Shown: positions 1-64,000 of the stretch, piece after piece
Layout of the letters: every line of letters begins with the position of its first letter
Position numbering within the stretch: position 1 is the first letter of the stretch
Assembly: GCA_038105035.1 (NCBI GenBank)
Contig: JAYOBT010000003.1
Coordinates: 4,379-68,378, forward strand
Source: Candidatus Poseidoniales archaeon
GTDB taxonomy: Archaea; Thermoplasmatota; Poseidoniia; Poseidoniales; Poseidoniaceae
Reading direction: 5' to 3'
DNA length: 64,000 nt
Notes under the pieces: generated by a model
The model's input: the letters and a program-made list of their open reading frames with translations, nothing else
Database searches by the model: none
Told to the model about the DNA's origin: nothing
Program-made: the position numbers and the translations under genes

Positions 1-1731
1 TACTTCGTTAAATCCACCTGATGTCAGGGCTTCGAACGTAATCTCTCCTACCGTTATGTTGGCATCAATTGTCTCAGCCAAATCAGAGACGAGGTTGTGG
101 CGTACCTGAACTTCCAAGGCAAGAATCTCATTGACACCTACAGTGGAGCCAGCGCTCATAACATCGCTTTCTGAAAGAACGATGGTGTCAACAGGAAGTC
201 CAGGATCGACAACGATTGCAGGGCGCACCTCAATCTGACCCGAATCTGTAGCAGGTAGGCTACCAGCATCTGCCTGAGCGATTATGAAAACATTGAGACT
301 GTCACCTGCAGCGTTGTGTTCAGCATCGATTAAAGGAAGCTGAATCGGAGGGATTTCAATGTGAATGAATCCTGAAACCGATTCTCCAACCATGAGCGTA
401 CCTGTATTCTCAATGGAAAGATTGTAGTCCCAATTGAGCGCATTCAAGGAGAGGCCAGCGATGAGATTGAAGTTTCCATTTGCGTTTCCTGTGTTTGTGA
501 CATTGAAAGCAATGGTATCCGTCTTACCCGGAAGGACATATGTCGTATCGTTCGTGATATCGACTGTTGCCTCGAAATATTCTCCTGCCATGACACGCGA
601 TGTGTGTGTGAGGCTGTATCCGCTTCCAGCAGATGTGATTGAGAAAGTGATGATATCCACATCTGAATATCCTGCATTTTGTGGCACGTTGACTACAACC
701 GACAATGTCGTGGTTTGTCCAGCGGTCAGAGGATCTGTCGAGGTTGTATCCAACGTAGTGTCTGCCCACCCAAAGGGTCCGCTACTCACACTGATGTCAA
801 AAATATCGGTTGTCGATCCAACGTTCGTTATGATGTAATGGAGGGTCGTTGAGTCTCCTGGGGCAGTGGTGCGATCTGCAGGACCAATCATCTCTGAGAT
901 GTAATCGCTGAACACAGCATCGAATTGCTCATGCGTGTGCAAATGTTGACCGGCCGAACTGTTCACCCAATAAACTGCAGAGATGTTCCACAATCCCGTC
1001 AAAGAGGATGCTGAGAAACCAGCATTGAGCGAAACTTCTGAGGAAGGAAAAGCGATAGAACCCGGTTGGATTGTTTCAGTGTTCGATGCCTGCCAATACT
1101 CATTCGTCGCACCCGTCGATGCATTGAACAAAACGAGACCCATTTCTGACGAAAACGGCATAACACCGTCGTTCTTCATTGAGATGCTGAACGTGTGCGA
1201 GATCCGGTCAAGGAACACGTAGGTATTTCCTGGAGCAGGCGATGGTAAATCATCCGAGATGATATTCGCCGCACGGTAAGTATCAACATCGAAATCTTGG
1301 CGGTATTCGTTGTTGGCGGTGTTTCCATCGTTTGCGCCACTGACGCGAGCAAAGAGTGTCTGGGACGGACCGGTTGTTGCTGTCCAGCTGAGCAAATAGG
1401 TTGTTGTACCCGTGTTCGCAGTCATCGACCCAAGATCGACGGTATCAACGGTCTGTTCTGCTGCGGACGGTGACCCTTTGTGAACGAGCGAAAGGAACGC
1501 GTTGCCGGTAGATGTTCCAACATTTTCAACGGTGATGCGGACGGTGTGCGTGTCAGGTGCGAGGATAAGGGACGGCGAGTCGATGGACCCTGCACCGTCG
1601 AATGTCATTCCTGTCACTCGGAAGTCAGGCCCTGCACGCCCATTTGTTGACGAAGCATCTGCTAGAGGGAGAGCAAGGTGCCCAAGAAGCAAGACGACGA
1701 GAAGGAGCGGGAGTGTCTTCTGCCTATACAT
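1..1731 (-). CDS. Secreted cell-surface protein, partial (runs off window 5' edge). It has an N-terminal signal peptide and repeated CARDB/APHP-like modules with recurring NVG/NTG motifs.
   Basis: Open frame on the minus strand from the ATG at 1731 with no stop to position 1, so it is absent from the ORF track. It starts MYRQKTLPLLLVVLLLGHLALPLA (signal peptide). Motifs repeat every ~100 aa: VENVGTSTGNAF, ITNVGSTTDIFD, FNVTNTGNANGNF. These are typical of CARDB-like adhesin domains. Confidence 0.6.
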   Translation of the reverse strand, partial: MYRQKTLPLLLVVLLLGHLALPLADASSTNGRAGPDFRVTGMTFDGAGSIDSPSLILAPDTHTVRITVENVGTSTGNAFLSLVHKGSPSAAEQTVDTVDLGSMTANTGTTTYLLSWTATTGPSQTLFARVSGANDGNTANNEYRQDFDVDTYRAANIISDDLPSPAPGNTYVFLDRISHTFSISMKNDGVMPFSSEMGLVLFNASTGATNEYWQASNTETIQPGSIAFPSSEVSLNAGFSASSLTGLWNISAVYWVNSSAGQHLHTHEQFDAVFSDYISEMIGPADRTTAPGDSTTLHYIITNVGSTTDIFDISVSSGPFGWADTTLDTTSTDPLTAGQTTTLSVVVNVPQNAGYSDVDIITFSITSAGSGYSLTHTSRVMAGEYFEATVDITNDTTYVLPGKTDTIAFNVTNTGNANGNFNLIAGLSLNALNWDYNLSIENTGTLMVGESVSGFIHIEIPPIQLPLIDAEHNAAGDSLNVFIIAQADAGSLPATDSGQIEVRPAIVVDPGLPVDTIVLSESDVMSAGSTVGVNEILALEVQVRHNLVSDLAETIDANITVGEITFEALTSGGFNEV

Positions 1732-2155
1732 CAGCACTACCTCCTGCTTTTTCGAATCGTTGAATGGTTACAGATTTGCCTTGCGATTTCCAAATCTCGA
1801 GGAGTTGGTTGAGAAGGCGATCGTGTTCTTCGTCTGAAATGCCAAGTCGCCTTCGTTCTTCCCACAACAACAACTGTTCCGTGCGGGTCAGCAATGCGTC
1901 ACGAAGGTACAACTCGAGCGTTCGACGGTATGCATCCCTGTCGGACACGGCGTATACGATGGACGTGCCCGGGAGTTGATCAGCACGGTTTTGAATGAAA
2001 TTACCGAGGTTCAGTGCTTCGTCGTACGAGAGATTTCGCCGATCAAGATCGGTCTGAATGCTCGAAGCGATGCTTTGAAGTTCGTACCTCGTTTTAGCAC
2101 GCTGAATTTTCTTGAAGTACTTGCGGCTTCGTCGCGTCATGCTTGGAGCCGCCAT
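1724..2155 (-). CDS. Hypothetical highly charged, likely alpha-helical protein. Its stop overlaps the start of the downstream CARDB surface protein.
   Basis: ORF 1724..2185 in the track starts with TTG. In-frame ATGs at 2155 (MAAPSMTRR) and 2140. No recognisable motif. The 8-nt overlap with the next start suggests translational coupling. Divergent from bcp. Confidence 0.35.
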   Translation of the reverse strand: MAAPSMTRRSRKYFKKIQRAKTRYELQSIASSIQTDLDRRNLSYDEALNLGNFIQNRADQLPGTSIVYAVSDRDAYRRTLELYLRDALLTRTEQLLLWEERRRLGISDEEHDRLLNQLLEIWKSQGKSVTIQRFEKAGGSADV

Positions 2156-2312
2156 GATTGCTCTTCCCCACTGGCAGTTTATCAAACAATTGGCACAAAT
2201 TCACCAAATTATTTACTCTGCATTACATTTTATTCATAATGCATTAGGCTGGGCTGTTTGCTTCTTGCGGCCAAAACCAAGCATTCATGACGTGTATCGG
2301 CATCCAGCACCC

Positions 2313-2798
2313 ATGAGCAACCCTGTTACCCTTGAGATTGGGAACCAAGCACCAACGTTTACCTGCAAAGATTCAGTAGGTATGGACCATGATTTAGCAA
2401 CATATGGGGCTGAAGGTAAAACAGTGATTCTCTATTTTTATCCTCGCGATTCGACCCCAGGGTGCACGAACCAAGCCTGTGATTTCAGAGACAACATGGG
2501 GCGTCTGCACAGTGATGATTACATTGTCCTGGGTGTTTCCAAAGATTCCGAAACATCTCATGAAAAATTCATTGCCAAACAAGAACTGAATTTCCCCCTC
2601 TTGATGGATACAGAGGGGCACCTGCATGAACTGTTCGGGACATGGCGAATGAAGAAAAATTACGGCAAAGAGTATCTTGGTTGTGTTCGATCGACGTTCG
2701 TCATTAATCCGGATGGGACCATCAAGTGGTGCCGATACAACGTCCGAGCAAAAGGTCACGTTGACATGCTCATGCGTGAGCTTGGATTTGAAGAATGA
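2313..2798 (+). CDS. bcp: Peroxiredoxin, Bcp/PrxQ type (thiol peroxidase).
   Basis: YFYPRDSTPGCTNQAC contains the T-P-G-C-T peroxidatic-cysteine motif of Bcp-type peroxiredoxins. The track ORF 2112.. has a 67-aa non-homologous N-extension, so the start is placed at ATG 2313 (MSNPVTLEIGNQAPTF). An AT-rich box lies upstream, around 2222-2243. Confidence 0.85.
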   Translation: MSNPVTLEIGNQAPTFTCKDSVGMDHDLATYGAEGKTVILYFYPRDSTPGCTNQACDFRDNMGRLHSDDYIVLGVSKDSETSHEKFIAKQELNFPLLMDTEGHLHELFGTWRMKKNYGKEYLGCVRSTFVINPDGTIKWCRYNVRAKGHVDMLMRELGFEE

Positions 2799-2807
2799 GG
2801 GTCATCC

Positions 2808-3275
2808 ATGGACCAAGACATCGGTGGCGAACGCTTGCCCTTGTCGGGCACATCGTGTGCCTACAAACCATGTTACATTGGAAAACAGCTCGACGTCGGT
2901 GAGAATGTTTCAATCGGTTCGATGTGCCACATTGGCCGCAATGTCACCATCGGCAACAACAGCAACATACAGGGATCGAATTATATCGCAGACAAAACAA
3001 TCATCGGGAATTCTGTTTTCATCGGTCCGAATTCAACCATACTCAACGACAAGTATCCTCCTTCTGGTGGTGCAACCAAATGGGTTCCAGTTCAGATTCA
3101 CGACAACGCCGTCATAGGAGGAGGATGCACCATCCTCCCTGGCGCACACATTGGAGAAAGGGCAGTGCTTGGAGGGGGCTCCGTACTCACGAAACCCATT
3201 CCCGACGGCGAAGTATGGGCTGGAAATCCTGCACAATTTCTTATGACTAGGGAAGAATACGAAGACAAGAGGTGA
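2808..3275 (+). CDS. Left-handed beta-helix (hexapeptide-repeat) acyl/acetyltransferase.
   Basis: Tandem [LIV]-G-x4 hexapeptides: VSIGSMCHIGRNVTIGNNSNIQGSNYIADKTIIGNSVFIGPNSTI, AVIGGGCTILPGAHIGERAVLGGGSVL. Starts 9 nt after the bcp stop. Confidence 0.8.
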   Translation: MDQDIGGERLPLSGTSCAYKPCYIGKQLDVGENVSIGSMCHIGRNVTIGNNSNIQGSNYIADKTIIGNSVFIGPNSTILNDKYPPSGGATKWVPVQIHDNAVIGGGCTILPGAHIGERAVLGGGSVLTKPIPDGEVWAGNPAQFLMTREEYEDKR

Positions 3276-3280
3276 CGAGG

Positions 3281-4084
3281 ATGGAGGGTAAAGCACACAT
3301 CATTTCGTTCCTCAAGAAATGCATCGAGTATGCAAATGCCTCCATCGAACGAAAGCAGAAAAGAGGCGATGTTGAAGACATCGCAAAATGGGAAGCTTAT
3401 CGCGACTATACCGCACATGCAGTGATGGAGGTCGAAGCAGGTGAGCTCGACCGATGGTTTCCTTCCCAACAAAAGGCGCTTGGAGAATCTGATGTGAGCA
3501 ATCTCAGCCTTGATGCGCTCACTCACGAGGCTCGCTCCGCATGGCTGACCAACCTTGCAAGCCCACGACCGTTGGCGCTCATTGCTACATCATCAGACTC
3601 GGGGGTTCGCAACATTGCACCTTACACGTCGCTCTCGATTGTATCCAATTCGCCTCCGATGGCGATTGTTTCGCTCTCAGCAGACCGAAACGATCGTTGG
3701 AGAGATACCTTGTTGAACATGAGGCAGACAAAAAAGGCCGTACTCAACTTCCTGCCGATTTCATTGGATTCAGCAAGCGTGGTTGAACAAACTGCAAAGC
3801 CAATCGACCACGGTACCAGCGAATGGGATGCGTTTGGCTTGGAAAGTTTGGAAACAAACGAACTCGTCATGAACGATGCAGCCTTTGCCATCGTTGGAGA
3901 ATTGGTCGAAGAGGTCGATTTGCCTGATGCAAAAGCCAAATTAGCCATCCTTCGATTGTCAGACATTCTCATCCCAGGTAACCTCGATGCGTCTCAGCCT
4001 GCGCATATACTGTGCCAACACGGTTTGAATCGACTGATGGCAACGCCAACAGAATGGCATTACAACATCGACCGAAGCGTTTGA
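3281..4084 (+). CDS. Flavin reductase-like FMN-binding split-barrel protein with an ~90-aa N-terminal extension.
   Basis: RPLALIATSSDSGVRNIAPYTSLSIVSNSPPMAIVSL and a downstream G-rich core fit the flavin-reductase domain pattern. ATG at 3281, 6 nt after the upstream stop. The track start at 3272 is GTG. Confidence 0.55.
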   Translation: MEGKAHIISFLKKCIEYANASIERKQKRGDVEDIAKWEAYRDYTAHAVMEVEAGELDRWFPSQQKALGESDVSNLSLDALTHEARSAWLTNLASPRPLALIATSSDSGVRNIAPYTSLSIVSNSPPMAIVSLSADRNDRWRDTLLNMRQTKKAVLNFLPISLDSASVVEQTAKPIDHGTSEWDAFGLESLETNELVMNDAAFAIVGELVEEVDLPDAKAKLAILRLSDILIPGNLDASQPAHILCQHGLNRLMATPTEWHYNIDRSV

Positions 4085-5013
4085 CCAAGGCCGTCCTCGA
4101 GTGTGGTTTGGGCTTGCCAATTCAGGTGCTTCTTGGTCTGTTCGAGATTGGGCAAACGGCGTTTTGAGTCACCCGGATGTCCTTGCTCGTTACGAATTCG
4201 GACCGCGTGACCTATTTCGTTTCCAACAAGTTCAGCGACTCTTTGAGCAAGGTCAAGCATGGAACATTCTTCCTCAGAACCGAGATTCAAACTCATTCCT
4301 CCGAGGCCCTCGGCCAGACCTGCGGCCTCAATACCACGAACGAGATCATCAATGTAGGTCAACGAACGAGTTTGTGAACCATCACCATGAACGATGATTT
4401 CTCCTTTCTGAACAGCACGTTGCAACATCATTGCGACAACTTGACCGTATTCGTTGCCGAGCAATCGAGGCCCGTAGCCATTGAATGGGCGCACGATACG
4501 GGCATCGAGACCTTGGCGAACAGCGTGTTGAACAGCCAATTCACCGAGATACTTGCTCGCTCCATAGGCATGTCGTTGGTGTTCATGGGCGACAGGAAAA
4601 ACCGACGCTTCATCGCCTCCGAGTGGCATGATTTCTGACTCTCCATATGCTTCTGGTGATGATGTGAAGACGTAGCGACAATTGTTTTCTTCTGCAAATT
4701 CGAGAGAACGCAATGTCGAATTGAGATTTACATCCATCACCATTCTAGGTTCTTCATGAAACCACTTGGTTCCATTGATGGCAGCGAGGTGATAGATGAT
4801 GTCAATGCCACTCGGGTTCGGAATCATCTCGTAGGTGCCAGAATCACAAGCATCACCTTCAATGAATGTGATTTGAGCCTCAACCGCTCGTAGATTCGCT
4901 TTCTTCCCCCGCCAGCAATTGTCGAGAACCACAACATTGTGACCTTGTTTTACCAGCGACTCAACCAGACTTGAACCAAGAAAACCTGCACCTCCCGTGA
5001 CGAGGATTCGCAT
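4060..5013 (-). CDS. NAD-dependent sugar-nucleotide epimerase/dehydratase (extended SDR, UDP-glucuronate decarboxylase/UDP-glucose 4-epimerase-like).
   Basis: MRILVTGGAGFLGSSLVESL Rossmann GxxGxxG. YGASK catalytic YxxxK. GDGSQTRSLTYIDDLV. Start placed at ATG 5013, directly after the stop of the upstream AcnX gene. The track M at 5085 lies inside the upstream gene. Confidence 0.8.
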   Translation of the reverse strand: MRILVTGGAGFLGSSLVESLVKQGHNVVVLDNCWRGKKANLRAVEAQITFIEGDACDSGTYEMIPNPSGIDIIYHLAAINGTKWFHEEPRMVMDVNLNSTLRSLEFAEENNCRYVFTSSPEAYGESEIMPLGGDEASVFPVAHEHQRHAYGASKYLGELAVQHAVRQGLDARIVRPFNGYGPRLLGNEYGQVVAMMLQRAVQKGEIIVHGDGSQTRSLTYIDDLVRGIEAAGLAEGLGGMSLNLGSEEECSMLDLAQRVAELVGNEIGHAVRIRNEQGHPGDSKRRLPNLEQTKKHLNWQAQTTLEDGLGQTLRSML

Positions 5014-5017
5014 CGTT

Positions 5018-6763
5018 TCACACTCGCTCAAGAATTTCAATCGAAACCTGATCTTGTACTCGCTTGAAGCGAACAAGGTCTCCATCGTTAACCATCATGC
5101 ATGGATCCTCCTCAAACCCATGCCCATATGGAACGTTCAACAACGAACATGCAGGAAGCGTCAACGGACATACGTCCCGGTTGACGATGGCAAGTGGGCC
5201 TTTGTTTTCGTACAACAGCCCCATCAAAACGTAGGGAGCAACGGTCGAACCTGAACCCTTGGGATAGATGAGAATACGATTCTCAATCGCACGTCCATCG
5301 AGGGGGTGTCCCGCTTCCTCAACAACGCCAGTATCACGGTTGACATAACCAAGATACGTAATTGGAACATCTGTCACCATCGCTCGACCCTCAACAGAAA
5401 AGTCGCCTTGTGAATTCAACCCAGAACCGTTGATGATGCGAAGGCCAGTTTGCAACGTCTTTGCACTGACGTGACCACCATGCGAAGATTGAGCAAGCGT
5501 CGGCGTCGGTCCTTTTGCTCTCTCTGGGTCGATAGCATGACGGACGCATTCCTCAATCGGGGCAACACTCGTCGGTATTCGATTGAGACCACTGGTCAGG
5601 TAATGTTCTGCCTTCATCGAATTTGTCAGCAGATGATTGTATCTTTCACGGTTGTACGGCGTGACTTCAGGACAAGTGTCAACGAGAACCAAGGCACCTG
5701 CTTCTTCCAACATCGAGACGGTTCCATCCGCCTCGGCTAAAGCGTAATTCTCTTGACTTGTGAACACCCACAGCCGTTGATTTGGTATGGATTCTCCAAA
5801 CTCCATGTGTGTGCGAAGCGCAGCTGCAGTCGTCCGCATTTCTTCCAAACTGGCTTGTGGACATCCAATAACGATGAGATCAACCTTTCCTTTCGGACTG
5901 AGTTCCTCATAACGTGCTTCAAGATCCGATTGTGTGAAGATGAGCGTTCCTTCCCAATCGATCGAATCAACGGGTTGCGTAGGTGGTTCAGTGTGCCCTT
6001 CAACCCACATCATCGGTGAGCCGTAATTTGCTGCTGCAGCAGTCAATGCCTTTTTTCGTGCAAAGGAAATGAAATCATCGAGTCCCTCGACATATGGCAT
6101 TGGTCCGAACGGCAAATCCCACTCAGGCTTTGCATTCTTACCAATCCAATCACCAAGGATGGAATAATCGGAAAGCGTTTCAAGTTCACATTCAACCACG
6201 ACCCTGATATTCGGTTGACGATTTGACTCGAGGTGCAGCCCCCATGCGGGAGCATATCCAGTAAGGGCTGTTGCAAGGGCGCTCAATCCCGACTCACGAT
6301 TGGTGATCAAGGACGTCCATGTGTTCGAATAACAAACAGCATTCGACTCGGCCCACGATGCGGTTTCACCCTCAATCTCAATGCCTCGATCGTAAGGTGT
6401 ACAGGACAGTGTTGCTTCGATGCCAAGTCGGTCATAGGCCTGGATAATCTCGAATTGTTGTTCAAGGAAATTCGGCCATGCAATCCCCATTTCTTCCATT
6501 TTTTCCCGATCGCATCCCGCTGAATTCAAGGTTGTTGGGATAACTACCGTCCCTTCATCATCTCCACTCAAATCCTTAAGGAAGGTACGCAACCCATGGC
6601 CTCCAGTAATGACTGAAACGCCAGAAACGTGTGCGTGATCAACCTCAACAAAGGATTCTGCCTTCGCAACTCTTGCGAGGTCAACCACGAGGCGAGCAGC
6701 CTTCTGTCGTGTTGGTCCTTCGTTGCCTTCCAACTGTTCCGACAAACGCTTTGGAAGTTGCAT
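5018..6763 (-). CDS. Fused AcnX-family dehydratase (DUF521 aconitase-X catalytic domain plus C-terminal DUF126 swivel domain in one polypeptide; type-I AcnX architecture).
   Basis: N-terminal region (EVDHAHVSGVS, SCTPY, VLVDTCPEV) matches the AcnX large-subunit pattern. The C-terminal ~130 aa (ILIYPKGSGSTVAPYVLMGLLYENKGPLAIVN, DVCPLTLPACSLLNVPYG) matches the AcnX small-subunit/DUF126 pattern. The track start is TTG at 6808. In-frame ATGs at 6790 and 6763; the latter fits the family N-terminus. Confidence 0.7.
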   Translation of the reverse strand: MQLPKRLSEQLEGNEGPTRQKAARLVVDLARVAKAESFVEVDHAHVSGVSVITGGHGLRTFLKDLSGDDEGTVVIPTTLNSAGCDREKMEEMGIAWPNFLEQQFEIIQAYDRLGIEATLSCTPYDRGIEIEGETASWAESNAVCYSNTWTSLITNRESGLSALATALTGYAPAWGLHLESNRQPNIRVVVECELETLSDYSILGDWIGKNAKPEWDLPFGPMPYVEGLDDFISFARKKALTAAAANYGSPMMWVEGHTEPPTQPVDSIDWEGTLIFTQSDLEARYEELSPKGKVDLIVIGCPQASLEEMRTTAAALRTHMEFGESIPNQRLWVFTSQENYALAEADGTVSMLEEAGALVLVDTCPEVTPYNRERYNHLLTNSMKAEHYLTSGLNRIPTSVAPIEECVRHAIDPERAKGPTPTLAQSSHGGHVSAKTLQTGLRIINGSGLNSQGDFSVEGRAMVTDVPITYLGYVNRDTGVVEEAGHPLDGRAIENRILIYPKGSGSTVAPYVLMGLLYENKGPLAIVNRDVCPLTLPACSLLNVPYGHGFEEDPCMMVNDGDLVRFKRVQDQVSIEILERV

Positions 6764-6930
6764 GAAGTAATGCAAACATCGGCGCTTCATCAAGACTCGT
6801 GTTCTCAACCGATGGTTTTGATACGGTTGACGTCGCTCCGCCGTTTATGTCCTCAACTGAGAACAATACACTAGGAGCCCGCCGTGATGAACAACAACCA
6901 CGTTTTCTATCACGTGAAAACATCGTCAAG

Positions 6931-9012
6931 ATGCTGAAGACAACCATCGTGCTTAGTGCACTATTCATGTCCATATGGGCAGTCGTGCTAAACCAATCGG
7001 TTGTATCGCTTGAACCAACTGCAGAGGATGAATCAGTCATTCTTGTTGAGACAGAAGGCCGTGAAGCCGACGTCTACTGTCCAGAGGGAGGAGCAGACAT
7101 CTTCCTCGGTACAGATTTCGATGGCGATGGGAAACTTTCAACCAGCGAGATCACCACCAGCACCAAGGTTTGTCATGGCCAGCAAGGGCTCTCTGGACCT
7201 CAGGGGCAATCTGGTCAAGATGGTGAAAACGGATTCAACGGAAATTCAAGTCTCGTCAATCTAACAGCTTTGTCACCTGGAATTCCTTGCCAGTTCGGTG
7301 GAATTCAAATTCAGTCTGGAATCGACATCGATCACAATCAATTCTTGGATGAGGTAGAAGTGCAAACAACGGCCCATATTTGCGATGGTCAGCTTGGAGA
7401 AGAAGGACCAGAGGGCCAGCAAGGAACCGATGGTGCACAAGGATACTCTGCCTTGATTGAACAACAGCAAGCTCCTACTTCGATCTGTCCGCAAGGCATC
7501 GTCATGCAATTCGGAGTTGACGATGGAACAGACATGGCAACAGCAAACGACGGAATTCTTCAGCAAGACGAAATTCGAGAGTCGTTGAAAATCTGTTCTG
7601 AACAATTGTATGAAGGATTAACAGGAGACATTTTCACCAACTCGGGAGATGCGATGTCTTCTGTTTGTGATCAATCACAGTGGGGCGATTTATCCTCGGC
7701 TTTCATATTCTCAGCAACCGATGGAATAAACGGATGTGAACTTTGGATTCTTGATCAGGACAACACGCCATCGATGCTCATGGACATTCATGCATCTGGT
7801 GATTCAATTCCAGGGCGAGAACTTGGTATTCACGTCGTTGAGACCGAGCGAGGCCAACGATTCTTCTTTGATGCTGATGATGGCGTTCATGGACGAGAAC
7901 TATGGGTCAGTGATGGAACCTCCATCGGAACAACAATGCTCGGAGACATGGAAACTGGTGATGCCATCGGTTGGAATTCGGAATTAACGACATGGATGAA
8001 CGGTGTTGTGTTCACAACAAACGGGCAACAAGGGAACAGAATGTGGTGGAGCAATGGAAGTGTAACAACATCAATTTGGCAAGCACCTTGGTTTTCATCT
8101 TCTGCTTCTTCGGACTTGATGAATCAATCCGCTGCATTGACCTCGATTGGACAAGGCTTGCTGCAAGGCGATATATCGGGTCTTTGGTTTGCAGCGAAAG
8201 AGACCCAAATTGGACTTGAAATGATGCATCTCGACAACAATGGTACGCTTCATATGTTCGACTTGCAACCATTCGGTGACTCTTCACCCTCACGTGGCCT
8301 TTCGATCGAGGATGGCTTTGTTGTTGTCGCCAGTGATGGGACTGGACGTCAGTTAGCAAAGTTGAATCACGATGGAGGCTATCAATGGCTCACATCGATG
8401 ACAAAGGAGGGGACAACAACACCAACATCCGTAGTTGCTCCTGCATTTGGAATCCATAAGCTAAGCGATACAATCGTGTTTGACGTCGTCTACCGTGGTG
8501 CTGATGCAACTTTGTTTAGTTACTCCTTAACCAGTGGGATGCTTCAAGAACTCAGTTCAAGCATTATTGCACCAGGCCACAGTGTTGATGTTGTCTCGAA
8601 TGGAAATACGATATGGTTTGATTGTGTTCAATCCAATACGGGTATGGAGATTTGCCAGACCGATGGAACGGTTATGGGCACGATGTTGACTGTGGACTTG
8701 ATGCCTGGTGTGACTGCTAGTCAGCCACGTGCGTTTGCCTATGTTGATTCAACGTTGTATGTTCTCGCTGAAGGATTGGATGGTTCAGGAACAAACAGTG
8801 GTCACGCTTTGTGGTCCATCGATGGACACTCGGCGACACTCGAACTCGATGTATGGACTGGCATTGGTAACGATTCCAATGCAGGAACGTATGGAGAACT
8901 TGTTGCAACATCGAACCATCTGTTGTTCATCGCTGATGATGGTCAACATGGTCATGAATTGCATCAATACCTTCGTTCATCCATCCGAGATCAGTGGATG
9001 GTTTGGGATTGA
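6931..9012 (+). CDS. Secreted protein with an N-terminal signal anchor, two Cys-framed collagen-like (G-X-Y) modules and ELWxxDGT-type repeats.
   Basis: MLKTTIVLSALFMSIWAVV signal/anchor at ATG 6931. GLSGPQGQSGQDGENGFNG and GEEGPEGQQGTDGAQG are G-X-Y runs. GCELWILDQ, GRELWVSDGTSIGTTMLGD and GHELHQ match the ELWxxDGT repeat pattern. The track start at 6799 would put a long non-hydrophobic leader before the signal. Confidence 0.65.
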   Translation: MLKTTIVLSALFMSIWAVVLNQSVVSLEPTAEDESVILVETEGREADVYCPEGGADIFLGTDFDGDGKLSTSEITTSTKVCHGQQGLSGPQGQSGQDGENGFNGNSSLVNLTALSPGIPCQFGGIQIQSGIDIDHNQFLDEVEVQTTAHICDGQLGEEGPEGQQGTDGAQGYSALIEQQQAPTSICPQGIVMQFGVDDGTDMATANDGILQQDEIRESLKICSEQLYEGLTGDIFTNSGDAMSSVCDQSQWGDLSSAFIFSATDGINGCELWILDQDNTPSMLMDIHASGDSIPGRELGIHVVETERGQRFFFDADDGVHGRELWVSDGTSIGTTMLGDMETGDAIGWNSELTTWMNGVVFTTNGQQGNRMWWSNGSVTTSIWQAPWFSSSASSDLMNQSAALTSIGQGLLQGDISGLWFAAKETQIGLEMMHLDNNGTLHMFDLQPFGDSSPSRGLSIEDGFVVVASDGTGRQLAKLNHDGGYQWLTSMTKEGTTTPTSVVAPAFGIHKLSDTIVFDVVYRGADATLFSYSLTSGMLQELSSSIIAPGHSVDVVSNGNTIWFDCVQSNTGMEICQTDGTVMGTMLTVDLMPGVTASQPRAFAYVDSTLYVLAEGLDGSGTNSGHALWSIDGHSATLELDVWTGIGNDSNAGTYGELVATSNHLLFIADDGQHGHELHQYLRSSIRDQWMVWD
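7075..7445 (+). repeat. Duplicated intragenic module. A C-x-x-G-G-x-x-I...D-x-D-x-x-G-x-L scaffold is followed by a short collagen-like G-X-Y run (two copies).
   Basis: Copy 1: CPEGGADIFLGTDFDGDGKLSTSEITTSTKVCHGQQGLSGPQGQSGQDGENGFNG. Copy 2: CQFGGIQIQSGIDIDHNQFLDEVEVQTTAHICDGQLGEEGPEGQQGTDGAQG. Confidence 0.6.
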
Positions 9013-9833
9013 ACACGGTCAATGCAGTATGAGCAAGATTCACCAGGAACATAGGCTGGATGCAACTGTTCTTTCGGCGTCAAAGGTTCACGGCATGCAA
9101 AGCAAACCGTGGTACCTGTCTCGCTAAGATCTGGGAGGAGTGCAACGCGCTTGTCGAAGACGAAGCATTCCCCGTCCCAGTAATCTCCGCCGACTTGTTC
9201 AAAATAGCCAAGAATTCCTCCTTCGAGCTGCTTAATGTTGGTAAAACCAGCATCTTTCATGATGACACTGGCCTTTTCACAGCGTACGCCACCAGTGCAG
9301 AACATGACAATTTCTTTGTCCTTGAAAGATTCATCCATCTCTGAAACAGCCTGGGGGAAGGATCGAAACGTGTCAATCTCCAATTCAATGGCATTTTGGA
9401 AGGTTCCTAGACGAGTTTCGTATGTGTTTCGAGTGTCGAGCAGAACGACGTCATCCCGATTGAGGAGTTTTTCATGCAATTGAGCAGGAAGAATCCTTCC
9501 ATCATCCGATTCGACTCGATCGAAGTTTGGCATACCAACAGAGATGATTTCGTTCTTGAGACGTACATTCATGCGATTGAATGGTTGGTGTTCGGAATAC
9601 GATGTCTTGAAATCGATGTCAGAAAAACGTTCATCTTCGCAGAGATATGCTTGGAAACGTTCGATGTTCGGTTCAAGACCGGCCACAAAAATGTTGATTC
9701 CTTCATGGCTGAGGAGGATTGTTCCTTTCAATTCAAGTGCATCGCACTTCTGTTTGAACGGTTGACGCAGAGCATCACGATCGTCGAGCACAACAAACTT
9801 GTACCCAGCGATGTTAAGGTGCTGCTCCGTCAT
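8991..9833 (-). CDS. trhO: Rhodanese-domain tRNA uridine(34) hydroxylase TrhO (UPF0176/YceA family).
   Basis: Rhodanese active-site loop MFCTGGVRCEKAS. C-terminal Cys cluster CFACREPL...CSYC. Length and architecture fit TrhO/YceA. Confidence 0.8.
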   Translation of the reverse strand: MTEQHLNIAGYKFVVLDDRDALRQPFKQKCDALELKGTILLSHEGINIFVAGLEPNIERFQAYLCEDERFSDIDFKTSYSEHQPFNRMNVRLKNEIISVGMPNFDRVESDDGRILPAQLHEKLLNRDDVVLLDTRNTYETRLGTFQNAIELEIDTFRSFPQAVSEMDESFKDKEIVMFCTGGVRCEKASVIMKDAGFTNIKQLEGGILGYFEQVGGDYWDGECFVFDKRVALLPDLSETGTTVCFACREPLTPKEQLHPAYVPGESCSYCIDRVQSQTIH

Positions 9834-9870
9834 AATGATTCGTCCGGATTCATCCTCTTATGCTCATCGT

Positions 9871-11616
9871 TTAGCGACGCCAGTCGTGTTTGCTTGCAAG
9901 AGGATGACGCCAGCCCTGTCCGAAAGCACGTGAGGAAACGCGGGGTGCTGGAGCCATCTGCCAACGCTTGTGCTCATTGGCTTCAAGCCGTTGAAGCACA
10001 GTGACGACGGTCGAATACTCATAACCATGTTCGGTGATATCTTCGGCTCCAAGACCTTGCTCGATGTGGAGTTTGAGGATTTCATCAAGCATCTCGTAAG
10101 GGGGAAGCGTATCATCATCGCGTTGGTCTGGAGCAAGTTCTGCCGATGGTGGTTTGGTCATGGTTGAATCATTGACGGGTGGACTCTTTCCATTTGATTG
10201 AGCTCTACGATTGAACACCTCTCCAAGACCGTAGACATCCATTTTGTAGACATCCCCTAAAGGCGTGTAGCCTCCAGCCATGTCACCGTACAATGTACAG
10301 TAGCCTTGTGCAAGTTCGGATTTGTTTCCAGTTGCAATGGCCATTCGACCTTGTGCATTGGCGTGGGCCATCACGAGAATTCCTCGTAGCCGTGCTTGGA
10401 TGTTCTCTTGAGCGACGTTTGCGCCTTGCTCAAGCATCTCTGCTAATTGTTCTTCAAGTCCTGAATGATGGTTATCAATGGAAATTGATGCATATTCCAT
10501 TCCAAGAGCCTCGGCTGTGTACTTTGCATCGTCAATGGAATGTTGTGATGAGAATCGAGATGGCATGGAGATTCCAAGCACGTTCTCTGGACCAACAGCC
10601 TCAGCAGCAACACAAGCCGCAACGGCAGAGTCAATACCGCCACTCAATCCAAGGACGATACGTTGTATTCCAGATTTCTGGCAGTAATCACGTAACCCGA
10701 GAACGACCGCATCGGCAAGTTCATCGAGGACGTTATTTTGTTCTTCACCAGTTTCATGTGAGGCGTAGTGTCTGATTTCATCTTCTGAGGAGTCCACAGC
10801 GATCCACGAAGTTGCTTCAGGATTGTTGATGTCGACTAGAAGGATACCTTCTTTCCAAGAAGGGGCGACAACGACCTCGCCTGTTGGCCAAGCAGCGAGA
10901 GATCGCCCATCGAAGAGAAGGTCGTCGTTCCCTCCGATTTGATTGCATAACAGGAACGGATGACCCAGTGTTTTGGCAGCTGTTCGAGCAACGTGAAGTC
11001 GTGTTTGGATTTTGTTGGAATGATAAGGAGATGCGGAAAGATTGACTGTTGCATCGAGGTTGACACCTTGACGACCCCATTCAGCAAGTTGCTCGATTGG
11101 ATCTGCATCGTATTCTGAAGGTGTTTCTCCTGCAACCTGCCAAGCATCTTCACAGATTGTAACACCGAGTTCAAGTGGCCCTGAGAGTGTTCGCGCAATA
11201 CCTGGCCTGTCATCGGAATCGAAGTATCGGGCTTCATCGAAGACATCGTAGGTTGGAAGCAATTGTTTTCGAGCAACGATTTTCACAGGAGCCTCATTAC
11301 CGATCAAGGCAACACCATTTCCAGGTTTTGCTCGTTCCGATTCGGGAACCGTTGGTGTGCCGATAAGCGATGGAATGTCGACGTTGAGCGATAGGGCTGC
11401 TTGTTGTGCGAGTTCAACAAAACTCGATTGCATCAACAAATCCCGTGGAGGATAGCCACAAATGGCCAACTCAGTGCTGACACAGGCCACGGCACCATGG
11501 GCTGTTGCAGCCGCAACAAAGCGCTCCAAACGCTCAGCATTTCCAGTCAAATCACCAACGGTTGGGTTGATTTGAAGCAGAGCAATGATGCTGGCATCTT
11601 GCTCGCTCATGACCAT
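9871..11616 (-). CDS. nadE: Glutamine-dependent NAD+ synthetase (N-terminal CN-hydrolase/glutaminase domain plus C-terminal NAD synthetase domain).
   Basis: SGGIDSAV PP-loop ATP pyrophosphatase motif in LGLSGGIDSAVAACVAAEAV. The N-terminal nitrilase-like domain begins at ALLQINPTVGDL. The track start at 11652 overlaps the upstream gene. ATGs at 11616 and 11610 fit the family N-terminus. Confidence 0.88.
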   Translation of the reverse strand: MVMSEQDASIIALLQINPTVGDLTGNAERLERFVAAATAHGAVACVSTELAICGYPPRDLLMQSSFVELAQQAALSLNVDIPSLIGTPTVPESERAKPGNGVALIGNEAPVKIVARKQLLPTYDVFDEARYFDSDDRPGIARTLSGPLELGVTICEDAWQVAGETPSEYDADPIEQLAEWGRQGVNLDATVNLSASPYHSNKIQTRLHVARTAAKTLGHPFLLCNQIGGNDDLLFDGRSLAAWPTGEVVVAPSWKEGILLVDINNPEATSWIAVDSSEDEIRHYASHETGEEQNNVLDELADAVVLGLRDYCQKSGIQRIVLGLSGGIDSAVAACVAAEAVGPENVLGISMPSRFSSQHSIDDAKYTAEALGMEYASISIDNHHSGLEEQLAEMLEQGANVAQENIQARLRGILVMAHANAQGRMAIATGNKSELAQGYCTLYGDMAGGYTPLGDVYKMDVYGLGEVFNRRAQSNGKSPPVNDSTMTKPPSAELAPDQRDDDTLPPYEMLDEILKLHIEQGLGAEDITEHGYEYSTVVTVLQRLEANEHKRWQMAPAPRVSSRAFGQGWRHPLASKHDWRR

Positions 11617-11648
11617 CCCACGTACTCGTGTTTCATAGAAATGATGCA

Positions 11649-14600
11649 TCATTTGTATTGCAAAATTTCACCGTTGGCATCCTTGTACCACCAACTTCCG
11701 TCTTGTTGATTCTGCCACCACCAAACCCCATCGGCTCCTTGCGTCCAGCCATCTGCAGAAGCAGTTTGGGTGGTTGCAGCAACCGGTTCGGATTCTTGAA
11801 TGGGTTCGCTCAGGTTGAGATCGGCATCGTCATCACTGTACTCTTCTTCATCTTCATCAAGATAATCGGAATATTCGTCCCATTCGTATTCCGATTTGGA
11901 ACCGCGACGTACGGTTGCATTTCGAGCCATGAGCAAGAGAGCGAGGATAATGGAAAGGCCGAGCAAGGCGCCGATGGACCCAAGAATTGGGTTCACCTCT
12001 CCAAACACGGCTTCGCTGAAAGAAGGATCGCTCTTTGGTCGGACGTCAACCGATGGGCCGTTGCCTTTGACACCGTTTTCGAGTTGAACTTCAAGCCATT
12101 GAAGACCAACTTGTTCAGGAGCCCAGTCGATGAGAATAGTACCCAATCCGCCTTCTGCAACCTCCAATTCTGTTTGACGGAGAACCTCTGACGTTCCATC
12201 AGCACGGACTACGGAAATCGTGGCATCGGTTGTACCATCCAATGTCCCAACGTTCTTGACAAAAATTTGGACAGCGGTCGAATCACCTTGTTGGAGGTTC
12301 AAGCGCGAGTATTCCATGGCCGGCGTTTCAAGCTCAAACTTCGGTTGTCGCCATTCCATAAGCCAAGAAGTGACAGCATTGCCTGCCGCTGAACCCGCTT
12401 CCCCGAGAACGAGGTTTCCTGCAAGGTCACGGCCTTCGACGAGGACGTAGACGGTGAAGCGATCGACCAACATATCGTCCGTGATGACGCTCAAATCCAT
12501 CGTTCCTGTACCAATAAGACTCAATCCACTGATTTCGGTCCCTTGCAAGAGGAAAGGACTGTCACCCTCTCGAATGAATTCACCCGTTTCGCTATCTTCG
12601 ATCCACCACGCTAATCTCAAGGATTCGAAGTCGATTCCGCCTTCCTCAGAGAGAACAATCGTCACTTCGTGTTCATCGGCAGAAAGAATCGATCCAGGAC
12701 GGGGCGTCTGTACTTCAATCGGCTGAGGACCGAGTCCATCGACAACCATCCATTTTACCGAGGATTCCTTCTCAGTTGCATCAACACCTTGAGGCGGTAA
12801 GCAACCAACGGACCATGTTAGTGGAATGGTTCCAGAGGCTTGTGGCGAGCGAAGTTCAACGTTCCAAATCCCGTTGTACGTTTCAGCAGAATAGGTTTGA
12901 CCAGCGAACATGATTTCAACGCTGCAGTTGAAATCAGGTGTTTCTTCTGTTGCAGCGAACACCAAACCACCTGTCAGTTCAAACGGAGAATTCGGCGGCA
13001 ATCGAGCTCCATCATCGAGAACAGTGCCTTGAGTCAACACCAACGAAACAGATTCTTGCGGAATGGTCAATGCAGGTGAAAAGCGCCAACGTAGCGCAGG
13101 GAACGTTTGGATAACTTCCTGTCCAGCGCGATCGATGATCTTCACACTCGGCTCTCGGAAGGTATCACCAAGGTCTGGCGTGGTCCACGCCAATTCGAGG
13201 TCAACGACCAATCGCGTGTCCTTCTCGTAGGGACCAGCCGTGGTGCCATCAAGGGCGAGCATGGCACAATCACTGACGATCAGATGGATGCTGTTCGATG
13301 TGCATGAATCGGTTCTGAAATCCCATGTAAACGACAGAGGTGAAGTTAGGATGTTCGATGCAAGCTGGATTTCAACCGTTGTCAAATCCGAGGCACCGTT
13401 TGGTTCGCTCATGTCAACTCGTAGCGTGTAAGCCTGCTCAGGGTGCAACCACGGTTGCGCACCGCCTGTCCATGACATCGCAGTGGAGGAGAGTGTTGGC
13501 GGTCCATCCGGTCCAATTTGATACATGAACAAGTGCTCGCCTTCCTCTCCAGTTCCTGCATCCTCAAGAATTTGCCCAGATTCGTCCTGACCGACCAGAT
13601 ATCCTGCAACCTTCTGGCCTTGAGACCCCATGGAATCATCAAACAAGAGAGTGTAGATACCAGTTGAGAGCGTCAAATCCGTAGGAATGATGAGCGACCT
13701 TTGCTTGTACTCGTCAGGACTTGGCCAGCCGTTAAGATCAACATCGTCAATCCATTCCCGCCAAAGCATGATATGCACATCAGATGGCAATAACACAGGG
13801 TCGAGAATCTGGAATTGAACGGTTTGACTGGTCGATGCGAGTCGGTGATCGTACCAAGCAACCGTTGAATCGATAACAGCTGGAGCAGTTGGATCAATCT
13901 TGAAGGTTCGAGTGTATTCAGAATCACCGACAACATCACCTCCGTTCAGTGGAATTACACGAACGGTCCACGTCAAATCTCCGAATGAGAATGGAGCCAC
14001 ATCGGAAACATTCCACATGTCCACATCGAGACTAGTGGTGTTAGCAACCATCGTATTTCCTTGCCACAACTGAACCTCAGCATCACCGTCAGCAAAGGCA
14101 TCGATACTGTCAACGCCTTCATAACCGACATCGATCGTGAAATTCAAGCCCATGCCTGCTGCAAGGTACTCGGTGGACGAATCAATGATACCATGATCGT
14201 CCATGATATCGACCGATCTGATGACCAAATCATTCTCAAACGCCTGCCCTCCTCCGAGACCATTCCACATGTATTGACCTGGTCGTGAAATAACGCTGTT
14301 ATCGAGGACAAGACGCATCGAAGCCGTGAGCCAGTCTTCATCGTCCCATCCTTGCTCCACTCGGAATTTCACGGTTATTTCGCGCATCGTTGCCGATGTT
14401 TCTGAGATGCTGAACGATTCGGTTGGATGCAATTCGATGAGGCCACTGTCTGCTTGTCCTAGAGCGGCCCCCCCTCCAGTTGGCAGCAACCACGTGGCAT
14501 GATTGTTTTCTCCTTGGACATCAAGTCGAATCAATGAGATGGTTCGTGCAGTGTCAACGCTAAATCGCGTCGTAAACGAAAGCCAACGTTGGGAAGGTGT

Positions 14601-16742
14601 TAGTGGAGTCGACGCATTTTCAACAGTGACCATGCCTGCTGCAACGTCGTCACTAAACTCCATGTCTGTGACTTCAACGATTATTTTTCCATTGGACAAA
14701 CCAGTGAACGGGAACATGATCGATGGCGATGAGCCAGGCGTACGATAAGCAGCATTCGCAGCCATCACGAGAGGAGATTGCTCGCTCGCAGAGATGGAAA
14801 CCATGGTCGCATAAGGTGCTGCAAGATTGGAAAAGGTGGCAACACCGTTTCCATATGCCTCGATATCAACAAGAGCGAAGCCTTGGCCCAAGTTGTTCAA
14901 TAATGCACTCTGGCTGCTCAACGTTGATTGCATAAGTGCATATTCTGACGCATTCAATTCGAGGCGGTAAACGGTTGCGTTGTCCAATGTTCGTGAAAGG
15001 ATGGTCGACCCAGCAATGCGCAATGACACACCTGTCATGTTTCCGTTTTCACTGGAAACTGAAACTGCAAAATGCTCGAGATTCGATGCAGGAATCCATG
15101 TCGAAGCCTCGGCAAGGCCTGCGAATCCGAAGGATGCGCGATGGGTCTTTTCACCGGTTGAGAAGTGATCTTGGAAGCCCCATGAGCCGATTCGAACGTC
15201 TGGGTCGCCCCATTCAAGCAAACCGTCTCCATTCAAATCAAGCGAAGGTGAATGCACACGAGTGCCCGTTGACATGGTGACCTGAATCATATCGAGCAGG
15301 GCAGGTTGTGTTGAATTGTGCATGAACATGAGTTGGAAAGCATGCTCGTTGGCGTTAAGCTGTCCGGAGTAAGGGAGCGTGATGGCAATCCACGCATCCG
15401 CTTCATCGTGGCGAACGTATGCATCGTATTCTTGCACTGTCGCCGCAATTTGGTACCCAGAAAGAGGAGAATTGCTCGTAAACCATGGCGAATGGACTGT
15501 CCCATTGGCGATCGATGTGATGGAACCTGCCAGATAGGTGCTGTTGTTCATTGTCCACCCACGTTCCATTGGGTCTGTCGAGAATGTGTCTTTGAGCAGA
15601 CCACCTGCTGTAATGGATTCAACCGATGGCATAGAACTTGCATCCAATCCCTCGAAGATCATGCGAAGGCGAAGGGATCCATATGTTTCCCAATCAACTG
15701 CATCGAGATGAACAAGGGTGCCTTCGATGTTTTCGAATCCTGAAAGGTTGTCTCCTGTCGTGGCATCGATGAGGGTCCATGTAAGACTCGAACCAGTAGG
15801 CAAGTCTGCATTGATGTGCATAGGTGCATAAGGCCCCATGGCGAGAGAGAAACTGTTGGATGAATTGTATCCAAACGATGGGCTCGTCCATGATGTCAAT
15901 GGAGGGATAACCACTTTGACGTCATCAACAAACCAGTAATCACAGCAAGTCCCACTACCAGACGTTTGCTGGATGCGGAATTGCGATGTGGAATGGAGTG
16001 CAGCCGCCGGCAGGGTGGTTGAATATTGGAAATTGCTGGTTTGTGAACCACCCCCTTGGAAGGTGTGGAAGGTCGTCCATGTTCCACTTGCAGTCTTGTA
16101 CTTGAACTGAAGATTCTCACCTGAATCAGGCGTTTCTCCACAACCAGATCGGCCTTCGTGCACCCATGCATGGAACGGGATGTTGGAACGTCCAGCGAGA
16201 TCGGTCGCAGGCGAAGTTGCATGGGTCAAACCAGCATAGGTCCGCAGAGAACCTCCCGAACTGCCATTATGACCACATGCAGAATAACCTGAGACCCCCG
16301 ACGTCCAATGAGTACTGTATGAGTTGGAGAATGTCCAACCTTGTGCTCCATTGTTGAAATCGTATCCTGGTGCTGAACCATCGCCGGTTAGAACACCCGA
16401 GTTTGAGAAGGTGTTGTTCTTGACCGCATCAATGTGATTCCAAGCGGCATCACCTTCCCAAAGTAACGTCTGAGAATTCTCCATCGTCTCGGATTGAAGG
16501 CTCATGTCAAGCGATGTGATGGCACCAGAGCTGGTCGGAACATCAAGTTCAAACGATGTTAAACTGGCTTGATTTGGACGGATATCGACGGTCACAGGCG
16601 TATTTTCGCCAACCGAAGCGATAGCCTGCTCGTCATCCAAGTGAACAACTGGAGCGGGTGGGGCAAAGGTGGTGTATGGTCCCATGACGAACAGAAAGAG
16701 TACGAGGAAAGCAACTCCACGTCCCTTCGGAGAGGCGGCCAT
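11649..16742 (-). CDS. Giant (1697 aa) type-I membrane-anchored surface protein. It has a signal peptide, a MAM-like domain, a C-terminal TM helix, an acidic stretch and a Trp-rich GW...WWY repeat tail.
   Basis: MAASPKGRGVAFLVLFLFVMGPYTTFA signal. MAM-like block GWTFSNSYSTHW...ACGHNGSSGG...FKYKTASGTW...CCDYWFVDDVKV. C-terminal ILGSIGALLGLSIILALLLMARNATVRRGSK (TM plus basic stop-transfer), then EYEWDEYSDYLDEDEEEYSDDDAD, then DGWTQGADGVWWWQNQQDGSWWYKDANGEILQYK. Confidence 0.8.
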   Translation of the reverse strand: MAASPKGRGVAFLVLFLFVMGPYTTFAPPAPVVHLDDEQAIASVGENTPVTVDIRPNQASLTSFELDVPTSSGAITSLDMSLQSETMENSQTLLWEGDAAWNHIDAVKNNTFSNSGVLTGDGSAPGYDFNNGAQGWTFSNSYSTHWTSGVSGYSACGHNGSSGGSLRTYAGLTHATSPATDLAGRSNIPFHAWVHEGRSGCGETPDSGENLQFKYKTASGTWTTFHTFQGGGSQTSNFQYSTTLPAAALHSTSQFRIQQTSGSGTCCDYWFVDDVKVVIPPLTSWTSPSFGYNSSNSFSLAMGPYAPMHINADLPTGSSLTWTLIDATTGDNLSGFENIEGTLVHLDAVDWETYGSLRLRMIFEGLDASSMPSVESITAGGLLKDTFSTDPMERGWTMNNSTYLAGSITSIANGTVHSPWFTSNSPLSGYQIAATVQEYDAYVRHDEADAWIAITLPYSGQLNANEHAFQLMFMHNSTQPALLDMIQVTMSTGTRVHSPSLDLNGDGLLEWGDPDVRIGSWGFQDHFSTGEKTHRASFGFAGLAEASTWIPASNLEHFAVSVSSENGNMTGVSLRIAGSTILSRTLDNATVYRLELNASEYALMQSTLSSQSALLNNLGQGFALVDIEAYGNGVATFSNLAAPYATMVSISASEQSPLVMAANAAYRTPGSSPSIMFPFTGLSNGKIIVEVTDMEFSDDVAAGMVTVENASTPLTPSQRWLSFTTRFSVDTARTISLIRLDVQGENNHATWLLPTGGGAALGQADSGLIELHPTESFSISETSATMREITVKFRVEQGWDDEDWLTASMRLVLDNSVISRPGQYMWNGLGGGQAFENDLVIRSVDIMDDHGIIDSSTEYLAAGMGLNFTIDVGYEGVDSIDAFADGDAEVQLWQGNTMVANTTSLDVDMWNVSDVAPFSFGDLTWTVRVIPLNGGDVVGDSEYTRTFKIDPTAPAVIDSTVAWYDHRLASTSQTVQFQILDPVLLPSDVHIMLWREWIDDVDLNGWPSPDEYKQRSLIIPTDLTLSTGIYTLLFDDSMGSQGQKVAGYLVGQDESGQILEDAGTGEEGEHLFMYQIGPDGPPTLSSTAMSWTGGAQPWLHPEQAYTLRVDMSEPNGASDLTTVEIQLASNILTSPLSFTWDFRTDSCTSNSIHLIVSDCAMLALDGTTAGPYEKDTRLVVDLELAWTTPDLGDTFREPSVKIIDRAGQEVIQTFPALRWRFSPALTIPQESVSLVLTQGTVLDDGARLPPNSPFELTGGLVFAATEETPDFNCSVEIMFAGQTYSAETYNGIWNVELRSPQASGTIPLTWSVGCLPPQGVDATEKESSVKWMVVDGLGPQPIEVQTPRPGSILSADEHEVTIVLSEEGGIDFESLRLAWWIEDSETGEFIREGDSPFLLQGTEISGLSLIGTGTMDLSVITDDMLVDRFTVYVLVEGRDLAGNLVLGEAGSAAGNAVTSWLMEWRQPKFELETPAMEYSRLNLQQGDSTAVQIFVKNVGTLDGTTDATISVVRADGTSEVLRQTELEVAEGGLGTILIDWAPEQVGLQWLEVQLENGVKGNGPSVDVRPKSDPSFSEAVFGEVNPILGSIGALLGLSIILALLLMARNATVRRGSKSEYEWDEYSDYLDEDEEEYSDDDADLNLSEPIQESEPVAATTQTASADGWTQGADGVWWWQNQQDGSWWYKDANGEILQYK

Positions 16743-16838
16743 GCCTTTGCCTGATTTTCAAAGGACTTGAATGTGTCAGTCCCAACGACTGCTCTGATTG
16801 AGGGGAGAGATTGAAAACAAGGGGCCAATTCGCAAACC

Positions 16839-19800
16839 ATGGTTCGACCAAATCCGGCAGGTGAACTCGATGCCGTTGCCTTGGAAACGGCGCTCCTTGA
16901 ATCTTGGAAAAACGAGCAAACGTTCCAGCAATCTATCGATTCAAACCGGACAGGCGCACCCTTCATTTTCCTCGAAGGCCCGCCGACGGCCAACGGAAAA
17001 CCGGGCATTCACCACGTTGTGGCTCGAGCCTACAAGGACCTTGTTTGCCGTTGGAAGACAATGGAAGGTTTTCTTGTCGAGCGAAAAGGTGGCTGGGATA
17101 CGCATGGGCTTCCTGTCGAAATTGAAGTACAGAAGCGACTTGATTTGATGAGCAACGAAGCCATTGAAGAATTCGGAATGCAAGCCTTCAACGATGCATG
17201 CCGTGAAAGTGTTTGGACGTACGAAAGCGCGTGGAGAGAAATGACCGAACGCATGGCATACTGGGTCGATCTCGACAACCCATACGTCACACTGCACAAC
17301 GATTATGTCGAGTCGTGTTGGTGGGCACTCAAACAAATGTTCGACAAGGATTTACTCTACCGGGGCCACAAAGTTCTACCGTATTGTCCACAAACTGGAA
17401 CATCCTATTCGAGCCACGAAGTGGCCTTGGGCTACAAAGAAGTCGAGGAACCTTCGGTCTATGTGAAATTCAAATTGGTTGATGATTCTGCATCCATCCT
17501 CGCTTGGACCACAACGCCTTGGACCCTTCCAGGAAACGTTGGTCTTGCTGTTGGACCGGATGTAACCTATGCACGCTGTCGTGTTCGTGAAGAACCCGAA
17601 GGTTGGCAAGGGCGCGGTGGTGCATCGGTTGGTGAGGAATTGATTCTCGCCAAGGATTTGATGGGTGAAGTACTCCGTCATCATGTCGATATCATTGAAG
17701 AAATACCAGGATCGTCGCTTGTTGGCAAATCCTACGAGCCTTTGTTCCCAGATGCTGTCCCACGTGGCGACTCCACAACGGCATGGACCGTGTTGTCTGC
17801 AGATTGGGTCACAACGACCGATGGTACTGGTGTCGTCCATACCGCTGTGATGTACGGTGAAGATGACTACAATCTTGGAATGGAAGTGGGTCTTCCAGCG
17901 TACCACACCGTCAACATGGAAGGAAACTTCGTTGACGGCGTCCATCCTGAACTGGATGGTCGATACGTCAAATCCTGCGATGAATCTGTGATGGACATCC
18001 TCGTCGGCCAAAGCGATTCGATCGATTCCGGCCTGTTGTATCGAGAGAAGAGTTACCTCCACGATTATCCACATTGCTGGAGAACCGATCACCCACTCTT
18101 GTACTACGCCATGGATTCATGGTTCGTTCGTATGACCGCCGTCAAAGAGCGCCTCCTTGAATTCAACGATGGTGTTGAATGGGCTCCGGATTGGGTTGGA
18201 GAAGGTCGATTTGGAGAATGGCTCCGCAACGTCAAGGATTGGGCGATTTCTAGAGAGCGCTACTGGGGCACTCCACTTCCCGTTTGGAGAGATGAAGATG
18301 GGAACATGAAATGCATCGGCTCGATTGCTGAGTTGCAAGCTGAAGTAGCAAAGGCCAATGCAGCAGGATTCGAAAATCCTGAATGTCCTGATGATGTTGA
18401 TTTGCACCGGCCTGTTGTCGACGCATTCACACTCGTTTCAGACGACGGAAAACCAATGCACCGTGAACCGTTCGTGATGGATTGTTGGTTCGATTCAGGA
18501 TGCGCTCCATTCGCTCAATGGCACCATCCGTTCGATGAAAACAAGACGTTCGATGCTTCCTTCCCAGTCGATTACATCTGTGAAGGTGTTGACCAAACTC
18601 GAGGATGGTTCTACACACTGCTTGCTGTATCTACAACGGTGTTTGATTCCCCCGCTTACAAGCGATGCTTGTCACTGGGGCTAATTCTTGACGCTGAAGG
18701 CAAAAAGATGTCCAAGTCACGAGGCAACATTGTCGACCCCTGGGATCACTTCAATCGAGAAGGTGCTGATGCAACACGATGGTACATGGTCACTGCTGGT
18801 GCTCCGTGGAATCCATTGAAGTTTGATTCAAACGGCGTTCGAGAGACCTATGCTAAGATGTTCTTGACCCTATGGAACGTCTATCGATTCCATGCAGATT
18901 ATGCTGCTTTGGATGCTTTTGATCCTGCTTCGTCTGCCTCGACATATGAGAATCGTTCTCGTCTCGATCGATGGATTCTATCCAAACTCCACACCACGGC
19001 AAAAGCGTACCATGAGGGGTTCACAAACTGGAACTTCCACAAAGCATGTCGAGAACTTGAGGATTTCATTGTTAATGATTTGTCGAATTGGTACGTTCGT
19101 CGAAGTCGTCGACGATTGTGGGACGAAGCCGAATCAGGCGACAAACTTGCTTGCCAGCACACTTTACACGAACTTCTTGTCACCCTGTGCAGATTGATTG
19201 CACCTGTGAGTCCGTTCATGGTTGATACCATTCATCGAAACTTGACCGGCGAAACGGTTCACACTGCAGCATGGCCACTCGGGACACCTGGTTCAACAGA
19301 AGGTGCAACAGCCGATGCGTGGGATGAAGACCTCGTTGCTGCAACTGAGCAACTACCGCCACACAACGCTGGACTCGAGCATGAGATGGCCCTCGTGCGT
19401 GAGCTCGCTGAGACGGGCCGACGCATCCGTATCGATGCACAGCGACGTCAACGACTTCCTTGTGCAGAGGGATGGATCGTGGCCGGTCCAAATCTCGAGG
19501 CATATCATGACTTATTGTGCGAGGAACTTAACGTCGAGAGTATCTCTGTTGAAACCGACCTCGACCGCTTCCAACAAGTCGAACTTGGTGTTAATTTCAG
19601 AGCACTGGCTCCTAGAGCGAAGGGTGACGTCAACGCTATCGCTGGCCAAATCAAGAATCATTCAGATCAAGATGCTCTGCTTGCTGACATCCGTAACGGA
19701 TCATGCACCATCATGGGCGTCGATATTCTCGAATCCGATGTTGAAGTTCGTCGTGCGGAACGTGAAGGATACGCTGCTGCCACCATCACGGTAGGCGAAG

Positions 19801-20114
19801 GGGATGATGCATCGCATGTCAGCCTCGTTCTCGATATGCAGGACACGCCCCATCTACTCTCCAAAGGTCTTGCCCGTGATATCACGCGAAGAATTCAATC
19901 AAAACGCAAGGATATGGACTTGGAGATTGAAGCCATGATTGATGTTGAAGTATGGATGAAAGGTGCTCCTGAACTGTTCGAAGACGATCAATCATGGATT
20001 GCCAAAGAAACGCGGGCTTCAGGCATTGCCTTCAGTGAAGAACAACCACCTGCTGAGGTGGAGTCCTTCGATGTTGATGGTGCTGAAGTCTCCTATCGTG
20101 TAAAGAAGGTTTGA
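16839..20114 (+). CDS. ileS: Isoleucyl-tRNA synthetase.
   Basis: Class-I aaRS signatures: PTANGKPGIHHV (HIGH-type region) and KMSKSRGN (KMSKS). 1091 aa with the archaeal/eukaryotic-type C-terminal extension. ATG at 16839. Confidence 0.96.
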   Translation: MVRPNPAGELDAVALETALLESWKNEQTFQQSIDSNRTGAPFIFLEGPPTANGKPGIHHVVARAYKDLVCRWKTMEGFLVERKGGWDTHGLPVEIEVQKRLDLMSNEAIEEFGMQAFNDACRESVWTYESAWREMTERMAYWVDLDNPYVTLHNDYVESCWWALKQMFDKDLLYRGHKVLPYCPQTGTSYSSHEVALGYKEVEEPSVYVKFKLVDDSASILAWTTTPWTLPGNVGLAVGPDVTYARCRVREEPEGWQGRGGASVGEELILAKDLMGEVLRHHVDIIEEIPGSSLVGKSYEPLFPDAVPRGDSTTAWTVLSADWVTTTDGTGVVHTAVMYGEDDYNLGMEVGLPAYHTVNMEGNFVDGVHPELDGRYVKSCDESVMDILVGQSDSIDSGLLYREKSYLHDYPHCWRTDHPLLYYAMDSWFVRMTAVKERLLEFNDGVEWAPDWVGEGRFGEWLRNVKDWAISRERYWGTPLPVWRDEDGNMKCIGSIAELQAEVAKANAAGFENPECPDDVDLHRPVVDAFTLVSDDGKPMHREPFVMDCWFDSGCAPFAQWHHPFDENKTFDASFPVDYICEGVDQTRGWFYTLLAVSTTVFDSPAYKRCLSLGLILDAEGKKMSKSRGNIVDPWDHFNREGADATRWYMVTAGAPWNPLKFDSNGVRETYAKMFLTLWNVYRFHADYAALDAFDPASSASTYENRSRLDRWILSKLHTTAKAYHEGFTNWNFHKACRELEDFIVNDLSNWYVRRSRRRLWDEAESGDKLACQHTLHELLVTLCRLIAPVSPFMVDTIHRNLTGETVHTAAWPLGTPGSTEGATADAWDEDLVAATEQLPPHNAGLEHEMALVRELAETGRRIRIDAQRRQRLPCAEGWIVAGPNLEAYHDLLCEELNVESISVETDLDRFQQVELGVNFRALAPRAKGDVNAIAGQIKNHSDQDALLADIRNGSCTIMGVDILESDVEVRRAEREGYAAATITVGEGDDASHVSLVLDMQDTPHLLSKGLARDITRRIQSKRKDMDLEIEAMIDVEVWMKGAPELFEDDQSWIAKETRASGIAFSEEQPPAEVESFDVDGAEVSYRVKKV

Positions 20115-20123
20115 GGTAGAAAC

Positions 20124-20888
20124 ATGCGGGTGATTTCGCTCGTTCCTAGCCTTACTTTGACACTTGCTGAATTGGGTCTCGACAGGTCACAACTTGTCGG
20201 TCGAACACCGTGGTGCATCCATCCTGAATCCTTTGTTCAAGATGTTCCAATCGTTGGTGGAACAAAAACACCCTCTCTCGCTAAAATACGCAATGCTAGA
20301 CCAGATCTTGTCGTTTTGGATCGAGAAGAGAATCCAAAGGAGTTCTATGATGCGTTAATTGAACTGGGTATTGAGGTCTATGTGAGCACGGTTGAGCATC
20401 CAAATGAGGTTCCTGAAATGCTTATTGAATTAGGACAATTATTGAACCTCGAGACAAAAGCCGTGCAACTTGCTCAAGAGATTCGCGCTGAACTTTCTTC
20501 AGATTTCGATTCAGGTCCAACCATTTTGCCAATGATTTGGCATGACCCATTGATGGCGGTTGCGCCAACGAAGTATGCTGGAGCTTTGCTCGAATGTTGT
20601 GGATTCAAGGTCCCAAATCTCGAGCCAAACGGGAACGGTTACCCCGTTGTCACGCCTGAAGCCATCCAATCGCACGGCGTTGAAGGCTTGTTGTTGTCGA
20701 GTGAACCGCACGAGTTTTCCAAACAAGAAGGCGAGGTGATATGCGATGCTGTTGAAGCGTTGGGTGGACCAAGACCGTGGACACGATGCATCGATGGTGA
20801 GGCTTTGACATGGTTTGGTAGCCATACATTGCTCGGACTTCGGACCTTCAACGCCCTTTGCAAGGATTTGAAAACAGCCGACGAGTAG
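20124..20888 (+). CDS. Periplasmic-binding-protein-like (BtuF/TroA-type 'helical backbone metal receptor' fold) protein without a detectable signal peptide.
   Basis: MRVISLVPSLTLTLAELGLD resembles the N-terminal strand and helix of BtuF/FhuD-class binding proteins. There is no hydrophobic leader and no lipobox. It lies 9 nt after ileS. Confidence 0.5.
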   Translation: MRVISLVPSLTLTLAELGLDRSQLVGRTPWCIHPESFVQDVPIVGGTKTPSLAKIRNARPDLVVLDREENPKEFYDALIELGIEVYVSTVEHPNEVPEMLIELGQLLNLETKAVQLAQEIRAELSSDFDSGPTILPMIWHDPLMAVAPTKYAGALLECCGFKVPNLEPNGNGYPVVTPEAIQSHGVEGLLLSSEPHEFSKQEGEVICDAVEALGGPRPWTRCIDGEALTWFGSHTLLGLRTFNALCKDLKTADE

Positions 20889-20895
20889 GCTTGTC

Positions 20896-22299
20896 ATGCG
20901 CAGAGTCATTCTCGCCATGATGCTGGTCAGTAGCATGGTCCTTGCAGGTTGTTTCGGTGACGGTGAAGCCATCGTTGAAACCGAGGAAATCAAGCCAGTG
21001 TGGGACGACTATGTCCTCATCGATGAGCAAACACACGAGATGCCGCGTGAGTTCATGACCCTCGATTTACGAACAAACGAAACCACAAACATGACCTGGG
21101 CGGTCTTTGATGAATCGAAAGGGGGCAACTGCTGTGAGCATTACATCGCCACAACCATACAAGGTTCCATCCTGAACATAGGCGGAGAATACCCAGTATG
21201 GTCGGTCGACCGGGGCCACGAATGGGACACATGGATTCCAGGAGTCACGCCTGATCTTCAATGCAGAACGTTCGTGCCCACAAATCCAGGAACGGAAGGT
21301 CTCGGAGAGGGAAGCATTGTTCAAGCGACCAATGGTGACATCATTTCCATGTCCTGGTTCCCGTACGTCGGCGGCGATCTCAAACTCGACAAATTCTACG
21401 CCATTCTCTACGACGATTCCGAGATGGAGTGGAAATGGTGCTACAACAGAATTACAGAACCGTTCTACGACAGAAGCTGGCAAGTCGAAGTGGTTGGTCC
21501 AATCTCATCGAGTATCGGAAATGGAGAATGGGCGTCGCTTGTCATTTCCAATTTCTGGCATCAAACGCAGAATGCTGGGGGGCAAATATCCGTTGATGGT
21601 CTGAATTACTATCCCATTCAATTCCCAGGTCGATCATCGTCACAACCGGATATTGAAGTCGATTTTGACTTCACCAACGCCTCACTTGATTTCTATTGGG
21701 ATGTAAATAAACCGCACAAAGAAATGCGTGCTTTCGCTGTCCCGAGTGGTGGACTGCTCTTCCCGCAATACTTTGACAACGGAAACGCAGCTTTCCTCGA
21801 CACAACGCTATCCTGGAACGAAGTGTCCACGCAATTCCCAAGCGAATACTGTCAGATTGACATGACTGGCACCATCCATTGTGTTGCCAACGCAGGTACA
21901 ACGTTCACGCATTACACCTCACAAGACGGTGCACTTTCATGGGACAACTACACCTATGACCTTGGCAATGAGGCTTCAAGCATCGAGGAATGGGAATTCC
22001 AAGCGAATGGCGAGCACGACCTCTTTGTGTTGAACGTTCGATACCAATCCAGTGAAGGTCCAGATGTTGATGTTCTGTTCCACACTCGAGGTTACAGTGA
22101 AGATCTCAGCCCAGACACCATGACGTACATTGGTCAAGGTGATCTTGATTCGACATCGGGTGCTGGAAACGACATTCGATTCGACTTCGCAAGTTTGGCG
22201 ATTCTTCGAGATGGTGGTGTCGTCGTCGCCTACCATGATTCAACGCACGTAGACCCATTGTTTGCTGTAGAATTGAACATGCCAGATTACCAAGAATAG
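20896..22299 (+). CDS. Lipoprotein with BNR/Asp-box (S-x-D-x-G-x-x-W) motifs, probably a beta-propeller glycosidase/sialidase-like or binding protein.
   Basis: MRRVILAMMLVSSMVLAGCFGDG is a lipobox with an RR. Asp-box-like SVDRGHEW and SQDGALSW. Rich in W/Y/N, typical of carbohydrate-active propellers. Confidence 0.5.
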   Translation: MRRVILAMMLVSSMVLAGCFGDGEAIVETEEIKPVWDDYVLIDEQTHEMPREFMTLDLRTNETTNMTWAVFDESKGGNCCEHYIATTIQGSILNIGGEYPVWSVDRGHEWDTWIPGVTPDLQCRTFVPTNPGTEGLGEGSIVQATNGDIISMSWFPYVGGDLKLDKFYAILYDDSEMEWKWCYNRITEPFYDRSWQVEVVGPISSSIGNGEWASLVISNFWHQTQNAGGQISVDGLNYYPIQFPGRSSSQPDIEVDFDFTNASLDFYWDVNKPHKEMRAFAVPSGGLLFPQYFDNGNAAFLDTTLSWNEVSTQFPSEYCQIDMTGTIHCVANAGTTFTHYTSQDGALSWDNYTYDLGNEASSIEEWEFQANGEHDLFVLNVRYQSSEGPDVDVLFHTRGYSEDLSPDTMTYIGQGDLDSTSGAGNDIRFDFASLAILRDGGVVVAYHDSTHVDPLFAVELNMPDYQE

Positions 22300-22349
22300 C
22301 GTCGAGGCGAGGGTTATCCTCAAAAGCCCTTGACAAACCATGTTGCTTG

Positions 22350-24341
22350 ATGGTGCTTAGCAATCTGCCTGGAATTGGCGAACGATTGATGAAACGTTTG
22401 GACAACCACTTCGGCGGTCGTCATGAGTTGATCAAGACGCTCGAATCGGGCGACATATCTCGGATAGCCGAAGTCGAAGGCATATCGATCAAACGAGCCC
22501 TGTCCCTTGCCCGTGAATACAATGGTGCAGAGACATCGTTTCTTGCGACCCCTGAAGCGGAGAAATTGCATGCACAACTCGTCGCTTCGCTTCAGAAATT
22601 TTCGTCCAATACTGCTAGTTCGTCCAGAATGCAGATGTTGATGCCACTCCATCAAATTGAGGAGCGACGCATTCGTTGCCAACTGATGTTGGATTTTGCA
22701 AAGGAAGCGCCTGATGCCTTTGCTCATCTTCGCACCCTGCTCAAGGACTTGAGTTACACTCGACGTCCAACCCAACGATATGAGAGAGTGATCGTCAGCC
22801 AACAGGAACACGCAGAGTGGGCTTCTTACGTCCGTATCCTCACACCGAGTGCTCAAGAGACATGGAAGGATTACACCGTCTTCAAATCCGTGACCTGGGT
22901 TGGTCGCCATGGACCTGAAGAGTTACCTCCTGGTTGGCTGGTGCTTCCTGAAACAGGACGAACCGACGTGATGGTGCCTGAATTTACACTTGATTGGTTC
23001 ACCAACAATCGAAAAGCATTGAAGGTTCTTCTCGACCTGATGCAATGGAAAAACGAAGGAAATGGAGACATTCATGCAACTCTCAAGACCATCTTTTCTG
23101 AAACAGACGGGCTTGAACAACTGGCCAGTGTATTTGCGATGATGAGTGATTCTGGTGACGTCGAAGCGATGGAAGAAATCCGTGATGGGCTTTGGAACAT
23201 GGCCAAACGAATGGAGGAAGACCTCAACCAGCGTATTTCAGCAGGAATGGAAACCGCTTCACTGGATTTATCAGGCTCGGATATGCTTGAAGCGTTGGCC
23301 GATGCTGCAACATTCCAACGAAAACTTGCATCAGCCACCGAAGATGTCATCGCCGATATCCTCGAACAAGGGCGGAACGAATTTTCAGCCTACTTGGAAT
23401 CCAGTGGGCTACAAGCACCGTTCGATCTCTACGCCTCAAATTGGCCCGTCAAGCTCAACCGCTCTGTTCTTGACAAAATCAACGACGAACTTGAGCGCCG
23501 AATCAACGATAGCAGGAACGACCATTTGCTTCGTCTTGCAACCAAACTTGCCGACCTCAAACCCAAGTGCGAGACAGCAATCCAAAGGCTCGTTGAGCAT
23601 GATATGTGGTACAGCATTGCTTCTTGGGCCATGCATCACAAAGCACAGCTTCCTGAGTTGGTGCATCATGGGATTTGGTTCGAAGATGGGCGACATCTCT
23701 TCATCGAGGGGGATGTACAACCCGTGAATTACGGTCTCGGGAGTGCGGCGCCAAAAGGTGATCAACAACCTATTGCGCTCCTTACTGGTGCAAACAGCGG
23801 TGGGAAAACAACACTCTTGGAATTGGTCGCCCACATAACGATTCTTGCTCACATGGGGCTCCCTGTCCCCGCAATGAATGCCTTTGTTGGTCGTGTTGAA
23901 GCACTACACGTGCTCGCTAAATCAAGCGGAACGCAAAGTGCGGGTGCGCTCGAAACCACGTTGGTTGACCTTGCCAATGTTGTCAGCAACGATCAACCAA
24001 AACTCATCCTAGCAGATGAACTTGAAGCCATCACTGAACCTGGTGCAGGAGCACGAATTATTGCCGGAATGTTGCGGGCTGCACAACAGCAATCCGATTC
24101 GAGCATGGTGCTTGTCACGCATCTCGCACCGGCAATCCTTGAAGCATACGGGAACGATGATTTGCGCATCGATGGAATTGAAGCCAACGGTCTTGATGAG
24201 CACCTCGAGTTGATGGTCGATCGTACTCCGAAGCGTAATTGCCTCGCACGATCAACACCAGAATTGATTGTTCGCCGACTGGTTGAACGATCTTCAGGTG
24301 ACGCAAAGAACGTGTTCAGTGACATTTTGTCGTTGTTCTGA
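22350..24341 (+). CDS. MutS-family ATPase (domain V) with an N-terminal helix-hairpin-helix region. This is an archaeal MutS2-like protein lacking an Smr domain.
   Basis: Walker A GANSGGKTTLLELVAHITILAHMGLPVPA. Walker B/D-E in KLILADELEAITEPGAG. N-terminus NLPGIGERLMKRL is an HhH-like GIG motif. The track start at 22347 is TTG; ATG is at 22350. Confidence 0.72.
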   Translation: MVLSNLPGIGERLMKRLDNHFGGRHELIKTLESGDISRIAEVEGISIKRALSLAREYNGAETSFLATPEAEKLHAQLVASLQKFSSNTASSSRMQMLMPLHQIEERRIRCQLMLDFAKEAPDAFAHLRTLLKDLSYTRRPTQRYERVIVSQQEHAEWASYVRILTPSAQETWKDYTVFKSVTWVGRHGPEELPPGWLVLPETGRTDVMVPEFTLDWFTNNRKALKVLLDLMQWKNEGNGDIHATLKTIFSETDGLEQLASVFAMMSDSGDVEAMEEIRDGLWNMAKRMEEDLNQRISAGMETASLDLSGSDMLEALADAATFQRKLASATEDVIADILEQGRNEFSAYLESSGLQAPFDLYASNWPVKLNRSVLDKINDELERRINDSRNDHLLRLATKLADLKPKCETAIQRLVEHDMWYSIASWAMHHKAQLPELVHHGIWFEDGRHLFIEGDVQPVNYGLGSAAPKGDQQPIALLTGANSGGKTTLLELVAHITILAHMGLPVPAMNAFVGRVEALHVLAKSSGTQSAGALETTLVDLANVVSNDQPKLILADELEAITEPGAGARIIAGMLRAAQQQSDSSMVLVTHLAPAILEAYGNDDLRIDGIEANGLDEHLELMVDRTPKRNCLARSTPELIVRRLVERSSGDAKNVFSDILSLF

Positions 24342-24343
24342 GG

Positions 24344-26143
24344 CTAGCATTGGCGTCCGCCATCTGAGGAGTAGTCAAGCATTGGTGCTTGGAAGAGATC
24401 TTCACATGATCGCTCAATCAGCGGCAAAGTCAGGGTGCTTTGCGACCAATCAATTGTCACTGCTCCAGAGGCGGCTGGTGAAGGCACGTAGTCTTCCCCA
24501 GTCTGGGTCACTTGGAGAATGATGCCTTCTCCTTCCTGAAGAACAACATCCATCGGCATGAATTCCATCATAGCGGTAACAGATGCGAACGGAACAAGCA
24601 CTTCCTGACCGTTTCGTCCCCCTGCATGATATCGAAGATCCATTACGGCATGACCGAGATGCATTCCCGTTCCATCCGTCATCTCGATGAAGAGATGACC
24701 TCCGGTCAATCCAGGGGTCGCATCGATGTGGAAGGTTGGCATTCCGATGATCCGCGTTTCTTCATCAAATGGTCCGTAACTCAGGGTGACTGAACTCGAT
24801 CCTGAAACTGTTGAGCCAGTCGGTGAAAGGTCGCTTCCTGTTAAGACAAGGTTCTCAACATCCATTGGAGGGTAGGTCTGTTCAAATCGCCATCCTCCTC
24901 GATTGTCCTGCATTTCTACACCAAGGGTTGGTGCTCGACCTTCGCCTTTGAGATACCAATCAAACCAATACAGCATTTCGTCAGCCCAATCCCAACGAAG
25001 CGTGTATGGATAGGCTTCCGCTCCACGTCCTACACCTTGCGAAGAATGTCCTTCGACTCGGTCAGGGTAATCATGAGCCCATTGTCCTGCAAGTGTCTTG
25101 ATTTCAATACCAGCATCAGCGACCTGCTGATGAACTGGGAAGGACATGTGAGGATCGACGTTCCAATCCTGCATGCCTTGAATTAGATATACAGACCCAT
25201 TGTAATTCTGAAGGACACGATCAAGGAAAGAGCGTTCCGTCCAATAGGTGTTACCAGCATAATCAACCATACCCCCGCTGAGATAAGCTGCTGGGCCGTT
25301 CACATAACCCTGAATGTAACCCTCACAAAGCGTGTGACTGTCTTCGGTATCACCATCGATTCCAAACGAGCCGTAGACACCATTGTGCATAATCATGCCA
25401 CGAGCCTCCATGCTACCGTTTCTCCACATCAATTCATGAACGCCAATCAGTCCTGACATTGGTACGATGGTTGCAAGATGTGGGTTTCCAAATGTCGCCG
25501 CTTGCCATGGTGTTGAACCATCGTAGGATTTTCCGATGATGCCAACGTTACCATTTGACCATGATTGGGTGCCAAGCCAGGTCACTGCGGCATCGATACC
25601 ACGTTGCTCATCCGTACCCATCAAGTCCATGCAATGATTTGATTCGCCCGTTCCAAACACGGAAACTTGAGCAACACCATATCCATGTGGAACGTAGTTC
25701 TCAATCAGCATGCGACCCAACCGATTGGCAGGTGTGGTGGCATCAACATCACCGTCGCTGTAATACGGCCCAATTTCGGCGATAACTGGAACTTGACAAT
25801 CCGAACTCAAATTTTCTGTTGATGAATAATCGCATCCGTCGATAACAGGCAACCACAATCCAAGGTGAACTTCTGCGCCACCTGCTGCACCTGCACCTCC
25901 ATCTGCAAGCGTAATGCTTGGAACAGAGACAAAGACAGACTGCACGGAGCCGATATCGTACGTACCATTTACGGTAACTCTAGAAAAGACGTCAGTGTTG
26001 TCGTATTCGAGATTGGAACGATCCCACGGTTCGGGATAAACTGCCTCTGATGCATCGCCTATGTTGTTTTGTAAATCCTCTCCAAAACATCCTGAAAGAA
26101 TGGATGGTAGGAGGAAAATCAACAGCATGGATATGCTTCGCAT
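24344..26143 (-). CDS. Lipoprotein peptidase of the CocE/NonD (S15 Xaa-Pro dipeptidyl-peptidase) alpha/beta-hydrolase family.
   Basis: [23 protein letters not shown] lipobox. Nucleophile elbow [11 protein letters not shown] (GxSYxG, diagnostic of S15/CocE). Confidence 0.78.
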
Positions 26144-26183
26144 TGTCCTTGCGTTACAAATCCGACATAAGACGCTTTTCGCC

Positions 26184-26558
26184 TTATGCTACGTCTTCAG
26201 ATTCCCGCGCTTCGAGTTCGGCGCGAACTTCATCCATGTCCAAGACTTGGAGTTTCGTAATCAAATCCTTGAGCGCTTCTTCCGGAAGTGCGCCAGGTTG
26301 CATGAATACCCCAATTCCATCCTTGAATGCAATTGTTGTTGGGATGGAACGGATGCCAAACGAACCCGCTAGCGCTTGCTCGACTTCTGTATCGACTTTC
26401 GCAAAAACGACATCAGGGAATTCCTCAGAAACACGCTCGAAGACGGGACCATAAGCACGACATGGCCCGCACCATTCGGCCCAAAAATCGATAATCACGA
26501 GGTTGTTCTCCTCGATGATGTTGTTGAATGAGGCCTCTTGCATTTCCACGGTCGCCAT
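26184..26558 (-). CDS. trxA: Thioredoxin.
   Basis: WCGPC active site in [20 protein letters not shown]. About 110-aa Trx fold with a short acidic C-terminal tail. Confidence 0.9.
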
Positions 26559-26650
26559 ACTAGGGGCTCTCGCTCACAGTATAAGTGCTCATGCATTTTA
26601 CCTGAGTAGCGAATCGACGGATTGATGTGCTGTCCAGTCGAGCGCGGGGC

Positions 26651-29170
26651 ATGAGCAGACTCATGACAATCGTGACCGCATTTCTGTTCCTCAGCGTTCT
26701 TGTGATTCCGCAAGGTGTTTCTGAGGAGACCGCAGATGACGGTGCTACAACACCTTCCATCATCATTTCAGAAGTTCTCGCATCGCCAAATGGGATGAAA
26801 AACAACGAAACGTGCTCGAATTGTTACAACGCAACGGATTGGAACGGTGACGGAGAATACGGAAAATTTTCGGATCAGTTCATTGAATTGCATAACCCAA
26901 CCGACCAAGCCATCAACATCTCAGATTGGGTTTTGGACGATATTGCAGACGGAGGTAGCGCTCCCTGTCAATTGGCACGCAACACGATTCTCCAGCCTGG
27001 AGAATATGTTTCAGTCTTCATCAATGCTTCCCGTATCGAATTGGATTACTACGATGGAGATACCGTGAATCTCTACGATGTCGACGGCACGTTGGTGGAT
27101 TCCTTGTCCTATCCGGACCGTGATTCATGGTACGGGAACTCCTACATTCCACTCGACAATGGGACCATTTGGAAGGTTCGACCACCTACACCGGGCTATG
27201 CTCCAGACGAATCATTCGATGTCGCCCAGAACATGATCGGTTGCTTTGGAATCAGTGACGGTGGATTTGTTGAATCCATGCTCCTCAAAGGTAGAGTCGT
27301 CACCATGAACAACGAAGCTGATGTCATCAACGAAGGTCGTGTCTTGATTCGTGACGGTAAAATTGAGGCTGTGTGGGGTGGAGACAACATTCCACAGAAC
27401 GTCGACCTTACCGATGTTCAAATCGTTGAAACAAACGGTACCATTTACCCGGGATTGATCGATTCGCACAACCACATGCATTACAACCACATTCCTTTGT
27501 GGGATTTCGAGGTCCACACCTCCGTGAAATCAGAGGAAGGCGGTTACTCAAATCGGAACCAGTGGAAGAACAATCCGAACTACAAACGGGACATTTCTTG
27601 GATGAAGACCTTCGTTCAAACCGCTTCGATGTGGAACATGGCCGATCAACAAATGAAGTACGCAGAGGTCATGGCTGTCGCTGGAGGCGTGACGGCTGTC
27701 CAGGGTTCACCCTCAAGCAACACCGACGCTTGGGACAGTATGCTCTCACGAAACATCGAATTGTACAATTTTGGTGGCGATGGCATCCACACCAAGGTGA
27801 CTACCCTTGAATCCGATTATATGGGAAGCCACATCACATCAGGTAACAACAGTGGAAGTTTGAATGCGTGGTACCTCCATCTATCCGAAGGCGTCGATGA
27901 ATCAAGCCGTGCAGAATTCGACATCCTTGTCCAAAACAACCTCTTGGTTGGCGAATTGGTCGTCGTTCATGGGACTGCGCTCACATCTGTTGAATTCCAA
28001 AAGATGGGTGAAGTTGGTGCCGACCTCGCATGGTCGCCACTGTCGAACCTCTTGTTGTACGGAGACACAACCGATGTGGTAGCTGCCGACCAGGCTGGCG
28101 TTCGAATTTCACTCGCACCTGATTGGGGGCCAAGTGGTTCGAAAAATGTTCTCCATGAAATGAAGGTCGCAGATATGTGGAATACGAACAACCTCAATTC
28201 CTACTTCTCTGATTACGACCTTGCTACCATGGTTACGAAAAACCCTGCTCTTGCCAACAACTGGGATGATTCTGTTGGGACCATCAACGCTGGACTCTAC
28301 GCTGATCTTGTCGTTCTGGACACGTTCCACCAAGACCCGTATCGGAACCTTATCGAAGCCATCGATGCAGATGTACGACTGACCATCGTCAACGGACAAC
28401 CTGTCTTTGGTGATGTTGACATCATGGCCGAACTCAAGGGTGACGATTGGGAGCTCGTCGAAGGACCTGGTTTCAACAAGGCAGTGGATGTTACGGATCG
28501 ATCGGTCACTGAAGGAACACAATCTTGGTCAAGCATTCTTGCGGACATGGAGATGGCCATGGCACTCAATTCTGAGGATATTGCTGCAACATGGTCATCG
28601 AGTACGGACAGTTATTCGTCCATGCAAAGCAACGTCTTGAACAACATCTTCACGACTGGCGATACACGTCACTTTGGCATCATTACACAATCCACTCATG
28701 CCAACACCCATATCGATTTGACACAGCTGGAGAATTACTACGAAGTTCCGATGAACAATGGTGAGCGAACTGGGGTGAACGTTGTTCTTGAACCACAAGA
28801 TAACACCGGAGGTTCAACCATCGACCCAGTGGATGAAACTCCAACCGGAGAGACAAATCAAGAAAACGAAACTACTGGTGGGACTGAAACAGGAAGAGAT
28901 TCAGAATGTCCACCAAACTGCATCCTCGGAGAAGATGTCGAAGATGCATCATCTGAAGGTTCTTCCCTCATCGGCCCTCAGTCGCTTCTGATTCTTGTAT
29001 CGTTGTTGCTGCTTGTAGCCATTGGCTTGTTGACAAGAGGAAGTGACGAGGATATGGAAATGGGTGCAGACCAAACGGTCATGATCGAAAACCAATGGCA
29101 AGATGAAACGAAACAATTCGTTCCAGAATTGCCTCCGCTCTCTGCTCCACCTTCTTCGGAAGAAGAGTGA
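26651..29170 (+). CDS. Surface-anchored metal-dependent amidohydrolase: signal peptide, lamin-tail-like (LTD) domain, amidohydrolase domain, Thr/Glu-rich linker and C-terminal TM helix.
   Basis: MSRLMTIVTAFLFLSVLVIPQG signal. LTD-like SDQFIELHNPTDQAINISDWVLDD...LQPGEYVSVF. Amidohydrolase HxH YPGLIDSHNHMHYNH. C-terminal LLILVSLLLLVAIGLLTRGSDED TM plus acidic tail. The track start at 26627 is GTG. Confidence 0.75.
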   Translation: MSRLMTIVTAFLFLSVLVIPQGVSEETADDGATTPSIIISEVLASPNGMKNNETCSNCYNATDWNGDGEYGKFSDQFIELHNPTDQAINISDWVLDDIADGGSAPCQLARNTILQPGEYVSVFINASRIELDYYDGDTVNLYDVDGTLVDSLSYPDRDSWYGNSYIPLDNGTIWKVRPPTPGYAPDESFDVAQNMIGCFGISDGGFVESMLLKGRVVTMNNEADVINEGRVLIRDGKIEAVWGGDNIPQNVDLTDVQIVETNGTIYPGLIDSHNHMHYNHIPLWDFEVHTSVKSEEGGYSNRNQWKNNPNYKRDISWMKTFVQTASMWNMADQQMKYAEVMAVAGGVTAVQGSPSSNTDAWDSMLSRNIELYNFGGDGIHTKVTTLESDYMGSHITSGNNSGSLNAWYLHLSEGVDESSRAEFDILVQNNLLVGELVVVHGTALTSVEFQKMGEVGADLAWSPLSNLLLYGDTTDVVAADQAGVRISLAPDWGPSGSKNVLHEMKVADMWNTNNLNSYFSDYDLATMVTKNPALANNWDDSVGTINAGLYADLVVLDTFHQDPYRNLIEAIDADVRLTIVNGQPVFGDVDIMAELKGDDWELVEGPGFNKAVDVTDRSVTEGTQSWSSILADMEMAMALNSEDIAATWSSSTDSYSSMQSNVLNNIFTTGDTRHFGIITQSTHANTHIDLTQLENYYEVPMNNGERTGVNVVLEPQDNTGGSTIDPVDETPTGETNQENETTGGTETGRDSECPPNCILGEDVEDASSEGSSLIGPQSLLILVSLLLLVAIGLLTRGSDEDMEMGADQTVMIENQWQDETKQFVPELPPLSAPPSSEEE

Positions 29171-30658
29171 TTATTGCAAATCCCAAACAGGGCCGTCTGC
29201 GGTATCGGTAACTACGACACCAAGGGCGTTGAGTTGATCTCGGATTTCATCTGCGCGAGGCCAATCCTTGTTGGCACGTGCAGTGCTACGTTCACTCAAC
29301 AAGGCTTCGACTTGGTCCGCAATTTCTGCTTTTCGAGGGTCTTCAACCGGTTCTGCAAGAAGGACATCGGGTGAGGGGAGAATACCGAGAATGTTCCCTG
29401 CTGTTTCTTCCAGCCATTCCTTCGCATAGGTTCCAATAGCACGCTTGTCTTCCTCGTCTGTACCTAAGGTCATGAAATATTGGAGTTGCTTGGTTGCTGC
29501 AAGCACTTTCGCAACACCTTCTCGGCTGTTGAAATCATCATCCATGGCTTGTGCAAAGCCTTCAGCAAGACGCTCCAACAAGCCAAGCGATTTCGCTAAC
29601 GGATCTGGACTTGCCATGTCTGGTTCAGGGAGTTGATGCTGCCTGCCACTCGATGACATCCGCAATGCCTTCTCATACACCTGAACAATTCGATCATGAT
29701 TTCGCTGAGCGTCGCTTAGTAGCTGTTCGTTCATATCGATTGGAGAGCGGTAATGCGCATTGACAAGAGCAAGTCGTAAGACGAGTGGATCAACCTTCTG
29801 AATGATGTCACGGATGGTCCAGAAGTTACCGAGCGATTTGCTCATCTTTTCACCATCAATGTTGACGAATCCATTGTGCAACCAATAACCCGCAAGAGGT
29901 GCATGGCCAGTATGGCATTCACTTTGGAAGATCTCGGCCTCATGGTGAGGGAATCGTAGGTCATGCCCCCCTCCATGGATATCAAACGAAGTCCCGAAGT
30001 GGTCAAGGCTCATCGCACTGCATTCAATGTGCCATCCAGGACGCCCTTCACCCCATGGAGAAGGCCATGTTGGTTCGTCTGGTTTTGCCTGTTTCCACAA
30101 TGCGAAATCCTTGTGATCACGCTTTCCGCCACCCGTTTTCTCGACACGACCACCAGCACCTTGCCGCACGGCATCGATGGATTGTCCAGTCAACTGGCCA
30201 TATTTTTCTGGTGCTGATTCGACGTGAAAGTATACGCCGTCATCAGCGATGTAGGCGTGACCTTTCTCGATGAGATCCTCAATAATGTGAATCATTGATT
30301 CGACGTATTCCGTACATCTTGGATAGTGATCAGCTCGAAGAATGTTCAGAGCGTCCATGTCCTCGTAATAGGTCTCGATGTTTCGGTCGACGATCGCCTT
30401 CCAATCCTCACCAGATTCGATTGAACGCTTGATGATTTTATCATCGATATCGGTAAAATTTTGCACATAGTCGACGTCGTATCCAGAGGCCTCAAGCCAT
30501 CGGTGAATGAGATCAAAGGCGATGTAACATCGTGCATGCCCAAGGTGACAATTGTCGTACACCGTCACGCCACAGACATACATCGTGACTCTTCCCGGCG
30601 ATTGAGTCGTGAAATCAACCTTCTCTCGCCGGCGCGTGTCGTGCACTCGTAATGGCAT
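29171..30658 (-). CDS. cysS: Cysteinyl-tRNA synthetase.
   Basis: MYVCGVTVYDNCHLGHARCY (HIGH-type). KMSKSLGN. Zinc-binding Cys residues. The track start is TTG at 30670. ATG at 30658 gives MPLRVHDT, the canonical N-terminus. Confidence 0.95.
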   Translation of the reverse strand: MPLRVHDTRRREKVDFTTQSPGRVTMYVCGVTVYDNCHLGHARCYIAFDLIHRWLEASGYDVDYVQNFTDIDDKIIKRSIESGEDWKAIVDRNIETYYEDMDALNILRADHYPRCTEYVESMIHIIEDLIEKGHAYIADDGVYFHVESAPEKYGQLTGQSIDAVRQGAGGRVEKTGGGKRDHKDFALWKQAKPDEPTWPSPWGEGRPGWHIECSAMSLDHFGTSFDIHGGGHDLRFPHHEAEIFQSECHTGHAPLAGYWLHNGFVNIDGEKMSKSLGNFWTIRDIIQKVDPLVLRLALVNAHYRSPIDMNEQLLSDAQRNHDRIVQVYEKALRMSSSGRQHQLPEPDMASPDPLAKSLGLLERLAEGFAQAMDDDFNSREGVAKVLAATKQLQYFMTLGTDEEDKRAIGTYAKEWLEETAGNILGILPSPDVLLAEPVEDPRKAEIADQVEALLSERSTARANKDWPRADEIRDQLNALGVVVTDTADGPVWDLQ

Positions 30659-30732
30659 GTGAACATGCAACCGGTTGCGCCCCTCTCACTTGAAGATTGA
30701 TACGTGGAGGCGTCGAGGAGATACAGAAGACG

Positions 30733-31467
30733 ATGCTGGATTTAACTCGGAAAGAGGGAATCAGGATTGGTTCCTATGTTCTTCGTGACCCGCAATTGGT
30801 CAAGTTAGCATGGTTGGTCCCATTGTGCTCAATTCTCGCAGCCGTCGGCATTCACGTTGCGCTTGGTAACACACGTGATGTTCCTTTCTTCATTTCAGAA
30901 GCGGACTACCCTGGACTTGAGCGGTTCGTGTTTACCAGCGGATTGTTAGCATCAGCCGTGTTTCATTTCTTTCTAACACTTCGACTGTATGCTCTGTTTA
31001 AGAAAAAAGCACGTAGGAGGATATTGCTAACGGCAACAATACTTGGCATTGCGAGTTCGACCCACCTTGCGGTCCTATCGTTCGCCAACATGTACGACCA
31101 CCTCTCCCTTCACGTCTACACCTCATTGGTGGTTTTTCATGGAGGGTTCACGTGGGCTATTCTCGCTCACTTCTCATTACCAGTTCCAAATAGGACTGGA
31201 AGATTGATTCGATTGGTTTCCCTATTCATGGCGTTTGTTTCTCTGACAACGATGACCATCGCCATGAGCAGAGGTATTGAACATCAAAGGCGTACACTTG
31301 ACATCCAGCCAGAAATGATTCCATTGGACGACCTTCAGCCCTGGATTGATGTGGCAGCTCCTGCAGAATTCATTCTTTTCTTTTCACTACTCGGATGCCT
31401 CGCCTCGTTTTCATGGGACATCATCGAGCACGCCGACCAAAACGAGGATTCGACGATCGAGGCTTGA
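30733..31467 (+). CDS. Hypothetical polytopic membrane protein (about 6 TM helices).
   Basis: Alternating hydrophobic segments: LAWLVPLCSILAAVGIHVAL, FTSGLLASAVFHFFLTL, ILLTATILGIASSTHLAVLSF, LVVFHGGFTWAILAHF, LVSLFMAFVSLTTMTIAM, FILFFSLLGCLASF. No recognised motif. The track start at 30697 is TTG. Confidence 0.45.
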   Translation: MLDLTRKEGIRIGSYVLRDPQLVKLAWLVPLCSILAAVGIHVALGNTRDVPFFISEADYPGLERFVFTSGLLASAVFHFFLTLRLYALFKKKARRRILLTATILGIASSTHLAVLSFANMYDHLSLHVYTSLVVFHGGFTWAILAHFSLPVPNRTGRLIRLVSLFMAFVSLTTMTIAMSRGIEHQRRTLDIQPEMIPLDDLQPWIDVAAPAEFILFFSLLGCLASFSWDIIEHADQNEDSTIEA

Positions 31468-32352
31468 CAGAGCAACGGTCTGGGGGACAATCCCCTTCCT
31501 ACCGCTCGTTTTCCATACTTTGACGACCATTTCACGATGGGAAAGAAGATGACGGACTGTGCCGATGTATTCACATCCTGTTGTCTCCAAACCCGTAGCC
31601 ATCTCTGGGCCCCAAAGGCCTGCAAACAATCCTGTTTGTGGACGTTGATGCAATTCAGGATGCCCTTTCTCATCGATTCGAACAATACAGTCATACTCGA
31701 TGATTGTTTTTTTCGTCTTCTTTGGACGGGGCAATTCATGCGCACGAGAACGTCCTTGACAGGTTTCTGAAATTGGGCATTGTTCGCAGATCGGATTGCG
31801 TGGCTTACACACAAGAGCACCCAATTCCATCATCGCCTGATTCCAATCACCTGGAGCATCAATGAAGAGATGCTTGTCTGCAAATCGTTGCACATCCTTC
31901 AACGATGGCTCCTCTTGATTGGATTGACGAGCCATCACCCGACGAATGTTTCCGTCAACGCACGCAACGGGTTCCGAGAACGCAATAGAAGCAACAGCAG
32001 CGGCTGTATATGGTCCAATACCAGGGAGTTTCACTAATTCTTCGTATGTATTAGGAAGCACCCCCCCATGCAATTCGACAACTTCGATTGACAATGCATG
32101 CAAACGGCGTGCTCTTGAGTAATATCCAGCACCTTGCCAAAGAAGAAGCACATCGTCAACACTCGATTTAGCCATTGAGGGAAGGGTTGGAAAGCGTTTC
32201 AAAAGACGTTCATGATACTCTATACCACGTTCCATCTGAGTTTGCTGAAGCAGAATCTCAGAGAGGAGAATCGACCATGGTGAAGGCTCCAACCGCCATG
32301 GAAGCGGGCGCTTGTTGCGCCTATACCAAGCAAGCAAGGCCTCTTGATTCAT
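31411..32352 (-). CDS. mutY: A/G-specific adenine DNA glycosylase MutY (HhH-GPD plus [4Fe-4S] plus C-terminal NUDIX-like domain).
   Basis: HhH-GPD region VKLPGIGPYTAAAV. [4Fe-4S] ligands C-x6-C-x2-C-x5-C in CKPRNPICEQCPISETCQ. C-terminal MutT-like domain. Confidence 0.88.
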   Translation of the reverse strand: MNQEALLAWYRRNKRPLPWRLEPSPWSILLSEILLQQTQMERGIEYHERLLKRFPTLPSMAKSSVDDVLLLWQGAGYYSRARRLHALSIEVVELHGGVLPNTYEELVKLPGIGPYTAAAVASIAFSEPVACVDGNIRRVMARQSNQEEPSLKDVQRFADKHLFIDAPGDWNQAMMELGALVCKPRNPICEQCPISETCQGRSRAHELPRPKKTKKTIIEYDCIVRIDEKGHPELHQRPQTGLFAGLWGPEMATGLETTGCEYIGTVRHLLSHREMVVKVWKTSGRKGIVPQTVALSSLDRRILVLVGVLDDVP

Positions 32353-32369
32353 CTGAAATCATCGCTCGA

Positions 32370-34397
32370 TCAAGCCGCTTTGGCTTCTTCGATCTTGGCA
32401 TCGTTGGCTTTGATTTGTTCCCATACCAATTCTGCAATATCCTTGACGTCCATTTCCGCATCAATGGCAGACAAACCGTCTGTTACCATGGTGGAGCAGA
32501 ACGGACAGCCGACAGCGACGGTATCGGCACCCGTTGAGGCCAATTCCTTGGCCCTGATGATGTTCACTCGATCGTTGCCTTCAGGAACGTGTTCCTCCAT
32601 CCACATTTGGGCGCCGCCAGCACCGCAACAGAAGGAGCCTCGACCACTGCGTTCGGTTTCGATATCAACACCACCAATAGCGTCACGAGGAGCATCGTAT
32701 TCTCCACCGATGCGACCGAGGTAACATGGGTCATGGTAGGTGACGGAACCGTCGTGCTTTGGTTGAGGGAGTTTACCTTCGTTTTGCAAGTGCGAGATCA
32801 ACTGAGAGTGGTGCATAACTTCGATGTCTTCGCCTCCGTAGTCTTTGTATTCCTTACCCAATGTGTGGAAACAGTGTGGACAGGATGCAACGACCTTCTT
32901 GACACCTAATTCGTTGAATGTCTCCAAGTTGGTCTCAGCGAGCATTTGGAACAGATATTCGTTTCCGGCTCGACGTGCTGCATCACCGCTGCATCCTTCC
33001 TGCATGCCGAGAATACCAACATCAAGGCCTGCTTCTTTCATGATGGAGATGGTGTCCCGAGCAACCTTCTTGTTTCGCTCATCGAACGACGCTGCACATC
33101 CTGCGAAGTAGATGTATTCGGCAGGTTCAGCAACCTTCACATCGAGGTCAGCAGCCCAATCACCACGCTCGTGGGATGGCAATCCATACGGGTTTGAATC
33201 CGATTCGAGATTCTCAATGGTCGCCATCAATGGCATAATGGTGTCTTCAACCGATTCATCGAATTCCATTCGCTCCATCATCAGATGTCGGCGAGCATCG
33301 GTCAACTTGGGCACGTGCTCGATATTGACAGGGCAAACATCAACACACGCATGGCAAGTTGTGCAGGCCCAGATGGATTCCTCTCCAAATCGTGCGATGA
33401 TGTCTTCCTCAGGCGTTTCACCAGCAAACAATTGGGACGCATGATCGTTCGCATAATGACGAACATCGTGAACAATCTGCATTGGATTAAGCGCTTTTCC
33501 ACTCGCATAGGCAGGACAGACGTCTTGACAGCGAGCGCAGGAAGTGCATGCCCAACCATCGATGAGACTTCTCCAGGTCAACTGAGTGTAATTTGCTGCA
33601 CCGAAGGATTCCAAATCAAGTTCTTCCAAGGAAACAGCAGAGCCACTTTCATCGGTTGCAAGTGGACGCATCTTTGCCATTGGCTCCGTATCGTAGAATG
33701 CAACATTTGGAAGTGCCATGACCAAGTGCATGTGCTTCGAAAGAGGAATCAGGAACAAGAAGGTACAGATAGCGACCATGTGCGCCCAATAAGCTGCATT
33801 GATGGTTGTCTGGGATGGTGCAAACGTATCCGCAACCCAAGCACCAATCATTTCCCATGTTGGATGTGGATTTTCACCTGCTTCGACGACGTAGGATGTT
33901 GTGCAGATGGTCATAATGAGAAGCAGAATGACATTGCCTTCAAGTTGAGACTTCCCTTTGAGTTTCTCGGGTGTGAACAACACACGTCGGTTGAGTGCGA
34001 GGAAACAACCGATCAATGCGCTCGTGTAACCAAGTTCAACCATGCCGTTCCATATCCCGTTTAATGCGTCGGGAAGAATGTGTTCGCTGAATCGATTGGC
34101 CGTAGCCAAGTCCAGCATGTCCGATGAGAGCATGAGGAAGCCCCAAAACATCAGAACGTGCATGGTTCCTGCCACTTTGTCTTCCAGAACTTTTCGCTGA
34201 CCGAGCCACACTGTCAGCGTCTCTTTGAGTCGCTTCCCCCACGAATCGAATCGCTTGTCGGGAGCGCCAAGGAGAACAAGACGTGTCGCCTTTTGCACCT
34301 GATAGGCAAAGAAGGCGATTGAGATTCCACCCAAAACAAGAAGAAGGTAGTATCCCTTGATTCCCGCGTAGGTTACGTCGAGCGGATGTTCCATCAT
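32370..34397 (-). CDS. Membrane-bound Fe-S oxidoreductase. It fuses an N-terminal cytochrome-b-like (NarI/HdrE-type) membrane domain to an HdrD/GlpC-like domain with two [4Fe-4S] ferredoxin motifs and two CCG domains.
   Basis: About 230 aa with 5-6 TM helices. Then CTSCARCQDVCPAY and CTTCHACVDVCPV (CxxCxxCxxxCP). Then cysteine-rich CCG signatures CPHCFH... and FCCGAGGA. Confidence 0.72.
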   Translation of the reverse strand: MMEHPLDVTYAGIKGYYLLLVLGGISIAFFAYQVQKATRLVLLGAPDKRFDSWGKRLKETLTVWLGQRKVLEDKVAGTMHVLMFWGFLMLSSDMLDLATANRFSEHILPDALNGIWNGMVELGYTSALIGCFLALNRRVLFTPEKLKGKSQLEGNVILLLIMTICTTSYVVEAGENPHPTWEMIGAWVADTFAPSQTTINAAYWAHMVAICTFLFLIPLSKHMHLVMALPNVAFYDTEPMAKMRPLATDESGSAVSLEELDLESFGAANYTQLTWRSLIDGWACTSCARCQDVCPAYASGKALNPMQIVHDVRHYANDHASQLFAGETPEEDIIARFGEESIWACTTCHACVDVCPVNIEHVPKLTDARRHLMMERMEFDESVEDTIMPLMATIENLESDSNPYGLPSHERGDWAADLDVKVAEPAEYIYFAGCAASFDERNKKVARDTISIMKEAGLDVGILGMQEGCSGDAARRAGNEYLFQMLAETNLETFNELGVKKVVASCPHCFHTLGKEYKDYGGEDIEVMHHSQLISHLQNEGKLPQPKHDGSVTYHDPCYLGRIGGEYDAPRDAIGGVDIETERSGRGSFCCGAGGAQMWMEEHVPEGNDRVNIIRAKELASTGADTVAVGCPFCSTMVTDGLSAIDAEMDVKDIAELVWEQIKANDAKIEEAKAA

Positions 34398-34481
34398 GAT
34401 TCAACCCAAGCGCATTCAATCCTTCAACCCAACGATGGAATCAATACCAATCCTAATGGTTGAGATAGGTCTCCAGCGAAC

Positions 34482-35462
34482 ATGGTCAAGGCGAGTGCTC
34501 CCGGGAAGTGCATACTTTTCGGAGAACATGCGGTTGTCTACGGCCAACCAGCGTTAGCCTGCAGCATCAGTCAACGTATGATTATCGAACTCGAAGTGGA
34601 GGAGACATTCGACAAGTGGCGATTGGATGGGCGAACTTTCAACCCCAAGAAACACCCACACATCGATTTCCTTCGAAAGCAATTGCCACCGATCGAAGAT
34701 CAACCAGTTCACATTCGAATACGTGGTTCGATACCCAAAGCCTCCGGTCTTGGTTCCTCTGCTGCATTGTCAGTCGCTTTGTGTGGCGCACTGCAGCAAA
34801 TGCGTGGGGAAGAGGTTGACCCTTTGCAAGCGAGCGAACTGTCACACCGTGCTGAAGCTAGCGCACAAGGTGGACGGGCCAGCCCAATGGACACTGCAAC
34901 CAGTTCTTTTGGAGGATTTGTTGTCCTTTCAGATACTGTTGAAGACGGCCTCGAGTACATCGGTGTGCGAACCATGAACGTTGATGGAACAACGCTGCAA
35001 TGGCACCTGCATACTTTCAATGCCGTCATTCCAGACGACGTTGCTCTTGTCATAGGGAACACAGGCGTTCACGGTTCAACCTCGGCGATGGTAAAGCAGG
35101 TAGCTAGTTTGATCGGGAATAATCCAGGGCGGAGGGTTGAACTCGAAACCATCGGCGCCATTGCCAGAAGAGGTATTCAGGCCTTACGAGACGGTAACAT
35201 GCAAGCGGTTGGTCAAGCCATGACAGAGAATCACATGGTCTTACGTTCACTCGGCGTTTCTTCACCTGAACTCGAACGTTTGATTCGAGCAGCTGCACCT
35301 TCTAGCCTCGGCGTCAAACTCACAGGTGCAGGTGGAGGCGGTTGCATGATTGCTCTGACAACGAATCCTGAAGAAACAGTTGGTGCCATCGAAATGGAAG
35401 GCGGTCGAGCGTTTATCACGCGCTTTAATGAGCCAGGACTTGAAATTGAGCATTTAAGTTAG
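34482..35462 (+). CDS. mvk: Mevalonate kinase (GHMP kinase).
   Basis: N-terminal SAPGKCILFGEHAVVYG. GHMP motif IPKASGLGSSAALSVA. ATG at 34482. Confidence 0.88.
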   Translation: MVKASAPGKCILFGEHAVVYGQPALACSISQRMIIELEVEETFDKWRLDGRTFNPKKHPHIDFLRKQLPPIEDQPVHIRIRGSIPKASGLGSSAALSVALCGALQQMRGEEVDPLQASELSHRAEASAQGGRASPMDTATSSFGGFVVLSDTVEDGLEYIGVRTMNVDGTTLQWHLHTFNAVIPDDVALVIGNTGVHGSTSAMVKQVASLIGNNPGRRVELETIGAIARRGIQALRDGNMQAVGQAMTENHMVLRSLGVSSPELERLIRAAAPSSLGVKLTGAGGGGCMIALTTNPEETVGAIEMEGGRAFITRFNEPGLEIEHLS

Positions 35463-35506
35463 AAACCGATACTCATAGGTTTCCCCATCAGATGGCGGGC
35501 TCTTCC

Positions 35507-35514
35507 TTTATATA
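35507..35514 (+). promoter_or_regulatory. Archaeal TATA box (TTTATATA) driving a leaderless tbp transcript.
   Basis: The exact TTTATATA consensus at 35507-35514 ends 22 nt upstream of ATG 35537. This predicts a TSS at or 1-2 nt before the ATG. Confidence 0.6.
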
Positions 35515-35536
35515 TGCGGGGAGAAAGCCGCAACTC

Positions 35537-36151
35537 ATGACCACCGATGAAGAGCGCTTGACTGTTGTCAACGTCGTAGCAAGTACCCGCGTAGCCGAAG
35601 AACTCGATCTCCCTGACATCGCAATCCAACTCAATTGCGAGTACGAACCGGAACAATTCCCTGGTGTCGTTTACCGTGTCACGGACCCAAAACTCGCCAT
35701 TCTTATGTTCCGCTCAGGACGTGCAGTTTGCACTGGCGGAAAAGACGAGGACAATATTCACACAGGTATCGACCGAATGATCAAGGATTTGCGAGCTGCA
35801 GGAATCACAACATGGGACCTCAAAGATGTTGAAATCGAAGTCCAAAACATGGTTGCGACCTACGCACTTCACTACCCTGAAGACTACGATGGGAACGACA
35901 AGTTCACTGGTGCTCCACTTGCAGGAGAGCCACGTAAGTTGAACCTGAACAACCTCACCTTCCACTTGCCTTTCGACAAGGTCGAGTATGAGCCAGAACA
36001 ATTCCCTGGTCTTATCTATCGACTCGATTATCCTAAGGTTGTCTGTTTGATTTTCGGCAGCGGTAAAATGGTCATTACCGGTGCACGACACAAGGACGAA
36101 ATCTTGGAAGCAGTTGAAATCATCAAGGACGAACTTGCTGATCTCCTCTGA
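35537..36151 (+). CDS. tbp: TATA-box-binding protein.
   Basis: Two direct TBP repeats, each containing EYEPEQFPG (also a repeated 15-nt stretch gaacaattccctggt at the DNA level). Acidic C-terminal tail. The track start at 35492 would place the TATA box inside the CDS, so ATG 35537 was chosen. Confidence 0.93.
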   Translation: MTTDEERLTVVNVVASTRVAEELDLPDIAIQLNCEYEPEQFPGVVYRVTDPKLAILMFRSGRAVCTGGKDEDNIHTGIDRMIKDLRAAGITTWDLKDVEIEVQNMVATYALHYPEDYDGNDKFTGAPLAGEPRKLNLNNLTFHLPFDKVEYEPEQFPGLIYRLDYPKVVCLIFGSGKMVITGARHKDEILEAVEIIKDELADLL

Positions 36152-36196
36152 GGCCATCGTCGCACCTTTCATGTGCAAGAAGGTACAAGCGATAGC

Positions 36197-39100
36197 ATGG
36201 GCGGAGTGCTCAAGCCACGTGTCTTGACCTTGCTTGTACTTGGGCTGATGATTGGATTCAGTCAAATCCCATTGGTTGAACATCATATCGAACTTCCAGA
36301 TGATCAAGAAATCCAACGGAGTGGTTCAGATCCAGGTGTAACCGACCTACCCTCTTGGAGAGTTGGCGACAAGTGGATTTATTCTGGAACGTTTGACCCA
36401 TCCATTCTCATCACTGACACAGGCGTATCCGCAAACGTGGGTGAAATCCGTGGAGATGCAACTGCAGAAGTCATCGATATTCTGGAACTTCAATTCGATA
36501 ACGGAACCGAATGGGTCTACAAACTGCGGATGTCTGCTGATTTTGACAAAAGCGGTGTCGAACTTGAAGGGTTTACTGGGAACGCAGAGATTGAATTCAC
36601 ACAAACCGAATATTTGCGAGTGAGCGACTTTGCGACTGTGAAGAACGACCTTGATTTGTACATCAAATTCATTCCGTACGGTATCGGGTCACTGACACAA
36701 ATCCTCGGTGACATCACCATTACCAACGAATACAGCCCTGCTACAGAAGCCTACGATTTCCCACTTCGGTATGGTGAACGATGGACTTCATTGACGACTG
36801 CTTCATCGCAATGGTCTGGACAAAGCGATTACATAACGCCGTTTCCCCCTCCAGAAACAGATACCAACACAACGACATGGGAAGTTACGGATGTTGGACA
36901 ACCTCGGAACGCAATTGGAGCTGGAATCGCTTACAGTGGATGCGATGCATCCTATGAACTGACATCATGGAACTCCGACGGCGTCTCGACAGGTTACCGT
37001 TGGTATTGCCCGGCTGTCAACAATTACGCATGGCGACATGCAGAAGAGGACGTTGGTCTGACCATCGATTTCCGATTGAAACAATACATGCCAGTTGGAG
37101 CAACGGGGGTTGAAAGCAACAGCGACCCAGGTACTCGAGCAACATGTGTTGATGTCGCTCCTGAACGTTCCCTGACAGCGCTTGATTCCCCTCTCGAAGT
37201 ATGGGTCCATCTTAGCCCATCTTGCTATGGAACAATCGACGGAGTTGGTGTTGAGATAGCATACGATGGCACCTCAACCACCGTTAACACGGCTTCAAAC
37301 GGTTCTGCCAGCACGACCATTGACTCGGGCAGCAGCATTGACTATTCAGCAACGAATACGGATTGGTCCAGTCATGGCATCATGGCAAAATCTGGAAGTT
37401 ACGTCGGTGCAGCCACCATCACGCTCGACGAGTATCTTGTTGGGCTGGACTTGATTGCGGATGAGGAGAGAGCCGTCATTATCCGAAATAGGAGTGGCGT
37501 GGTCAGTACTGTGAGTTCCCTTTCGGGTTACAATGTACTCCCGGGTGATGATTTGACCATCGAGGTCGCTGTTGTCAACAAAGGCATCACGACTTCGGCA
37601 GCGACTGATTTACGCATCTATCATCCAGATGGTTCCATCTTTGATCTTGGACTACCACCGCTCTCTACATACGAATCGCATAAGGTGAATTTCACTTGGA
37701 CGGTTCCCGCCGATGCAGCGATTGGAACTTTACCGATTCGTTGGGAATCAGACCCACTACAAGTCAATTCAGCAGATGCGGACGCCGACAACGATCTTGG
37801 AGAAATTGAGTTGTTCATTGGACGCTTACCAACAGCAGTACTCGAACCCATCGAGATCTACACGAACGTCGAGACGATGATCAACGCCTCTGGTAGTTTC
37901 GATGAAGATGGTGGAAATGTTTCCTGCCTGTTCAACGTTCCTTGGTATGACGGTACTCGTACCGCTGCATGGACGAGGGTTGAATCAATCGACTGTATGC
38001 TGAACTGGACATGGACGAACGATGGAGAATACCCCATCGAGGTCACCATAACCGATGAAGAACAAGACCAAGTTGAAGCCATCCTTGATGTTGTTATCTT
38101 GAATCGAGCTCCGAACATCGAAGTCATAAGTGCCCGCAACGAGGTGAAGGTCGAATACCCCGTGACATTGTATGCTTATGCAAACGACACAGACTCCGAG
38201 GACCCATTCCCCGGAATTGTGGATGTGTATTGGCCAAATGCAATCTGTGAAGAGGGGTACTACACCCGTGTTTGCACAACAACCGCTCCAACCGAAGGAT
38301 GGCACACCTTCCAAGCCGTAGGTGTCGACGATGACAGTGCCATGACCATGGCAAGCATCGACATCCGATTTACCAACATCAACCCTCACGGGCTATCCGT
38401 CACCATGACCAATGCGAGTGGGCCTCTGCCTCTCGATGTTCAGCAAACCTGGCATGTTCAAGAAGATCAGGTCGTCAACCTTCGTGGACAAGCGCTCGAT
38501 TCTATCGATGATTTGGATGGCCTGACTCACCGCTGGTGGCCTGATGATGCACAGCCAAATCTCATCAAGACGTTCGATGGACGTGTCTCGGAATTTGAAA
38601 TGATGTGGGAAACATCTGGGCTGCACCGAATGCGACTCGAAGTCAGCGACTCGGAAGGAGCCAGCAGTGGTACGTACGAGCGATGGGTGAGCGTTGCAAA
38701 CGTTCCACCGGTCGTTCAACCATTGCAGGAAGTGCTCCCACTTGCGGAAGGGGAAGAAGTTCGCTTGGTCGGTAATGCAACCGATACAGCCTCCGATTAC
38801 GATACCTTGATTCGATGCTGGGACGTAGATCCTGGTCTCGATTCCAATGACATTGGAGGTGCTGATGATGACTGTGATGTGGTTGGTGATGAGCTGATTT
38901 GGCACTGGAATACGAGCGGAACACACACTGTCATCTATCACGTAACCGATGATGATGGAGTTCGTGTCAGTGAGATTCTCTCTATCGATGTCCTCAACAT
39001 TCCACCCATCGTTCGGACAAAGGACATCGTTTGCAACGCACTCGAATCCTGTCTCCTCGATGCTACTGGAACGATTGACTCGATGAATGACCTCGACCAA

Positions 39101-39697
39101 ATCACAGTTGTTTGGGATCTTGACACATCCATTGACAGCAATGGGGATGGGGTAAAAGACAACGATGCCGACAAAATTGGAAAACAAATAGAGCATGTGT
39201 TTACCCGTCAAGGGTCCTACACAATCCGAGTACTTGCTTGGGATGAGAATCCAGAACGACCCGGAACTCGGGTTATCAATGTTGAAATTGGTGCACCCGA
39301 ACGCACCATCGTTGAGGATTTAGGCGCTGCACTCATTGGAGAAGAGGCAAATCCTGTCGCACAACTCTCCTTGCTCACGTTCATGCTTCTCACGTTGGCT
39401 ATGATGACCAGACGTAGGCGCTCAGGCCGGCAACAACGAGCGATGGAGCGACTCGACCAGCAGCAAAATGCAATTTTCAGCGATGAAGAAGTCGGTCTGA
39501 TGCCACATGAAATTTCTGCCCGTCGCAATCGCCCACAAGATCCTCCTGTTGAGCGGGCGTTTGATTCTGTTGATAGGAATCCTGCATCATTGAATGGACC
39601 TCCAATCCCGGAATCCGGATTGCCTGACGGATGGACAATGGAACAATGGGGATACTATGGTCAACAATGGTTGGACTCACAACTTGACAATGGCTAA
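36197..39697 (+). CDS. Giant type-I surface protein A (about 1166 aa): signal peptide, conserved about 280-aa N-terminal domain, PKD-like repeats, C-terminal TM helix and conserved cytoplasmic tail.
   Basis: MGGVLKPRVLTLLVLGLMIGFSQ signal at ATG 36197 (track start at 36173 is GTG). PSWRVGDKWIY and GCDASYELTSWNSDGVSTGYRWYCPAV are shared with the downstream paralogue. PKD-like modules (ASGSFDEDGG...W.W.DG). C-terminus LLTFMLLTLAMMTRRRRSGRQQR ... GPPIPESGLPDGWTMEQWGYYGQQWLD. Confidence 0.85.
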   Translation: MGGVLKPRVLTLLVLGLMIGFSQIPLVEHHIELPDDQEIQRSGSDPGVTDLPSWRVGDKWIYSGTFDPSILITDTGVSANVGEIRGDATAEVIDILELQFDNGTEWVYKLRMSADFDKSGVELEGFTGNAEIEFTQTEYLRVSDFATVKNDLDLYIKFIPYGIGSLTQILGDITITNEYSPATEAYDFPLRYGERWTSLTTASSQWSGQSDYITPFPPPETDTNTTTWEVTDVGQPRNAIGAGIAYSGCDASYELTSWNSDGVSTGYRWYCPAVNNYAWRHAEEDVGLTIDFRLKQYMPVGATGVESNSDPGTRATCVDVAPERSLTALDSPLEVWVHLSPSCYGTIDGVGVEIAYDGTSTTVNTASNGSASTTIDSGSSIDYSATNTDWSSHGIMAKSGSYVGAATITLDEYLVGLDLIADEERAVIIRNRSGVVSTVSSLSGYNVLPGDDLTIEVAVVNKGITTSAATDLRIYHPDGSIFDLGLPPLSTYESHKVNFTWTVPADAAIGTLPIRWESDPLQVNSADADADNDLGEIELFIGRLPTAVLEPIEIYTNVETMINASGSFDEDGGNVSCLFNVPWYDGTRTAAWTRVESIDCMLNWTWTNDGEYPIEVTITDEEQDQVEAILDVVILNRAPNIEVISARNEVKVEYPVTLYAYANDTDSEDPFPGIVDVYWPNAICEEGYYTRVCTTTAPTEGWHTFQAVGVDDDSAMTMASIDIRFTNINPHGLSVTMTNASGPLPLDVQQTWHVQEDQVVNLRGQALDSIDDLDGLTHRWWPDDAQPNLIKTFDGRVSEFEMMWETSGLHRMRLEVSDSEGASSGTYERWVSVANVPPVVQPLQEVLPLAEGEEVRLVGNATDTASDYDTLIRCWDVDPGLDSNDIGGADDDCDVVGDELIWHWNTSGTHTVIYHVTDDDGVRVSEILSIDVLNIPPIVRTKDIVCNALESCLLDATGTIDSMNDLDQITVVWDLDTSIDSNGDGVKDNDADKIGKQIEHVFTRQGSYTIRVLAWDENPERPGTRVINVEIGAPERTIVEDLGAALIGEEANPVAQLSLLTFMLLTLAMMTRRRRSGRQQRAMERLDQQQNAIFSDEEVGLMPHEISARRNRPQDPPVERAFDSVDRNPASLNGPPIPESGLPDGWTMEQWGYYGQQWLDSQLDNG

Positions 39698-39721
39698 GTA
39701 CAAGGAAGCAGACATTCTGGC

Positions 39722-42700
39722 ATGGCGAACCGCATTCTTGCACTGCTTGTTTTGTTTCTCATGGCAGGTTCATCTGCCGTGCACGTTGTCAGCAACAACA
39801 CAACGGAACTCGACGAACTGCCAACCATTGAGCAATCCTCGGGTACGACAAGCTCCACAGATGTGCCAAGTTGGCGTATAGGTGACAAATGGACCTATGA
39901 GACACAATTTGATGTTTCTCAGCTGCTTGCACAAGCCAACGTATCTGCAAGCCTCAACACATTAACCGGAGATACTGTTTACGAGATTGATGACATCTTC
40001 TTCATCAATGTTGACGGAATCCAAACCCTTGCCTACAAGATGCTCATTGAAGGAGAATTCTCATCAGGAAACAATGGCGCTACGCTTGAAGGCGTGAGTG
40101 GAAGACTCGACATTGATTACTCTGGAGAGGACATCGTTCGAGTTCGAGATCTCGCAGTCATCAATTCGGAATTTGAATTGGACGTCGACTTTGCACCATT
40201 CAATCTTGGCTTCTTATCTCAGAAATTAGCCACAATATCATTTGACACCTACTACGATCCACCCAAAGAAAAATACGATTTCCCAATGAGAACGGGTGAC
40301 CAATGGTACATGCCCTTCATGTCGGGGACCAGTGTAAGCGGCTCATCGGATTACTTTGACCCAACGTCGTTTGATACACAAGGGGCTGAAAACACATCTT
40401 GGCAGGTCACCAAAGATGGTATTCCGACCGAAGACGGACAGAATATCAAATACGAAGGCTGTGATGATTCCTACAAGATCAACGAATGGAACGCTACTGG
40501 TGTAAGTGCTGGATTCAATTGGTATTGTCCAGCTGTTCGATTCAACTCTTGGATTCGAATCTCAAACGCTGCTGGATTCACGATTGATTGGCTGTTGAAA
40601 GATTACGAGCCTGTTGATTCGTTCGGCGTTGACAAGAGGAAGAACCCCGGTGGCAGAAACGTCGATATCGAGGTTGAAACACAATTCATCGCAACATTAC
40701 CAGATTCAATGTCAAAAATTTACGCAACATACTCGGTCGCTCCCAATGGCATTCCCGAGGTCAACAAAAACCTCCAATTGCGTTACGAAATGGCGGGAAC
40801 GCTGATCAATCCAACCACCAACGGTAGCGGACAGATTGAAGAAACAATCAACGTTTCAAATGTCGTTGATGACACGATTGCTAGCGACGATTTTAGCAGC
40901 AATGGCGTGATTGTCTGGGATCCAGTCCAGGAAATTATTGGCGTTGCTACAGTCGTCATCGACTTGTCTGTTGTGGGCATCGATTTGGTTGCTCAGGAAG
41001 ATTCCATCATCGTCACACGAACACGCAACGGAGAAGTTGCTACACTCTCCAAATCAATCGGCTACAACGCATTGCCTGGTGACGAACTTTCGTTCTCCTT
41101 GCCAGCCCAAAACAGAGGTGTTTTGCCGTCCCCTTCAACTGAAATGGAAATCGTCGTACCAGATGGTGATTCAAGCCGACAGGCTGTTCCATCCATCGAT
41201 GCATACAGTGAGCAACGAATTGTCATCGACTGGATTGTACCCGAGGAAACCACCATCGGCAATCAAACACTGACGTTCACCGTCGACCCAGATGAACTGA
41301 TCACAGGAGATGCCAATCGAAGCAACAACCAAGCAACAGTTGACGTCTTTATCGGTCGTGCCCCGAATGCCTCCATCTCCATAGATACTGGAAATTACAC
41401 ATTCGAGAACGTCTTGATTGACGCCCGGTCCTCTTTCGATCCTGACGGTGGGGACGTAGAGTGCCGATTTGAAATCGAGTCTCGACCAGGTCTTGTCGAT
41501 GTTATCACAACACCAGACTGTGCCATGAATTGGAACTGGTCCGACGATGGTGACTGGGAGATACGGACTGTTGTCACAGACGATGAGCTTGATACAACTG
41601 TATTGATCAGCAATGTCACCATCTTAAACAGAGCACCGTACATCAACCTCAGTCACCCGGCAGAAGTTGCTGTCGAATCCTCGATTACCATTGATGCAAG
41701 TGAAAGTGGAGACCTCGATACAATATCTCCATCGGGCCAGCAGGTCAGTGTATCTTGGCCTGATTTGAATTGTATCGAAGGGTTAACCCAACCGACGTGT
41801 ACATTCACGCCACTTGAAGAGGGTACGATGCCGATCCGTGCCATTGCAACCGATGACGATGGTGAGGAAACCGAAGTGCTCTCATCGATTGAAGTTCTCA
41901 ATGTCGCCCCGACCATTGGAGAAATAGGCGTGTGGATTTCAGGCGTAAACACGCCCTTCGATGCAAACGGAACGTGGATACTACAAGAAGATCAAACGGT
42001 TATCTTGCGCGCTCAAGGCGATGATACGCTCAACGACCGTGACGGACTTATCATCGATTGGAACCTCAGCGATGTTCTCGATAATCTCACCGTTTCAACC
42101 GATGGATCAGCCTCAGATGTTGCAACTTCATGGCCGACGTCAGGTGAACATATCATCTCAGTTCGAGCTGTCGATGATGATGGAGCAACTTCTTCGACAT
42201 CCCTGGCAAAAGTCACGATTGTCAACGTACCTCCAACCATGACCGCTGAAGCAAATTTCCTCAATGCTGTCAACAATGGCATCACAGTATCTGAAGACGA
42301 CAAAGTGGTCTTCGACGTCGCTGTCGATGACACCGCTTCCGACAAGGATTCATTGGAAGTTTGCTGGGATATTGATGGAACACGAGATGCAGATCTTGAT
42401 GGAACCCTAAACAACGATTGCGATGTGAGTGGTACTCATTTTGAATACACATGGGAAACCAGCAATCCTCAGTTCCAAACCGTGACGGCATGGGTGAAAG
42501 ATGACGATGGGGCCATGGCTTCAATCTCTGCTGTGGTGAAGGTTCAGAACGTGTTGCCAAGCGCTGAAATTTCGTTTGCGAATGGTTCGCTCGACAATTT
42601 GGTCAAGGGCGATACGCTCAATCTCACGTCTGATGGGACCTTTGACTCAGACTCGGACATTTTGAATATGCTCTACGTCTGGAAATTTGAATGGAGAGGC

Positions 42701-43306
42701 GAAAGCGACTTGGGAGAAACAGGCCCTGTTGTATCCATTGCAAATTTGCCAGTAGGTACATGGGACGTCAACCTCACTGTTACAGATGATGATCTAGCGT
42801 CTTCTACCACGACCATTACCATCGTTGTTTCAGAACCACCTCCTGAAGGATTCCTTGAGGAATTCAGCGATACACTGGGCGTGTCTCAGACCATGTCGAT
42901 TGTCATCATAGGCCTCGTTGTTTTGGTGATCGTGTTGGCATCGTTCCTCTTGGTCACTCGTCGTTCACCTCCGGATTTGGTCGAAACACCGTCAAACAAA
43001 GCATGGGATACAACTCCGTTACCGAGTTACGAACCCTCGGAAATGCCTGCATATGGACAGCCTGCACAACAAGCCCCTGCACAACCTGAACCCATCGCTG
43101 AGCAGCCTGTCACGAATCAAGGGCCACCACTTCCAGCCACTGGTCTACCGGCTGGTTGGACCATGGAACAATGGGCGTATTATGGTGAGCAGTACCTTGC
43201 TGCAAACCAAGCACCTGCACCCACCTATCAACCGACACCTTCAATGACTACACCATCGCCTCAGAATACGAATCTGTCCGACCTACTGGATGATTTGGAC
43301 CTGTGA
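39722..43306 (+). CDS. Giant type-I surface protein B (1194 aa), a tandem paralogue of protein A.
   Basis: MANRILALLVLFLMAGSSAVHV signal. PSWRIGDKWTY and GCDDSYKINEWNATGVSAGFNWYCPAV. PKD-like modules (ARSSFDPDGGDVECRF...W.W.DG). C-terminus IVIIGLVVLVIVLASFLLVTRRSPPD ... GPPLPATGLPAGWTMEQWAYYGEQYLA. Starts 24 nt after the protein A stop. Confidence 0.85.
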   Translation: MANRILALLVLFLMAGSSAVHVVSNNTTELDELPTIEQSSGTTSSTDVPSWRIGDKWTYETQFDVSQLLAQANVSASLNTLTGDTVYEIDDIFFINVDGIQTLAYKMLIEGEFSSGNNGATLEGVSGRLDIDYSGEDIVRVRDLAVINSEFELDVDFAPFNLGFLSQKLATISFDTYYDPPKEKYDFPMRTGDQWYMPFMSGTSVSGSSDYFDPTSFDTQGAENTSWQVTKDGIPTEDGQNIKYEGCDDSYKINEWNATGVSAGFNWYCPAVRFNSWIRISNAAGFTIDWLLKDYEPVDSFGVDKRKNPGGRNVDIEVETQFIATLPDSMSKIYATYSVAPNGIPEVNKNLQLRYEMAGTLINPTTNGSGQIEETINVSNVVDDTIASDDFSSNGVIVWDPVQEIIGVATVVIDLSVVGIDLVAQEDSIIVTRTRNGEVATLSKSIGYNALPGDELSFSLPAQNRGVLPSPSTEMEIVVPDGDSSRQAVPSIDAYSEQRIVIDWIVPEETTIGNQTLTFTVDPDELITGDANRSNNQATVDVFIGRAPNASISIDTGNYTFENVLIDARSSFDPDGGDVECRFEIESRPGLVDVITTPDCAMNWNWSDDGDWEIRTVVTDDELDTTVLISNVTILNRAPYINLSHPAEVAVESSITIDASESGDLDTISPSGQQVSVSWPDLNCIEGLTQPTCTFTPLEEGTMPIRAIATDDDGEETEVLSSIEVLNVAPTIGEIGVWISGVNTPFDANGTWILQEDQTVILRAQGDDTLNDRDGLIIDWNLSDVLDNLTVSTDGSASDVATSWPTSGEHIISVRAVDDDGATSSTSLAKVTIVNVPPTMTAEANFLNAVNNGITVSEDDKVVFDVAVDDTASDKDSLEVCWDIDGTRDADLDGTLNNDCDVSGTHFEYTWETSNPQFQTVTAWVKDDDGAMASISAVVKVQNVLPSAEISFANGSLDNLVKGDTLNLTSDGTFDSDSDILNMLYVWKFEWRGESDLGETGPVVSIANLPVGTWDVNLTVTDDDLASSTTTITIVVSEPPPEGFLEEFSDTLGVSQTMSIVIIGLVVLVIVLASFLLVTRRSPPDLVETPSNKAWDTTPLPSYEPSEMPAYGQPAQQAPAQPEPIAEQPVTNQGPPLPATGLPAGWTMEQWAYYGEQYLAANQAPAPTYQPTPSMTTPSPQNTNLSDLLDDLDL

Positions 43307-43311
43307 TAGCA

Positions 43312-43863
43312 ATGGGAAATCTTTGGCAGTTCTTTGGACTCCCCGACCCTGATGCAGGCGGCGTAGCTCGAGTTACCGAGGCACCAGCCACTGCGCAGAG
43401 AAGTCAATTGTCCAGTGAACCTGTTGAAGCAGTAACACAAGTTGTTGAAGAGACGCTAGAACCTCCAACTGACAGGCCCACGACGTTTGAGTGGAATGGA
43501 CCAGTGACTCCTGACGGACAGCCATTTCATGATCTGTCTCAACATAATGGACGGATTCTGATTCGACCGACACGCGCACTACGTTATGTTAAACCAGATG
43601 AAAAACATCGCATCCACACAAGAGACATCGCTCAACGAGTGTTGCAGGGAGATACGGTGATTGTTGATCTAAGGACGTTGGTCCACATGGAATCCCATCA
43701 ACAGGCCTGTCGACGAGAATTACGAGTTATGTGTGAACAAGTTGGTGTTGGCGTGTTTGCCTTGGATTCGGAGGATAAGTTGCTTATGATTCCAGGGGCT
43801 GATGTCGTTGTTGACATCGAAAAGCACGAACTTGGACTCACACGATTGCTTAACGTATCCTGA
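43312..43863 (+). CDS. sepF: Cell division protein SepF (FtsZ-anchoring), archaeal type.
   Basis: The C-terminal domain aligns with the SepF pattern: ILIRPTRALRYVKPDE..DTVIVDLRTL....ACRRELRVMCEQVGVGVFALDSEDKLLMIPGADVVV (compare bacterial VVVNL...AKRIVDFLSGTVYAI.GDIQRIG.DIFLCTP). ATG at 43312 is 6 nt after the upstream stop. The track start at 43303 is GTG. Confidence 0.72.
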   Translation: MGNLWQFFGLPDPDAGGVARVTEAPATAQRSQLSSEPVEAVTQVVEETLEPPTDRPTTFEWNGPVTPDGQPFHDLSQHNGRILIRPTRALRYVKPDEKHRIHTRDIAQRVLQGDTVIVDLRTLVHMESHQQACRRELRVMCEQVGVGVFALDSEDKLLMIPGADVVVDIEKHELGLTRLLNVS

Positions 43864-43872
43864 GGTGAAAAA

Positions 43873-45159
43873 ATGGATAGGCGTCAGCAATTCACAGGTT
43901 CTTATCTCGAACTCTTTACCTCATCGATGTTGTTTTTCATTGCCTTGACATTCTTACTGGCTTGGCTAACGTTTTTTTCGCCATATGAATTGTTTGAAGA
44001 TGAAGAACGTCTTGCTATGATGAACTATGTTCTCATCACAATGTTTGCTCTGGGCCCTGTCATGGCCATTCTAGCAGGAATTGCGTTTGATACATTGCCG
44101 CTTGTGTACAGTGTCCCGTCCTTTGAACGTACAACAATGCGACATTTTCTCCAACTCAATGCACTTGGGCAATTGTTCATTCATGCTGGGATTTACATTG
44201 GTAACTGGAATTTGTTCATTGAATTCTCAGGAATCGGAATCACACTGATGTGCCTTGCATTGCTAACGCTAACTCCCTCATCGATTGACATTGTGAAACA
44301 GAAGAGCAACTCGGGCGAGGTGGGAATCTTTTCTTACTCACCCGGTCTTGTTCTTGTCTTCTGCTCTTTGTGTATTGCAGCCACATGGTTTATGCGCGAT
44401 GTTCCCGGCATGATCGAGGTAGGGGTCGCCTTCATCGTCGGGATTTTCTGCATGATGATGATGTCAACAGTCATGCTTTCGCATTTCAATCGAAGATTGG
44501 GTTGGAATGTAACAAACCCGAAAACCCTTCCAATTCGTTTCTTCATCCTGATTTTCCTAGGCATTGGCTACGTTGCAGCGAGCTTCCTCCGGGCGAGAGG
44601 AGCAATCTCAGAGGATTTGATTGACATCGGTTTTTCAGTGCTTCTTCTGAATGTGTTTTTGATGATGAATCCATTGAAGATCTTACGATACTCGATTGGT
44701 AAATTTGCGAAACCGCATTCTCGATTTGTATTCGTAGGATATCTGCTCCTACCCCTTCTCTCGCTCGTTTCAATCGCACCTATTTGGACGGGTCACGAAG
44801 GCATGGCGAACATTCAACCAGCACACTGGTTGTTGATTGCCTATTCTTGTTTCTTCGTGGTGTGTGGATTTGCTATCTATCTCCATGAGGACCATTTGCA
44901 TTATTCCCCTTCAACCAGGATTACACACTGGCACCTCGTCTTGATGTTCCTCGCCTGTGGTGTACTTATGACATGGTCGCTGTATGACGGGGCCGTTTTG
45001 CTTGATGGAGAATATTTGCCAGTTTATGTTTGGATTGGAACACAAAGTCTTGCATCGTTCTTGCTTGCCATCCTTTTTATTCGTCATACTGTTTTCCCAT
45101 CGGACAACTGGCATCGCATGCCTATGTTCTACGATCGACTCATGGAAAGTAAGGATTGA
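43873..45159 (+). CDS. Hypothetical polytopic membrane protein (about 12 TM helices).
   Basis: Twelve hydrophobic segments throughout, e.g. MLFFIALTFLLAWLTFF, VLITMFALGPVMAILAGIAF, GIGITLMCLALLTL, LVLVFCSLCIAATWF, LLLNVFLMMNPL, FVFVGYLLLPLLSLVSIAPIW. No recognised family. It lies 9 nt after sepF. Confidence 0.5.
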   Translation: MDRRQQFTGSYLELFTSSMLFFIALTFLLAWLTFFSPYELFEDEERLAMMNYVLITMFALGPVMAILAGIAFDTLPLVYSVPSFERTTMRHFLQLNALGQLFIHAGIYIGNWNLFIEFSGIGITLMCLALLTLTPSSIDIVKQKSNSGEVGIFSYSPGLVLVFCSLCIAATWFMRDVPGMIEVGVAFIVGIFCMMMMSTVMLSHFNRRLGWNVTNPKTLPIRFFILIFLGIGYVAASFLRARGAISEDLIDIGFSVLLLNVFLMMNPLKILRYSIGKFAKPHSRFVFVGYLLLPLLSLVSIAPIWTGHEGMANIQPAHWLLIAYSCFFVVCGFAIYLHEDHLHYSPSTRITHWHLVLMFLACGVLMTWSLYDGAVLLDGEYLPVYVWIGTQSLASFLLAILFIRHTVFPSDNWHRMPMFYDRLMESKD

Positions 45160-45713
45160 ACATCGTTAAGGAAATCGAGCGATGACTGGGTAAATCCCAA
45201 CACAGCCGGCTCCGTTCCTTCAATCAAATGAGCGTACTTTCCCATCATACCAGCCAAGTCATAGCCTCCTGCTTTACCAACCCATGAGTTTGATTCGATA
45301 AGTTCGATAAGAGCATCATCAGAAAAGTCTTCGATTTCAACAACAGCATGTTCGATGCTTGAGTGCCAATTGCCCATTGCATGCACCATCGTTGCGGACC
45401 ATACGCGGTGACGGCGCCCTCGCAAACGCAGAAGCATAGCAACTGCTTGTTCTTTCGAAGATGGTTTTCCCATTGCAGCTTGTTCATCATCGGGATCCTC
45501 GACAAGCGTATCCGATACGATTACGACATCGTATTCCTCATCGAATGAGACTGCATTTGCTTTACGTAGGGCCACTTCTTTCACCTGGCCAGAGAGAATT
45601 TGCCGAGGGACGGATTCATCCACACCTTCAATCGCAACTTGTTCGACGTTTGCAAAGCGCTCTCGAAGAATGGCCCCACGTCGCTCAGATGCAGAAGCAA
45701 GGAGGATGCGCAT
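45129..45713 (-). CDS. maf: Maf-family nucleoside triphosphate pyrophosphatase (septum formation protein Maf).
   Basis: MRILLASASERRGAILRE. DVVIVSDTLV. GKPSSKEQAVAMLLRLRGRRHRVWSATMV. Typical Maf motifs (S-x-R-R, GKP, L-S-G-x-x-H). ATG at 45713; the track start at 45722 is GTG. Confidence 0.8.
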   Translation of the reverse strand: MRILLASASERRGAILRERFANVEQVAIEGVDESVPRQILSGQVKEVALRKANAVSFDEEYDVVIVSDTLVEDPDDEQAAMGKPSSKEQAVAMLLRLRGRRHRVWSATMVHAMGNWHSSIEHAVVEIEDFSDDALIELIESNSWVGKAGGYDLAGMMGKYAHLIEGTEPAVLGFTQSSLDFLNDVQSLLSMSRS

Positions 45714-45810
45714 AACCAACACACGTCACATCAACCACATCACATTTTGCAAACAAATTGGGGGTGAATTTCAAGTGTTGAATCGTGTTCCTCCAATATG
45801 AGGCGGAACT

Positions 45811-46530
45811 ATGGACATCATGGAACGAATTCCCACACACGTTGAAGGACTCGATGAGAACATGCAAGGTGGCATTCCAAAGGGACATATCTGCATCGTC
45901 GCAGGTGCATCCGGTGCAATGAAGTCGAGTGTTACGTTCTCAATGCTTTACAACGCAGTCTTGTACGGGGAAACGAGTGGAATTTACGTCACGCTTGAAC
46001 AAGGAAAAGATTCCTTGCGGGCACACATGTCCAACATGGGTATGAACGTTGACGACGCTCGTGTGCGCAACCGTATTGCAATTATTGATTTATCAGACCT
46101 TCGCGTTCAACTCGACGAACAAGGGATGAGCAATCGTGTTGATTGGATGGGTCAGCTGATTAAGCAACTCACAAACTACAGAAAATCCATTGGCTTCGAA
46201 CTCCTTGTTTTCGACTCGCTTGGTGCGTTCTTCACACTCACCAAAATGGAGAATCCTCGTGATGAGATCTTCAGACTTTTCGAAGCAGTACGTCGTCTCG
46301 AACTTACTTCCTTCTTCATTTGTGAAATGACCGGTGAAAATCACAGGCAATTTGGTGAGTATGGCGTAGAAGATTATCTCTCTGACGGCGTTATTCACCT
46401 TGTTATGGATCGCAAAGAGGACGATGTACAACGAAAACTCGGCATCATTAAGATGCGTCACACTCGGCATGCACTGGGTTACAAGCCTTTCAATTGGAAA
46501 CAAGAAGAACAGCGATTTACTGTTCTTTGA
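45811..46530 (+). CDS. Single-domain KaiC/RecA-superfamily ATPase (archaeal KaiC-like).
   Basis: THVEGLDENMQGGIPKGHICIVAGASGAMKSS is the KaiC-like N-terminal loop plus Walker A. Walker B LLVFDSL. About 240 aa, typical of archaeal KaiC-like regulators. Confidence 0.72.
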   Translation: MDIMERIPTHVEGLDENMQGGIPKGHICIVAGASGAMKSSVTFSMLYNAVLYGETSGIYVTLEQGKDSLRAHMSNMGMNVDDARVRNRIAIIDLSDLRVQLDEQGMSNRVDWMGQLIKQLTNYRKSIGFELLVFDSLGAFFTLTKMENPRDEIFRLFEAVRRLELTSFFICEMTGENHRQFGEYGVEDYLSDGVIHLVMDRKEDDVQRKLGIIKMRHTRHALGYKPFNWKQEEQRFTVL

Positions 46531-48348
46531 TCATTCAACCGTTACTGATTTCGCAAGGTTGCGAGGACGGTCAACATCATTCTCCAAGGCCAATGCCGCT
46601 TGATAGGCAATGAGTTGTGTTGGAAGCACACTCAACAATGGTGTTAACATAGGCATCGTTGATGGAATTGGAATACTTACATCCGCTATTTCTGAGATAG
46701 CATCGCCTTCCTCGTGGATCAAGATGATCTTTGCACCGCGCGCTTTGCATTCATGAATGGCATTCAAGGTTTTATCTTGAACACCATCGTTCGGTGCAAT
46801 GACAACAACGGGTGAATTCTCTTCAATCAACGCAATTGGCCCATGCTTCATTTCACCGGCAGGGTAAGCGAGGCACGGAATGTAGGCGATCTCCATTAGT
46901 TTGAGCGCACCCTCAGATGCGACAGGAGATGAGATGCCTCTACCCAGAAACAAGACACTTTTCGCCTTTGTAACCAATCCAACTGCTTCTTCAATGGGAC
47001 CGGGTTTGTCAAGATAACTTCGTATTTTTTCTGGGAGTGTGCGCATTTCACGGATAATCGATTTCCCCTTCGTTTTAGAAAGATGGCGGCTTCGACCGAG
47101 TTGTAGAGCGAACAACGCTAAGGCTCCGACCATATTGGTAAACGCCTTTGTTGAAGCAACGGATTGTTCTGGCCCAGAATGTATGTATACGCCTTTGCCG
47201 CATTGCCTTGCTATACTTGAACCGACAACGTTCACGATGCCATAAACATCCGCCCCCTTGCGTTGAATTTCCTTGACTGCTGAGAGCGTGTCGGCCGTTT
47301 CTCCGGATTGAGAAATGGCTAAATGAAGTGCTTTAGGATTGATAACTGGGTCGTTGGCATTGAATTCACTCGCCACGTGAGATACCGCAGGAATTCTAGC
47401 CCATTGTTCAATCAGAATCTGGCCAATCTGAGCGGCATGCAAGGCCGTACCACAACCGATGAGGCGAACGTGCGGGAGTTGCGCGAGATCTTGTGGTTGT
47501 ACTTGCAAACCACCGAGTACGGATGTTCCCTCTGCATGACGTAAGCGACCCGAAATACAGTGCTGTAAGGATTGAGATTGTTCATGTATCTCCTTCAACA
47601 TGAAATGGGGATAATCCCCTAAATCGCTTTCTCCCCATTCCTCTTCTAACTGGAGATGGGAAGATTCAACCTCTTTGCCGTCGATTCGCATTACCTGAAG
47701 ATCTTGATCATCAACCTTTGCAATTTGTCCGTCTTCGAGCGCTACCAATTTGTCAGTATGCTCGCGAATCGCATGAGGATCGCTGGAGATGAACATCTCA
47801 TTCTTTCCCCGACCGATGATGAGAGGTGAACCATTCCGAGCGCACAGAACATAGTCGTAGTCTTCAAACAAAACACATACACCCCATGTCCCTCTCGCCA
47901 TTGAAAGAACACTCTGAAGCGCTTCAAGTGGCGCATCACCTTTCTCAAGTGCCATCGAGATGTAATGGCAGAACACTTCTGAATCGGTTTCAGAATTGAG
48001 TTGTACGCCTACGCTTTCAAGACGCTTACGAAGAGCATCCGAGTTTTGCAGAATACCATTGTGAACGATAGCCACTTTTCCATCGTTACTGAGATGAGGG
48101 TGCGCATTTTCTTTGGTGACCGCACCATGCGTAGCCCAACGCGTGTGGGCGATGCCCATCGAACCCTTGAATTTCGGTAATGACGAAGCCATTTCGGAAA
48201 TTTTTCCAATATCTTTGTACGATTGCAAATGTCCGTTCTTGACAACCACGCCACTTGAGTCATACCCGCGGTATTCAAGACGCATCAATCCTTTGACAAG
48301 CAAGGATGAGGCATTGCGGTGACCGATGTAGCCAAAGATTCCACACAT
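46531..48348 (-). CDS. glmS: Glutamine--fructose-6-phosphate aminotransferase.
   Basis: N-terminal nucleophile MCGIFGY. Two SIS domains. 605 aa. Confidence 0.95.
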   Translation of the reverse strand: MCGIFGYIGHRNASSLLVKGLMRLEYRGYDSSGVVVKNGHLQSYKDIGKISEMASSLPKFKGSMGIAHTRWATHGAVTKENAHPHLSNDGKVAIVHNGILQNSDALRKRLESVGVQLNSETDSEVFCHYISMALEKGDAPLEALQSVLSMARGTWGVCVLFEDYDYVLCARNGSPLIIGRGKNEMFISSDPHAIREHTDKLVALEDGQIAKVDDQDLQVMRIDGKEVESSHLQLEEEWGESDLGDYPHFMLKEIHEQSQSLQHCISGRLRHAEGTSVLGGLQVQPQDLAQLPHVRLIGCGTALHAAQIGQILIEQWARIPAVSHVASEFNANDPVINPKALHLAISQSGETADTLSAVKEIQRKGADVYGIVNVVGSSIARQCGKGVYIHSGPEQSVASTKAFTNMVGALALFALQLGRSRHLSKTKGKSIIREMRTLPEKIRSYLDKPGPIEEAVGLVTKAKSVLFLGRGISSPVASEGALKLMEIAYIPCLAYPAGEMKHGPIALIEENSPVVVIAPNDGVQDKTLNAIHECKARGAKIILIHEEGDAISEIADVSIPIPSTMPMLTPLLSVLPTQLIAYQAALALENDVDRPRNLAKSVTVE

Positions 48349-48357
48349 GGTATCATC

Positions 48358-51300
48358 TCAAAGATTGAATTTTTCCGAACAAATCGGGCAGGTGACTTGA
48401 GCTCGCATCAAATCCGTCACAGGGAAATTGGCATTGCATGAAGGGCAGACAGCTTGCCGCCGAAGAGGTGGCAAATCTGCTAACGGTGGAAGCGCACCAG
48501 GTTCGAGTTCAGCCACTGGTAGAGGAGGTAGGCCTTCTGCGACAGGAATGGAAGGCAATGGTGCTGGGTTCGGTAATGGAGGGAGCCCTTTAGAAACAAT
48601 ATCTGCAATTTCACGATCCTGTTTTCTCTTCATGCGGCGATTGAGTCGTGCATTCCCTTCCCCAGCAATGCTCTTGGCTTCAAGTTCTTCTGCAAGTGTG
48701 GGTTCTTCCATCTCAACCTGCACTGGAGGACTTATTGGTACTGTAGCGACTAGTTCTTCCTCTTCGTCGTCTTCCTCTACGTGTACGAGAATGGCAACTT
48801 CATCTTCCTCAAGGACGTCTGCGTCGACAACATCTTCTTTTTTGCCAGAACGAAGAGAGATGACCACGAGAACGAACAGAATGAAAAGGACTGAAATCAG
48901 ACCAAGGAAAATCCTCACCTTCATTTTGTCCGACCCTGGAAGAGGTTCAAGCAGTTGCTCAAGCAGGGACTTTGCTTCCCCTGCATCTTGTTCCTCATCG
49001 AGGAGGAATTTCTGCATAGAAAAACGTCCTGTTTCAGATACGAGGAACAGAATTCCGTCTTGAGCATTCATACTGTATCCGAGAACCCCGTTCTCAGATA
49101 CAATGTTTCCAAGACCAAATACGGGTTGCTCTTTTTCACTTGTCAGAATTCCATAACGAGCTACTTTTCCACGGACTGTGATTTCATCGTAAATGACCTC
49201 GACCATATCGTTACGTTGGTTGTACAAGACAATGGATGCGCCTGGTGCCTGAACACGATACATCTCCTCGTCCCAATCTCCTTGGGTCGCTATCGTAACA
49301 ATCTCCGCATTTTGACCAGAACCTTCAATCCATGAGGCAAAAATGGTCTTATCGTTATCGATTGTTAGTATCGCAATTTGAGCAGAGAATGCGTCATCTC
49401 CAATCGAAGACTGGTACGACCATGAAGTCGACATGAGATCACCTCTTGCATACATCAAGCCACTTCGCTCGACTCCGGTTACATCGTCTCGTTCCTGTTG
49501 GAAGAGAATATGCAAGACTTCGTCATCGAGTACGGTCGACAACTTGTCACCATCATCGGGATGAATCTCGACGTTTGCGAGATGCGTCTTTGGCTCACTC
49601 CAACTCGCACCCTCATCGGGAGTGGAAGAATACAAACTGAAAATCGAGGTGACATCACTCCATGAGCCACCCGTGGAAATATTACGGTAGTATCCTGACA
49701 AAACCATTGTTCCATCATCCTCGGCCAAATCAAGTCCCCAATATTTGCCCTCGGAAATTTTCAGTGGCGTGAGGTGCTTGTGTATGGGAAGCATCTGCCC
49801 TGCAGAAGAAAAAGAAGTCATAGCAACATTGCTCATGAAGTATCCTTGCTCGCTTTGTTCTCTGCTCGTCCAAGCAGCATGCACCAACCCGTCTTCTCTA
49901 AGGTGAACGTCAAGTTCTCCTTCCCAGTTATCCTCGACGAGTGTGTCTGTCAGGAGCAAAAGATTGTCGTTCAAAGATCGAACGTGAAGTTCTCCGTCAA
50001 TCGATGTAAACACGAGCGTTGAGGATTCTACGCCGACAAAAGCAACAGGGAATTCGCCATCGGATAAGGAAAGCGTGGTTGAACCTGCAACGGTTGATAC
50101 ATCGCTCACTACAACACTGAACGTTGTCTGACTGAATTCGCTTTCGACACCATCTCCCGTAAGTGTAGCACGGTACAATACCGCGCCGATCTCATCTGAT
50201 TGATGTCTAAAGTCAACGGTGGTGTATCCGGATTCACTGGTAGCACCTGGAACGAAACCAATTCGTTCTTCATCAATAAGTTGCCATCCAGCCTCAGGAA
50301 TCCAATACTCAAGTGCTATGTCAAGAGAGAATGCTTCGGATTTGCCAAGGTTGTCAATCCGTAGGTCAATTCTGTATTCTTCATCCACTAAGGGGACGAC
50401 TGGCAAGGTCGTAACGAAGCCAGGCAAGTAGCGTAGTACGGGTTGATCTGGTCGTTCCAAAATTTCGTAATCGATGGTGTACACATTGTCCGAGGTATCA
50501 GGGTCACCTTGTGCGTTGTTCGGATCCAGTTCAATCTGAACTTGATGCAACCCTGCAACGGTCGCAGACCAAAACAACGTGACTTGGACTGATTCTCCTT
50601 TTGGCAGATCAGGAATGAGGCCTTGCGAAGGATAGATTTCAGATTCATCCCCCGGAGCAACCAGTCGAACAAAGATATCCGAGGCATCAGCATCACCTGC
50701 ATTGTAGACCTCAAACTTGATCTCAAGTAAACTTCCTTGATACGCCTCTTCTGCTGGCATGCCGCGATTCAGCACCTCAAAATCACCAACAAATCGCAAC
50801 GATGGCGCAGGGTCAACGTTGTCGATTGTGTAACTCCTTTGAACGATTTTTGATTCTTTTCCGGAGTTGTTCACCATGCGTACAGAGAGTTCTCTGAATC
50901 CATCATCAACTTCGGTTGTATCCCAGTTGAACGACCAAACTGACTTCCCATCTTCGCCTGGATTGTTATTGGTTTGAATTGTACTACCAAACAACCATTC
51001 GCCATCATCGACACGGTACTCGATTCGATCATGCTCCACGCCTTCAACTTCTCCTTTGACTTCAACCGTACCTGTCAAGGAGTTTCGCGAGATGGGCGTA
51101 TCTATCAGGATACTTTCTCGAGAAACCTTGAACTTGCGATAAGCCACGTTGGAAACGTTTCCATCATCGTCGGAGGCTTTAGCATGTAGAAGTAAGAACT
51201 TCTCATTCGAGCTATAATCGACCCATGAATCTTGAACTTCAACATCGAGGAACCAACTTTCCATGGTACCATTGGCTTCAGTCCAATCCAGCAGCATCTT

Positions 51301-53205
51301 TGGACCACGATTGTTGAAATGTTGCTCAATGTACACCTCAACACGTTGATAGGCGATTTCGGTCATGTTGACTTCCCCTGAAATGCGAGTGAATGAATCG
51401 CTCAGCAACCACGTTCCATTGGAAGGATAACTTACGTTGACATCGCTCTTTGATTCTTTCACTACGAACCCGTTGTCGCATGGAACGCCCTCGATTGAAT
51501 TCACGGCACATGCTGCGTCGATGATTCCAAATCCGTACTTTTCATTCCATCTCTCGGACAAGGTTTCGTCGTATGGGTCTCCTCTTTGTTCGGAACTGTT
51601 TCGAAGAATATCCTTTACTTCCTGAGGGCTGAGGGACGAATCGGCTTCCAACATGAGCGCAACAATTCCCGAAGCAATCGGAGTGGCCATGCTCGTCCCT
51701 GACTTCGAATCGTATTGGTCGTCCGCAAGACCCGTATCTCCCGGTATCGGTAATGATGTTCCGTAGGTCGCTGAGATAATGTTGTGGCCATACGATGTGA
51801 TGTCTGGTTTGAGTTCATCCCATTCATCATCATCTCCATCGCTAATTCGTGGGCCCCAATTTGAGAAATCAGAATGCTCGTCGTCATCGCGTAGGATTGT
51901 GTTCTTGTCGTTGACTGAGCCGACTGTGATTGCACCGTCTGCACTTCCAGGGGACGGTACTCTGTTGCTACCATCGTTACCGATGGCTACAACACAGATG
52001 ATACCTTCAGCAGTGGCTTGGTTAATGAGTGATGCCTCAGCGCTTGTTCCATTATCCCCCTGATCGCCTGCATTAAGAGGAGTCCCCACAGAGCCGTACG
52101 ACATGGATGCGACCTGAATACCACGGTATGTCGAGTTGATGCCCCAGTCCGTATCCTTGTTGTTGATCATCCATTGGATTCCAGCTAAACTCGCTTGCGA
52201 ATTGGTTCCACCGCTGTCTGTTAAGACCTTGATATCAACCAAAGCAGCACCAGGAGCAGTTCCTCTGTGAGTACGGGTTGTATCGCCTGTGCCCAATGCA
52301 GAACCTGCTACGTGCGTTCCGTGACCGTTTCCATCGTCTGGATCGGCGGAGCCATCTGGATTCGGATTTGGAGAAGTCGCATCAAAACCTGCGACCCACT
52401 TCTGGTCGCTGTAAGTTGATGCATCTGCATCGGGTGCATCATCGATGTCATCAAAATCATTGAGGGAACGATGTTCATTATCGACACCAGTGTCCATCAC
52501 TGCAATAACGACCCCTGTTCCATAGTAACCCAACTCATGTGCTGTGTTTCCGTATTCCTGTGAAGGACGTGCCAGTGCTGCTTTTGAAGCAACATCGTTC
52601 AATGGAGCCATGACGTTTTGCATCTCAACAACGACAACTCCCTCAAGGTGATAAATATCCATGAGAGCGGATACAGGGACCTTGTCGACAACGATGCTGT
52701 CAATACTCCGCAGTACTTCGAACCAAGCGCCATTCTCAATACCAATCCAACCATGGGCATCGAGCGTTGTCTTCAGAGAAGTGATCTCTGGCTCTGAAGG
52801 ATGCCACGCGTAATCGACGACGATAGCCACCGTTTTGCGACCATCTGGGCCAATGATGGCCGTAGGTGACGCTGAATCCATGCCGTCAAGAACACGCTGT
52901 AGTCGATCATCCATCCCATTCCAGTCAAGGTCTGGACCGTAGGCCTGCCACCATCCGTAATCCAAGGAAGCGGCTCGACCTTGACGGTCGTACATTCGAA
53001 GTGGGCGGTCGCACAACTCATCACCACACATGAGTGGAGGGAGCCCTTCGACCATAATCGGAGGCGCATGTGTAGGTTCTTGCACCTCAGGAAGCGTTTC
53101 TATTGCCTGAACTTGTGATGCCATAGGCAACAAAAGCATGAGCAAAACCAAGAACAATGCCTGCCTTGGATTCGAATAACGAGACCTTCCGCTCATAATC
53201 GCCAT
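48358..53205 (-). CDS. Giant (1615 aa) membrane-anchored subtilisin-like serine peptidase (S8). It has C-terminal beta-rich domains, a TM helix, a poly-acidic stretch, GLPPLP repeats and a terminal C4 zinc ribbon.
   Basis: Signal MAIMSGRSRYSNPRQALFLVLLMLLLPMASQVQA. Catalytic triad motifs VIAVMDTGVD (Asp), HGTHVAGS (His), GTSMATPIASG (Ser). C-terminus GLISVLFILFVLVVISLRSGKKED (TM), EEDEVAILVHVEEDDEEEE, KGLPPLPNPAPLPSIPVAEGLPPLPVAELEPGALPPLADLPPL, CPSCNANFPVTDLMRAQVTCPIC. Confidence 0.9.
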   Translation of the reverse strand: MAIMSGRSRYSNPRQALFLVLLMLLLPMASQVQAIETLPEVQEPTHAPPIMVEGLPPLMCGDELCDRPLRMYDRQGRAASLDYGWWQAYGPDLDWNGMDDRLQRVLDGMDSASPTAIIGPDGRKTVAIVVDYAWHPSEPEITSLKTTLDAHGWIGIENGAWFEVLRSIDSIVVDKVPVSALMDIYHLEGVVVVEMQNVMAPLNDVASKAALARPSQEYGNTAHELGYYGTGVVIAVMDTGVDNEHRSLNDFDDIDDAPDADASTYSDQKWVAGFDATSPNPNPDGSADPDDGNGHGTHVAGSALGTGDTTRTHRGTAPGAALVDIKVLTDSGGTNSQASLAGIQWMINNKDTDWGINSTYRGIQVASMSYGSVGTPLNAGDQGDNGTSAEASLINQATAEGIICVVAIGNDGSNRVPSPGSADGAITVGSVNDKNTILRDDDEHSDFSNWGPRISDGDDDEWDELKPDITSYGHNIISATYGTSLPIPGDTGLADDQYDSKSGTSMATPIASGIVALMLEADSSLSPQEVKDILRNSSEQRGDPYDETLSERWNEKYGFGIIDAACAVNSIEGVPCDNGFVVKESKSDVNVSYPSNGTWLLSDSFTRISGEVNMTEIAYQRVEVYIEQHFNNRGPKMLLDWTEANGTMESWFLDVEVQDSWVDYSSNEKFLLLHAKASDDDGNVSNVAYRKFKVSRESILIDTPISRNSLTGTVEVKGEVEGVEHDRIEYRVDDGEWLFGSTIQTNNNPGEDGKSVWSFNWDTTEVDDGFRELSVRMVNNSGKESKIVQRSYTIDNVDPAPSLRFVGDFEVLNRGMPAEEAYQGSLLEIKFEVYNAGDADASDIFVRLVAPGDESEIYPSQGLIPDLPKGESVQVTLFWSATVAGLHQVQIELDPNNAQGDPDTSDNVYTIDYEILERPDQPVLRYLPGFVTTLPVVPLVDEEYRIDLRIDNLGKSEAFSLDIALEYWIPEAGWQLIDEERIGFVPGATSESGYTTVDFRHQSDEIGAVLYRATLTGDGVESEFSQTTFSVVVSDVSTVAGSTTLSLSDGEFPVAFVGVESSTLVFTSIDGELHVRSLNDNLLLLTDTLVEDNWEGELDVHLREDGLVHAAWTSREQSEQGYFMSNVAMTSFSSAGQMLPIHKHLTPLKISEGKYWGLDLAEDDGTMVLSGYYRNISTGGSWSDVTSIFSLYSSTPDEGASWSEPKTHLANVEIHPDDGDKLSTVLDDEVLHILFQQERDDVTGVERSGLMYARGDLMSTSWSYQSSIGDDAFSAQIAILTIDNDKTIFASWIEGSGQNAEIVTIATQGDWDEEMYRVQAPGASIVLYNQRNDMVEVIYDEITVRGKVARYGILTSEKEQPVFGLGNIVSENGVLGYSMNAQDGILFLVSETGRFSMQKFLLDEEQDAGEAKSLLEQLLEPLPGSDKMKVRIFLGLISVLFILFVLVVISLRSGKKEDVVDADVLEEDEVAILVHVEEDDEEEELVATVPISPPVQVEMEEPTLAEELEAKSIAGEGNARLNRRMKRKQDREIADIVSKGLPPLPNPAPLPSIPVAEGLPPLPVAELEPGALPPLADLPPLRRQAVCPSCNANFPVTDLMRAQVTCPICSEKFNL

Positions 53206-53266
53206 ACCTCACCACAAATCGATATATTTTGATGGTATCGCTCCAACGTGTATTGATTAACCCAGA

Positions 53267-54367
53267 TTATCCATGCTTTGGCCAGGACAGATGTTTCGGT
53301 TCTTTTGAGCATTGAAGTTGAGGCCCTGTACGGCGCTCGACCATACCTAGTGGAGCCAAACATACAGGGCAGTCTCCTGCTTCTGCAATATGTTCCATCC
53401 ACGCTATTCGGGTTTCTGCCTCATCTCCTGCTTCCTTGAGTTTTCGCAATGGTTCGCGCAAGTTCTTGGGGACATCGAGTCCGAGTTCTGTCCAAGGGTC
53501 GTCAATATCGGACACGTCGACCATCGATGATTTAATTTGATCAAATCCTGCTCTTGAATTACCGAATCCTTTGGGGCCTCCATCGACAACACCCATCGGA
53601 TAAGGCCCCCCTCTTGCGACGAGGGGAAGCAATGCATAGGCAGCGACGAACCCTCCGATGTGTGCCATGTGGGCAACTGTGGAATATCCTCCGAGGCCAA
53701 CCGTATTGAACGCTCGAATCAACTCAAATCCAAAATAAAACAAGGCTATGATGGTAACTGGCCATGGTCGAATCAGAATGAGTGGGAACGGGATTTCGTC
53801 CCGAGGCCAACCAGAAAGATAGGCTCCAAGTAGGCCATATGCTGCACCAGACGCTCCCCAAGATGGTGTTCCTGAGCCACTGTTGAAGAGGACCCAGGCA
53901 ATTGAACCTCCGAGCAATCCTGTCACATAGACGATTGTGAACCGTTTTGTGCCCAACCGCTGCTCAAGTGGAATTCCAACCAAGGCGATGACAAGGACGT
54001 TTCCAAGAACGTGGGTCACGTCGCTCATACTGTGTAGGAAGCCTGCTGTGAACAGGGTTGGGTAATAGACAACGGAATTCAATCGTTCAGGAATCAACCA
54101 AAAATCAAACCACACAAAGCGGAATTCAAGACCGTACGAAGCCATCACAACAAAGGCATACTGGACAATGTAACCCAACAATAATCCAACGGAAATCCCC
54201 AGTGCAATCGGTGTCTTATTGCGGAATGAGTAAGCAATTGGAGACACAACTGCGAAAATCCACAAGCACAAGATGATCCATTCAGAGGCTCCGAATGTTG
54301 TAAGATACAACTGCCCCATACATCCCCGACCATTTGCTCGACTATGGGTCTTGTCCTGTCGTAGCAT
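53267..54367 (-). CDS. Rhomboid-family intramembrane serine protease with a C-terminal cytoplasmic Cys-rich (zinc-ribbon-like) extension.
   Basis: GASGAAYGLLGAYL (GxSG catalytic Ser) and AHIGGFVAAYAL (catalytic His) in TM helices. C-terminal CPVCLAPLGMVERRTGPQLQCSKEPKH. It lies 61 nt upstream of, and co-oriented with, the S8 subtilase. Confidence 0.85.
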   Translation of the reverse strand: MLRQDKTHSRANGRGCMGQLYLTTFGASEWIILCLWIFAVVSPIAYSFRNKTPIALGISVGLLLGYIVQYAFVVMASYGLEFRFVWFDFWLIPERLNSVVYYPTLFTAGFLHSMSDVTHVLGNVLVIALVGIPLEQRLGTKRFTIVYVTGLLGGSIAWVLFNSGSGTPSWGASGAAYGLLGAYLSGWPRDEIPFPLILIRPWPVTIIALFYFGFELIRAFNTVGLGGYSTVAHMAHIGGFVAAYALLPLVARGGPYPMGVVDGGPKGFGNSRAGFDQIKSSMVDVSDIDDPWTELGLDVPKNLREPLRKLKEAGDEAETRIAWMEHIAEAGDCPVCLAPLGMVERRTGPQLQCSKEPKHLSWPKHG

Positions 54368-54396
54368 TCATTCATGTGTGTGTTTTGGATTGCACT

Positions 54397-55629
54397 ATGA
54401 GCGAAGCGCTGTTGTCTCTGAACGGCGTTTCCATTCGTCGCGGTTCCTCGGTCGTTCTCAACGACTTCAACCTTGAAGTCTCAAGCGGACAACTCGTCCT
54501 TTTGAGCGACAGGAATGGTGCTGGAAAGTCGACCATGATCGAAGCAGCAGCAGGTCTTTTACCTCTTGAAAAAGGAGAAATTCTCCACAATGGGGAAATT
54601 CTTCTCGATGCATCTGGACGATCAAAAAGGCCAAAATTTCCCTTTGGATTGACGTTGCAATCCGATGGATGTGTTGGAAGTTTACGCGTCGAAGAACATC
54701 TTTTCAACGCCCTCGACCTTGCAGGCGGCCGTATCGAAATCGATGCATGGCTCGAGCGGTACAATCTGGCTCATCGAAGACATGATTTGATTGCACATTT
54801 GTCTGGCGGCCAACGACGCAAAGTGGCCATGCTCGCTGGAATGTTACCTGGATTTGTTAGCCAAACACCCCGTATTTTACTGTTGGACGAACCGGCAGCT
54901 GGACTTGACGCAGCATCCCGTTCGTCACTGGTTGAGGATTTGCATGAACTTCGGCATCGAGGAAACGCTATTCTCCTTGCAAGTCATCACTCTGATTTTA
55001 CGGCTTGTGCAACGCATATTCTAACTGAGAATAAAATGGAAACAAACGAAGCCACAGAGAAATCAGATCTAATGAATCGGGACTTGAAATCAACGTCTCA
55101 TCAAAGCAATTCTGCATTTCGAACAGGATTTTTGCTCAACCAACGTACGCTATCTACACTCGCAAGCAATGGTATAGCCGGATTCCTGACGCTCGGGATT
55201 CTGCTCGCACTCGTCGATGCTTCAGCCGTTGATTCTTCTTTGCTGCAAGCATCTGGTTTGTTCCTGAGTGCAGCTTTCGCAGCAGGGCTCGTCGGCGATA
55301 ACATGGTTTCGATGTTGCATGAACACAGAGCTTTGGATTGGTGGAAAGCCCATCGACAAGGCATTCCAAATTCGTACATCCACGGTCTTGTCCTCGGTTC
55401 AGGATTGACAGCATTGACGCAGTTAGGATTTGATGTTGCCGTTTCATGGCCTCTGTTGGCCATTGGTGGCTTGCTCACAATCTCGACCATGATGATGGTC
55501 CGATGGATGGATCTTGCCGCCTCGCGATTGGCTCGACCACGTGCTGCATACACTCGAATTCTGACACCAATTCTGATTCTTCCTTTCGCACTGCTCGTTC
55601 AATGGATTACCGATTCTGGTCTATTGTAA
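54397..55629 (+). CDS. ccmA: Cytochrome c maturation ABC exporter: CcmA ATPase fused to a CcmB-like membrane domain.
   Basis: Walker A DRNGAGKST. Signature LSGGQRRKV. Walker B ILLLDEPAAGLD. H-loop LLASHH. Then about 200 aa with 4-6 TM helices (GIAGFLTLGILLALV, LFLSAAFAAGLVG, LVLGSGLTALTQLGFDVAVSWPLLAIGGLL, ILTPILILPFALLVQWI). ATG at 54397; the track start has a non-homologous extension. Confidence 0.72.
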   Translation: MSEALLSLNGVSIRRGSSVVLNDFNLEVSSGQLVLLSDRNGAGKSTMIEAAAGLLPLEKGEILHNGEILLDASGRSKRPKFPFGLTLQSDGCVGSLRVEEHLFNALDLAGGRIEIDAWLERYNLAHRRHDLIAHLSGGQRRKVAMLAGMLPGFVSQTPRILLLDEPAAGLDAASRSSLVEDLHELRHRGNAILLASHHSDFTACATHILTENKMETNEATEKSDLMNRDLKSTSHQSNSAFRTGFLLNQRTLSTLASNGIAGFLTLGILLALVDASAVDSSLLQASGLFLSAAFAAGLVGDNMVSMLHEHRALDWWKAHRQGIPNSYIHGLVLGSGLTALTQLGFDVAVSWPLLAIGGLLTISTMMMVRWMDLAASRLARPRAAYTRILTPILILPFALLVQWITDSGLL

Positions 55630-55667
55630 ATGCAACTATTGAAAGCAAAAGGTTCGGTGGAACAAAT

Positions 55668-56360
55668 ATGACCAAGCGATTGTCAGAGATGATTCTCTTG
55701 GTTGGTTTCATTGGTATTGGAGCAACCTTAGGTCTTGCGTTTCTCAAAGCACCTAGTGTTTCCATCAATGCCTTTGAATCACCTGACGCACAACGGATTT
55801 TCTATTGGCACGTTCCTGCTGCATGGGCTGCATTCATTGCCTTTGGCTTCCTTTTCTTGGGTTCAGCATTGTGGTTTTTCAAGCGTTCCGACCTTGGTTG
55901 GAGAATGCATGTTGCAGGCGCACAGGCTGGACTCGCCACCGGTTTGATGACAGTCTGGAGCGGTATGGTTTGGGGTTCCGCAGAATGGGGAGTTCCTTGG
56001 GATTGGACCGACGTTCGGCTGAACACATTTGGGCTACTCACATTCCTAGCATTGTTTCTCGTTCTGGGTAGGCAAGCGCAGCCCGATGGGGTCGAAACAC
56101 GCGATACCTTCTCGACATTCGGCCTGTTTGGATTTGTACTCGTTCCAGTTACATACGTTGCAACCCGGCTCTGGCAAATTCGACATCCTGGTCCAGTGAT
56201 CGGTGGTGGTGAAAGTGGAAGTCTTAATGGAGAAATGGCCCTTATTCTCCTCATTGGTGCAATCTCGTTCACAGTTTTCATTATCGGTCATGTCCTGATG
56301 AGCATGCGCATTACATCGCTCGAACAACGATTGGAAAGGATTCAAGAATCAAAGGATTAG
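55668..56360 (+). CDS. ccmC: Heme exporter protein CcmC (WWD-domain heme-handling protein).
   Basis: Trp-rich WWD motif WSGMVWGSAEWGVPWDWTDVRLNT (WGxxWxWDxRL). Conserved His in YWHVPAAW. Six TM helices. ATG at 55668, 38 nt after the ccmAB stop. Confidence 0.85.
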   Translation: MTKRLSEMILLVGFIGIGATLGLAFLKAPSVSINAFESPDAQRIFYWHVPAAWAAFIAFGFLFLGSALWFFKRSDLGWRMHVAGAQAGLATGLMTVWSGMVWGSAEWGVPWDWTDVRLNTFGLLTFLALFLVLGRQAQPDGVETRDTFSTFGLFGFVLVPVTYVATRLWQIRHPGPVIGGGESGSLNGEMALILLIGAISFTVFIIGHVLMSMRITSLEQRLERIQESKD

Positions 56361-56368
56361 GTGTAAAC

Positions 56369-56527
56369 ATGGCGGAAGGAATGACGTATCTTGCTGTGGC
56401 ATATCTCGGCATGCTCGTAGCCATCGGCCTTTGGACCTGGACGGTCTTTGCAAGAAGCAATGACCTTGAGAAAAGGATTGAGGCTGTTGAACGAAGCTTC
56501 GAAAAGGTTGGTCACGAACAGGAGTGA
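56369..56527 (+). CDS. ccmD: Heme exporter protein CcmD-like small single-pass membrane protein (52 aa; below the ORF-track length cutoff).
   Basis: Manual translation of ATG 56369 to TGA 56525-56527 gives MAEGMTYLAVAYLGMLVAIGLWTWTVFARSNDLEKRIEAVERSFEKVGHEQE. This is one TM helix plus a charged tail, positioned immediately after ccmC as in system I operons. Confidence 0.55.
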   Translation: MAEGMTYLAVAYLGMLVAIGLWTWTVFARSNDLEKRIEAVERSFEKVGHEQE

Positions 56528-56532
56528 GTTCA

Positions 56533-57600
56533 ATGAGTCGAGGGCTTGGTGGTGACTTTTGCCTCGTATGCGGAAACGAGCCACCTCTGTTCACCGACAA
56601 AATGTGTGAACCATGTACACGAAAACGAACCAAACTCGCCGAAGTACCTGAAAATACGAATTTTACGCAATGTGCTCGGTGCGGATTGATCGACATCCAA
56701 GGCCGTTGGGTCAACATTCCAGAAGATACATTGTGGGACGAATTAATTCAACGAAACGTTTCGTTTCATGAACGTGCAGAAGAGGTTGGTTTAGGTTTCG
56801 AACCACGTACTGTTTCTGACCGACATACTTTGCTCCATATGCAGATGGAAGGCGTCATTGACGATCTCTTGTACACTGAAGAACACACCATGAGGGCCCG
56901 TCGTTCAAACGGTGTGTGTCTGACATGCACAAGGCGGGCTGGAAACTATTTCGAGGCGACTGTGCAACTTCGCTCAACTGGTCGCCGACTCGAAGAAGGT
57001 GAACTCAACAACCTGCGAGCAAGTCTTGACAATGTTATCGAACAACTAAGCGATGATCCAATGTTTTTCATCACCAATGAGGGTCCTGTAACGGGTGGCT
57101 ACGATGTGGTGATGGGATCGAAGGGACTTGCTCGAGCATGGGGTCGTCATTTGATTGAACATTGGGGAGGGCAAGTCACAGAAACCAATTCCACAGTCGG
57201 GCGAAAAGATGGTGTTGATGTTACACGGCTGACACTGCTCTACCGCAAACCAGGATACGATCTCGGAGATGTCGTTCGTTGGCGTGGCGAGTTGTGGCGG
57301 CCAAGTTCTTGGAGCAAAGATGGTGCCATCATGGAGCGTATATCTCGCCAAGAACGTACAGGTGCTACATGGAGAGACTTGGACGGGGTGAAAGTGTTGT
57401 CACAGATGGACGACCACATGGTTGTCGATATTCTCAACCGCGATGATTCAGCAGCGGAATTCTTGGACCCAAACACATGGCAAATGACCTCGGTGCGTCT
57501 TCCTTGGGACTATGACGGTGCAGCACAATTGCGACTCGCTCGAGTTGATGGCGAATACATCGCCTTGCACGATATGGCTCTTGACCACTCCAATCGATAG
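56533..57600 (+). CDS. nmd3: Nmd3-family protein (archaeal homologue of the 60S ribosomal subunit export adaptor).
   Basis: N-terminal double CxxC zinc-binding region CLVCGNEPPLFTDKMCEPC...CARCG...CLTC, followed by the Nmd3 OB/SH3-like region. About 355 aa. ATG at 56533; the track start at 56524 is GTG. Confidence 0.78.
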   Translation: MSRGLGGDFCLVCGNEPPLFTDKMCEPCTRKRTKLAEVPENTNFTQCARCGLIDIQGRWVNIPEDTLWDELIQRNVSFHERAEEVGLGFEPRTVSDRHTLLHMQMEGVIDDLLYTEEHTMRARRSNGVCLTCTRRAGNYFEATVQLRSTGRRLEEGELNNLRASLDNVIEQLSDDPMFFITNEGPVTGGYDVVMGSKGLARAWGRHLIEHWGGQVTETNSTVGRKDGVDVTRLTLLYRKPGYDLGDVVRWRGELWRPSSWSKDGAIMERISRQERTGATWRDLDGVKVLSQMDDHMVVDILNRDDSAAEFLDPNTWQMTSVRLPWDYDGAAQLRLARVDGEYIALHDMALDHSNR

Positions 57601-57634
57601 GAGCCCATATGAAGGTCGAACCTTCCATAGAACC

Positions 57635-58732
57635 ATGGCCGATGAGACGCTCAACATCGACGACTTGTCTCGACAATTGGATTCTGAAGGCATGATTGGG
57701 TTCACACAGTCGTTTGTTTCCGATCTCGAACATGGCTTCTCAGCGATTGACGAACAACACCTACCATGGCTGCAACAACTCAAGTCCAATGTTTGGAACG
57801 GTGTACTCTGCTTCGGAATGGGTGGCTCTGCTGCCGGGGGTGATTTCTTAGCACGAATTGCAGATGCTTCTGGCTCTAAACCGTTCATTGTGCACAGAGG
57901 CTATGAGCTGCCATCCTGGTGGACATCGGAATGGTTGATTCTCGCTACATCGCACAGTGGCAACACAGAAGAGACCATCGCTGCAACTGAAACTGCCCTC
58001 AAGCAGGGCGCTACTGTTGTGGTCATTGCAACGGGTGGTATCCTTGCAGGGTTCTGCGAATTGTACGATAACTGTCATCTCATTCCATCGGTTGGTGGTC
58101 AACCACCTCGTACCGCTTTCGGGCATTTGTTCTCTCGTCAACTCGCTTTGATGGAACATCTTGGATTGATCCCCCAACAAGCGGATGATGAACGAGAAGC
58201 CATGCTCGTTCGTCTTGAGTATGCCTGTCAATCCAATGATTTTCGCAATGCATCCGGCGTACCATTACTCGAACTTGCTATGGCTTTACGAGAACACCCA
58301 ATTGCATTGCTCGGACCAACGGAAATGCAACCAGCCTTGGTACGATGCAAGAATCAATTGAATGAAAATTCTGGGCGCTTTGCTCGTGTTGGAGTTGTTC
58401 CTGAAATGAATCACAATGAAATTGTCGCATGGGGAGGGGTGTCCGATGATGCTGACCCAGAACGAGAAAATCAAGCTACGCTGATACTCACATGGGATGG
58501 AATGAACGCACGCGTACGCCGTCGAATCGATTGGATGATTGAGCACACGCCAACCGATTATGCATGGAGAATTCATGGAGAAGGAACCTCATTACTCGAA
58601 GCACTTCTTCATCACTGTATCGTCATGGATTGGCTGACCATCGCACTTGCATTGCTTCATGGTAAAGACCCAGCAGCCATCCGCCCCATTCAAGCACTGA
58701 AGGGCTACCTTGCCGATGACGCATCAATATAG
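57635..58732 (+). CDS. Bifunctional phosphoglucose/phosphomannose isomerase (archaeal SIS-domain PGI/PMI).
   Basis: SIS motif LCFGMGGSAAGGDF. LILATSHSGNTEETI. Second SIS-like half. The track start at 57512 overlaps nmd3; ATG at 57635 gives about 365 aa, typical for the family. Confidence 0.75.
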   Translation: MADETLNIDDLSRQLDSEGMIGFTQSFVSDLEHGFSAIDEQHLPWLQQLKSNVWNGVLCFGMGGSAAGGDFLARIADASGSKPFIVHRGYELPSWWTSEWLILATSHSGNTEETIAATETALKQGATVVVIATGGILAGFCELYDNCHLIPSVGGQPPRTAFGHLFSRQLALMEHLGLIPQQADDEREAMLVRLEYACQSNDFRNASGVPLLELAMALREHPIALLGPTEMQPALVRCKNQLNENSGRFARVGVVPEMNHNEIVAWGGVSDDADPERENQATLILTWDGMNARVRRRIDWMIEHTPTDYAWRIHGEGTSLLEALLHHCIVMDWLTIALALLHGKDPAAIRPIQALKGYLADDASI

Positions 58733-59338
58733 TCGACCGAGAATGTTTCGAGGGTCAGGATAACGCTCAAGAGCAGTCGTTCGATGTTCAGGTGAGACAA
58801 CGCCCTCCAAATCAGGCACTAGTGGTTCGATCAACGATAACTGAATATGGACATGAGGCGGCCAACCTCCGTTTTCGTGTTCTTCCCCCATTTTTCCGAT
58901 AACATCGCCCTTTCGGATGGGCGCACCTGCTTCCAAATCTGTTAACGATTCATGGGATAAATGGCCGTGCAAAACCCAAATCGTTTGCCGTTTCCCCTCG
59001 ATGTCAATCGTGTGTTCTGTGATGATTGTCGGTCCATAGGAACCATCTTCATCGTTGTTAGCGAAGCTGTGGATTGTTCCATCTTCAAACGCAAAAATTG
59101 GTGTTTGCGCAGGACCACCGATATCGAGGCCAACGTGAATGGTTCGTTCACCACCAAACAAGTCCTGCGTGTACATCCCTTTTCGATCTTCATCGTAGCG
59201 ACCGACCGTGTACTCATACTGCTGATTCCAAGTGGTTTGTGGCCTCTGAAGATTCAAAACCCAGTACTCCTCAGGAAGAAGAACAATTGGGTGGAAAACA
59301 TTCTCTCCACTCCCTGCTCGGTCTGGAGAACCCCACAT
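58724..59338 (-). CDS. M23-family (LytM-type) zinc metallopeptidase.
   Basis: HxxxD and HxH pattern: HVGLDIGG...LHGHLS...GGWPPHVHIQL. About 200 aa with no signal peptide. Confidence 0.65.
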   Translation of the reverse strand: MWGSPDRAGSGENVFHPIVLLPEEYWVLNLQRPQTTWNQQYEYTVGRYDEDRKGMYTQDLFGGERTIHVGLDIGGPAQTPIFAFEDGTIHSFANNDEDGSYGPTIITEHTIDIEGKRQTIWVLHGHLSHESLTDLEAGAPIRKGDVIGKMGEEHENGGWPPHVHIQLSLIEPLVPDLEGVVSPEHRTTALERYPDPRNILGRLY

Positions 59339-59410
59339 GGACCGAAGAAGGGATTCACCTCTAAGAGTTCATGCATGAACTTGATGTGATGCTTGAACGA
59401 GCGGCTGAGC

Positions 59411-61747
59411 ATGTGGGAGGTTGTGATTGCGGTTCTCCTCCCAACCATTGCTCCGGGTCTTGCGTTGCTGCGTGTCCTCGATGCATCTGCGGATACGTTT
59501 CGAAAAGCATTGCTGTGCTTTCCAATCGGACTCTTGGCGTTGTATGGGACCTCTGGTTTGCTGTTTGTCCTTCAAACATGGAGCGTAACAAATCTGACTG
59601 TCGCAATCGTCCTCCTGAATGCCTTATCGATTGCATTCTTGTTCCGCAAAGTACAGGTTGAGCGCACCACATACACTCAATGGCAAAAGATGGAAGCAGC
59701 GATTCATGGCCTTGTTCTCAGCGAATCTGAGCCTGAAATTGAACAAGAGGTTGCTGCGCAACAATGGTTCCAGAGCAATAGAAATCCATTGCTTCAGATT
59801 GCAGCAGGGTGCTTTTGTCTCCTAACGTTGGTCCCAATTGTCATGTTTGATCGTCCGTTCGGGGTCGATTGGATTGGATTCAGTACACTTGCGAGCCATG
59901 TCGGTCAATCAGGAACCTTTGAGGTTCCATCACCAAATGCTGGGTTATGGACGTATCCTCCTGCGTTCCCGACCGTACTTGCTTGGATTGTCCATGTGAC
60001 AGGATCATCCATCGAACAAACGATTCTTATTCAGGGTCATCTCTCACTCTTTGCACTCCTTCTCGGAATTTGGGGGAGTATGGATCGACTCGGAGCAGGT
60101 GCTTCGAGTGTGCTTGCGATGGGTGGTTCTTTCGCATTGTATGCAAAAGTGTTCGACTCAGGCTACCCCACCGTGGCAAGCCAATTGGGACTGGTCGTGG
60201 GATTGATGATTGTTCTTCGCCCGATTCAACAATCACTTCGCTATCATCTGGTAACGTTTGTTTTCCTTTCAATCTGCACTGTCCTCATCCATCCAACTGG
60301 AGCCATCTATCTTGCAGCATTGCTCGTAGCCAGTCTCCTAACCAGAGAACGGTTATCGGAAGACGAGAAATCAAACCAGAGACCAATTTTCTTGACGTCG
60401 ATCCTCATTGTGAGTTCAATGTTCATCATTGCTCTCATCTATTTTGCACCACGTATGCTAAGTGAGCCTGTCTTTGCGGAATACGGGTGGCAAGGCGGCA
60501 AGCCCATGCTCATGTTCAATGGACTGTTGATGCTTTTTGCAGGTTTTTCGATCTTCTTGGGACGAAAGAGTCGCGAAATCCAATTGCTATCCCTCTGGTT
60601 CTTGGCCTTGTGGCTTCTCTCATTTGTGCATCTGATTGAAGGGTTGGCAAACATTCAGGTTCTAAGCCTGCTCTCTTACACACTTTACTCCATGGCACTG
60701 CATGCCTATCACGTCCCATTAGCAGTGATTGTGGGGTTGCTTGCTAGTCGGTCAACGTCGTTGACAACAGTTGATGATTCAAAGTCATGGTTTGGATTGG
60801 AAATGGATCCGTTCATTCGACCACTGTACAGTTCAATCTTCCTTGTCGTACTTGTTCTTGGATCGATGTTGAGTGTTGGTTTGTTGGCCAACCTTTCAAC
60901 CCACGAAGAACTTCACGCAACAACATCAGGTGATGGTGAACTTCGAGCCTATCTCCTCAAACATCCCCCAGATAAATTCGTCTATTCTGAAAACGTTCAC
61001 TGGGGCCATAGTTACGCCTTCGATGCATCAATTCAAACAACAAGCCTGCCCACACTCGGGCTTTTGACGTTGGATGAAACCATACAGGGTGCGGCGACTA
61101 CAGCCATACGTTTGGATGATGTTGAGACCTTGAAGCAGCTTGGTATCGGTTATGCGGTCTCAAGCCCGATTGGGACGATTGCATTGACCTTGGGTCCGTC
61201 CCCCTATTGGAGCATGGAGCAGGAATTTTCAGGAGCTCGATATTGGAAGGTATGGGACGAACCATCTCCTACACGGGTTTCCTCTGTTGTTACCTTGAAT
61301 CAAGGTGAATGCATGTCAAAGAAAGGGTGTGTACTGGAAGAAGATCCCTGGCGCAATCATCGCTTCAACGACCCGCTTGAACGTGGCGAACAACGGATTG
61401 TTCTCAGCAAGAAAAGCGCATATGTCTGGGATGAAGTACTGAATGAGACAAATCATCAGGGCATGTACAAGATTTGTGTCGTTTACGAGCAAATCGGTTT
61501 GTTTGAAGATTATTCGATCACATTCAATGATGAATCCTTGGACTTGGAGAAAACAGCCGGATGGAACATGGCATGTCACAATCTACAACTCGATCAGCGA
61601 CTTGATGTTGAATTCAACTTGGATTCGGATGGCTCATCCTGGATCAACCCACTAGGATTTTCCGGAAGGAGCTCAAAAATTGTTGATTCAACTGGACTCC
61701 GCATTCATCATTTGGAATTGAATCGGCTAAATCCTGCGAAGGCATGA
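59411..61747 (+). CDS. Large polytopic membrane protein (about 13 TM helices plus an about 300-aa C-terminal soluble domain). It is probably a GT-C-fold glycosyltransferase using a polyprenol-phosphate sugar donor.
   Basis: Dense N-terminal TM domain (VVIAVLLPTIAPGLALL, LLCFPIGLLALYGTSGLLFVL, TVAIVLLNALSIAFLF, GCFCLLTLVPIVMF, ...). C-terminal globular region. Immediately followed by a Dpm1-like GT2 gene. The family assignment is inference. ATG at 59411; the track start is TTG. Confidence 0.4.
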   Translation: MWEVVIAVLLPTIAPGLALLRVLDASADTFRKALLCFPIGLLALYGTSGLLFVLQTWSVTNLTVAIVLLNALSIAFLFRKVQVERTTYTQWQKMEAAIHGLVLSESEPEIEQEVAAQQWFQSNRNPLLQIAAGCFCLLTLVPIVMFDRPFGVDWIGFSTLASHVGQSGTFEVPSPNAGLWTYPPAFPTVLAWIVHVTGSSIEQTILIQGHLSLFALLLGIWGSMDRLGAGASSVLAMGGSFALYAKVFDSGYPTVASQLGLVVGLMIVLRPIQQSLRYHLVTFVFLSICTVLIHPTGAIYLAALLVASLLTRERLSEDEKSNQRPIFLTSILIVSSMFIIALIYFAPRMLSEPVFAEYGWQGGKPMLMFNGLLMLFAGFSIFLGRKSREIQLLSLWFLALWLLSFVHLIEGLANIQVLSLLSYTLYSMALHAYHVPLAVIVGLLASRSTSLTTVDDSKSWFGLEMDPFIRPLYSSIFLVVLVLGSMLSVGLLANLSTHEELHATTSGDGELRAYLLKHPPDKFVYSENVHWGHSYAFDASIQTTSLPTLGLLTLDETIQGAATTAIRLDDVETLKQLGIGYAVSSPIGTIALTLGPSPYWSMEQEFSGARYWKVWDEPSPTRVSSVVTLNQGECMSKKGCVLEEDPWRNHRFNDPLERGEQRIVLSKKSAYVWDEVLNETNHQGMYKICVVYEQIGLFEDYSITFNDESLDLEKTAGWNMACHNLQLDQRLDVEFNLDSDGSSWINPLGFSGRSSKIVDSTGLRIHHLELNRLNPAKA

Positions 61748-61773
61748 AAAGGAACCTTCTGTAAGAAACAAAC

Positions 61774-62517
61774 GTGAAACGTTTGATGATTCTGCTTCCT
61801 GTCCTCAATGAGGCAGAAGGTTTGCGTTTGGTGTTGGAAACAATACCTCATGCATTGCTTGAAGAAGCGGGCTGGCAATCTGATATCGTCATCGTTGATG
61901 GGAAAAGTACGGATGCATCCCCTCAAGTTGGTGCCGATGCTGGCTGTATCGTTTTGGTCCAACCTACAAAAGGCAAGGGTGAAGCAGTTCGATTTGGATT
62001 CACCTATGCGCTCCAGCATAGGTATGATGCTGTCATCATGTTCGATGCAGACCAAACGTACAATCCAATGGATATGCTGAGGATGCTGGAAAGGCTCGAG
62101 CCAGGTATGGTGGTTGTCGGAAATCGATTGAATCACCACCTAGCAAGTGATGCCATGTCACCAACCAACTGGATTGGAAATCATCTTCTAACATGGTCAG
62201 CAGTTATCCTTCATGGGCTTGAAATCCATGATGTATGCAGCGGCTTTTGGTTGTTCGAACGAGAGGCTTTGGTGCAAATGAACTTGAACAGCATGGATTT
62301 CGAAATCGAGGCAGAGATGTACGCACAGTGTGCCATCTCTGGAATTCCTCTCGCCAACGTGCCAATCTCCTATAGTGCACGTGTCGGTGAGGCAAAATTG
62401 GGTTCTCTTCGAGATGGTTCATCCATTCTGAGAAAACTTCTGGTCCGCAAGTTGTTCCCCCTACCCGTTGAAGAAGAATTAGGACAAGGAAAATTAGCGT
62501 TTGAATCCAAGAACTGA
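61774..62517 (+). CDS. GT2-family polyprenol/dolichol-phosphate glycosyltransferase (Dpm1/AglD-like).
   Basis: MILLPVLNEAEGL (P-x-x-NE motif). IVIVDGKSTDAS (D-x-S-T-D). MFDADQTY (DxD-equivalent). About 245 aa, soluble. Start ambiguous between GTG 61774 and ATG 61786. Confidence 0.78.
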   Translation: MKRLMILLPVLNEAEGLRLVLETIPHALLEEAGWQSDIVIVDGKSTDASPQVGADAGCIVLVQPTKGKGEAVRFGFTYALQHRYDAVIMFDADQTYNPMDMLRMLERLEPGMVVVGNRLNHHLASDAMSPTNWIGNHLLTWSAVILHGLEIHDVCSGFWLFEREALVQMNLNSMDFEIEAEMYAQCAISGIPLANVPISYSARVGEAKLGSLRDGSSILRKLLVRKLFPLPVEEELGQGKLAFESKN

Positions 62518-62769
62518 GTGTATTGGAATCAATCCATAGTTGTGTGAATCGGTCGAGGCTGTGGGATCGGGATTGTCTCCCTCTACAAAAAGTCCGTTCG
62601 CTTCTATACGCTTCAATCGCTTGATGCAAATTCTTGAGGTGTTGCGGGGGTCTGGAAACACAACAACATCGCCTGATTGTAGTTGTTGGTTGTTGTAGAC
62701 ACACACCTTGATCGTGTCGCCATCTTTGAGTGTCGGCCACATGCTGTCGCCATGAACGACCACAGCCAT
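62494..62769 (-). CDS. sodX: NiSOD maturation endopeptidase SodX (S26/S24 signal-peptidase-like).
   Basis: VVVHGDSMWPTLKDGD is the S24/S26 catalytic-Ser motif (GDSMxPT). Catalytic Lys in RICIKRL. Small, about 91 aa. Lies 18 nt downstream of sodN on the same strand. Confidence 0.7.
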   Translation of the reverse strand: MAVVVHGDSMWPTLKDGDTIKVCVYNNQQLQSGDVVVFPDPRNTSRICIKRLKRIEANGLFVEGDNPDPTASTDSHNYGLIPIHSVLGFKR

Positions 62770-62787
62770 TGATTCCAACGAATCGCC

Positions 62788-63228
62788 TCAGCTTGCTCGG
62801 ACCCAAGAGACTTCGCGTCCCTTGGTTGTCCAGAACATGTTGTGGATCGCTTCGACAGCATCCATCAACTCTTGCGCATGTTGTTCAGAGACTTCGACTT
62901 TGCAAGCAGAGCAAAGTTTTGCAGCCATCCAAAACGTTGTGTGAAGATCTGGGTTGGACTCAAGATGTTGAGGCTTGAAGAAATCGGTCCAAAGAACGAG
63001 AAGTTCATCCTTGCACTTCTGTGCTTCTTCTTCCTTGATGGCTGCGTAGCGGCTCATGGTGTTGATGTATGAGGCAGAGGACTTGTCTGCATCGCCAGTG
63101 CTCAATGCAACCATTTTCTTGGTCATTGATTGCACGGCTTCTGCTGCAACACGTGCGCTTGCAGGGTCGTAGACGCCACATGGGCCGTCACAGTGGGCAA
63201 AGGCTTCGATGGTGATGGTGTTCTCCAT
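62788..63228 (-). CDS. sodN: Nickel-containing superoxide dismutase precursor.
   Basis: Ni-hook H-C-D-x-P-C-G-V-Y: MENTITIEAFA|HCDGPCGVYDPA, with an 11-aa leader before the His that becomes residue 1 after SodX cleavage. About 145 aa, four-helix-bundle length. ATG at 63228; the track ORF has an 18-aa upstream extension. Confidence 0.85.
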   Translation of the reverse strand: MENTITIEAFAHCDGPCGVYDPASARVAAEAVQSMTKKMVALSTGDADKSSASYINTMSRYAAIKEEEAQKCKDELLVLWTDFFKPQHLESNPDLHTTFWMAAKLCSACKVEVSEQHAQELMDAVEAIHNMFWTTKGREVSWVRAS

Positions 63229-63319
63229 GTCGGTGCCTTGGATGTCGAGCACTTGAAGATATGCTTTGGAGCAATTTCTCAATGCAAGGGACTAAAATGA
63301 CGAAGTGTGAGACTCGGAC

Positions 63320-64000
63320 ATGCCAAGGGTTCGAGTGGCTATCCTTGGTGCTTCAGGCTTGGTATCGCAGCGCATGCAGCAACGTCTCGCTATGCATCCC
63401 TATTTCGAATTGGTTGCAGTTGCTGGACAATCTCCCGGAATGAAACTCTCGCTTGTTGACTGGCATCTGGATGAACCACGGCCCCTATTTATCGAATCAA
63501 GCGAGATGAAAATCCTCGATATCAACGATCGAAACTTAGCAGATGAACTCAGAAATCGAAACGTGAGTGTTGTCTTCAGTGCATTGCCAAGTGAACCTGC
63601 GTCGAGGATTGAAGCAAATCTCGTCAGTGCTGGGCTTCACGTCTTCTCCAATGCGAGCGCCTATCGGATGCATCCTGATGTTCCGCTTGTAGTTGCTGAT
63701 GTCAATCCTGAAGCCCTTCAAACACCTCAAGGTATGGCCATCCATGCATGTGCAACAAACTGCACGCTCATTCCGATTCTTCACCCACTTGCTGTTCTCT
63801 CACAACATTACACCATCACCAAAGTGGTTGCTCGAAGTGAACAGGCCCTTTCTGGAGCAGGTTGGAAGCTTCTCCACAGTCAGGAATTAAGACATCAGGC
63901 CATCGATCAGGAAATCTCAGGCGAGGCTGAAAAAATCGTCGAAGAGATTGAACGAATTCTCAATCTCAATAGTGAATGGGATGTGCAAACAAAGCGCGTC
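63320..64000 (+). CDS. asd: Aspartate-semialdehyde dehydrogenase, partial (runs off window 3' edge).
   Basis: Manual translation from ATG 63320: MPRVRVAILGASGLVSQRMQQRL...AIHACATNCTLIPILHPL. This is N-terminal NAD(P) GxxGxxG plus catalytic Cys in the N-C-T context. No stop before 64000. Confidence 0.82.
   Translation, partial: MPRVRVAILGASGLVSQRMQQRLAMHPYFELVAVAGQSPGMKLSLVDWHLDEPRPLFIESSEMKILDINDRNLADELRNRNVSVVFSALPSEPASRIEANLVSAGLHVFSNASAYRMHPDVPLVVADVNPEALQTPQGMAIHACATNCTLIPILHPLAVLSQHYTITKVVARSEQALSGAGWKLLHSQELRHQAIDQEISGEAEKIVEEIERILNLNSEWDVQTKRV

What the first reader, a model, noticed from the sequence alone, without database searches (positions are those of the whole stretch)
36197..45159. 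Two tandem giant paralogous surface proteins packed in an apparent operon with sepF and a 12-TM protein
Proteins A and B are clear paralogues. They share a ~280-aa N-terminal domain (PSWR[VI]GDKW[IT]Y ... YDFP[LM]R.G[ED][RQ]W ... GCD[AD]SY.[IL].[SE]WN..GVS.G..WYCPAV), PKD-like repeats, and the tail motif, which is similar even at the nucleotide level (ggaccatggaacaatggg vs ggacaatggaacaatggg). Intergenic gaps in the co-directional string A-B-sepF-12TM are 24, 5 and 9 nt. TBP lies 45 nt upstream. A cell-division gene translationally abutting a 1194-aa adhesin-like gene is an unusual arrangement. It hints that this SepF copy, or the unknown 12-TM protein, functionally partners the surface proteins, possibly through their cytoplasmic tails, rather than being a generic division gene.
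Basis: partly seen in the sequence, partly recalled or inferred. Interest (0 to 1): 0.65.

Follow-up and report, generated by a model that had tools for sequence, protein, structure and literature searches.

The report
Giant surface proteins coupled to SepF
In marine Group II archaea (Poseidoniales), the gene for a very divergent SepF cell-division protein always sits a few bases after the gene for a giant membrane-anchored surface protein, and that protein's intracellular tail ends in a peptide resembling the one SepF normally grips on FtsZ, which hints at a physical link between cell envelope and division machinery.

Summary
A (36197-39697) and B (39722-43306) are collinear paralogues, 32% identical over about 1,178 residues. 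Each has a signal peptide, a beta-barrel-like N-domain, CARDB/PKD Ig-like repeats, one C-terminal TM helix and a cytoplasmic tail. Gaps of 45, 24, 5 and 9 nt are as stated.

The 183-aa "sepF" fails Pfam SepF, but its predicted core has the SepF fold: the 19 best PDB matches are all SepF. It also has the SepF layout of hydrophobic N-terminus, linker and core.

The organism is a Poseidoniaceae (MGIIa) archaeon. Giant gene followed by SepF-like, 2-18 nt apart, holds in 78/78 Poseidoniaceae species loci and in six deeper lineages, including MGIIb. Those lineages carry one giant gene, so the duplication is MGIIa-specific and old. The 12-TM gene is accessory (52/73 loci, none in MGIIb).

B's tail ends in an invariant LLDDLD[L/F]-COOH, kept despite synonymous codon change. 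Related acidic/hydrophobic ends occur in the other lineages. This resembles the FtsZ C-terminal peptide (LDDFI / DLDV) that SepF binds.

Best reading, inferred only: the SepF-like protein docks on this tail. I could not settle whether it is the only SepF in these genomes.

The parts
35507..35514 (+). TATA box TTTATATA, 23 nt upstream of ATG 35537. It is the only canonical TATA-like hexamer found between 34300 and 45200, and is the likely promoter of a leaderless TBP mRNA and possibly of the whole string.
   Evidence: The same TTTATATA lies at the same distance upstream of TBP in L002, L004, L006 and L090.
35537..36151 (+). TATA-binding protein gene. The long ORF starts at 35492, but the real start is probably 35537, giving 204 aa as in relatives.
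   Evidence: Pfam TBP E 2.7e-51. Relatives are 204 aa. The TATA box lies inside the long ORF.
36197..39697 (+). Giant surface protein A (1,166 aa). It has a signal peptide, an N-terminal beta-barrel-like domain (about nt 36344-37096), a CARDB domain (about 37514-37720), PKD-like repeats (Pfam PKD about 39020-39253), a TM helix (about 39353-39409) and a cytoplasmic tail.
39617..39673 (+). Tail motif 1 in A: GLPDGWTMEQWGYYGQQWL. The protein stops 7 residues later and has no acidic C-terminal peptide.
39722..43306 (+). Giant surface protein B (1,194 aa), a collinear paralogue of A. It has an N-terminal beta-barrel-like domain (about 39857-40621), CARDB (about 41063-41338), PKD (about 42599-42829), a TM helix (about 42899-42955) and a cytoplasmic tail.
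43142..43198 (+). Tail motif 1 in B: GLPAGWTMEQWAYYGEQYL.
   Evidence: It is conserved in 80 loci despite many synonymous codons.
43283..43303 (+). C-terminal peptide LLDDLDL-COOH of B. This is the proposed ligand of the SepF-like protein and resembles the FtsZ C-terminal peptide.
   Evidence: It is conserved as [LVFAI][LW]DD[LF]D[LF]* (one E at -2) in about 80 Poseidoniaceae loci, with Leu encoded by up to 6 codons and Asp by both codons. Related ends occur in L088, L090, L094, L095 and L096. The FtsZ-CTD comparison comes from PMC8178401.
43312..43863 (+). Divergent SepF homologue (183 aa). It has an invariant hydrophobic N-terminus MGNLWQFFGLPDP (43312-43350), a variable linker and a SepF-fold core (about 43573-43821).
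43873..45159 (+). Orphan multi-pass membrane protein (428 aa, at least 10 TM helices). It is restricted to Poseidoniaceae, present in 52/73 loci, and best treated as an accessory member of the string.
45129..45722 (-). Maf-like nucleotide pyrophosphatase, convergent with the 12-TM gene and overlapping it by 31 nt. It marks the 3' end of the co-directional string.
   Evidence: The neighbourhood is conserved only in MGIIa.

Best explanation
This is an order-wide Poseidoniales gene module. A roughly 1,200-aa type-I membrane surface protein is followed within 2-18 nt by a highly divergent SepF homologue. MGIIa carries two copies of the surface protein (A and B); other lineages carry one.

Shown by the evidence. 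The giants have a signal peptide, a beta-barrel-like head, Ig-like CARDB/PKD repeats, one C-terminal TM helix and a cytoplasmic tail. The small protein has the SepF architecture and fold. The pair is always adjacent, even where everything else around it has rearranged. The tail carries short motifs under protein-level selection.

Inferred. B and the SepF-like gene are co-transcribed and translationally coupled. The SepF-like protein sits on the inner face of the membrane through its hydrophobic N-terminus. Its core uses the alpha2/beta3 groove, which canonical SepF uses for the acidic-hydrophobic FtsZ C-terminal peptide, to bind the acidic-hydrophobic C-terminal peptide of the giant protein (LLDDLD[L/F]-COOH in MGIIa). 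This would tie a major envelope protein, possibly the unknown S-layer or cell-coat protein of these archaea, to the FtsZ/SepF division apparatus. It could position SepF, or direct envelope insertion to the division site.
For: Paralogy and architecture.

SepF fold. The AF2 core has pLDDT 81-90 and a beta-alpha-beta-alpha-beta-beta-beta order. The 19 best Foldseek PDB matches are all SepF from Archaeoglobus, Pyrococcus, Bacillus, Corynebacterium and Methanobrevibacter, with probability 0.87-1.0 and target TM-score 0.57-0.75. The family profile's best PDB sequence hit is the A. fulgidus SepF-like protein across the whole domain (E 0.45). hhalign against three canonical SepF cores gives probability 72% and E 3.4e-5. 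PF04472 is the most frequent sub-threshold Pfam family among members. IMG labels some members 'SepF-like (DUF552)'. The invariant N-terminus M-x-N-L-W-x-F-F-G-L-P-D-P, variable linker and core match the SepF layout described in PMC8178401.

Synteny. B-type giant directly upstream in 78/78 loci, A in 49/50, TBP in 49/49. A single giant followed by SepF-like, with gaps of 2-18 nt, occurs in L090, L092, L093, L094, L095 and L096. In L094, TBP has been separated from the giant by two opposite-strand genes, yet the giant and SepF-like pair stays intact.

Tail motifs. These were examined. Synonymous variation shows the selection acts on the peptide, not the DNA. Among 242 ORFs of 12 diverse loci, only the giants, TBP and one SepF-like protein end in such an acidic/hydrophobic heptad.

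Literature. SepF binds FtsZ 'LDDFI' (archaea) or 'DLDV' (bacteria) in the alpha2/beta3 groove through Asp-Arg/Lys ion pairs (PMC8178401). The family has a nearly invariant Arg135 on alpha2. Both archaeal SepF papers postulate an unidentified factor that positions SepF.

Transcription. There is no run of five or more T between 34400 and 43932, and there are SD-like GTGA/GAGG elements in the 4-11-nt gaps.
Against: The peptide resemblance is short and acidic, and TBP's own C-terminus (DELADLL) is similar. MGIIb tails end differently (…EDIEALFDD, …EALMEEDSS) and lack motif 1, so the motif is not uniform across the order. The upstream block of HdrD-like, GHMP kinase and TBP genes is also conserved, so part of the synteny may be simple inertia. 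Sequence-level SepF membership is below every curated threshold. The FtsZ C-termini of Poseidoniales were not available for comparison. The amphipathic moment of the N-terminus is not significant. The S-layer identity rests only on architecture; there is no homology to known S-layer proteins.
Confidence: 0.4

Rival explanations
1. The SepF-like protein is simply the ordinary, fast-evolving FtsZ membrane anchor of Poseidoniales. It is co-expressed with a major envelope protein because envelope growth and division are co-regulated, and there is no direct contact between SepF and the giant's tail. The tail motifs would serve something else, such as sorting, oligomerisation or another partner.
For: The protein has the SepF fold and architecture. 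Poseidoniales have FtsZ1/2, and the published survey found no other SepF in the reference MG-II chromosome, which does carry this gene at L078. Canonical SepFs are themselves barely detectable from one another: 3zie against 3zig gives E 0.19, and a 3-SepF profile misses M. smithii SepF at E<=1. Divergence alone therefore does not imply a new function. Unrelated genes (GHMP kinase, TBP) share the conserved block.
Against: This reading does not explain why the pair survives where the TBP linkage is broken (L094) and where everything downstream differs. It does not explain why the giant's extreme C-terminus is a conserved acidic/hydrophobic peptide of the FtsZ-CTD type. In other archaea, sepF has a 'variable genomic context' (PMC8178401).
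Confidence: 0.33
2. The SepF-like protein is a neofunctionalised paralogue dedicated to the giant surface proteins, for example as a membrane-proximal adaptor or chaperone for their tails, and it no longer anchors FtsZ. A canonical SepF elsewhere in the genome does the division job.
For: Pende et al. list a SepF on contig DAPT01000083.1 of MAG UBA124, whereas this family lies on DAPT01000101.1 of the same MAG. The family is very narrow, with only 87 clusters at E<=1e-3 among 1.84 billion representatives. It also has extra conserved elements, such as PFHDLG before the core, that are absent from canonical SepF.
Against: No second SepF was reported in the near-complete MG-II chromosome. The UBA124 hit could be a mis-binned contig; bins mislabelled as bacteria do carry this locus. 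MGIIb members of this same family give weak PF04472 hits and are labelled SepF-like by IMG, so the survey hits may belong to this family.
Confidence: 0.17
3. There is no functional link. A and B are particle-adhesion or substrate-binding proteins typical of MGII heterotrophs, and the adjacency to SepF is inherited gene order without meaning.
For: MGII genomes carry several giant secreted proteins, including a 1,615-aa S8 peptidase and a 1,696-aa orphan in this window. PKD and CARDB are generic adhesion-type domains. The flanking synteny is broadly conserved.
Against: The 2-18-nt spacing on one strand is kept across SepF-like identities down to about 30%. The giants are single-copy or two-copy core genes in every lineage. 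Only these giants carry the conserved cytoplasmic tail motifs.
Confidence: 0.1

Closest known systems
Archaeal SepF (FtsZ membrane anchor; M. smithii 7AL1/7AL2, H. volcanii HVO_0392; Pfam PF04472 / COG1799)
   Same: The three-part layout is the same: a short hydrophobic N-terminal membrane-binding segment, a disordered linker and an alpha/beta core of about 90 aa. The predicted core superposes on all solved SepFs. It has basic residues on alpha2, where SepF contacts the acidic FtsZ peptide.
   Different: It is below every curated sequence threshold. It has a conserved PFHDLG segment before the core. It was missed by the published archaeal SepF survey in the reference MG-II genome. Its gene is fixed immediately downstream of a giant surface-protein gene, whereas archaeal sepF otherwise has a variable context.
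FtsZ C-terminal peptide (CTD), the SepF ligand
   Same: The end of B, LLDDLD[L/F]-COOH, shares the L-D-D-hydrophobic core with M. smithii FtsZ NEDQLDDFIDGIF and the D-L-D-hydrophobic core with C. glutamicum FtsZ. Like the FtsZ CTD, it sits at the very C-terminus after a long disordered, Pro/Gln-rich spacer.
   Different: It belongs to a transmembrane surface protein, not a tubulin homologue. It lacks the archaeal 'GID' motif. MGIIb versions are only loosely similar. No binding has been shown.
MapZ/LocZ of streptococci (a bitopic division-site marker that binds FtsZ) and, more loosely, integrin-type envelope-cytoskeleton linkers
   Same: The concept is the same: a single-pass membrane protein with a large extracellular part and a cytoplasmic tail that contacts the division cytoskeleton. 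Pende et al. explicitly note that archaeal SepF would need such a partner.
   Different: There is no sequence or fold relationship. The contact here would be through SepF rather than FtsZ, and it is entirely inferred.
Archaeal S-layer glycoproteins built of Ig-like domains with a C-terminal membrane anchor (for example H. volcanii SLG; comparison from my own knowledge)
   Same: Shared features are a signal peptide, serial Ig-like domains, an acidic pI (4.05-4.14), N-glycosylation sequons above expectation (12 against 8, and 21 against 12), a C-terminal TM anchor and core-gene status. Two paralogues recall two-component S-layers.
   Different: There is no detectable homology to any known S-layer protein. 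A long cytoplasmic tail with conserved motifs is not typical of S-layer proteins. Abundance and lattice formation are unknown.

Membership tests
SepF (Pfam PF04472 / COG1799) | Sequence match to the curated family model above its gathering score | tested here: not met
   The window protein has no PF04472 hit even at E<=10. NCBIfam gives nothing relevant. Three of 30 family members give sub-threshold hits, best E 0.0096 against a cut-off of 27 bits.
SepF (Pfam PF04472 / COG1799) | SepF core fold: two helices packed on a five-stranded sheet, in beta-alpha-beta-alpha-beta-beta-beta order | tested here: met
   In the AF2 model the core has pLDDT 81-90. Foldseek PDB ranks 1-19 are all SepF, with probability 0.87-1.0 and target TM-score 0.57-0.75. 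hhalign against canonical cores gives probability 72% and E 3.4e-5.
SepF (Pfam PF04472 / COG1799) | N-terminal membrane-targeting helix, flexible linker and C-terminal core | tested here: inconclusive
   The invariant hydrophobic N-terminus MxNLWxFFGLPDP and the variable, low-pLDDT linker are present. The hydrophobic moment is not distinguishable from shuffles for the MGIIa version (muH 0.27, 24% of shuffles at least as high). MGIIb versions are more amphipathic.
SepF (Pfam PF04472 / COG1799) | Binds the FtsZ C-terminal domain and co-occurs with FtsZ | not testable with these tools
   Poseidoniales genomes have FtsZ1/2 according to PMC8178401 Supplementary Data 1. No FtsZ gene lies in the window, and binding cannot be computed here.
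PKD / CARDB Ig-like domain proteins | Pfam match above the gathering score | tested here: met
   For A: PKD_4 49.6 bits (cut-off 27), PKD 34 (23.5) and CARDB 24.6 (22.7). For B: PKD 32.6 (23.5) and CARDB 29 (22.7).
Archaeal S-layer protein | Homology to a known S-layer protein family, or evidence of being the dominant lattice-forming envelope protein | tested here: not met
   There is no Pfam or NCBIfam S-layer family hit. The N-domain's best structural neighbours are DUF1849, YmcC and LolA-like half-barrels at TM 0.36-0.44. Abundance and lattice formation are not testable here.
Archaeal S-layer protein | Secreted, C-terminally membrane-anchored, acidic, glycosylation-prone multi-Ig architecture | tested here: met
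   There are an N-terminal signal-like segment and a single C-terminal TM helix. The pI is 4.05-4.14, and sequons are 12 against 8 expected and 21 against 12 expected. Ig-like domains are present.
Operon (single transcription unit TBP/A/B/SepF-like/12-TM) | Same strand, short gaps, no internal terminator or promoter, conserved order | tested here: inconclusive
   Gaps are 45, 24, 5 and 9 nt. There is no run of five or more T from 34400 to 43932, and only one canonical TATA box, upstream of TBP. The order is conserved. However, a conserved AAGTA about 25 nt upstream of B could be a weak internal promoter, and no transcript data are available.
TATA-binding protein | Two TBP repeats matching PF00352 | tested here: met
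   E 2.7e-51, with two matched stretches.

The most novel reading that the evidence does not exclude
Poseidoniales couple their cell envelope to the division machinery through a direct transmembrane link. The cytoplasmic C-terminal peptide of a giant, possibly S-layer-forming, surface protein mimics the FtsZ C-terminal peptide and is bound by a dedicated, divergent SepF. This would be the first identified membrane-spanning partner of archaeal SepF. It could mark the division site from outside the cell, or target new envelope subunits to mid-cell. Both archaeal SepF studies say that such a positioning factor is missing.
Probability: 0.3. Interest if true: 0.8.

Novelty: new variant of a known kind. 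Interest (0 to 1): 0.6.

Why it matters
MGII/Poseidoniales are among the most abundant archaea in the surface ocean, and they are uncultured. Their envelope proteins and divisome are essentially uncharacterised.

First, this work identifies the SepF homologue that a published survey did not find in the reference MG-II genome. This shows that SepF can drift below the detection limits of HMMs.

Second, it identifies a core, order-wide giant surface protein as a candidate cell-coat component.

Third, the invariant gene pairing and the FtsZ-CTD-like tail peptide give a concrete hypothesis that can be tested in vitro with a peptide and a small domain. The hypothesis addresses an open question in archaeal cell biology: what positions SepF, and how envelope growth is tied to the Z-ring.

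Tried and rejected
SepF-like protein, sequence searches:
- Pfam and NCBIfam on the SepF-like protein at E<=10 gave nothing usable.
- A single-sequence PDB search and a search with the close-homologue profile gave no SepF. Only the broadened profile put SepF first, and not significantly.
- An exhaustive HMMER search of 1.84 billion representatives with the family profile stayed inside the family (87 clusters) and did not bridge to canonical SepF.

12-TM protein:
- Pfam, NCBIfam, a PDB sequence search, a PDB profile search and a homologue search all gave no annotation. It is a Poseidoniaceae-only orphan.

N-terminal domain of the giants:
- The fold search gave only generic half-barrel neighbours (DUF1849, YmcC, LolA, autotransporter barrels) at low TM-score, so no function can be assigned.

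- The search for related loci with the broad alignment failed for lack of a conserved stretch.

Ideas tested and dropped:
- Motif 1 (GWTxEQW) does not co-vary with the WxGPxTPDG segment of SepF-like. L090 has motif 1 but its SepF-like lacks that segment.
- The tail motif is not a general MGII surface-protein tag. Only A and B carry it in 64 kb.
- Conservation of LLDDLDL does not reflect a DNA element such as a promoter or RBS for SepF-like. Extensive synonymous codon variation rules this out.

Literature:
- Searches for SepF or S-layer in MGII/Poseidoniales found nothing specific.


Full report
**1. What is in the sequence**

The region holds five co-directional genes on the + strand (translations):
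- TBP, 35492/35537-36151.
- Protein A, 36197-39697 (1,166 aa from the ATG; an in-frame GTG lies at 36173).
- Protein B, 39722-43306 (1,194 aa).
- A 183-aa protein, 43312-43863.
- A 428-aa multi-pass membrane protein, 43873-45159.

TBP is unambiguous (PF00352, E 2.7e-51).

A and B align end to end at 32% identity, with 50% positives over 1,178 columns and E = 0. Per-segment identity is 19-38% and is highest in the N-terminal domain. The paralogy therefore covers the full length rather than only a ~280-aa head. Both proteins have:
- an N-terminal signal-like segment;
- a single C-terminal TM helix, followed by Arg-rich residues and a tail of about 95-115 aa, which is therefore cytoplasmic;
- an acidic pI (4.05-4.14);
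- N-glycosylation sequons above expectation;
- Pfam CARDB and PKD domains above threshold.

The 18-nt DNA identity in the tail motif is real: 2 matches, and none in 100 shuffles.

**2. Which organism**

Homologues of the 183-aa protein all come from Candidatus Poseidoniales (Marine Group II archaea). The closest are from Poseidoniaceae, that is MGIIa. Members of the same family occur in Ca. Thalassarchaeum betae and other Thalassarchaeaceae, that is MGIIb.

**3. Is the third gene sepF?**

By curated sequence models it is not:
- There is no PF04472 hit even at E<=10, and no NCBIfam hit.
- Profiles of close homologues do not find SepF in the PDB.
- An exhaustive HMMER scan of 1.84 billion representative proteins returns only 87 clusters, all within this narrow family.

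By structure and architecture it is:
- An AlphaFold2 model built on 24 homologues has a confident core (pLDDT 81-90) with beta-alpha-beta-alpha-beta-beta-beta order.
- The 19 best Foldseek matches in the PDB are all SepF proteins, from A. fulgidus, P. furiosus, B. subtilis, C. glutamicum and M. smithii. Probabilities are 0.87-1.0 and target TM-scores 0.57-0.75.
- A broadened family profile puts the A. fulgidus SepF-like protein first among 177,635 PDB sequences, aligned over the whole domain, though at E 0.45.
- hhalign against three canonical cores gives 72% probability and E 3.4e-5.
- PF04472 is the most frequent sub-threshold Pfam family among members (3/30, best E 0.0096).
- IMG labels some members 'SepF-like (DUF552)'.

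Weak sequence signals are normal for this family. A. fulgidus SepF finds P. furiosus SepF only at E 0.19, and a profile of three SepFs misses M. smithii SepF at E<=1.

The layout also matches SepF as described for M. smithii in PMC8178401. There is an invariant hydrophobic N-terminus (M-x-N-L-W-x-F-F-G-L-P-D-P), a variable disordered linker and a conserved core. The amphipathic moment of the N-terminal peptide is not statistically special in MGIIa, so membrane binding is plausible but not shown.

I therefore treat this protein as a very divergent SepF homologue. It passes the fold and architecture tests and fails the curated-HMM test.

**4. Is it the only SepF?**

This is unresolved. Supplementary Data 1 of Pende et al. 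(PMC8178401) lists FtsZ but no SepF ('NA') for the reference MG-II chromosome, taxid 274854. That chromosome, CM001443.1, does carry this gene (L078). Their HMM therefore did not see the MGIIa form.

For MAG UBA124 they list a SepF on contig DAPT01000083.1, whereas this family lies on DAPT01000101.1 of the same MAG (L023). That hit could be a genuine second SepF. It could also be a mis-binned contig. Mis-binning does occur for this locus: two copies sit in bins labelled Rhodobiaceae and Salipiger.

**5.

Across 80 species-representative genomes of Poseidoniaceae:
- A B-type giant ends directly upstream of SepF-like in 78/78 loci with enough flank.
- An A-type giant lies further upstream in 49/50 loci. 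The exception is L072, which has only a B-type gene.
- TBP lies upstream in 49/49 loci.
- The B to SepF-like gap is always 4-11 nt.
- The full string is HdrD-like(-), GHMP kinase, TBP, A, B, SepF-like, [12-TM], Maf(-), KaiC-like, GlmS(-), S8 peptidase(-), rhomboid(-).
- The 12-TM gene is present in only 52/73 loci and is missing from the whole Poseidonia clade.

In six deeper lineages, where SepF-like is 27-42% identical to the window protein, there is one giant gene followed by SepF-like at 2-18 nt:

| Locus | Giant (aa) |
|---|---|
| L090/L091 | 1,242 |
| L092, Thalassarchaeum betae | 1,178 |
| L093, Thalassarchaeaceae | 1,100 |
| L094 | 1,259 |
| L095 | 1,194 |
| L096 | 1,232 |

The downstream genes differ in these lineages. 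In L094, TBP is separated from the giant by two opposite-strand genes, yet the giant and SepF-like pair is intact. A fragmentary locus (L088) and a gene call that starts inside the tail motif (P0158) show the same adjacency.

A distance tree puts all A's, all B's and the single-copy giants in three separate clades. A against B is about 33% identical, and each is 29-37% identical to the singles. The duplication is therefore ancient and specific to MGIIa. The invariant unit is the giant followed by SepF-like.

**6. The tails**

Both A and B carry G-L-P-x-G-W-T-M-E-Q-W-x-[YH]-Y-G-x-Q-[WY]-L about 40-70 residues after the TM helix. In the 64-kb window, no other protein has this motif.

A stops 5-8 residues after the motif. 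B continues through a Pro/Gln-rich spacer and ends in [L/V/F/A/I]-[L/W]-D-D-[L/F]-D-[L/F]-COOH, with a single Glu at the penultimate position, in every Poseidoniaceae locus. The ends in other lineages are:
- …FAALDFDL (L090)
- …GDMDLDL (L088)
- …DAALDL (L094)
- …LLDDLLDDLGV (L095)
- …DLDLDDLF (L096)
- the looser …EDIEALFDD and …EALMEEDSS in MGIIb, which also lack motif 1

Codon tables from 80 loci show up to six Leu codons and both Asp codons at the conserved positions. Selection therefore acts on the peptide and not on an overlapping DNA signal. Among 242 ORFs from 12 diverse loci, only the giants, TBP and one SepF-like protein end in such an acidic/hydrophobic heptad.

According to PMC8178401, SepF binds the FtsZ C-terminal peptide (M. 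smithii NEDQLDDFIDGIF). The 'LDDFI' part, or 'DLDV' in C. glutamicum, lies in a groove between alpha2 and beta3 and is held by Asp-Arg/Lys ion pairs. The end of B shares the L-D-D-hydrophobic core. The SepF-like family has a conserved basic patch (C-R-R-E-L-R, with Arg135 nearly invariant) on the predicted alpha2 helix.

**7. Transcription**

No run of five or more T, the usual archaeal terminator signal, occurs between 34400 and 43932. The only canonical TATA box in 34300-45200 is TTTATATA at 35507-35514, 23 nt upstream of ATG 35537. This implies that TBP starts there (204 aa, as in relatives) and is leaderless. The same box is conserved in four divergent lineages.

The 4-11-nt gaps before SepF-like contain SD-like GTGA/GAGG elements, partly formed by B's last codon plus its stop codon. 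Co-transcription and translational coupling of B and SepF-like are therefore very likely.

Co-transcription of TBP with A, and of A with B, is possible. However, a conserved AAGTA about 25 nt upstream of B could be a weak internal promoter. No transcript data could be consulted.

**8. Other parts**

The N-terminal domain of the giants was modelled with AF2 (pLDDT 80, pTM 0.74). It is an all-beta, half-barrel-like fold. Its best neighbours (DUF1849, YmcC, LolA-like; TM 0.36-0.44) suggest no function. Its homologues are all hypothetical proteins of Poseidoniales and Thermoplasmatota.

The 12-TM protein is a Poseidoniaceae-only orphan with no Pfam, NCBIfam or PDB relative. It has invariant His, Asp and Arg positions.

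**9. Interpretation**

The best-supported account is a conserved envelope-division module. A giant type-I surface protein is co-expressed with a divergent SepF. That SepF most likely docks, from the inner face of the membrane, on the acidic-hydrophobic C-terminal peptide of the giant's tail, using the groove that SepF uses for FtsZ. The giant may be the unknown cell-coat or S-layer protein of these uncultured archaea.

Fold, architecture, synteny and motif selection are shown. Binding, localisation and S-layer identity are inferred.

The main rival is that this is the ordinary FtsZ anchor and is merely co-expressed with an envelope gene. A further rival is a dedicated paralogue, with a canonical SepF elsewhere in the genome.

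Both archaeal SepF papers state that an unidentified factor must position SepF. That is why a membrane-spanning partner would matter.

**10. Verdict**

It is wrong to weight the 12-TM protein and the tandem duplication as core features.

Novelty: a new variant of a known kind, namely a SepF homologue beyond HMM reach, fixed next to a giant surface protein whose tail ends in an FtsZ-CTD-like peptide. Interest 0.6.

Noticed in passing
window 35492-35540: The long TBP ORF is probably mis-started. A perfect TATA box (TTTATATA, 35507-35514) lies inside its first 15 codons, 23 nt upstream of ATG 35537. That start gives the 204-aa length seen in relatives and implies a leaderless TBP mRNA. The box is conserved in four divergent lineages.
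   Followed up: partly
window 45129-45159: The 12-TM gene (+) and the Maf-like gene (-) overlap convergently by 31 nt.
   Followed up: no
window 11649-16742 (-): A 1,696-aa ORF has no Pfam domain at E<=1e-5. It is acidic (pI 4.18) and has 18 N-glycosylation sequons. It is another giant orphan, probably a surface protein, and lacks the A/B tail motifs.
   Followed up: no
window 45811-46530 (+): A single-domain KaiC-like ATPase is 82-100% identical (82% only on one truncated fragment) across all Poseidoniaceae loci, whereas SepF-like is 48-88% and GlmS 59-94% identical. It is the most conserved protein of the neighbourhood apart from TBP.
   Followed up: no
window 6799-9012 (+) and 26627-29170 (+): These are unusual secreted-type proteins. 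One has two DUF7151 domains plus a collagen-like repeat. The other combines a lamin-tail domain with an amidohydrolase.
   Followed up: no
L010 (CALDQY010000003.1) and L021 (CAXQWT010000104.1): Contigs carrying this archaeal gene string, 81-100% identical to the window's proteins, are deposited in MAGs labelled 'uncultured Rhodobiaceae bacterium' and 'Salipiger bermudensis'. They are evidently mis-binned Poseidoniaceae contigs.
   Followed up: no
L094:4367-10489: On a 3.0-Mb contig of a deep-branching relative, TBP is separated from the giant gene by two minus-strand genes (a glyoxalase and a LigT-like gene), while the giant and SepF-like pair stays adjacent (18 nt). This natural rearrangement shows which linkage is under constraint.
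   Followed up: yes
L072:5590-10564: One Poseidoniaceae species representative has only a B-type giant between TBP and SepF-like. The A copy is missing.
   Followed up: partly
window 36131-36151, and TBP genes of all loci: TBP itself ends in an acidic/hydrophobic peptide (…DELADLL-COOH), similar in character to the end of B. This cautions that such tails are not unique to SepF ligands.
   Followed up: no
L090:6155-6262: A perfect GC-rich hairpin (GCGCGCCC-ATA-GGGCGCG) lies between the DUF2784 gene and the giant gene in this lineage. It may be a terminator or a regulatory stem-loop, which would suggest the giant gene has its own promoter there.
   Followed up: no

Follow-up and report, generated by a model that had tools for sequence, protein, structure and literature searches.

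The PGF-CTERM, PEP-CTERM, LPXTG, and GlyGly-CTERM/rhombosortase systems each mark many surface proteins of a lineage, otherwise unrelated, with a conserved C-terminal tag. In PGF-CTERM, PEP-CTERM, LPXTG, and GlyGly-CTERM proteins the elements follow in the order motif, transmembrane (TM) helix, and short basic tail, with cleavage outside the cell or within the membrane. Cytosolic modules are used in Myxococcus GltJ, in which a zinc ribbon (ZnR) and an aromatic proline-recognition domain (GYF), joined by a flexible linker on a single-pass protein, recruit the proline-rich sequence of AglZ, as well as MglA and MglB (PMC11135422). Integrin NPxY, cadherin-catenin, and acidic or aromatic sorting tails are disordered cytoplasmic tails of type-I proteins that carry short docking motifs.

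The tails described here, encoded in a 64,000-nucleotide stretch of Poseidoniales DNA (the window), resemble each of these systems in part. Two adjacent genes code for proteins A and B, whose tag resembles PGF-CTERM and its counterparts in its distribution, but here the TM helix comes first, followed by basic residues, a long linker, and then the motif, which is on the cytoplasmic side. The logic may be likened to that of eukaryotic adhesion-receptor and sorting tails, which have no sequence relationship with the A/B tails. On our best reading, which is one of analogy, the bacterial GltJ ZnR-linker-GYF module is the closest functional analogue: in both cases small cytosolic modules sit on flexible linkers of single-pass envelope proteins, and in the window a putative zinc ribbon closes the tail of an S8 subtilase, and an aromatic module beside PPxP closes the A/B tails. 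Unlike GltJ, the window tails have no detectable GYF domain, the A/B tails lack a zinc ribbon, the 29-residue A/B module is half as large as a GYF domain, and the modules are mostly C-terminal on type-I proteins of an archaeal lineage; even the S8 tail, with its putative ribbon and linker, thus falls outside the ZnR-linker-GYF type.

Archaea of Marine Group II (MGII; Poseidoniales) rank with the most abundant surface-ocean microbes and are uncultured, and to our knowledge almost nothing is known of how their envelope is built and organized. A near-invariant cytoplasmic tag on many unrelated surface proteins implies an internal partner that treats the surface proteome as a class, and the tag may be a docking handle of that proteome, so far undescribed, inside the cell. 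The tag is also a simple annotation marker for membrane-anchored surface proteins of MGII, and by analogy it would bring to archaea an idea known from GltJ of Myxococcus, namely that envelope-spanning proteins can carry adaptor modules in the cytosol.

Proteins A and B share a conserved tail module

Protein A (36173–39697, forward strand; 1,174 aa) has a signal peptide, a PKD/CARDB ectodomain, one TM helix, and a cytoplasmic tail, and protein B (39722–43306, forward strand; 1,194 aa) is its tandem paralogue over the whole length. In A, the TM helix (PVAQLSLLTFMLLTLAMMT; 39353–39409) is followed by the basic stop-transfer RRRRSGRQQR and a linker of low conservation (39410–39595), and then by the tail module GPPIPESGLPDGWTMEQWGYYGQQWLDSQ (39596–39682), in which a helix is predicted from the M of TMEQW. 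In B, the TM helix (42893–42955), basic residues with a Pro/Ala/Gln-rich linker (42956–43120), and module GPPLPATGLPAGWTMEQWAYYGEQYLAAN (43121–43207) are arranged in the same way, and an acidic peptide, LSDLLDDLDL (43274–43303), which is kept in B orthologues, forms the extreme C-terminus. All of these features are on the forward strand, and the tail coordinates and sequences are as the initial annotation gave them. The idea that the terminal LLDDLDL of B mimics an FtsZ tail was dropped, as archaeal FtsZ C-terminal domains are centred on a GID motif (PMC8178401). The product of the next gene after B, proposed as a partner, resembles SepF weakly at best: one of ten orthologues matches PF04472 (E = 0.0076) and the layout resembles SepF by eye, and comparison with PDB sequences, both as a single sequence and as a profile, gave no match.

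The element common to A and B is GPP[IL]PxxGLPxGWTMEQWxYYGxQ[WY]L, and the consensus of the wider module, about 29 residues, is G-P-P-[LIV]-P-x-x-G-L-P-x-G-W-T-M-E-Q-W-x-[YH]-Y-G-[QE]-Q-[WY]-L-[DAE]-x-[QN]. When the window is translated in all six frames, 7e-6 occurrences of the heptamer GWTMEQW are expected by chance and two are present, and 13 module positions are conserved at ~100% among 219 unique variants. Among B orthologues, the motif averages 81% identity, the ectodomain 54%, and the linker 21%. The A and B modules are identical at 19 of 29 residues, with different codons at 11 of these 19. Conservation of the module far exceeds that of the linker and reflects purifying selection, without gene conversion.

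The module is a modular tag of Poseidoniales surface proteins

The initial annotation had proposed following the phyletic spread of the motif with a tail profile, and such a search of 1.84 billion cluster representatives yielded 634 matches at E ≤ 1e-3, 286 of them at E ≤ 1e-10. When the motif alignment was scanned against one genome per species, at least 597 stretches matched, and at least 519 loci were confirmed as relatives; the best 80 of these at least 519 are from Poseidoniales, in both Poseidoniaceae and Thalassarchaeaceae, except for one record labelled Verrucomicrobiales. The sole match in viral contigs is a chance occurrence of PDGWTMEKWLYY within a phage portal protein.

Carriers fall into about ten unrelated ectodomain clusters found in both Poseidoniales families, among them the A/B family, another family of ~1,100–1,200 aa, TSP3-repeat/propeller proteins, an S8 subtilase different from that in the window, and a 366-aa protein. 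Modularity was judged on the genome scan together with a full HMMER scan; when short tail sequences were used in word-index searches, the matches were all short ORF fragments. The tagged S8 protein (L018_1) was rejected as an orthologue of the window S8, as the two are similar in the catalytic domain alone, at 27% identity, and it therefore does not show a module swap within one orthologous group. The module typically lies 18–86 residues from the carrier C-terminus, and is separated from the TM helix by a disordered linker of 19–142 aa rich in Pro, Ala, and acidic residues; many linkers contain additional GPPIS or GLPP repeats. The tag thus exists as a modular element with a wide phyletic spread among these archaea.

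Simple paralogy, in which the motif is a remnant common to the tandem duplicates, had been raised with the initial annotation as an outcome that would refute it, and A and B are indeed paralogous along their whole length. It is refuted by the ten or so unrelated clusters that carry the motif; moreover, the motif is far more conserved than the remaining tail, and synonymous sites have diverged, such that we assign paralogy a vanishingly small probability.

The tails lie on the cytoplasmic side of the membrane

Each of the four large proteins grouped in the initial annotation (A, B, the S8 subtilase, and a 1,697-aa protein) has an N-terminal hydrophobic signal and one C-terminal TM helix followed by basic residues, with a tail of 86–190 aa. 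More widely, in 79 of 89 carriers the 12-residue stretch that follows the TM helix contains more K and R than the 12-residue stretch that precedes it (means of 2.66 and 0.19), and all but one of 74 full-length carriers have a signal-like N-terminal segment. Further evidence comes from a carrier of type-II orientation (P0250), which lacks a signal peptide and whose start is preceded, 21 codons upstream, by an in-frame stop. Here a SAP-like segment and the A/B motif are both N-terminal to the TM helix, the motif being more than 100 residues from it with a very acidic linker between. As the motif precedes the helix in this reversed orientation, it faces the cytoplasm whichever way the carrier is inserted. 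The A/B tails lie on the cytoplasmic side, and the placement proposed from the positive-inside rule is supported.

The module has a predicted proline-turn-helix fold and no match among described families

AlphaFold2 models built from six sequences give the motif residues a pLDDT of 77–89, with a helix that begins directly after the conserved Thr; fold searches with this six-sequence model found no structural relative. In the predicted fold, a GLPxGW turn connects a proline segment to an aromatic helix with an N-cap, and within W-T-M-E-Q-W the Thr would act as the N-cap and the two Trp residues may form a hydrophobic staple. Variable positions 7, 11, 15, and 18 form one narrow helical stripe, which we read as meaning that the greater part of the helix surface is under constraint.

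Searches of Pfam and NCBIfam with the A and B tail modules gave no significant match, nor did PDB sequences, and literature searches found neither the string GWTMEQW nor any description of the motif. The B tail scores 21 bits with the NCBIfam GltJ model NF033761, for which the cutoff is 450, and the match is probably compositional. NCBIfam/TIGRFAM sorting-signal models matched neither the TM-plus-tail segments at E ≤ 1 nor the tails alone at E ≤ 10. We rejected PGF-CTERM, PEF-CTERM, and archaeosortase/exosortase identity, as the tails extend 86–190 aa after the TM helix and the motif lies 19–142 aa beyond it; the view that this is not a named sorting domain stands for those in Pfam and NCBIfam.

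Three small folds bear some resemblance to the module. Its GLPxGW start is that of the first WW-domain strand (for example, SSGLPEGWEM in Itch), and both occur near PPLP-type sequences; however, alignments with PDB WW domains cover GLPxGW alone (~10 residues, E ≥ 0.19), and WW identity (PF00397) was rejected, with no Pfam match and a predicted helix, where WW domains have a three-stranded sheet of about 35–40 aa, two Trp spaced 20–22 residues apart, and a Pro near the C-terminal end. By eye, the pattern G-x6-M-x2-W-x3-G is common to the module and the GYF signature, and GYF identity (PF02213/GYF_2) was likewise rejected, with no Pfam match at E ≤ 10, a length of ~29 aa, and no predicted strands; a GYF domain has a beta-beta-alpha-beta-beta fold of about 60 aa and the signature GPF-x4-M-x2-W-x3-GYF. 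The PP-fold (pancreatic polypeptide, NPY) and Trp-cage share with the module an N-terminal proline segment, a turn, an aromatic amphipathic helix, and a similar length, and by eye PP-fold peptides also share "GPxxP..." and "...QQ[YW]L"; however, PP and NPY are secreted hormones and the module is in a cytoplasmic tail, and homology with PP/NPY/PYY was rejected (hhalign probability 0.1%, no structural match).

Candidate roles of the tag

We favor a reading, to which we give about an even chance, in which the tag is a folded mini-module through which surface proteins of many kinds dock onto a shared cytoplasmic partner. Poseidoniales attach it, via a disordered linker, behind the one membrane anchor of numerous surface proteins that are otherwise unrelated, where it could serve as a docking handle for one conserved partner, or for the inner face of a scaffold; acting from within, docking would couple, cluster, or position the surface proteome. 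Against this reading, no gene recurs beside unrelated carriers, and an aromatic amphipathic helix might just as well bind at the membrane interface or associate with itself.

An alternative is that no protein is bound, and that the helix, rich in Trp and Tyr, turns back to lie on the inner leaflet as an in-plane interfacial anchor or curvature sensor. Interfacial residues (3 W, 2 Y, L, M) abound in the predicted helix GWTMEQWGYYGQQWLD, our hand sum on the Wimley-White interfacial scale is about -3 kcal/mol with helix formation left out, and the flexible linker would permit fold-back. Membrane-surface helices generally keep a pattern rather than residue identity, but here the T, E, Q, and two Gly residues are essentially invariant, together with the upstream GPPxP..GLPxG, and variation is restricted to the one stripe. 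The distance between motif and TM helix in the type-II carrier, spanned by a very acidic linker, also weighs against membrane anchoring, which we consider unlikely.

The combination in one module of a PPxP ligand-like segment and an aromatic helix raises the further prospect that the tags bind one another, either with the Pro segment of one tail on the aromatic helix of another or as PP-fold-like dimers, and so form surface patches from inside. The extra GPPIS/GLPP repeats in many linkers fit such homotypic clustering, and mutual recognition would need identical sequence on the unrelated carriers of one genome, as is seen. The same conservation is accounted for by a common third-party partner, however, and profile similarity to PP-fold hormones is lacking; we think homotypic clustering improbable.

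Recognition tags for enzymes are typically of very high identity, and the tag could be a signal for processing, turnover, membrane-stub quality control (for example, after rhomboid shedding), or insertion targeting. A rhomboid protease gene adjoins the S8 gene, and the element is mostly near the C-terminus of its carriers. Nevertheless, its position well beyond the TM helix is unlike that of all known sorting signals, its N-terminal location in the type-II carrier makes a strictly C-terminal signal unlikely, and the gene neighborhoods of unrelated carrier families show no recurring neighbor and no linked dedicated enzyme gene. An enzyme signal therefore seems to us a poor prospect, and docking onto a common partner remains our preferred account.

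Other tails in the window share the architecture and end in other modules

The initial annotation had read one tail code in all four large proteins. The common architecture holds, with a TM helix, basic stretch, disordered linker, and conserved end, but the ends are three different modules, those other than the A/B module being a predicted Trp-rich beta-meander and a putative zinc ribbon after PPLP-type repeats.

The 1,697-aa type-I surface protein (11649–16742, reverse strand, as are its features below) has a TM helix (11925–11987), a spacer RNATV (11910–11924), and a conserved acidic-aromatic juxtamembrane motif, RRGSKSEYEWDEYS (11841–11909), which together span 11841–11987, and it ends in a Trp-rich module (11652–11753) predicted to form a small antiparallel beta-meander, unlike the A/B module. 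The A/B aromatic motif is absent, and the "DGWT" that had suggested it is not kept in orthologues, which have TDWVMGSDGYWWYHDK..NEWWYKDANGEIV. The earlier label "MAM-like" finds no support in Pfam, where the sole match is to Reelin_subrepeat-B, below threshold. A choline-binding reading of the tail did not hold up either: Choline_bind_1 (PF01473) matches six of 28 orthologue tails, all below threshold (best E = 0.09), and the window copy matches Choline_bind_4 alone (E = 3), so that choline-binding/CW_binding_1 repeats were rejected.

These weak matches, and the Trp/Tyr-rich, wall-binding-like composition, are what might commend an extracellular wall- or choline-binding repeat with the topology reversed; but in a protein with a signal peptide and one TM helix the C-terminus must be inside, and both the basic-residue bias and the type-II carrier point the same way, making an external repeat exceedingly improbable.

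A fifth type-I protein, of 847 aa with LTD and amidohydrolase domains, has a short cytoplasmic tail (29033–29167, forward strand) with PELPPLSAPP and no terminal module. It is conceivable, although doubtful as a whole, that Poseidoniales have a eukaryote-like, proline-recognition adaptor system beneath the membrane, in which interchangeable tail modules tie the whole surface proteome to the inside. Its modules would be the GW-EQW Pro-helix tag, the Trp-rich beta-meander, zinc ribbons, and PPLP-type repeats; these could connect to an internal scaffold or to the division machinery of cells that are probably wall-less, and would set where adhesins and hydrolases sit, cluster, and are shed.

The S8 subtilase (48358–53205, reverse strand; 1,615 aa, type-I) has these parts, all on the reverse strand: the TM helix (48853–48918), a conserved basic segment, GEGNARLNRRMKRKQDRE (48610–48663), the Pro-rich repeats GLPPLP, GLPPLP, ALPPLA, and DLPPL (48463–48588), and a terminal CxxC...CxxC putative zinc ribbon (48361–48447). 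The four LPPL-type repeats and the CxxC...CxxC end are thus as originally described. The tail is kept in S8 orthologues, with CxxC-x17-CxxC conserved and the A/B aromatic motif absent, and two further tail families have a comparable CxxC...CxxC end. The Zn_ribbon_4/MJ0042-type profile PF13717 matches five of six tails (E = 9e-5 to 6e-4) at 20–23 bits against a cutoff of 30.3, and in four of the five the alignment spans nearly the whole profile.

Four surface proteins and three terminal tail modules

The four large surface proteins described in the initial annotation are present in the window, with coordinates and architecture confirmed: protein A (36173-39697, +, 1174 aa), protein B (39722-43306, +, 1194 aa), a 1697-aa protein (11649-16742, −) and an S8 subtilase (48358-53205, −, 1615 aa). 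All begin with a hydrophobic signal at the N-terminus and have a large ectodomain and one C-terminal TM helix, followed by basic residues and a long tail. Ectodomain matches are PKD and CARDB in A and B, Peptidase_S8, CARDB and Big_7 in the S8 subtilase, and solely a sub-threshold Reelin-subrepeat in the 1697-aa protein. A fifth type-I surface protein with LTD (Lamin-tail domain) and amidohydrolase domains (26627-29170, +, 847 aa) has a short tail, 45 residues long, with PELPPLSAPP and without a terminal module.

The tails of A (39596-39682) and B (43121-43207) have in common GPP[IL]PxxGLPxGWTMEQWxYYGxQ[WY]L, which we refer to as the A/B module; the chance expectation of GWTMEQW in the six-frame translation of the window is 7e-6. 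This element is absent from the tails of the 1697-aa protein and the S8 subtilase, which have conserved modules of their own, and thus the single code proposed for all four tails resolves into a shared architecture with three different terminal modules. The 'DGWT' of the 1697-aa protein, previously aligned with A/B, reads 'TDWV' in orthologues down to 42% identity, and the terminal module conserved in these is distinct: [DT][DG]W[VT]xG[SA]DGYWW[YW]HDKxxNEWWYKDANGEIV; the suggested choline-binding-type repeat gives sub-threshold matches only. Orthologues to 42% identity (P0005-P0124, retrieved outside the window) also keep a juxtamembrane GSKxEY[DE]WDEYS with an acidic run after it (11841-11909, −). 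The S8 tail comprises a conserved basic segment and, as previously noted, has LPPL-type repeats and ends in a ribbon, CxxC-x17-CxxC; orthologues at 38-39% identity retain each of these three elements.

In the B family, a second conserved peptide, LxSLLDDLD[LF], lies at the extreme C-terminus past a variable spacer (43274-43303, +; B orthologues at loci L003-L071). This peptide is unlike the 'GID' tail of archaeal FtsZ (PMC8178401).

The A/B module is strongly selected and modular

When the motif alignment was scanned against one genome per species (GTDB), at least 597 stretches matched, with at least 519 confirmed relatives; the best 80 of these loci are all from Poseidoniales (Marine Group II, MGII), in both Poseidoniaceae and Thalassarchaeaceae, save one record labelled Verrucomicrobiales, which assigns the window to an MGII archaeon. 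Searching 1.84 billion cluster representatives with a profile gave 634 matches at E≤1e-3, of which 286 reach E≤1e-10. Across 219 unique variants the consensus is G-P-P-[LIV]-P-x-x-G-L-P-x-G-W-T-M-E-Q-W-x-[YH]-Y-G-[QE]-Q-[WY]-L-[DAE]-x-[QN], with thirteen positions ~100% conserved. Mean pairwise identity among B orthologues is 81% for the motif, 21% for the linker and 54% for the ectodomain. The A and B motifs are identical at 19 of 29 residues, 11 of which use different codons, which argues for selection on the peptide and not recent gene conversion. The A/B module is real and under strong selection, and both families of Poseidoniales have it; the earlier view that the tail element is non-trivial holds.

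Nor is this simple paralogy, since the 106 proteins bearing the module (carriers) at the best 80 of the at least 519 loci fall into about 10 ectodomain clusters, including the A/B family, a second family of about 1100-1200 aa, TSP3-repeat/propeller proteins and a 366-aa protein. A further carrier is an S8 subtilase in which GLPP repeats precede the motif in the tail; it shares 27% identity with the S8 subtilase of the window, in the catalytic domain only. A single TM helix precedes the motif in every carrier of these clusters, with a linker of 19-142 aa (median 60) in which Pro, Ala, Glu and Ser are commonest, and the distance from the start of the motif to the C-terminus is 18-86 residues. 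Short conserved motifs are also present in linkers of other carrier families, namely 'ANSMYGG[SAT]xx[LI]F', 'DGYEDN[LI][ST]ATYGAV' and repeated 'SGPPISGPPIS' (sources: L012, L021, L022, L037, L066; P0162, P0227, P0243; P0179, P0233, P0241, P0253).

Membrane orientation

The 12 residues after the helix are richer in Lys/Arg than the 12 before it in 79 of 89 carriers (mean 2.66 versus 0.19), and all but one of 74 full-length carriers show a signal-like segment at the N-terminus. P0250 (L082 4001-6328), a 775-aa type-II membrane protein present on Tara and NCBI contigs, supports this independently; it lacks a signal peptide, its start is preceded by an in-frame stop 21 codons upstream, and it is ordered as SAP-like segment (a weak Pfam match), motif, acidic linker, one TM helix and large C-terminal domain. 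Together these agree with the cytoplasmic location originally proposed and place the motif on the cytoplasmic face in both protein orientations. The cytoplasmic SAP-like segment of P0250 adjoins the motif and is a putative DNA-binding module on a membrane protein.

Comparison with known families

Nothing in the libraries searched matches the A/B module. Pfam and NCBIfam gave no match for the tails of A, B and the 1697-aa protein, with or without the TM helix, except that the B tail scores 21 bits against the GltJ model (cutoff 450), which is probably compositional. The best matches in a PDB profile search are WW domains, non-significant and confined to the 'GLPxGW' stretch (Itch 'SSGLPEGWEM', E=0.19). 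PP-fold hormones look alike by eye and were rejected (hhalign probability 0.1%). The literature search found the motif string in no paper, and nothing relevant on MGII surface proteins. An 816-aa viral-contig ORF (L081 58-2508), read as a phage portal protein, contains 'IPDGWTMEKWLYY' in an apparently globular region, and we take this as a chance resemblance.

The S8 ribbon covers nearly the whole Zn_ribbon_4 profile in four of six tails, scoring below the cutoff. CxxC...CxxC ribbons also end other MGII ORFs, at L066 and L076 (555-558 aa) and L040 (150 aa), so putative zinc-ribbon tail ends recur on more than one protein family; the L076 ORF is single-pass with a 77-residue post-TM tail ending in the ribbon, and the C-terminus of the L066 ORF closely resembles it.

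In Myxococcus GltJ and related bacterial single-pass envelope proteins, cytosolic ZnR-linker-GYF modules recruit a Pro-rich partner and regulators (PMC11135422). MGII tails carry a putative zinc ribbon, linkers rich in Pro and an aromatic module, although they have no detectable GYF domain and their modules are spread over different proteins. GltJ is the best documented analogue, by analogy and not membership.

Predicted structure and function

AlphaFold2 predictions for the A tail, from six input sequences only, have pLDDT 77-89 over the motif, with the helix starting directly after the invariant Thr; in our reading, W-T-M-E-Q-W would fit an N-cap and hydrophobic staple. Variable motif positions 7, 11, 15 and 18 form one narrow helical stripe, which leaves most of the helix surface under constraint. 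Taken together, the near-invariant polar and glycine positions, the single variable stripe, the disordered linkers joining the module to unrelated single-pass proteins and its orientation independence favour common-partner recognition over generic physical chemistry. We therefore favour, with about even confidence, a role as docking handle, which a conserved partner or scaffold in the cytoplasm would recognise. The helix might instead lie in-plane at the membrane interface, which we consider unlikely, and homotypic clustering, in which Pro segments would bind the aromatic helices, seems comparably doubtful. A signal for enzyme recognition or turnover appears less probable still. The motif need not be C-terminal, as P0250 illustrates, which counts against a sorting signal of the classical C-terminal kind.

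Neighbouring genes

For the proposed docking partner, no gene recurs beside unrelated carrier families in the gene neighbourhoods of the best 80 of the at least 519 loci. The gene directly after B (43303-43863, +), a candidate partner, trails B in about 30 of the loci, one in Thalassarchaeaceae, and has a SepF-like layout of N-terminal MGNLWQFFGLPDP, a variable linker with invariant WxGPxTPDGEPFHDL, and a conserved C-terminal core. Only one of 10 orthologues matches Pfam SepF (E=0.0076), and a PDB search gave no match, including to solved SepF structures.

Immediately upstream of the S8 gene, and sharing its strand, is a rhomboid protease gene (53267-54367, −; Pfam E=1.3e-22), whose product has a C-terminal extension with CPVC...C. 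Because rhomboids cut single-pass proteins inside the TM helix, this one could shed these surface proteins. A KaiC-like ATPase (45811-46530, +; Pfam E=6e-46) is far more conserved than the adjoining genes, with 82-89% identity across loci compared with only 40-60% for those genes.

Follow-up and report, generated by a model that had tools for sequence, protein, structure and literature searches.

A rhomboid protease and a giant zinc-ribbon-tailed subtilase encoded side by side in nearly all loci of the Poseidoniales

In a Poseidoniaceae (MGIIa) archaeon, a rhomboid gene lies directly upstream of a gene for a giant S8 subtilase, and both proteins end in zinc-ribbon-like modules. A preliminary description saw in this arrangement a possible regulated module in which the rhomboid sheds the subtilase, and the question is whether the two genes form such a module or are neighbours for another reason. 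The window (the whole stretch of DNA analysed, 64 kb) contains them as follows, and their lengths, common strand and spacing agree exactly with the earlier account (ORF list):

53267..54367, minus strand: rhomboid intramembrane serine protease gene (366-aa ORF)
48358..53205, minus strand: giant S8 subtilase gene (1615-aa ORF, predicted type-I single-pass membrane protein), 61 nt downstream of the rhomboid gene

Both architectures, with all zinc ligands, are kept throughout the order Poseidoniales (about 235 full-length subtilase and 117 rhomboid homologues), and the loci in which both tail modules are conserved span 38-69% GC. These architectures are real, conserved and hitherto undescribed.

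The rhomboid and its C-terminal domain

Searching the upstream ORF with Pfam profiles identified a rhomboid (PF01694, 81 bits against a cut-off of 22.6), and all homologues among the 120 matches listed are from Poseidoniales. The true start is probably M17 (nt 54319), where most homologues begin. The protein is divided as follows:

53612..54310, minus strand: membrane core, residues 20-252 (AF2 helices; seven TM)
53270..53611, minus strand: predicted cytoplasmic C-terminal domain, residues 253-366 (AF2, conservation)
53279..53371, minus strand: zinc-ribbon-like motif C333PVC336-x16-C353-x5-H359..W362P363 (sequence, alignment)

The AF2 model (mean pLDDT 76) showed a GlpG-like six-helix core preceded by one extra N-terminal TM helix (helices 27-49, 54-77, 104-138, 140-161, 172-186, 201-224 and 233-251). 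With Foldseek, this model matched about 25 GlpG chains with a probability of 1.0 and target-normalised TM-scores of 0.55-0.69; sequence similarity was too low for a match in the PDB by phmmer and hmmsearch. The catalytic sites are H119 and N123 on TM2, S173 on TM4 and H236 on TM6, and the segments G171-A-S173-G, A235-H236-IGG and H119-VLG-N123 are invariant in the 27 sequences of the rhomboid alignment (A1). The GxSG/H dyad is thus intact, as had been noticed at the outset, and an iRhom-type pseudoprotease was rejected on this ground. Judged from its sequence, the product is predicted to be an active rhomboid intramembrane serine protease. E. coli GlpG shares the core fold, the Ser-His dyad and the HxxxN of TM2; it differs by a cytoplasmic domain at the N terminus and a total of six TM helices, whereas TM0 and the zinc domain at the C terminus are additions of the protein studied here.

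The region of about 110 residues after TM6 consists of a flexible GGP-rich linker, a DPW motif, helices and the putative Cys2-Cys-His/Cys zinc ribbon, in this order, and residues ~284-364 were modelled as 3-4 helices and a beta-hairpin with pLDDT 87-93 (AF2, alignment A2). No Pfam family reached its threshold in this domain, and comparison with PDB folds gave no significant match (best E = 0.75). The domain is retained as far as MGIIb. In the alignment A1, every sequence has C333, C336 and C353, and at least 90% have H359; the motif occurs in 117 of the 120 homologues among the matches listed. In one lineage (L086) the H359 position is Cys, a swap expected of a metal ligand, which indirectly supports zinc binding. 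The CPVC...QC....H ending reported earlier is present, but five rather than four residues separate the last Cys from His. The position of the end of TM6 in the AF2 model suggests that the module is cytoplasmic, and the domain probably has a regulatory or partner-binding role.

Archaeal rhomboids with a cytoplasmic zinc-binding domain also occur in Haloferax volcanii (Rho1/RhoII), where RhoII carries an N-terminal AN1 zinc finger; these rhomboids influence cell-surface properties, and their natural substrates are unknown (PMC4343526, PMC11985538). In contrast to RhoII, the zinc module here is C-terminal and made of a helical domain and a C2-C-H ribbon of no Pfam family, not AN1, and in contrast to the Haloferax rhomboids the core has the extra N-terminal TM helix (1+6).

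The predicted membrane-anchored subtilase

The downstream gene encodes a Peptidase_S8 protein (PF00082, 168 bits against a cut-off of 21.8, E = 3e-49), whose D238, H295, oxyanion Asn N410 and S505 are shared by 22 diverse orthologues. Full-length homologues of ~1540-1750 aa were found throughout Poseidoniales. Translation may start at M4. From the N to the C terminus, we assigned the following features:

53101..53205, minus strand: signal peptide, residues 1-35 (h-region 17-35, VQA-I cleavage-like site)
52522..53100, minus strand: N-terminal domain, residues 36-228 (0.56 identity in the 22 diverse orthologues)
51526..52521, minus strand: Peptidase_S8 catalytic domain, residues 229-560 (PF00082, conserved triad)
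50476..51105, minus strand: Ig-like Big_7 (701-775) and CARDB (808-910) ectodomain modules (Pfam)
48976..50475, minus strand: uncharacterised ectodomain of about 500 aa, residues 911-1410 (~0.36 identity)
48913..48975, minus strand: juxtamembrane motif LLEQLLEPLPGSDKMK (conserved in MGIIa)
48850..48912, minus strand: single TM anchor IFLGLISVLFILFVLVVISLR, residues 1432-1452 (Kyte-Doolittle score 3.17)
48361..48849, minus strand: predicted cytoplasmic tail, residues 1453-1615, 163 aa (sequence, distant homologues)
48379..48447, minus strand: terminal C4 ribbon CPSC-x15-CPIC (sequence, homologue conservation)

The signal peptide has no twin-arginine motif, and export would follow the Sec pathway. 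The N-terminal domain had no Pfam match and ranks second in conservation among the regions of the protein in the 22 orthologues; it is probably a propeptide or inhibitor domain, the propeptide role being suggested by its position before S8. Big_7 (PF17957) scored 25.7 bits and CARDB (PF07705) 40.7 bits, and residues 911-1410 gave no Pfam match.

The juxtamembrane LLxPLPG(S/D)xExK is kept in MGIIa and replaced by (I/L)RxxLGxDxxT(F/W) in MGIIb. The TM helix is poorly conserved (identity only 0.29 in the 22 orthologues) and directly followed by RSGKK. Helix-weakening residues of the kind found in rhomboid substrates had been proposed as a check, and small and helix-weakening residues do occur in the outer half: in 173 distinct TMs, Gly makes up 13% of the outer half compared to 3.4% of the inner one, and in 84% of them the outer ten residues include one Gly or more. 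Both this richness in Gly and the type-I topology are compatible with a rhomboid substrate, though unspecific.

Given the signal peptide and the positive-inside rule, we infer that the tail is cytoplasmic. It runs from an acidic stretch (net charge -16) through a basic helix RLNRRMKRKQDRE and LPPLP repeats to the ribbon, an order kept in all distant homologues. The poly-Glu and GLPPLP repeats of the preliminary description were recovered as a VEEDDEEEEL run and two exact GLPPLP copies, with further related LPPL motifs. It had also placed a C-x2-C-x17-C-x2-C ribbon at the end of the protein; the C4 ribbon is there, but the spacer is 15 residues, not 17 (C1587-x2-C1590-x15-C1606-x2-C1609). All four Cys were found in 116/116 complete close, 109/109 further and 15 distant homologues, and in the alignment of diverse orthologues at least 90% of the sequences have each of them. 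The spacer has 15 residues in 189 homologues (116 close and 73 further) and 14 in 36, and the first knuckle is CxC in two distant sequences. The ribbon ranks third in conservation among the regions of the protein in the 22 orthologues; its best Pfam scores were 17-19 bits, all below the cut-offs of 23-30 (zf-Tbcl_FmdE, DUF7560, Zn_ribbon_4). Conservation of the zinc Cys in orthologues, which had been named as a test, thus holds in both proteins, and by sequence both motifs are far beyond chance. An intracellular zinc ribbon on an extracellular protease had been called atypical, and this view also stands, as we found the combination in this subtilase family only.

An S8 domain outside the cell, a single C-terminal TM and a tail that directs localisation are known from furin/PC7, site-1 protease and Plasmodium SUB2, several of which are shed. 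Their short tails act as sorting signals and carry no zinc ribbon, and we know of no evolutionary link to them beyond the S8 domain. Compared with these eukaryotic proteins, the subtilase studied here is archaeal and, at 1615 aa, carries Big_7, CARDB and the 500-aa ectodomain. A C4 ribbon (CxxC-x15-19-CxxC), a long Pro-rich or acidic flexible linker, a TM and an extracytoplasmic domain are likewise combined in GltJ (ZnR-linker-GYF), ZitP (PMC11135422) and MJ0042-type (PF13717) proteins. The ribbons of GltJ and ZitP dock partners, and there the cytoplasmic ribbon with its flexible linker acts as a partner-docking switch on a membrane protein (PMC11135422); those ribbons are N-terminal on type-II proteins, whereas the subtilase module is C-terminal on a type-I protein, scores 17 bits against the MJ0042-type cut-off of 30 and has no GYF domain.

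Spacer, synteny and co-evolution of the gene pair

Two features of the intergenic region bear on whether the genes are transcribed together:

53206..53266, minus strand: spacer from the rhomboid stop to the subtilase ATG, 61 nt, with Shine-Dalgarno-like GGTGAGGT (sequence)
53228..53239, minus strand: conserved cis element GATACCATCAAA, 22 nt upstream of the subtilase ATG (family pattern GATA[CG]NNTCAAA)

Across loci the spacer measures 21-284 nt (median 83). The pattern GATA[CG]NNTCAAA has a single match in the whole window and was found in 75/80 MGIIa loci (L001-L080), always in this spacer and on the coding strand with unconserved flanks; among these loci only L049 has a second match elsewhere. 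Such a distribution suggests that GATACCATCAAA is probably a gene-specific promoter or operator of the subtilase. MGIIb spacers have instead a TTATA box and a Shine-Dalgarno sequence, and in many loci a GC-rich hairpin follows the rhomboid stop. The own element or TTATA box, together with the frequent hairpin, points to separate transcription units.

Conservation of the adjacency in relatives had been proposed as a check, and the adjacency was indeed found in 84/87 loci across Poseidoniales. It is not distinctive, because the whole nine-gene block pgi-nmd3-ccmC-abc|rho-sub-glmS-kaiC-maf is equally syntenic order-wide, with pair counts from 56/56 to 85/85 (rho-sub 80/81, pgi-nmd3 72/72, nmd3-ccmC 79/79), and is also found in Thalassarchaeaceae. 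The few divergent loci differ in their flanks, with an insertion of glmU, the loss of glmS and kaiC, and PPK2 in place of the upstream genes. The rho-sub and abc|rho pairs hold together there despite these changes, so the rho-sub junction may last somewhat better than sub-glmS. Two lineages, L058 and the L087/L090 clade, have the rho-sub pair split. In both, the subtilase keeps its TM and zinc ribbon, and in L058, the only one in which the rhomboid is visible, the rhomboid keeps its C-terminal module.

Mirror-tree analysis, a test of low power here, showed no co-evolution signal between rhomboid and subtilase (partial r 0.09), with higher scores for unrelated neighbours. When the C-terminal domain of the rhomboid was compared with the tail of the subtilase by the same test, of equally low power, the partial r was 0.01. 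The zinc modules also differ in type (a C4 MJ0042-like ribbon in the subtilase, a helical domain with a C2-C-H ribbon in the rhomboid), and the proposed contact between the two ribbons found no specific support. At least three other large type-I surface proteins are encoded in the window, each with a signal peptide, ectodomain, TM and cytoplasmic tail and with differing tail ends; they are equally plausible rhomboid clients. Block synteny, the subtilase's own upstream element, the splits, the mirror-tree result and the unconserved TM likewise leave the dedicated shedding module without specific support.

The reading that we prefer, with a probability of about 0.5, is that these are two separately promoted Poseidoniales core genes that are neighbours by way of the syntenic block, not a dedicated two-gene module; the two stand side by side because the region is syntenic order-wide. 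Against this reading stand the common strand and short spacer, the possibly greater stability of the rho-sub junction, and the subtilase's type-I topology with Gly enriched in the outer part of its TM; under it, the conserved cytoplasmic zinc modules of both proteins would be a coincidence.

Alternative relations between the two proteins and their meaning

That the rhomboid specifically cuts the subtilase within or just outside its outer TM, freeing an ectodomain of ~1430 aa into seawater and leaving a TM stub with the zinc-ribbon tail, while the rhomboid cytoplasmic domain recruits or gates the substrate, we regard as possible but rather doubtful. Such a role would explain a same-strand adjacency that persists order-wide at subtilase identities down to ~27% and outlives changes of both flanks, and it would suit a type-I protein, the orientation cut by rhomboids, that has a conserved juxtamembrane motif and an outer TM half enriched in small residues, Gly among them. 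Unrelated neighbour genes are equally syntenic, however, and the promoter-like element and hairpins, the two breaks of the pair with an unchanged subtilase tail, the partial r of 0.09 and a TM of identity 0.29 with no conserved P4-P1-P2' type motif all argue against it. A precedent and conceptual model for a rhomboid that processes the anchor of a protease is RrtA/GlyGly-CTERM, where a rhomboid-family enzyme likewise acts with secreted hydrolases, including serine proteases, that have a C-terminal TM; in Vibrio cholerae the rhombosortase processes this signal in the serine protease VesB (PMC3237569, PMC6219818). RrtA/GlyGly-CTERM belongs to bacteria, serves many substrates with one enzyme and goes with type II secretion, whereas the present host is archaeal. 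Rhombosortase identity was rejected (18.8 bits against the TIGR03902 cut-off of 84), and so was a GlyGly-CTERM substrate, since the subtilase has PLPGSDKMK, a TM and a 163-aa zinc-ribbon tail, with neither a Gly/Ser-rich motif nor a short basic C-terminus. Archaeosortase/PGF-CTERM sorting was also rejected, as there is no PGF motif and 163 residues follow the TM.

Quite improbable, in our view, is a non-proteolytic complex in which both proteins bind through TM helices and/or zinc modules and the rhomboid serves as adaptor, chaperone or regulator, or in which both tails share one cytoplasmic partner. Rhomboid-family proteins physically coupled to a membrane-anchored protease are known from iRhom2-ADAM17 (PDB 8snl) and from YqgP, an FtsH adaptor (PMC7231995); iRhom-ADAM17 structures are among the fold matches of the rhomboid core. 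Conserved cytoplasmic zinc modules on both proteins, a confidently folded rhomboid C-terminal domain with no assigned function (AF2) and the ability of zinc ribbons to serve as docking modules (PMC11135422) are consistent with such a complex. The iRhoms, though, are inactive pseudoproteases and the partners of iRhom2 and YqgP are metalloproteases, whereas here the dyad is intact and the putative partner is a subtilase; the different module types, the absent co-evolution of C-terminal domain and tail, and the separability of the two proteins in L058 and L087/L090 also speak against it. We give very little credence to signalling proteolysis, in which the anchor is cut by the rhomboid or another protease and the freed zinc-ribbon tail reports extracellular protein availability in the cytoplasm. 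The tail is long, with conserved ordered elements and a nucleic-acid- or protein-binding type of fold at its end, but rhomboids cut near the outer leaflet, so the stub would stay in the membrane and a second protease, of which there is no indication, would be needed; moreover, 23 residues make up the minimal C4 ribbon, no DNA-binding domain is attached to it, and the context offers no support.

Under the preferred reading of two separately promoted core genes, the pre-pro-subtilase would be exported and tethered to the cell surface by its single C-terminal TM, where it would most likely serve these photoheterotrophic protein degraders as their cell-bound exoprotease; every MGII MAG was reported to encode 1-4 extracellular S8 peptidases by prediction (Orellana et al. 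2019, PMC6864105). Its 163-aa tail would most likely be a docking module that links the subtilase to a partner in the cytoplasm and so serves its positioning, assembly or turnover. For the rhomboid, the most plausible role is that of a general intramembrane protease for many type-I anchored surface proteins, the subtilase being one of several plausible clients. Of this picture, the identities of the domains, the catalytic residues, the conservation and the order of the genes are observed, whereas the topology, the tethering, zinc binding, the docking role and any relation of rhomboid to substrate are deduced.

It seems unlikely to us that the pair is a dedicated rhomboid-substrate system of archaea, in which the helical/zinc-ribbon domain of the rhomboid takes hold of the subtilase's zinc-ribbon/LPPLP tail as an exosite in the cytoplasm and feeds the Gly-rich TM to the active site for regulated protease release. 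If it were true, archaeal rhomboids would gain their first known natural substrate in the subtilase, one chosen through its cytoplasmic tail and not its TM segment, and the most abundant planktonic Euryarchaeota would release their main extracellular protease in a regulated manner.

The protease gene pair and its products

The preliminary description had put a rhomboid gene just upstream of a giant subtilase gene, and the open reading frames, the family assignments and the 61-nt gap between the two genes, which share a strand in the window, were borne out.

53267-54367, minus strand: rhomboid ORF (rho), 366 aa, PF01694 at 81 bits
48358-53205, minus strand: S8 subtilase ORF (sub), 1615 aa, PF00082 at 168 bits, with Big_7 and CARDB modules

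The nearest matches of both proteins were from MAGs that bear the labels Poseidoniaceae, Poseidoniales or 'Marine Group II', which places the window in an MGIIa archaeon. The window has a GC content of about 49%, and a tRNA scan and an Rfam scan of its whole length gave zero matches.

We aligned 27 rhomboid homologues and found that G-A-S173-G, H236 (AHIGG) and H119xxxN123 were invariant, in agreement with the intact catalytic dyad (S173 and H236) read earlier from the sequence. The AlphaFold2 model (mean pLDDT 76) showed seven TM helices, an extra N-terminal one plus the canonical six, and its core matched GlpG of E. coli and H. influenzae with a Foldseek probability of 1.0 and target-normalised TM-scores of 0.55-0.69. 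Sequence and profile searches of the PDB, which are too insensitive to detect the GlpG kinship, returned nothing relevant. To our knowledge, the end of TM6 is cytoplasmic in every rhomboid structure. The 114 residues past TM6 begin with a GGP-rich linker predicted at low confidence; the domain behind it is predicted with confidence (pLDDT 87-93) and combines three or four helices with a beta-hairpin that bears the zinc motif C333-x2-C336-x16-C353-x5-H359, followed by W-P. Among the homologues, C333, C336 and C353 were invariant and H359 was present in at least 90% of sequences; in one 38%-GC lineage this position is Cys, a swap of the kind expected of a metal ligand. Pfam assigned no family to the domain (nothing meaningful, Rad50 zinc hook at 17 bits). 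A fold search of the PDB gave nothing significant (best E = 0.75), its weak look-alikes being the zinc ribbons of Fpg, TopoI and RNAP, and a likeness to topoisomerase-type zinc ribbons was not supported.

The subtilase contains the following features, from N- to C-terminus.

N-terminus: signal-peptide-like segment by sequence, twin-arginine motif absent
Ahead of the catalytic domain: conserved N-domain of 190 aa
S8 catalytic domain: D238, H295, N410 and S505 conserved
Big_7 and CARDB, then about 500 aa of ectodomain without family assignment
Before the TM helix: conserved juxtamembrane motif LLEPLPGSDKMK
Residues 1432-1452: single strongly hydrophobic TM helix, RSGKK directly after
C-terminus: tail of 163 aa, bearing an acidic stretch (net -16), the basic helix RLNRRMKRKQDRE, LPPLP repeats and, at its end, CPSC-x15-CPIC

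The N-domain is probably a propeptide. Because of the signal peptide and the positive-inside rule, we infer that the subtilase is a type-I protein with a cytoplasmic tail. Eukaryotes have type-I anchored subtilases with sorting tails. The C4 ribbon proposed for the tail was found, as were the acidic run and GLPPLP-type repeats said to precede it; the spacing between the knuckles is x15, two residues fewer than the x17 first given. Searched against Pfam, the isolated tail gave sub-threshold matches only, to MJ0042-type and other zinc-ribbon families. Zinc-ribbon-like ends are common in this genome (about 3/36 large ORFs of the window); for example, a 280-aa ORF at 8991-9833 on the minus strand ends in a CxxC-x19-CxxC motif (CFAC...CSYC).

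Conservation of the zinc modules and comparison with known systems

The CxxC-x15-CxxC motif was kept in 116/116 complete close subtilase homologues, and the ribbon in 109/109 further homologues including Thalassarchaeaceae (MGIIb), the spacer being 15 or 14 residues long. The persistence of the cysteines in orthologues, the lack of which would have counted against the preliminary description, therefore holds for both proteins, and from these alignments the rhomboid and subtilase zinc modules are judged to be real and under selection. The 14-residue spacer is a trait of one clade, and two divergent homologues (P0252 and P0259) have CxC in place of CxxC in the first knuckle (VTCECGATF and VTCNCGAIF). 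Across 22 diverse orthologues, identity was highest in the S8 domain, at 0.63, followed by 0.56 in the N-domain and, as the third most conserved segment, 0.44 in the ribbon; the acidic stretch (0.24) and the TM helix (0.29) are free to drift. Subtilase residues 600-1615, used as the query of an exhaustive HMMER search, matched only the subtilase's own family, reaching full-length relatives at 26-42% identity. Every distant full-length relative had the order signal peptide, S8, TM, acidic stretch, basic helix, Pro-rich repeats and terminal ribbon; judged by sequence, the architecture is an order-wide trait of Poseidoniales. The two zinc modules are mutually dissimilar. In a scan of all ORFs of the window and 89 loci, which covers one neighbourhood repeated across loci rather than whole genomes, the TM proteins with a zinc ribbon at their end belonged to the subtilase and rhomboid families only.

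In function, the closest precedent is the pairing of rhombosortase with GlyGly-CTERM proteins, of which the protease VesB is one (PMC3237569, PMC6219818). Membership in that system was ruled out by the profile score of the rhomboid and the anatomy of the subtilase, both defining features being at odds with it, and PGF-CTERM/archaeosortase sorting of the subtilase was ruled out on sequence. Haloarchaea are known to have rhomboids with a cytoplasmic zinc finger of AN1 type (PMC4343526); a cytoplasmic zinc module is thus common to both, but it is N-terminal there and C-terminal here. For the subtilase tail, the best analogy is with GltJ and ZitP, whose cytoplasmic zinc ribbons on flexible linkers are partner-docking switches of membrane proteins (PMC11135422), in mirrored orientation. 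The literature gave us no account of the TM helix and zinc-ribbon tail of the subtilase, none of its pairing with a rhomboid, and no paper naming 'Marine Group II' together with 'rhomboid'. Whether or not the two genes are related, two new architectures deserve cataloguing: an S8 protease that carries a TM helix and C-terminal zinc-ribbon tail, and a 1+6 TM rhomboid with a new C-terminal zinc domain.

Gene order and the intergenic spacer

We compared the window with 80 loci from a rhomboid-profile scan of GTDB species genomes and eleven contigs chosen via divergent subtilases. Of 87 informative loci (window counted), which span 38-69% GC, 84 have the rhomboid gene immediately 5' of the subtilase gene and on its strand, so the adjacency that was to be checked in relatives is conserved. 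The pair belongs to a block of nine genes, pgi-nmd3-ccmC-abc and, divergently, rho-sub-glmS-kaiC-like-maf, where abc is an ABC/ccmA-like gene. Pair counts were 72/72 for pgi-nmd3, 79/79 for nmd3-ccmC, 85/85 for abc-rho and 80/81 for rho-sub. Since the whole block is as conserved as the rho-sub pair, adjacency at this sampling cannot tell functional coupling from inherited gene order, and such order-wide synteny is a caution against inferring function from adjacency in Poseidoniales genomes.

The order and orientation of the block (about 45100-58700 in the window) are constant across Poseidoniaceae and Thalassarchaeaceae, unusually frozen over this GC range for genes unrelated in function. The divergent abc gene encodes an ATPase-permease, with ccmC behind it, and its junction with rho was kept in all loci scored for both; the spacer is about 77 nt in the window (54320-54396, both starts corrected to homologues). 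One locus (L091) has a 159-aa ORF inserted there. A contig titled 'Salinimicrobium sp.', a Bacteroidota genus (L080, CAXRAI010000045.1), carries a complete Poseidoniaceae block with a rhomboid identity of 53% and a layout nearly identical to that of L078; it is probably archaeal and mis-binned.

A few lineages have altered flanks (glmU inserted, glmS and kaiC lost, or PPK2 in place of the upstream genes), and in these both rho-sub and the divergent abc-rho junction persist; the survival of rho-sub through these changes is mild positive evidence for a link. Against a link, the pair is split twice. In L058 (isolate SP339, 10010-21040), rho still adjoins abc, and sub-glmS lies 6 kb off on the opposite strand, the rearranged block reading rho+ abc+ ccmC+ nmd3+ pgi+ glmS- sub-. 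In one MGIIb clade (L087 7084-8003 and L090 5153-6004), rho is absent upstream of sub, which is preceded by a LemA gene and then an alpha/beta-hydrolase-like gene of about 280 aa, whose end in L090 overlaps the called sub start by four bases; this suggests that sub has another operon partner there. The subtilase TM helix and ribbon are retained in both splits, and the rhomboid domain in L058.

The spacer between the two genes carries a short element.

53228-53239, minus strand: 12-nt element GATA[CG]NNTCAAA, sole match in the 64-kb window

It was found once in 75/80 MGIIa loci, always in the rho-sub spacer and on the coding strand, usually 22-37 nt ahead of the subtilase ATG and with unconserved flanks; the wider consensus is GGATAG(A/G)(A/C)TCAAAGG. 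MGIIb loci have instead a TTATA box, typically 35-45 nt upstream of sub, and a GGAGGT-type Shine-Dalgarno sequence. These features are probably an independent, gene-specific promoter or operator of sub. Many genera also have a GC-rich hairpin directly 3' of the rhomboid stop, which may act in termination or in RNA stability. It is perfect in L019, L023, L049, L062, L081, L086 and others (CCCCAAGCCCCTTTAGGGGCTGGGGAG and TTCCGGCCTTAAGGCCGGAA are examples); the window's own clade is without it.

Relationship of the rhomboid to the subtilase

The outer segment of known rhomboid substrates is helix-weakening, and the preliminary description had proposed to look for such residues in the subtilase TM helix. 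Among 173 distinct subtilase TMs, Gly accounted for 13% of residues in the outer half but 3.4% in the inner one, and the shares of small residues were 31% and 16%, respectively; at least one Gly was among the outer ten residues in 84%, and Pro was absent. This composition fits a rhomboid substrate and also helix packing, and one other surface protein of the window has the same feature. In mirror-tree analysis of nine neighbouring genes in 41 loci, a weak test, no excess of rho-sub co-evolution over neighbours was found: the partial correlation of distance matrices was 0.09 for rho-sub and 0.01 for the rhomboid C-terminal domain versus the subtilase tail, and unrelated pairs were higher (ccmC-nmd3, 0.60).

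Four other surface proteins of the window start with a signal-peptide-like segment and have a large ectodomain and an apparent cytoplasmic tail.

36173-39697, plus strand: similar C-terminus, under the hydrophobicity threshold for a TM helix
39722-43306, plus strand: clear single TM
26627-29170, plus strand: clear single TM
11649-16742, minus strand: clear single TM

At least three of these large proteins share one design: a signal peptide and ectodomain, one TM helix, then basic residues and a cytoplasmic tail that is acidic or rich in Pro. Therefore, the subtilase is not the sole plausible client of the rhomboid but one among others. None of the four tails has a zinc ribbon. Two end alike in GLPxGWTMEQWxYYGxQ(W/Y)L, one in Trp-rich DGWTQGADGVWWWQNQQDGSWWYKDANG and one in ELPPLSAPP, and these ends may be docking signals.

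We rank highest, at a probability of about 0.5, the reading that the two are core genes with a promoter each, set in a frozen block of synteny. The subtilase would be an exoprotease tethered at the cell surface, with a tail that docks a partner in the cytoplasm, and the rhomboid a housekeeping enzyme with a regulatory zinc domain. The dedicated shedding module first proposed, in which the rhomboid releases the subtilase, ranks next and is doubtful: its architecture and adjacency stood, but co-evolution gave it no support and the whole block is equally syntenic. A non-proteolytic complex of the two proteins is improbable, and signalling by release of the tail ranks last, as a very improbable reading.

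Natural substrates of archaeal rhomboids are not known (PMC11985538), and the pair is a concrete candidate enzyme-substrate pair, useful even at a modest prior probability. MGII genomes are each reported to encode 1-4 predicted extracellular S8 peptidases (PMC6864105). All Poseidoniales lineages sampled had the subtilase, which is therefore a strong candidate for the principal cell-surface protease of Marine Group II archaea. These abundant, uncultured heterotrophs of the surface ocean are thought to have proteins and lipids as their diet, and whether the subtilase is held by the cell or shed bears on the sharing of its products in the water column. The conservation of its cytoplasmic tail implies coupling, inside-out or outside-in, of a kind undescribed for prokaryotic exoproteases. 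The finding is valuable chiefly for giving an archaeal rhomboid a candidate substrate that can be tested, and for a tail architecture that is new and borne by a major marine exoprotease.
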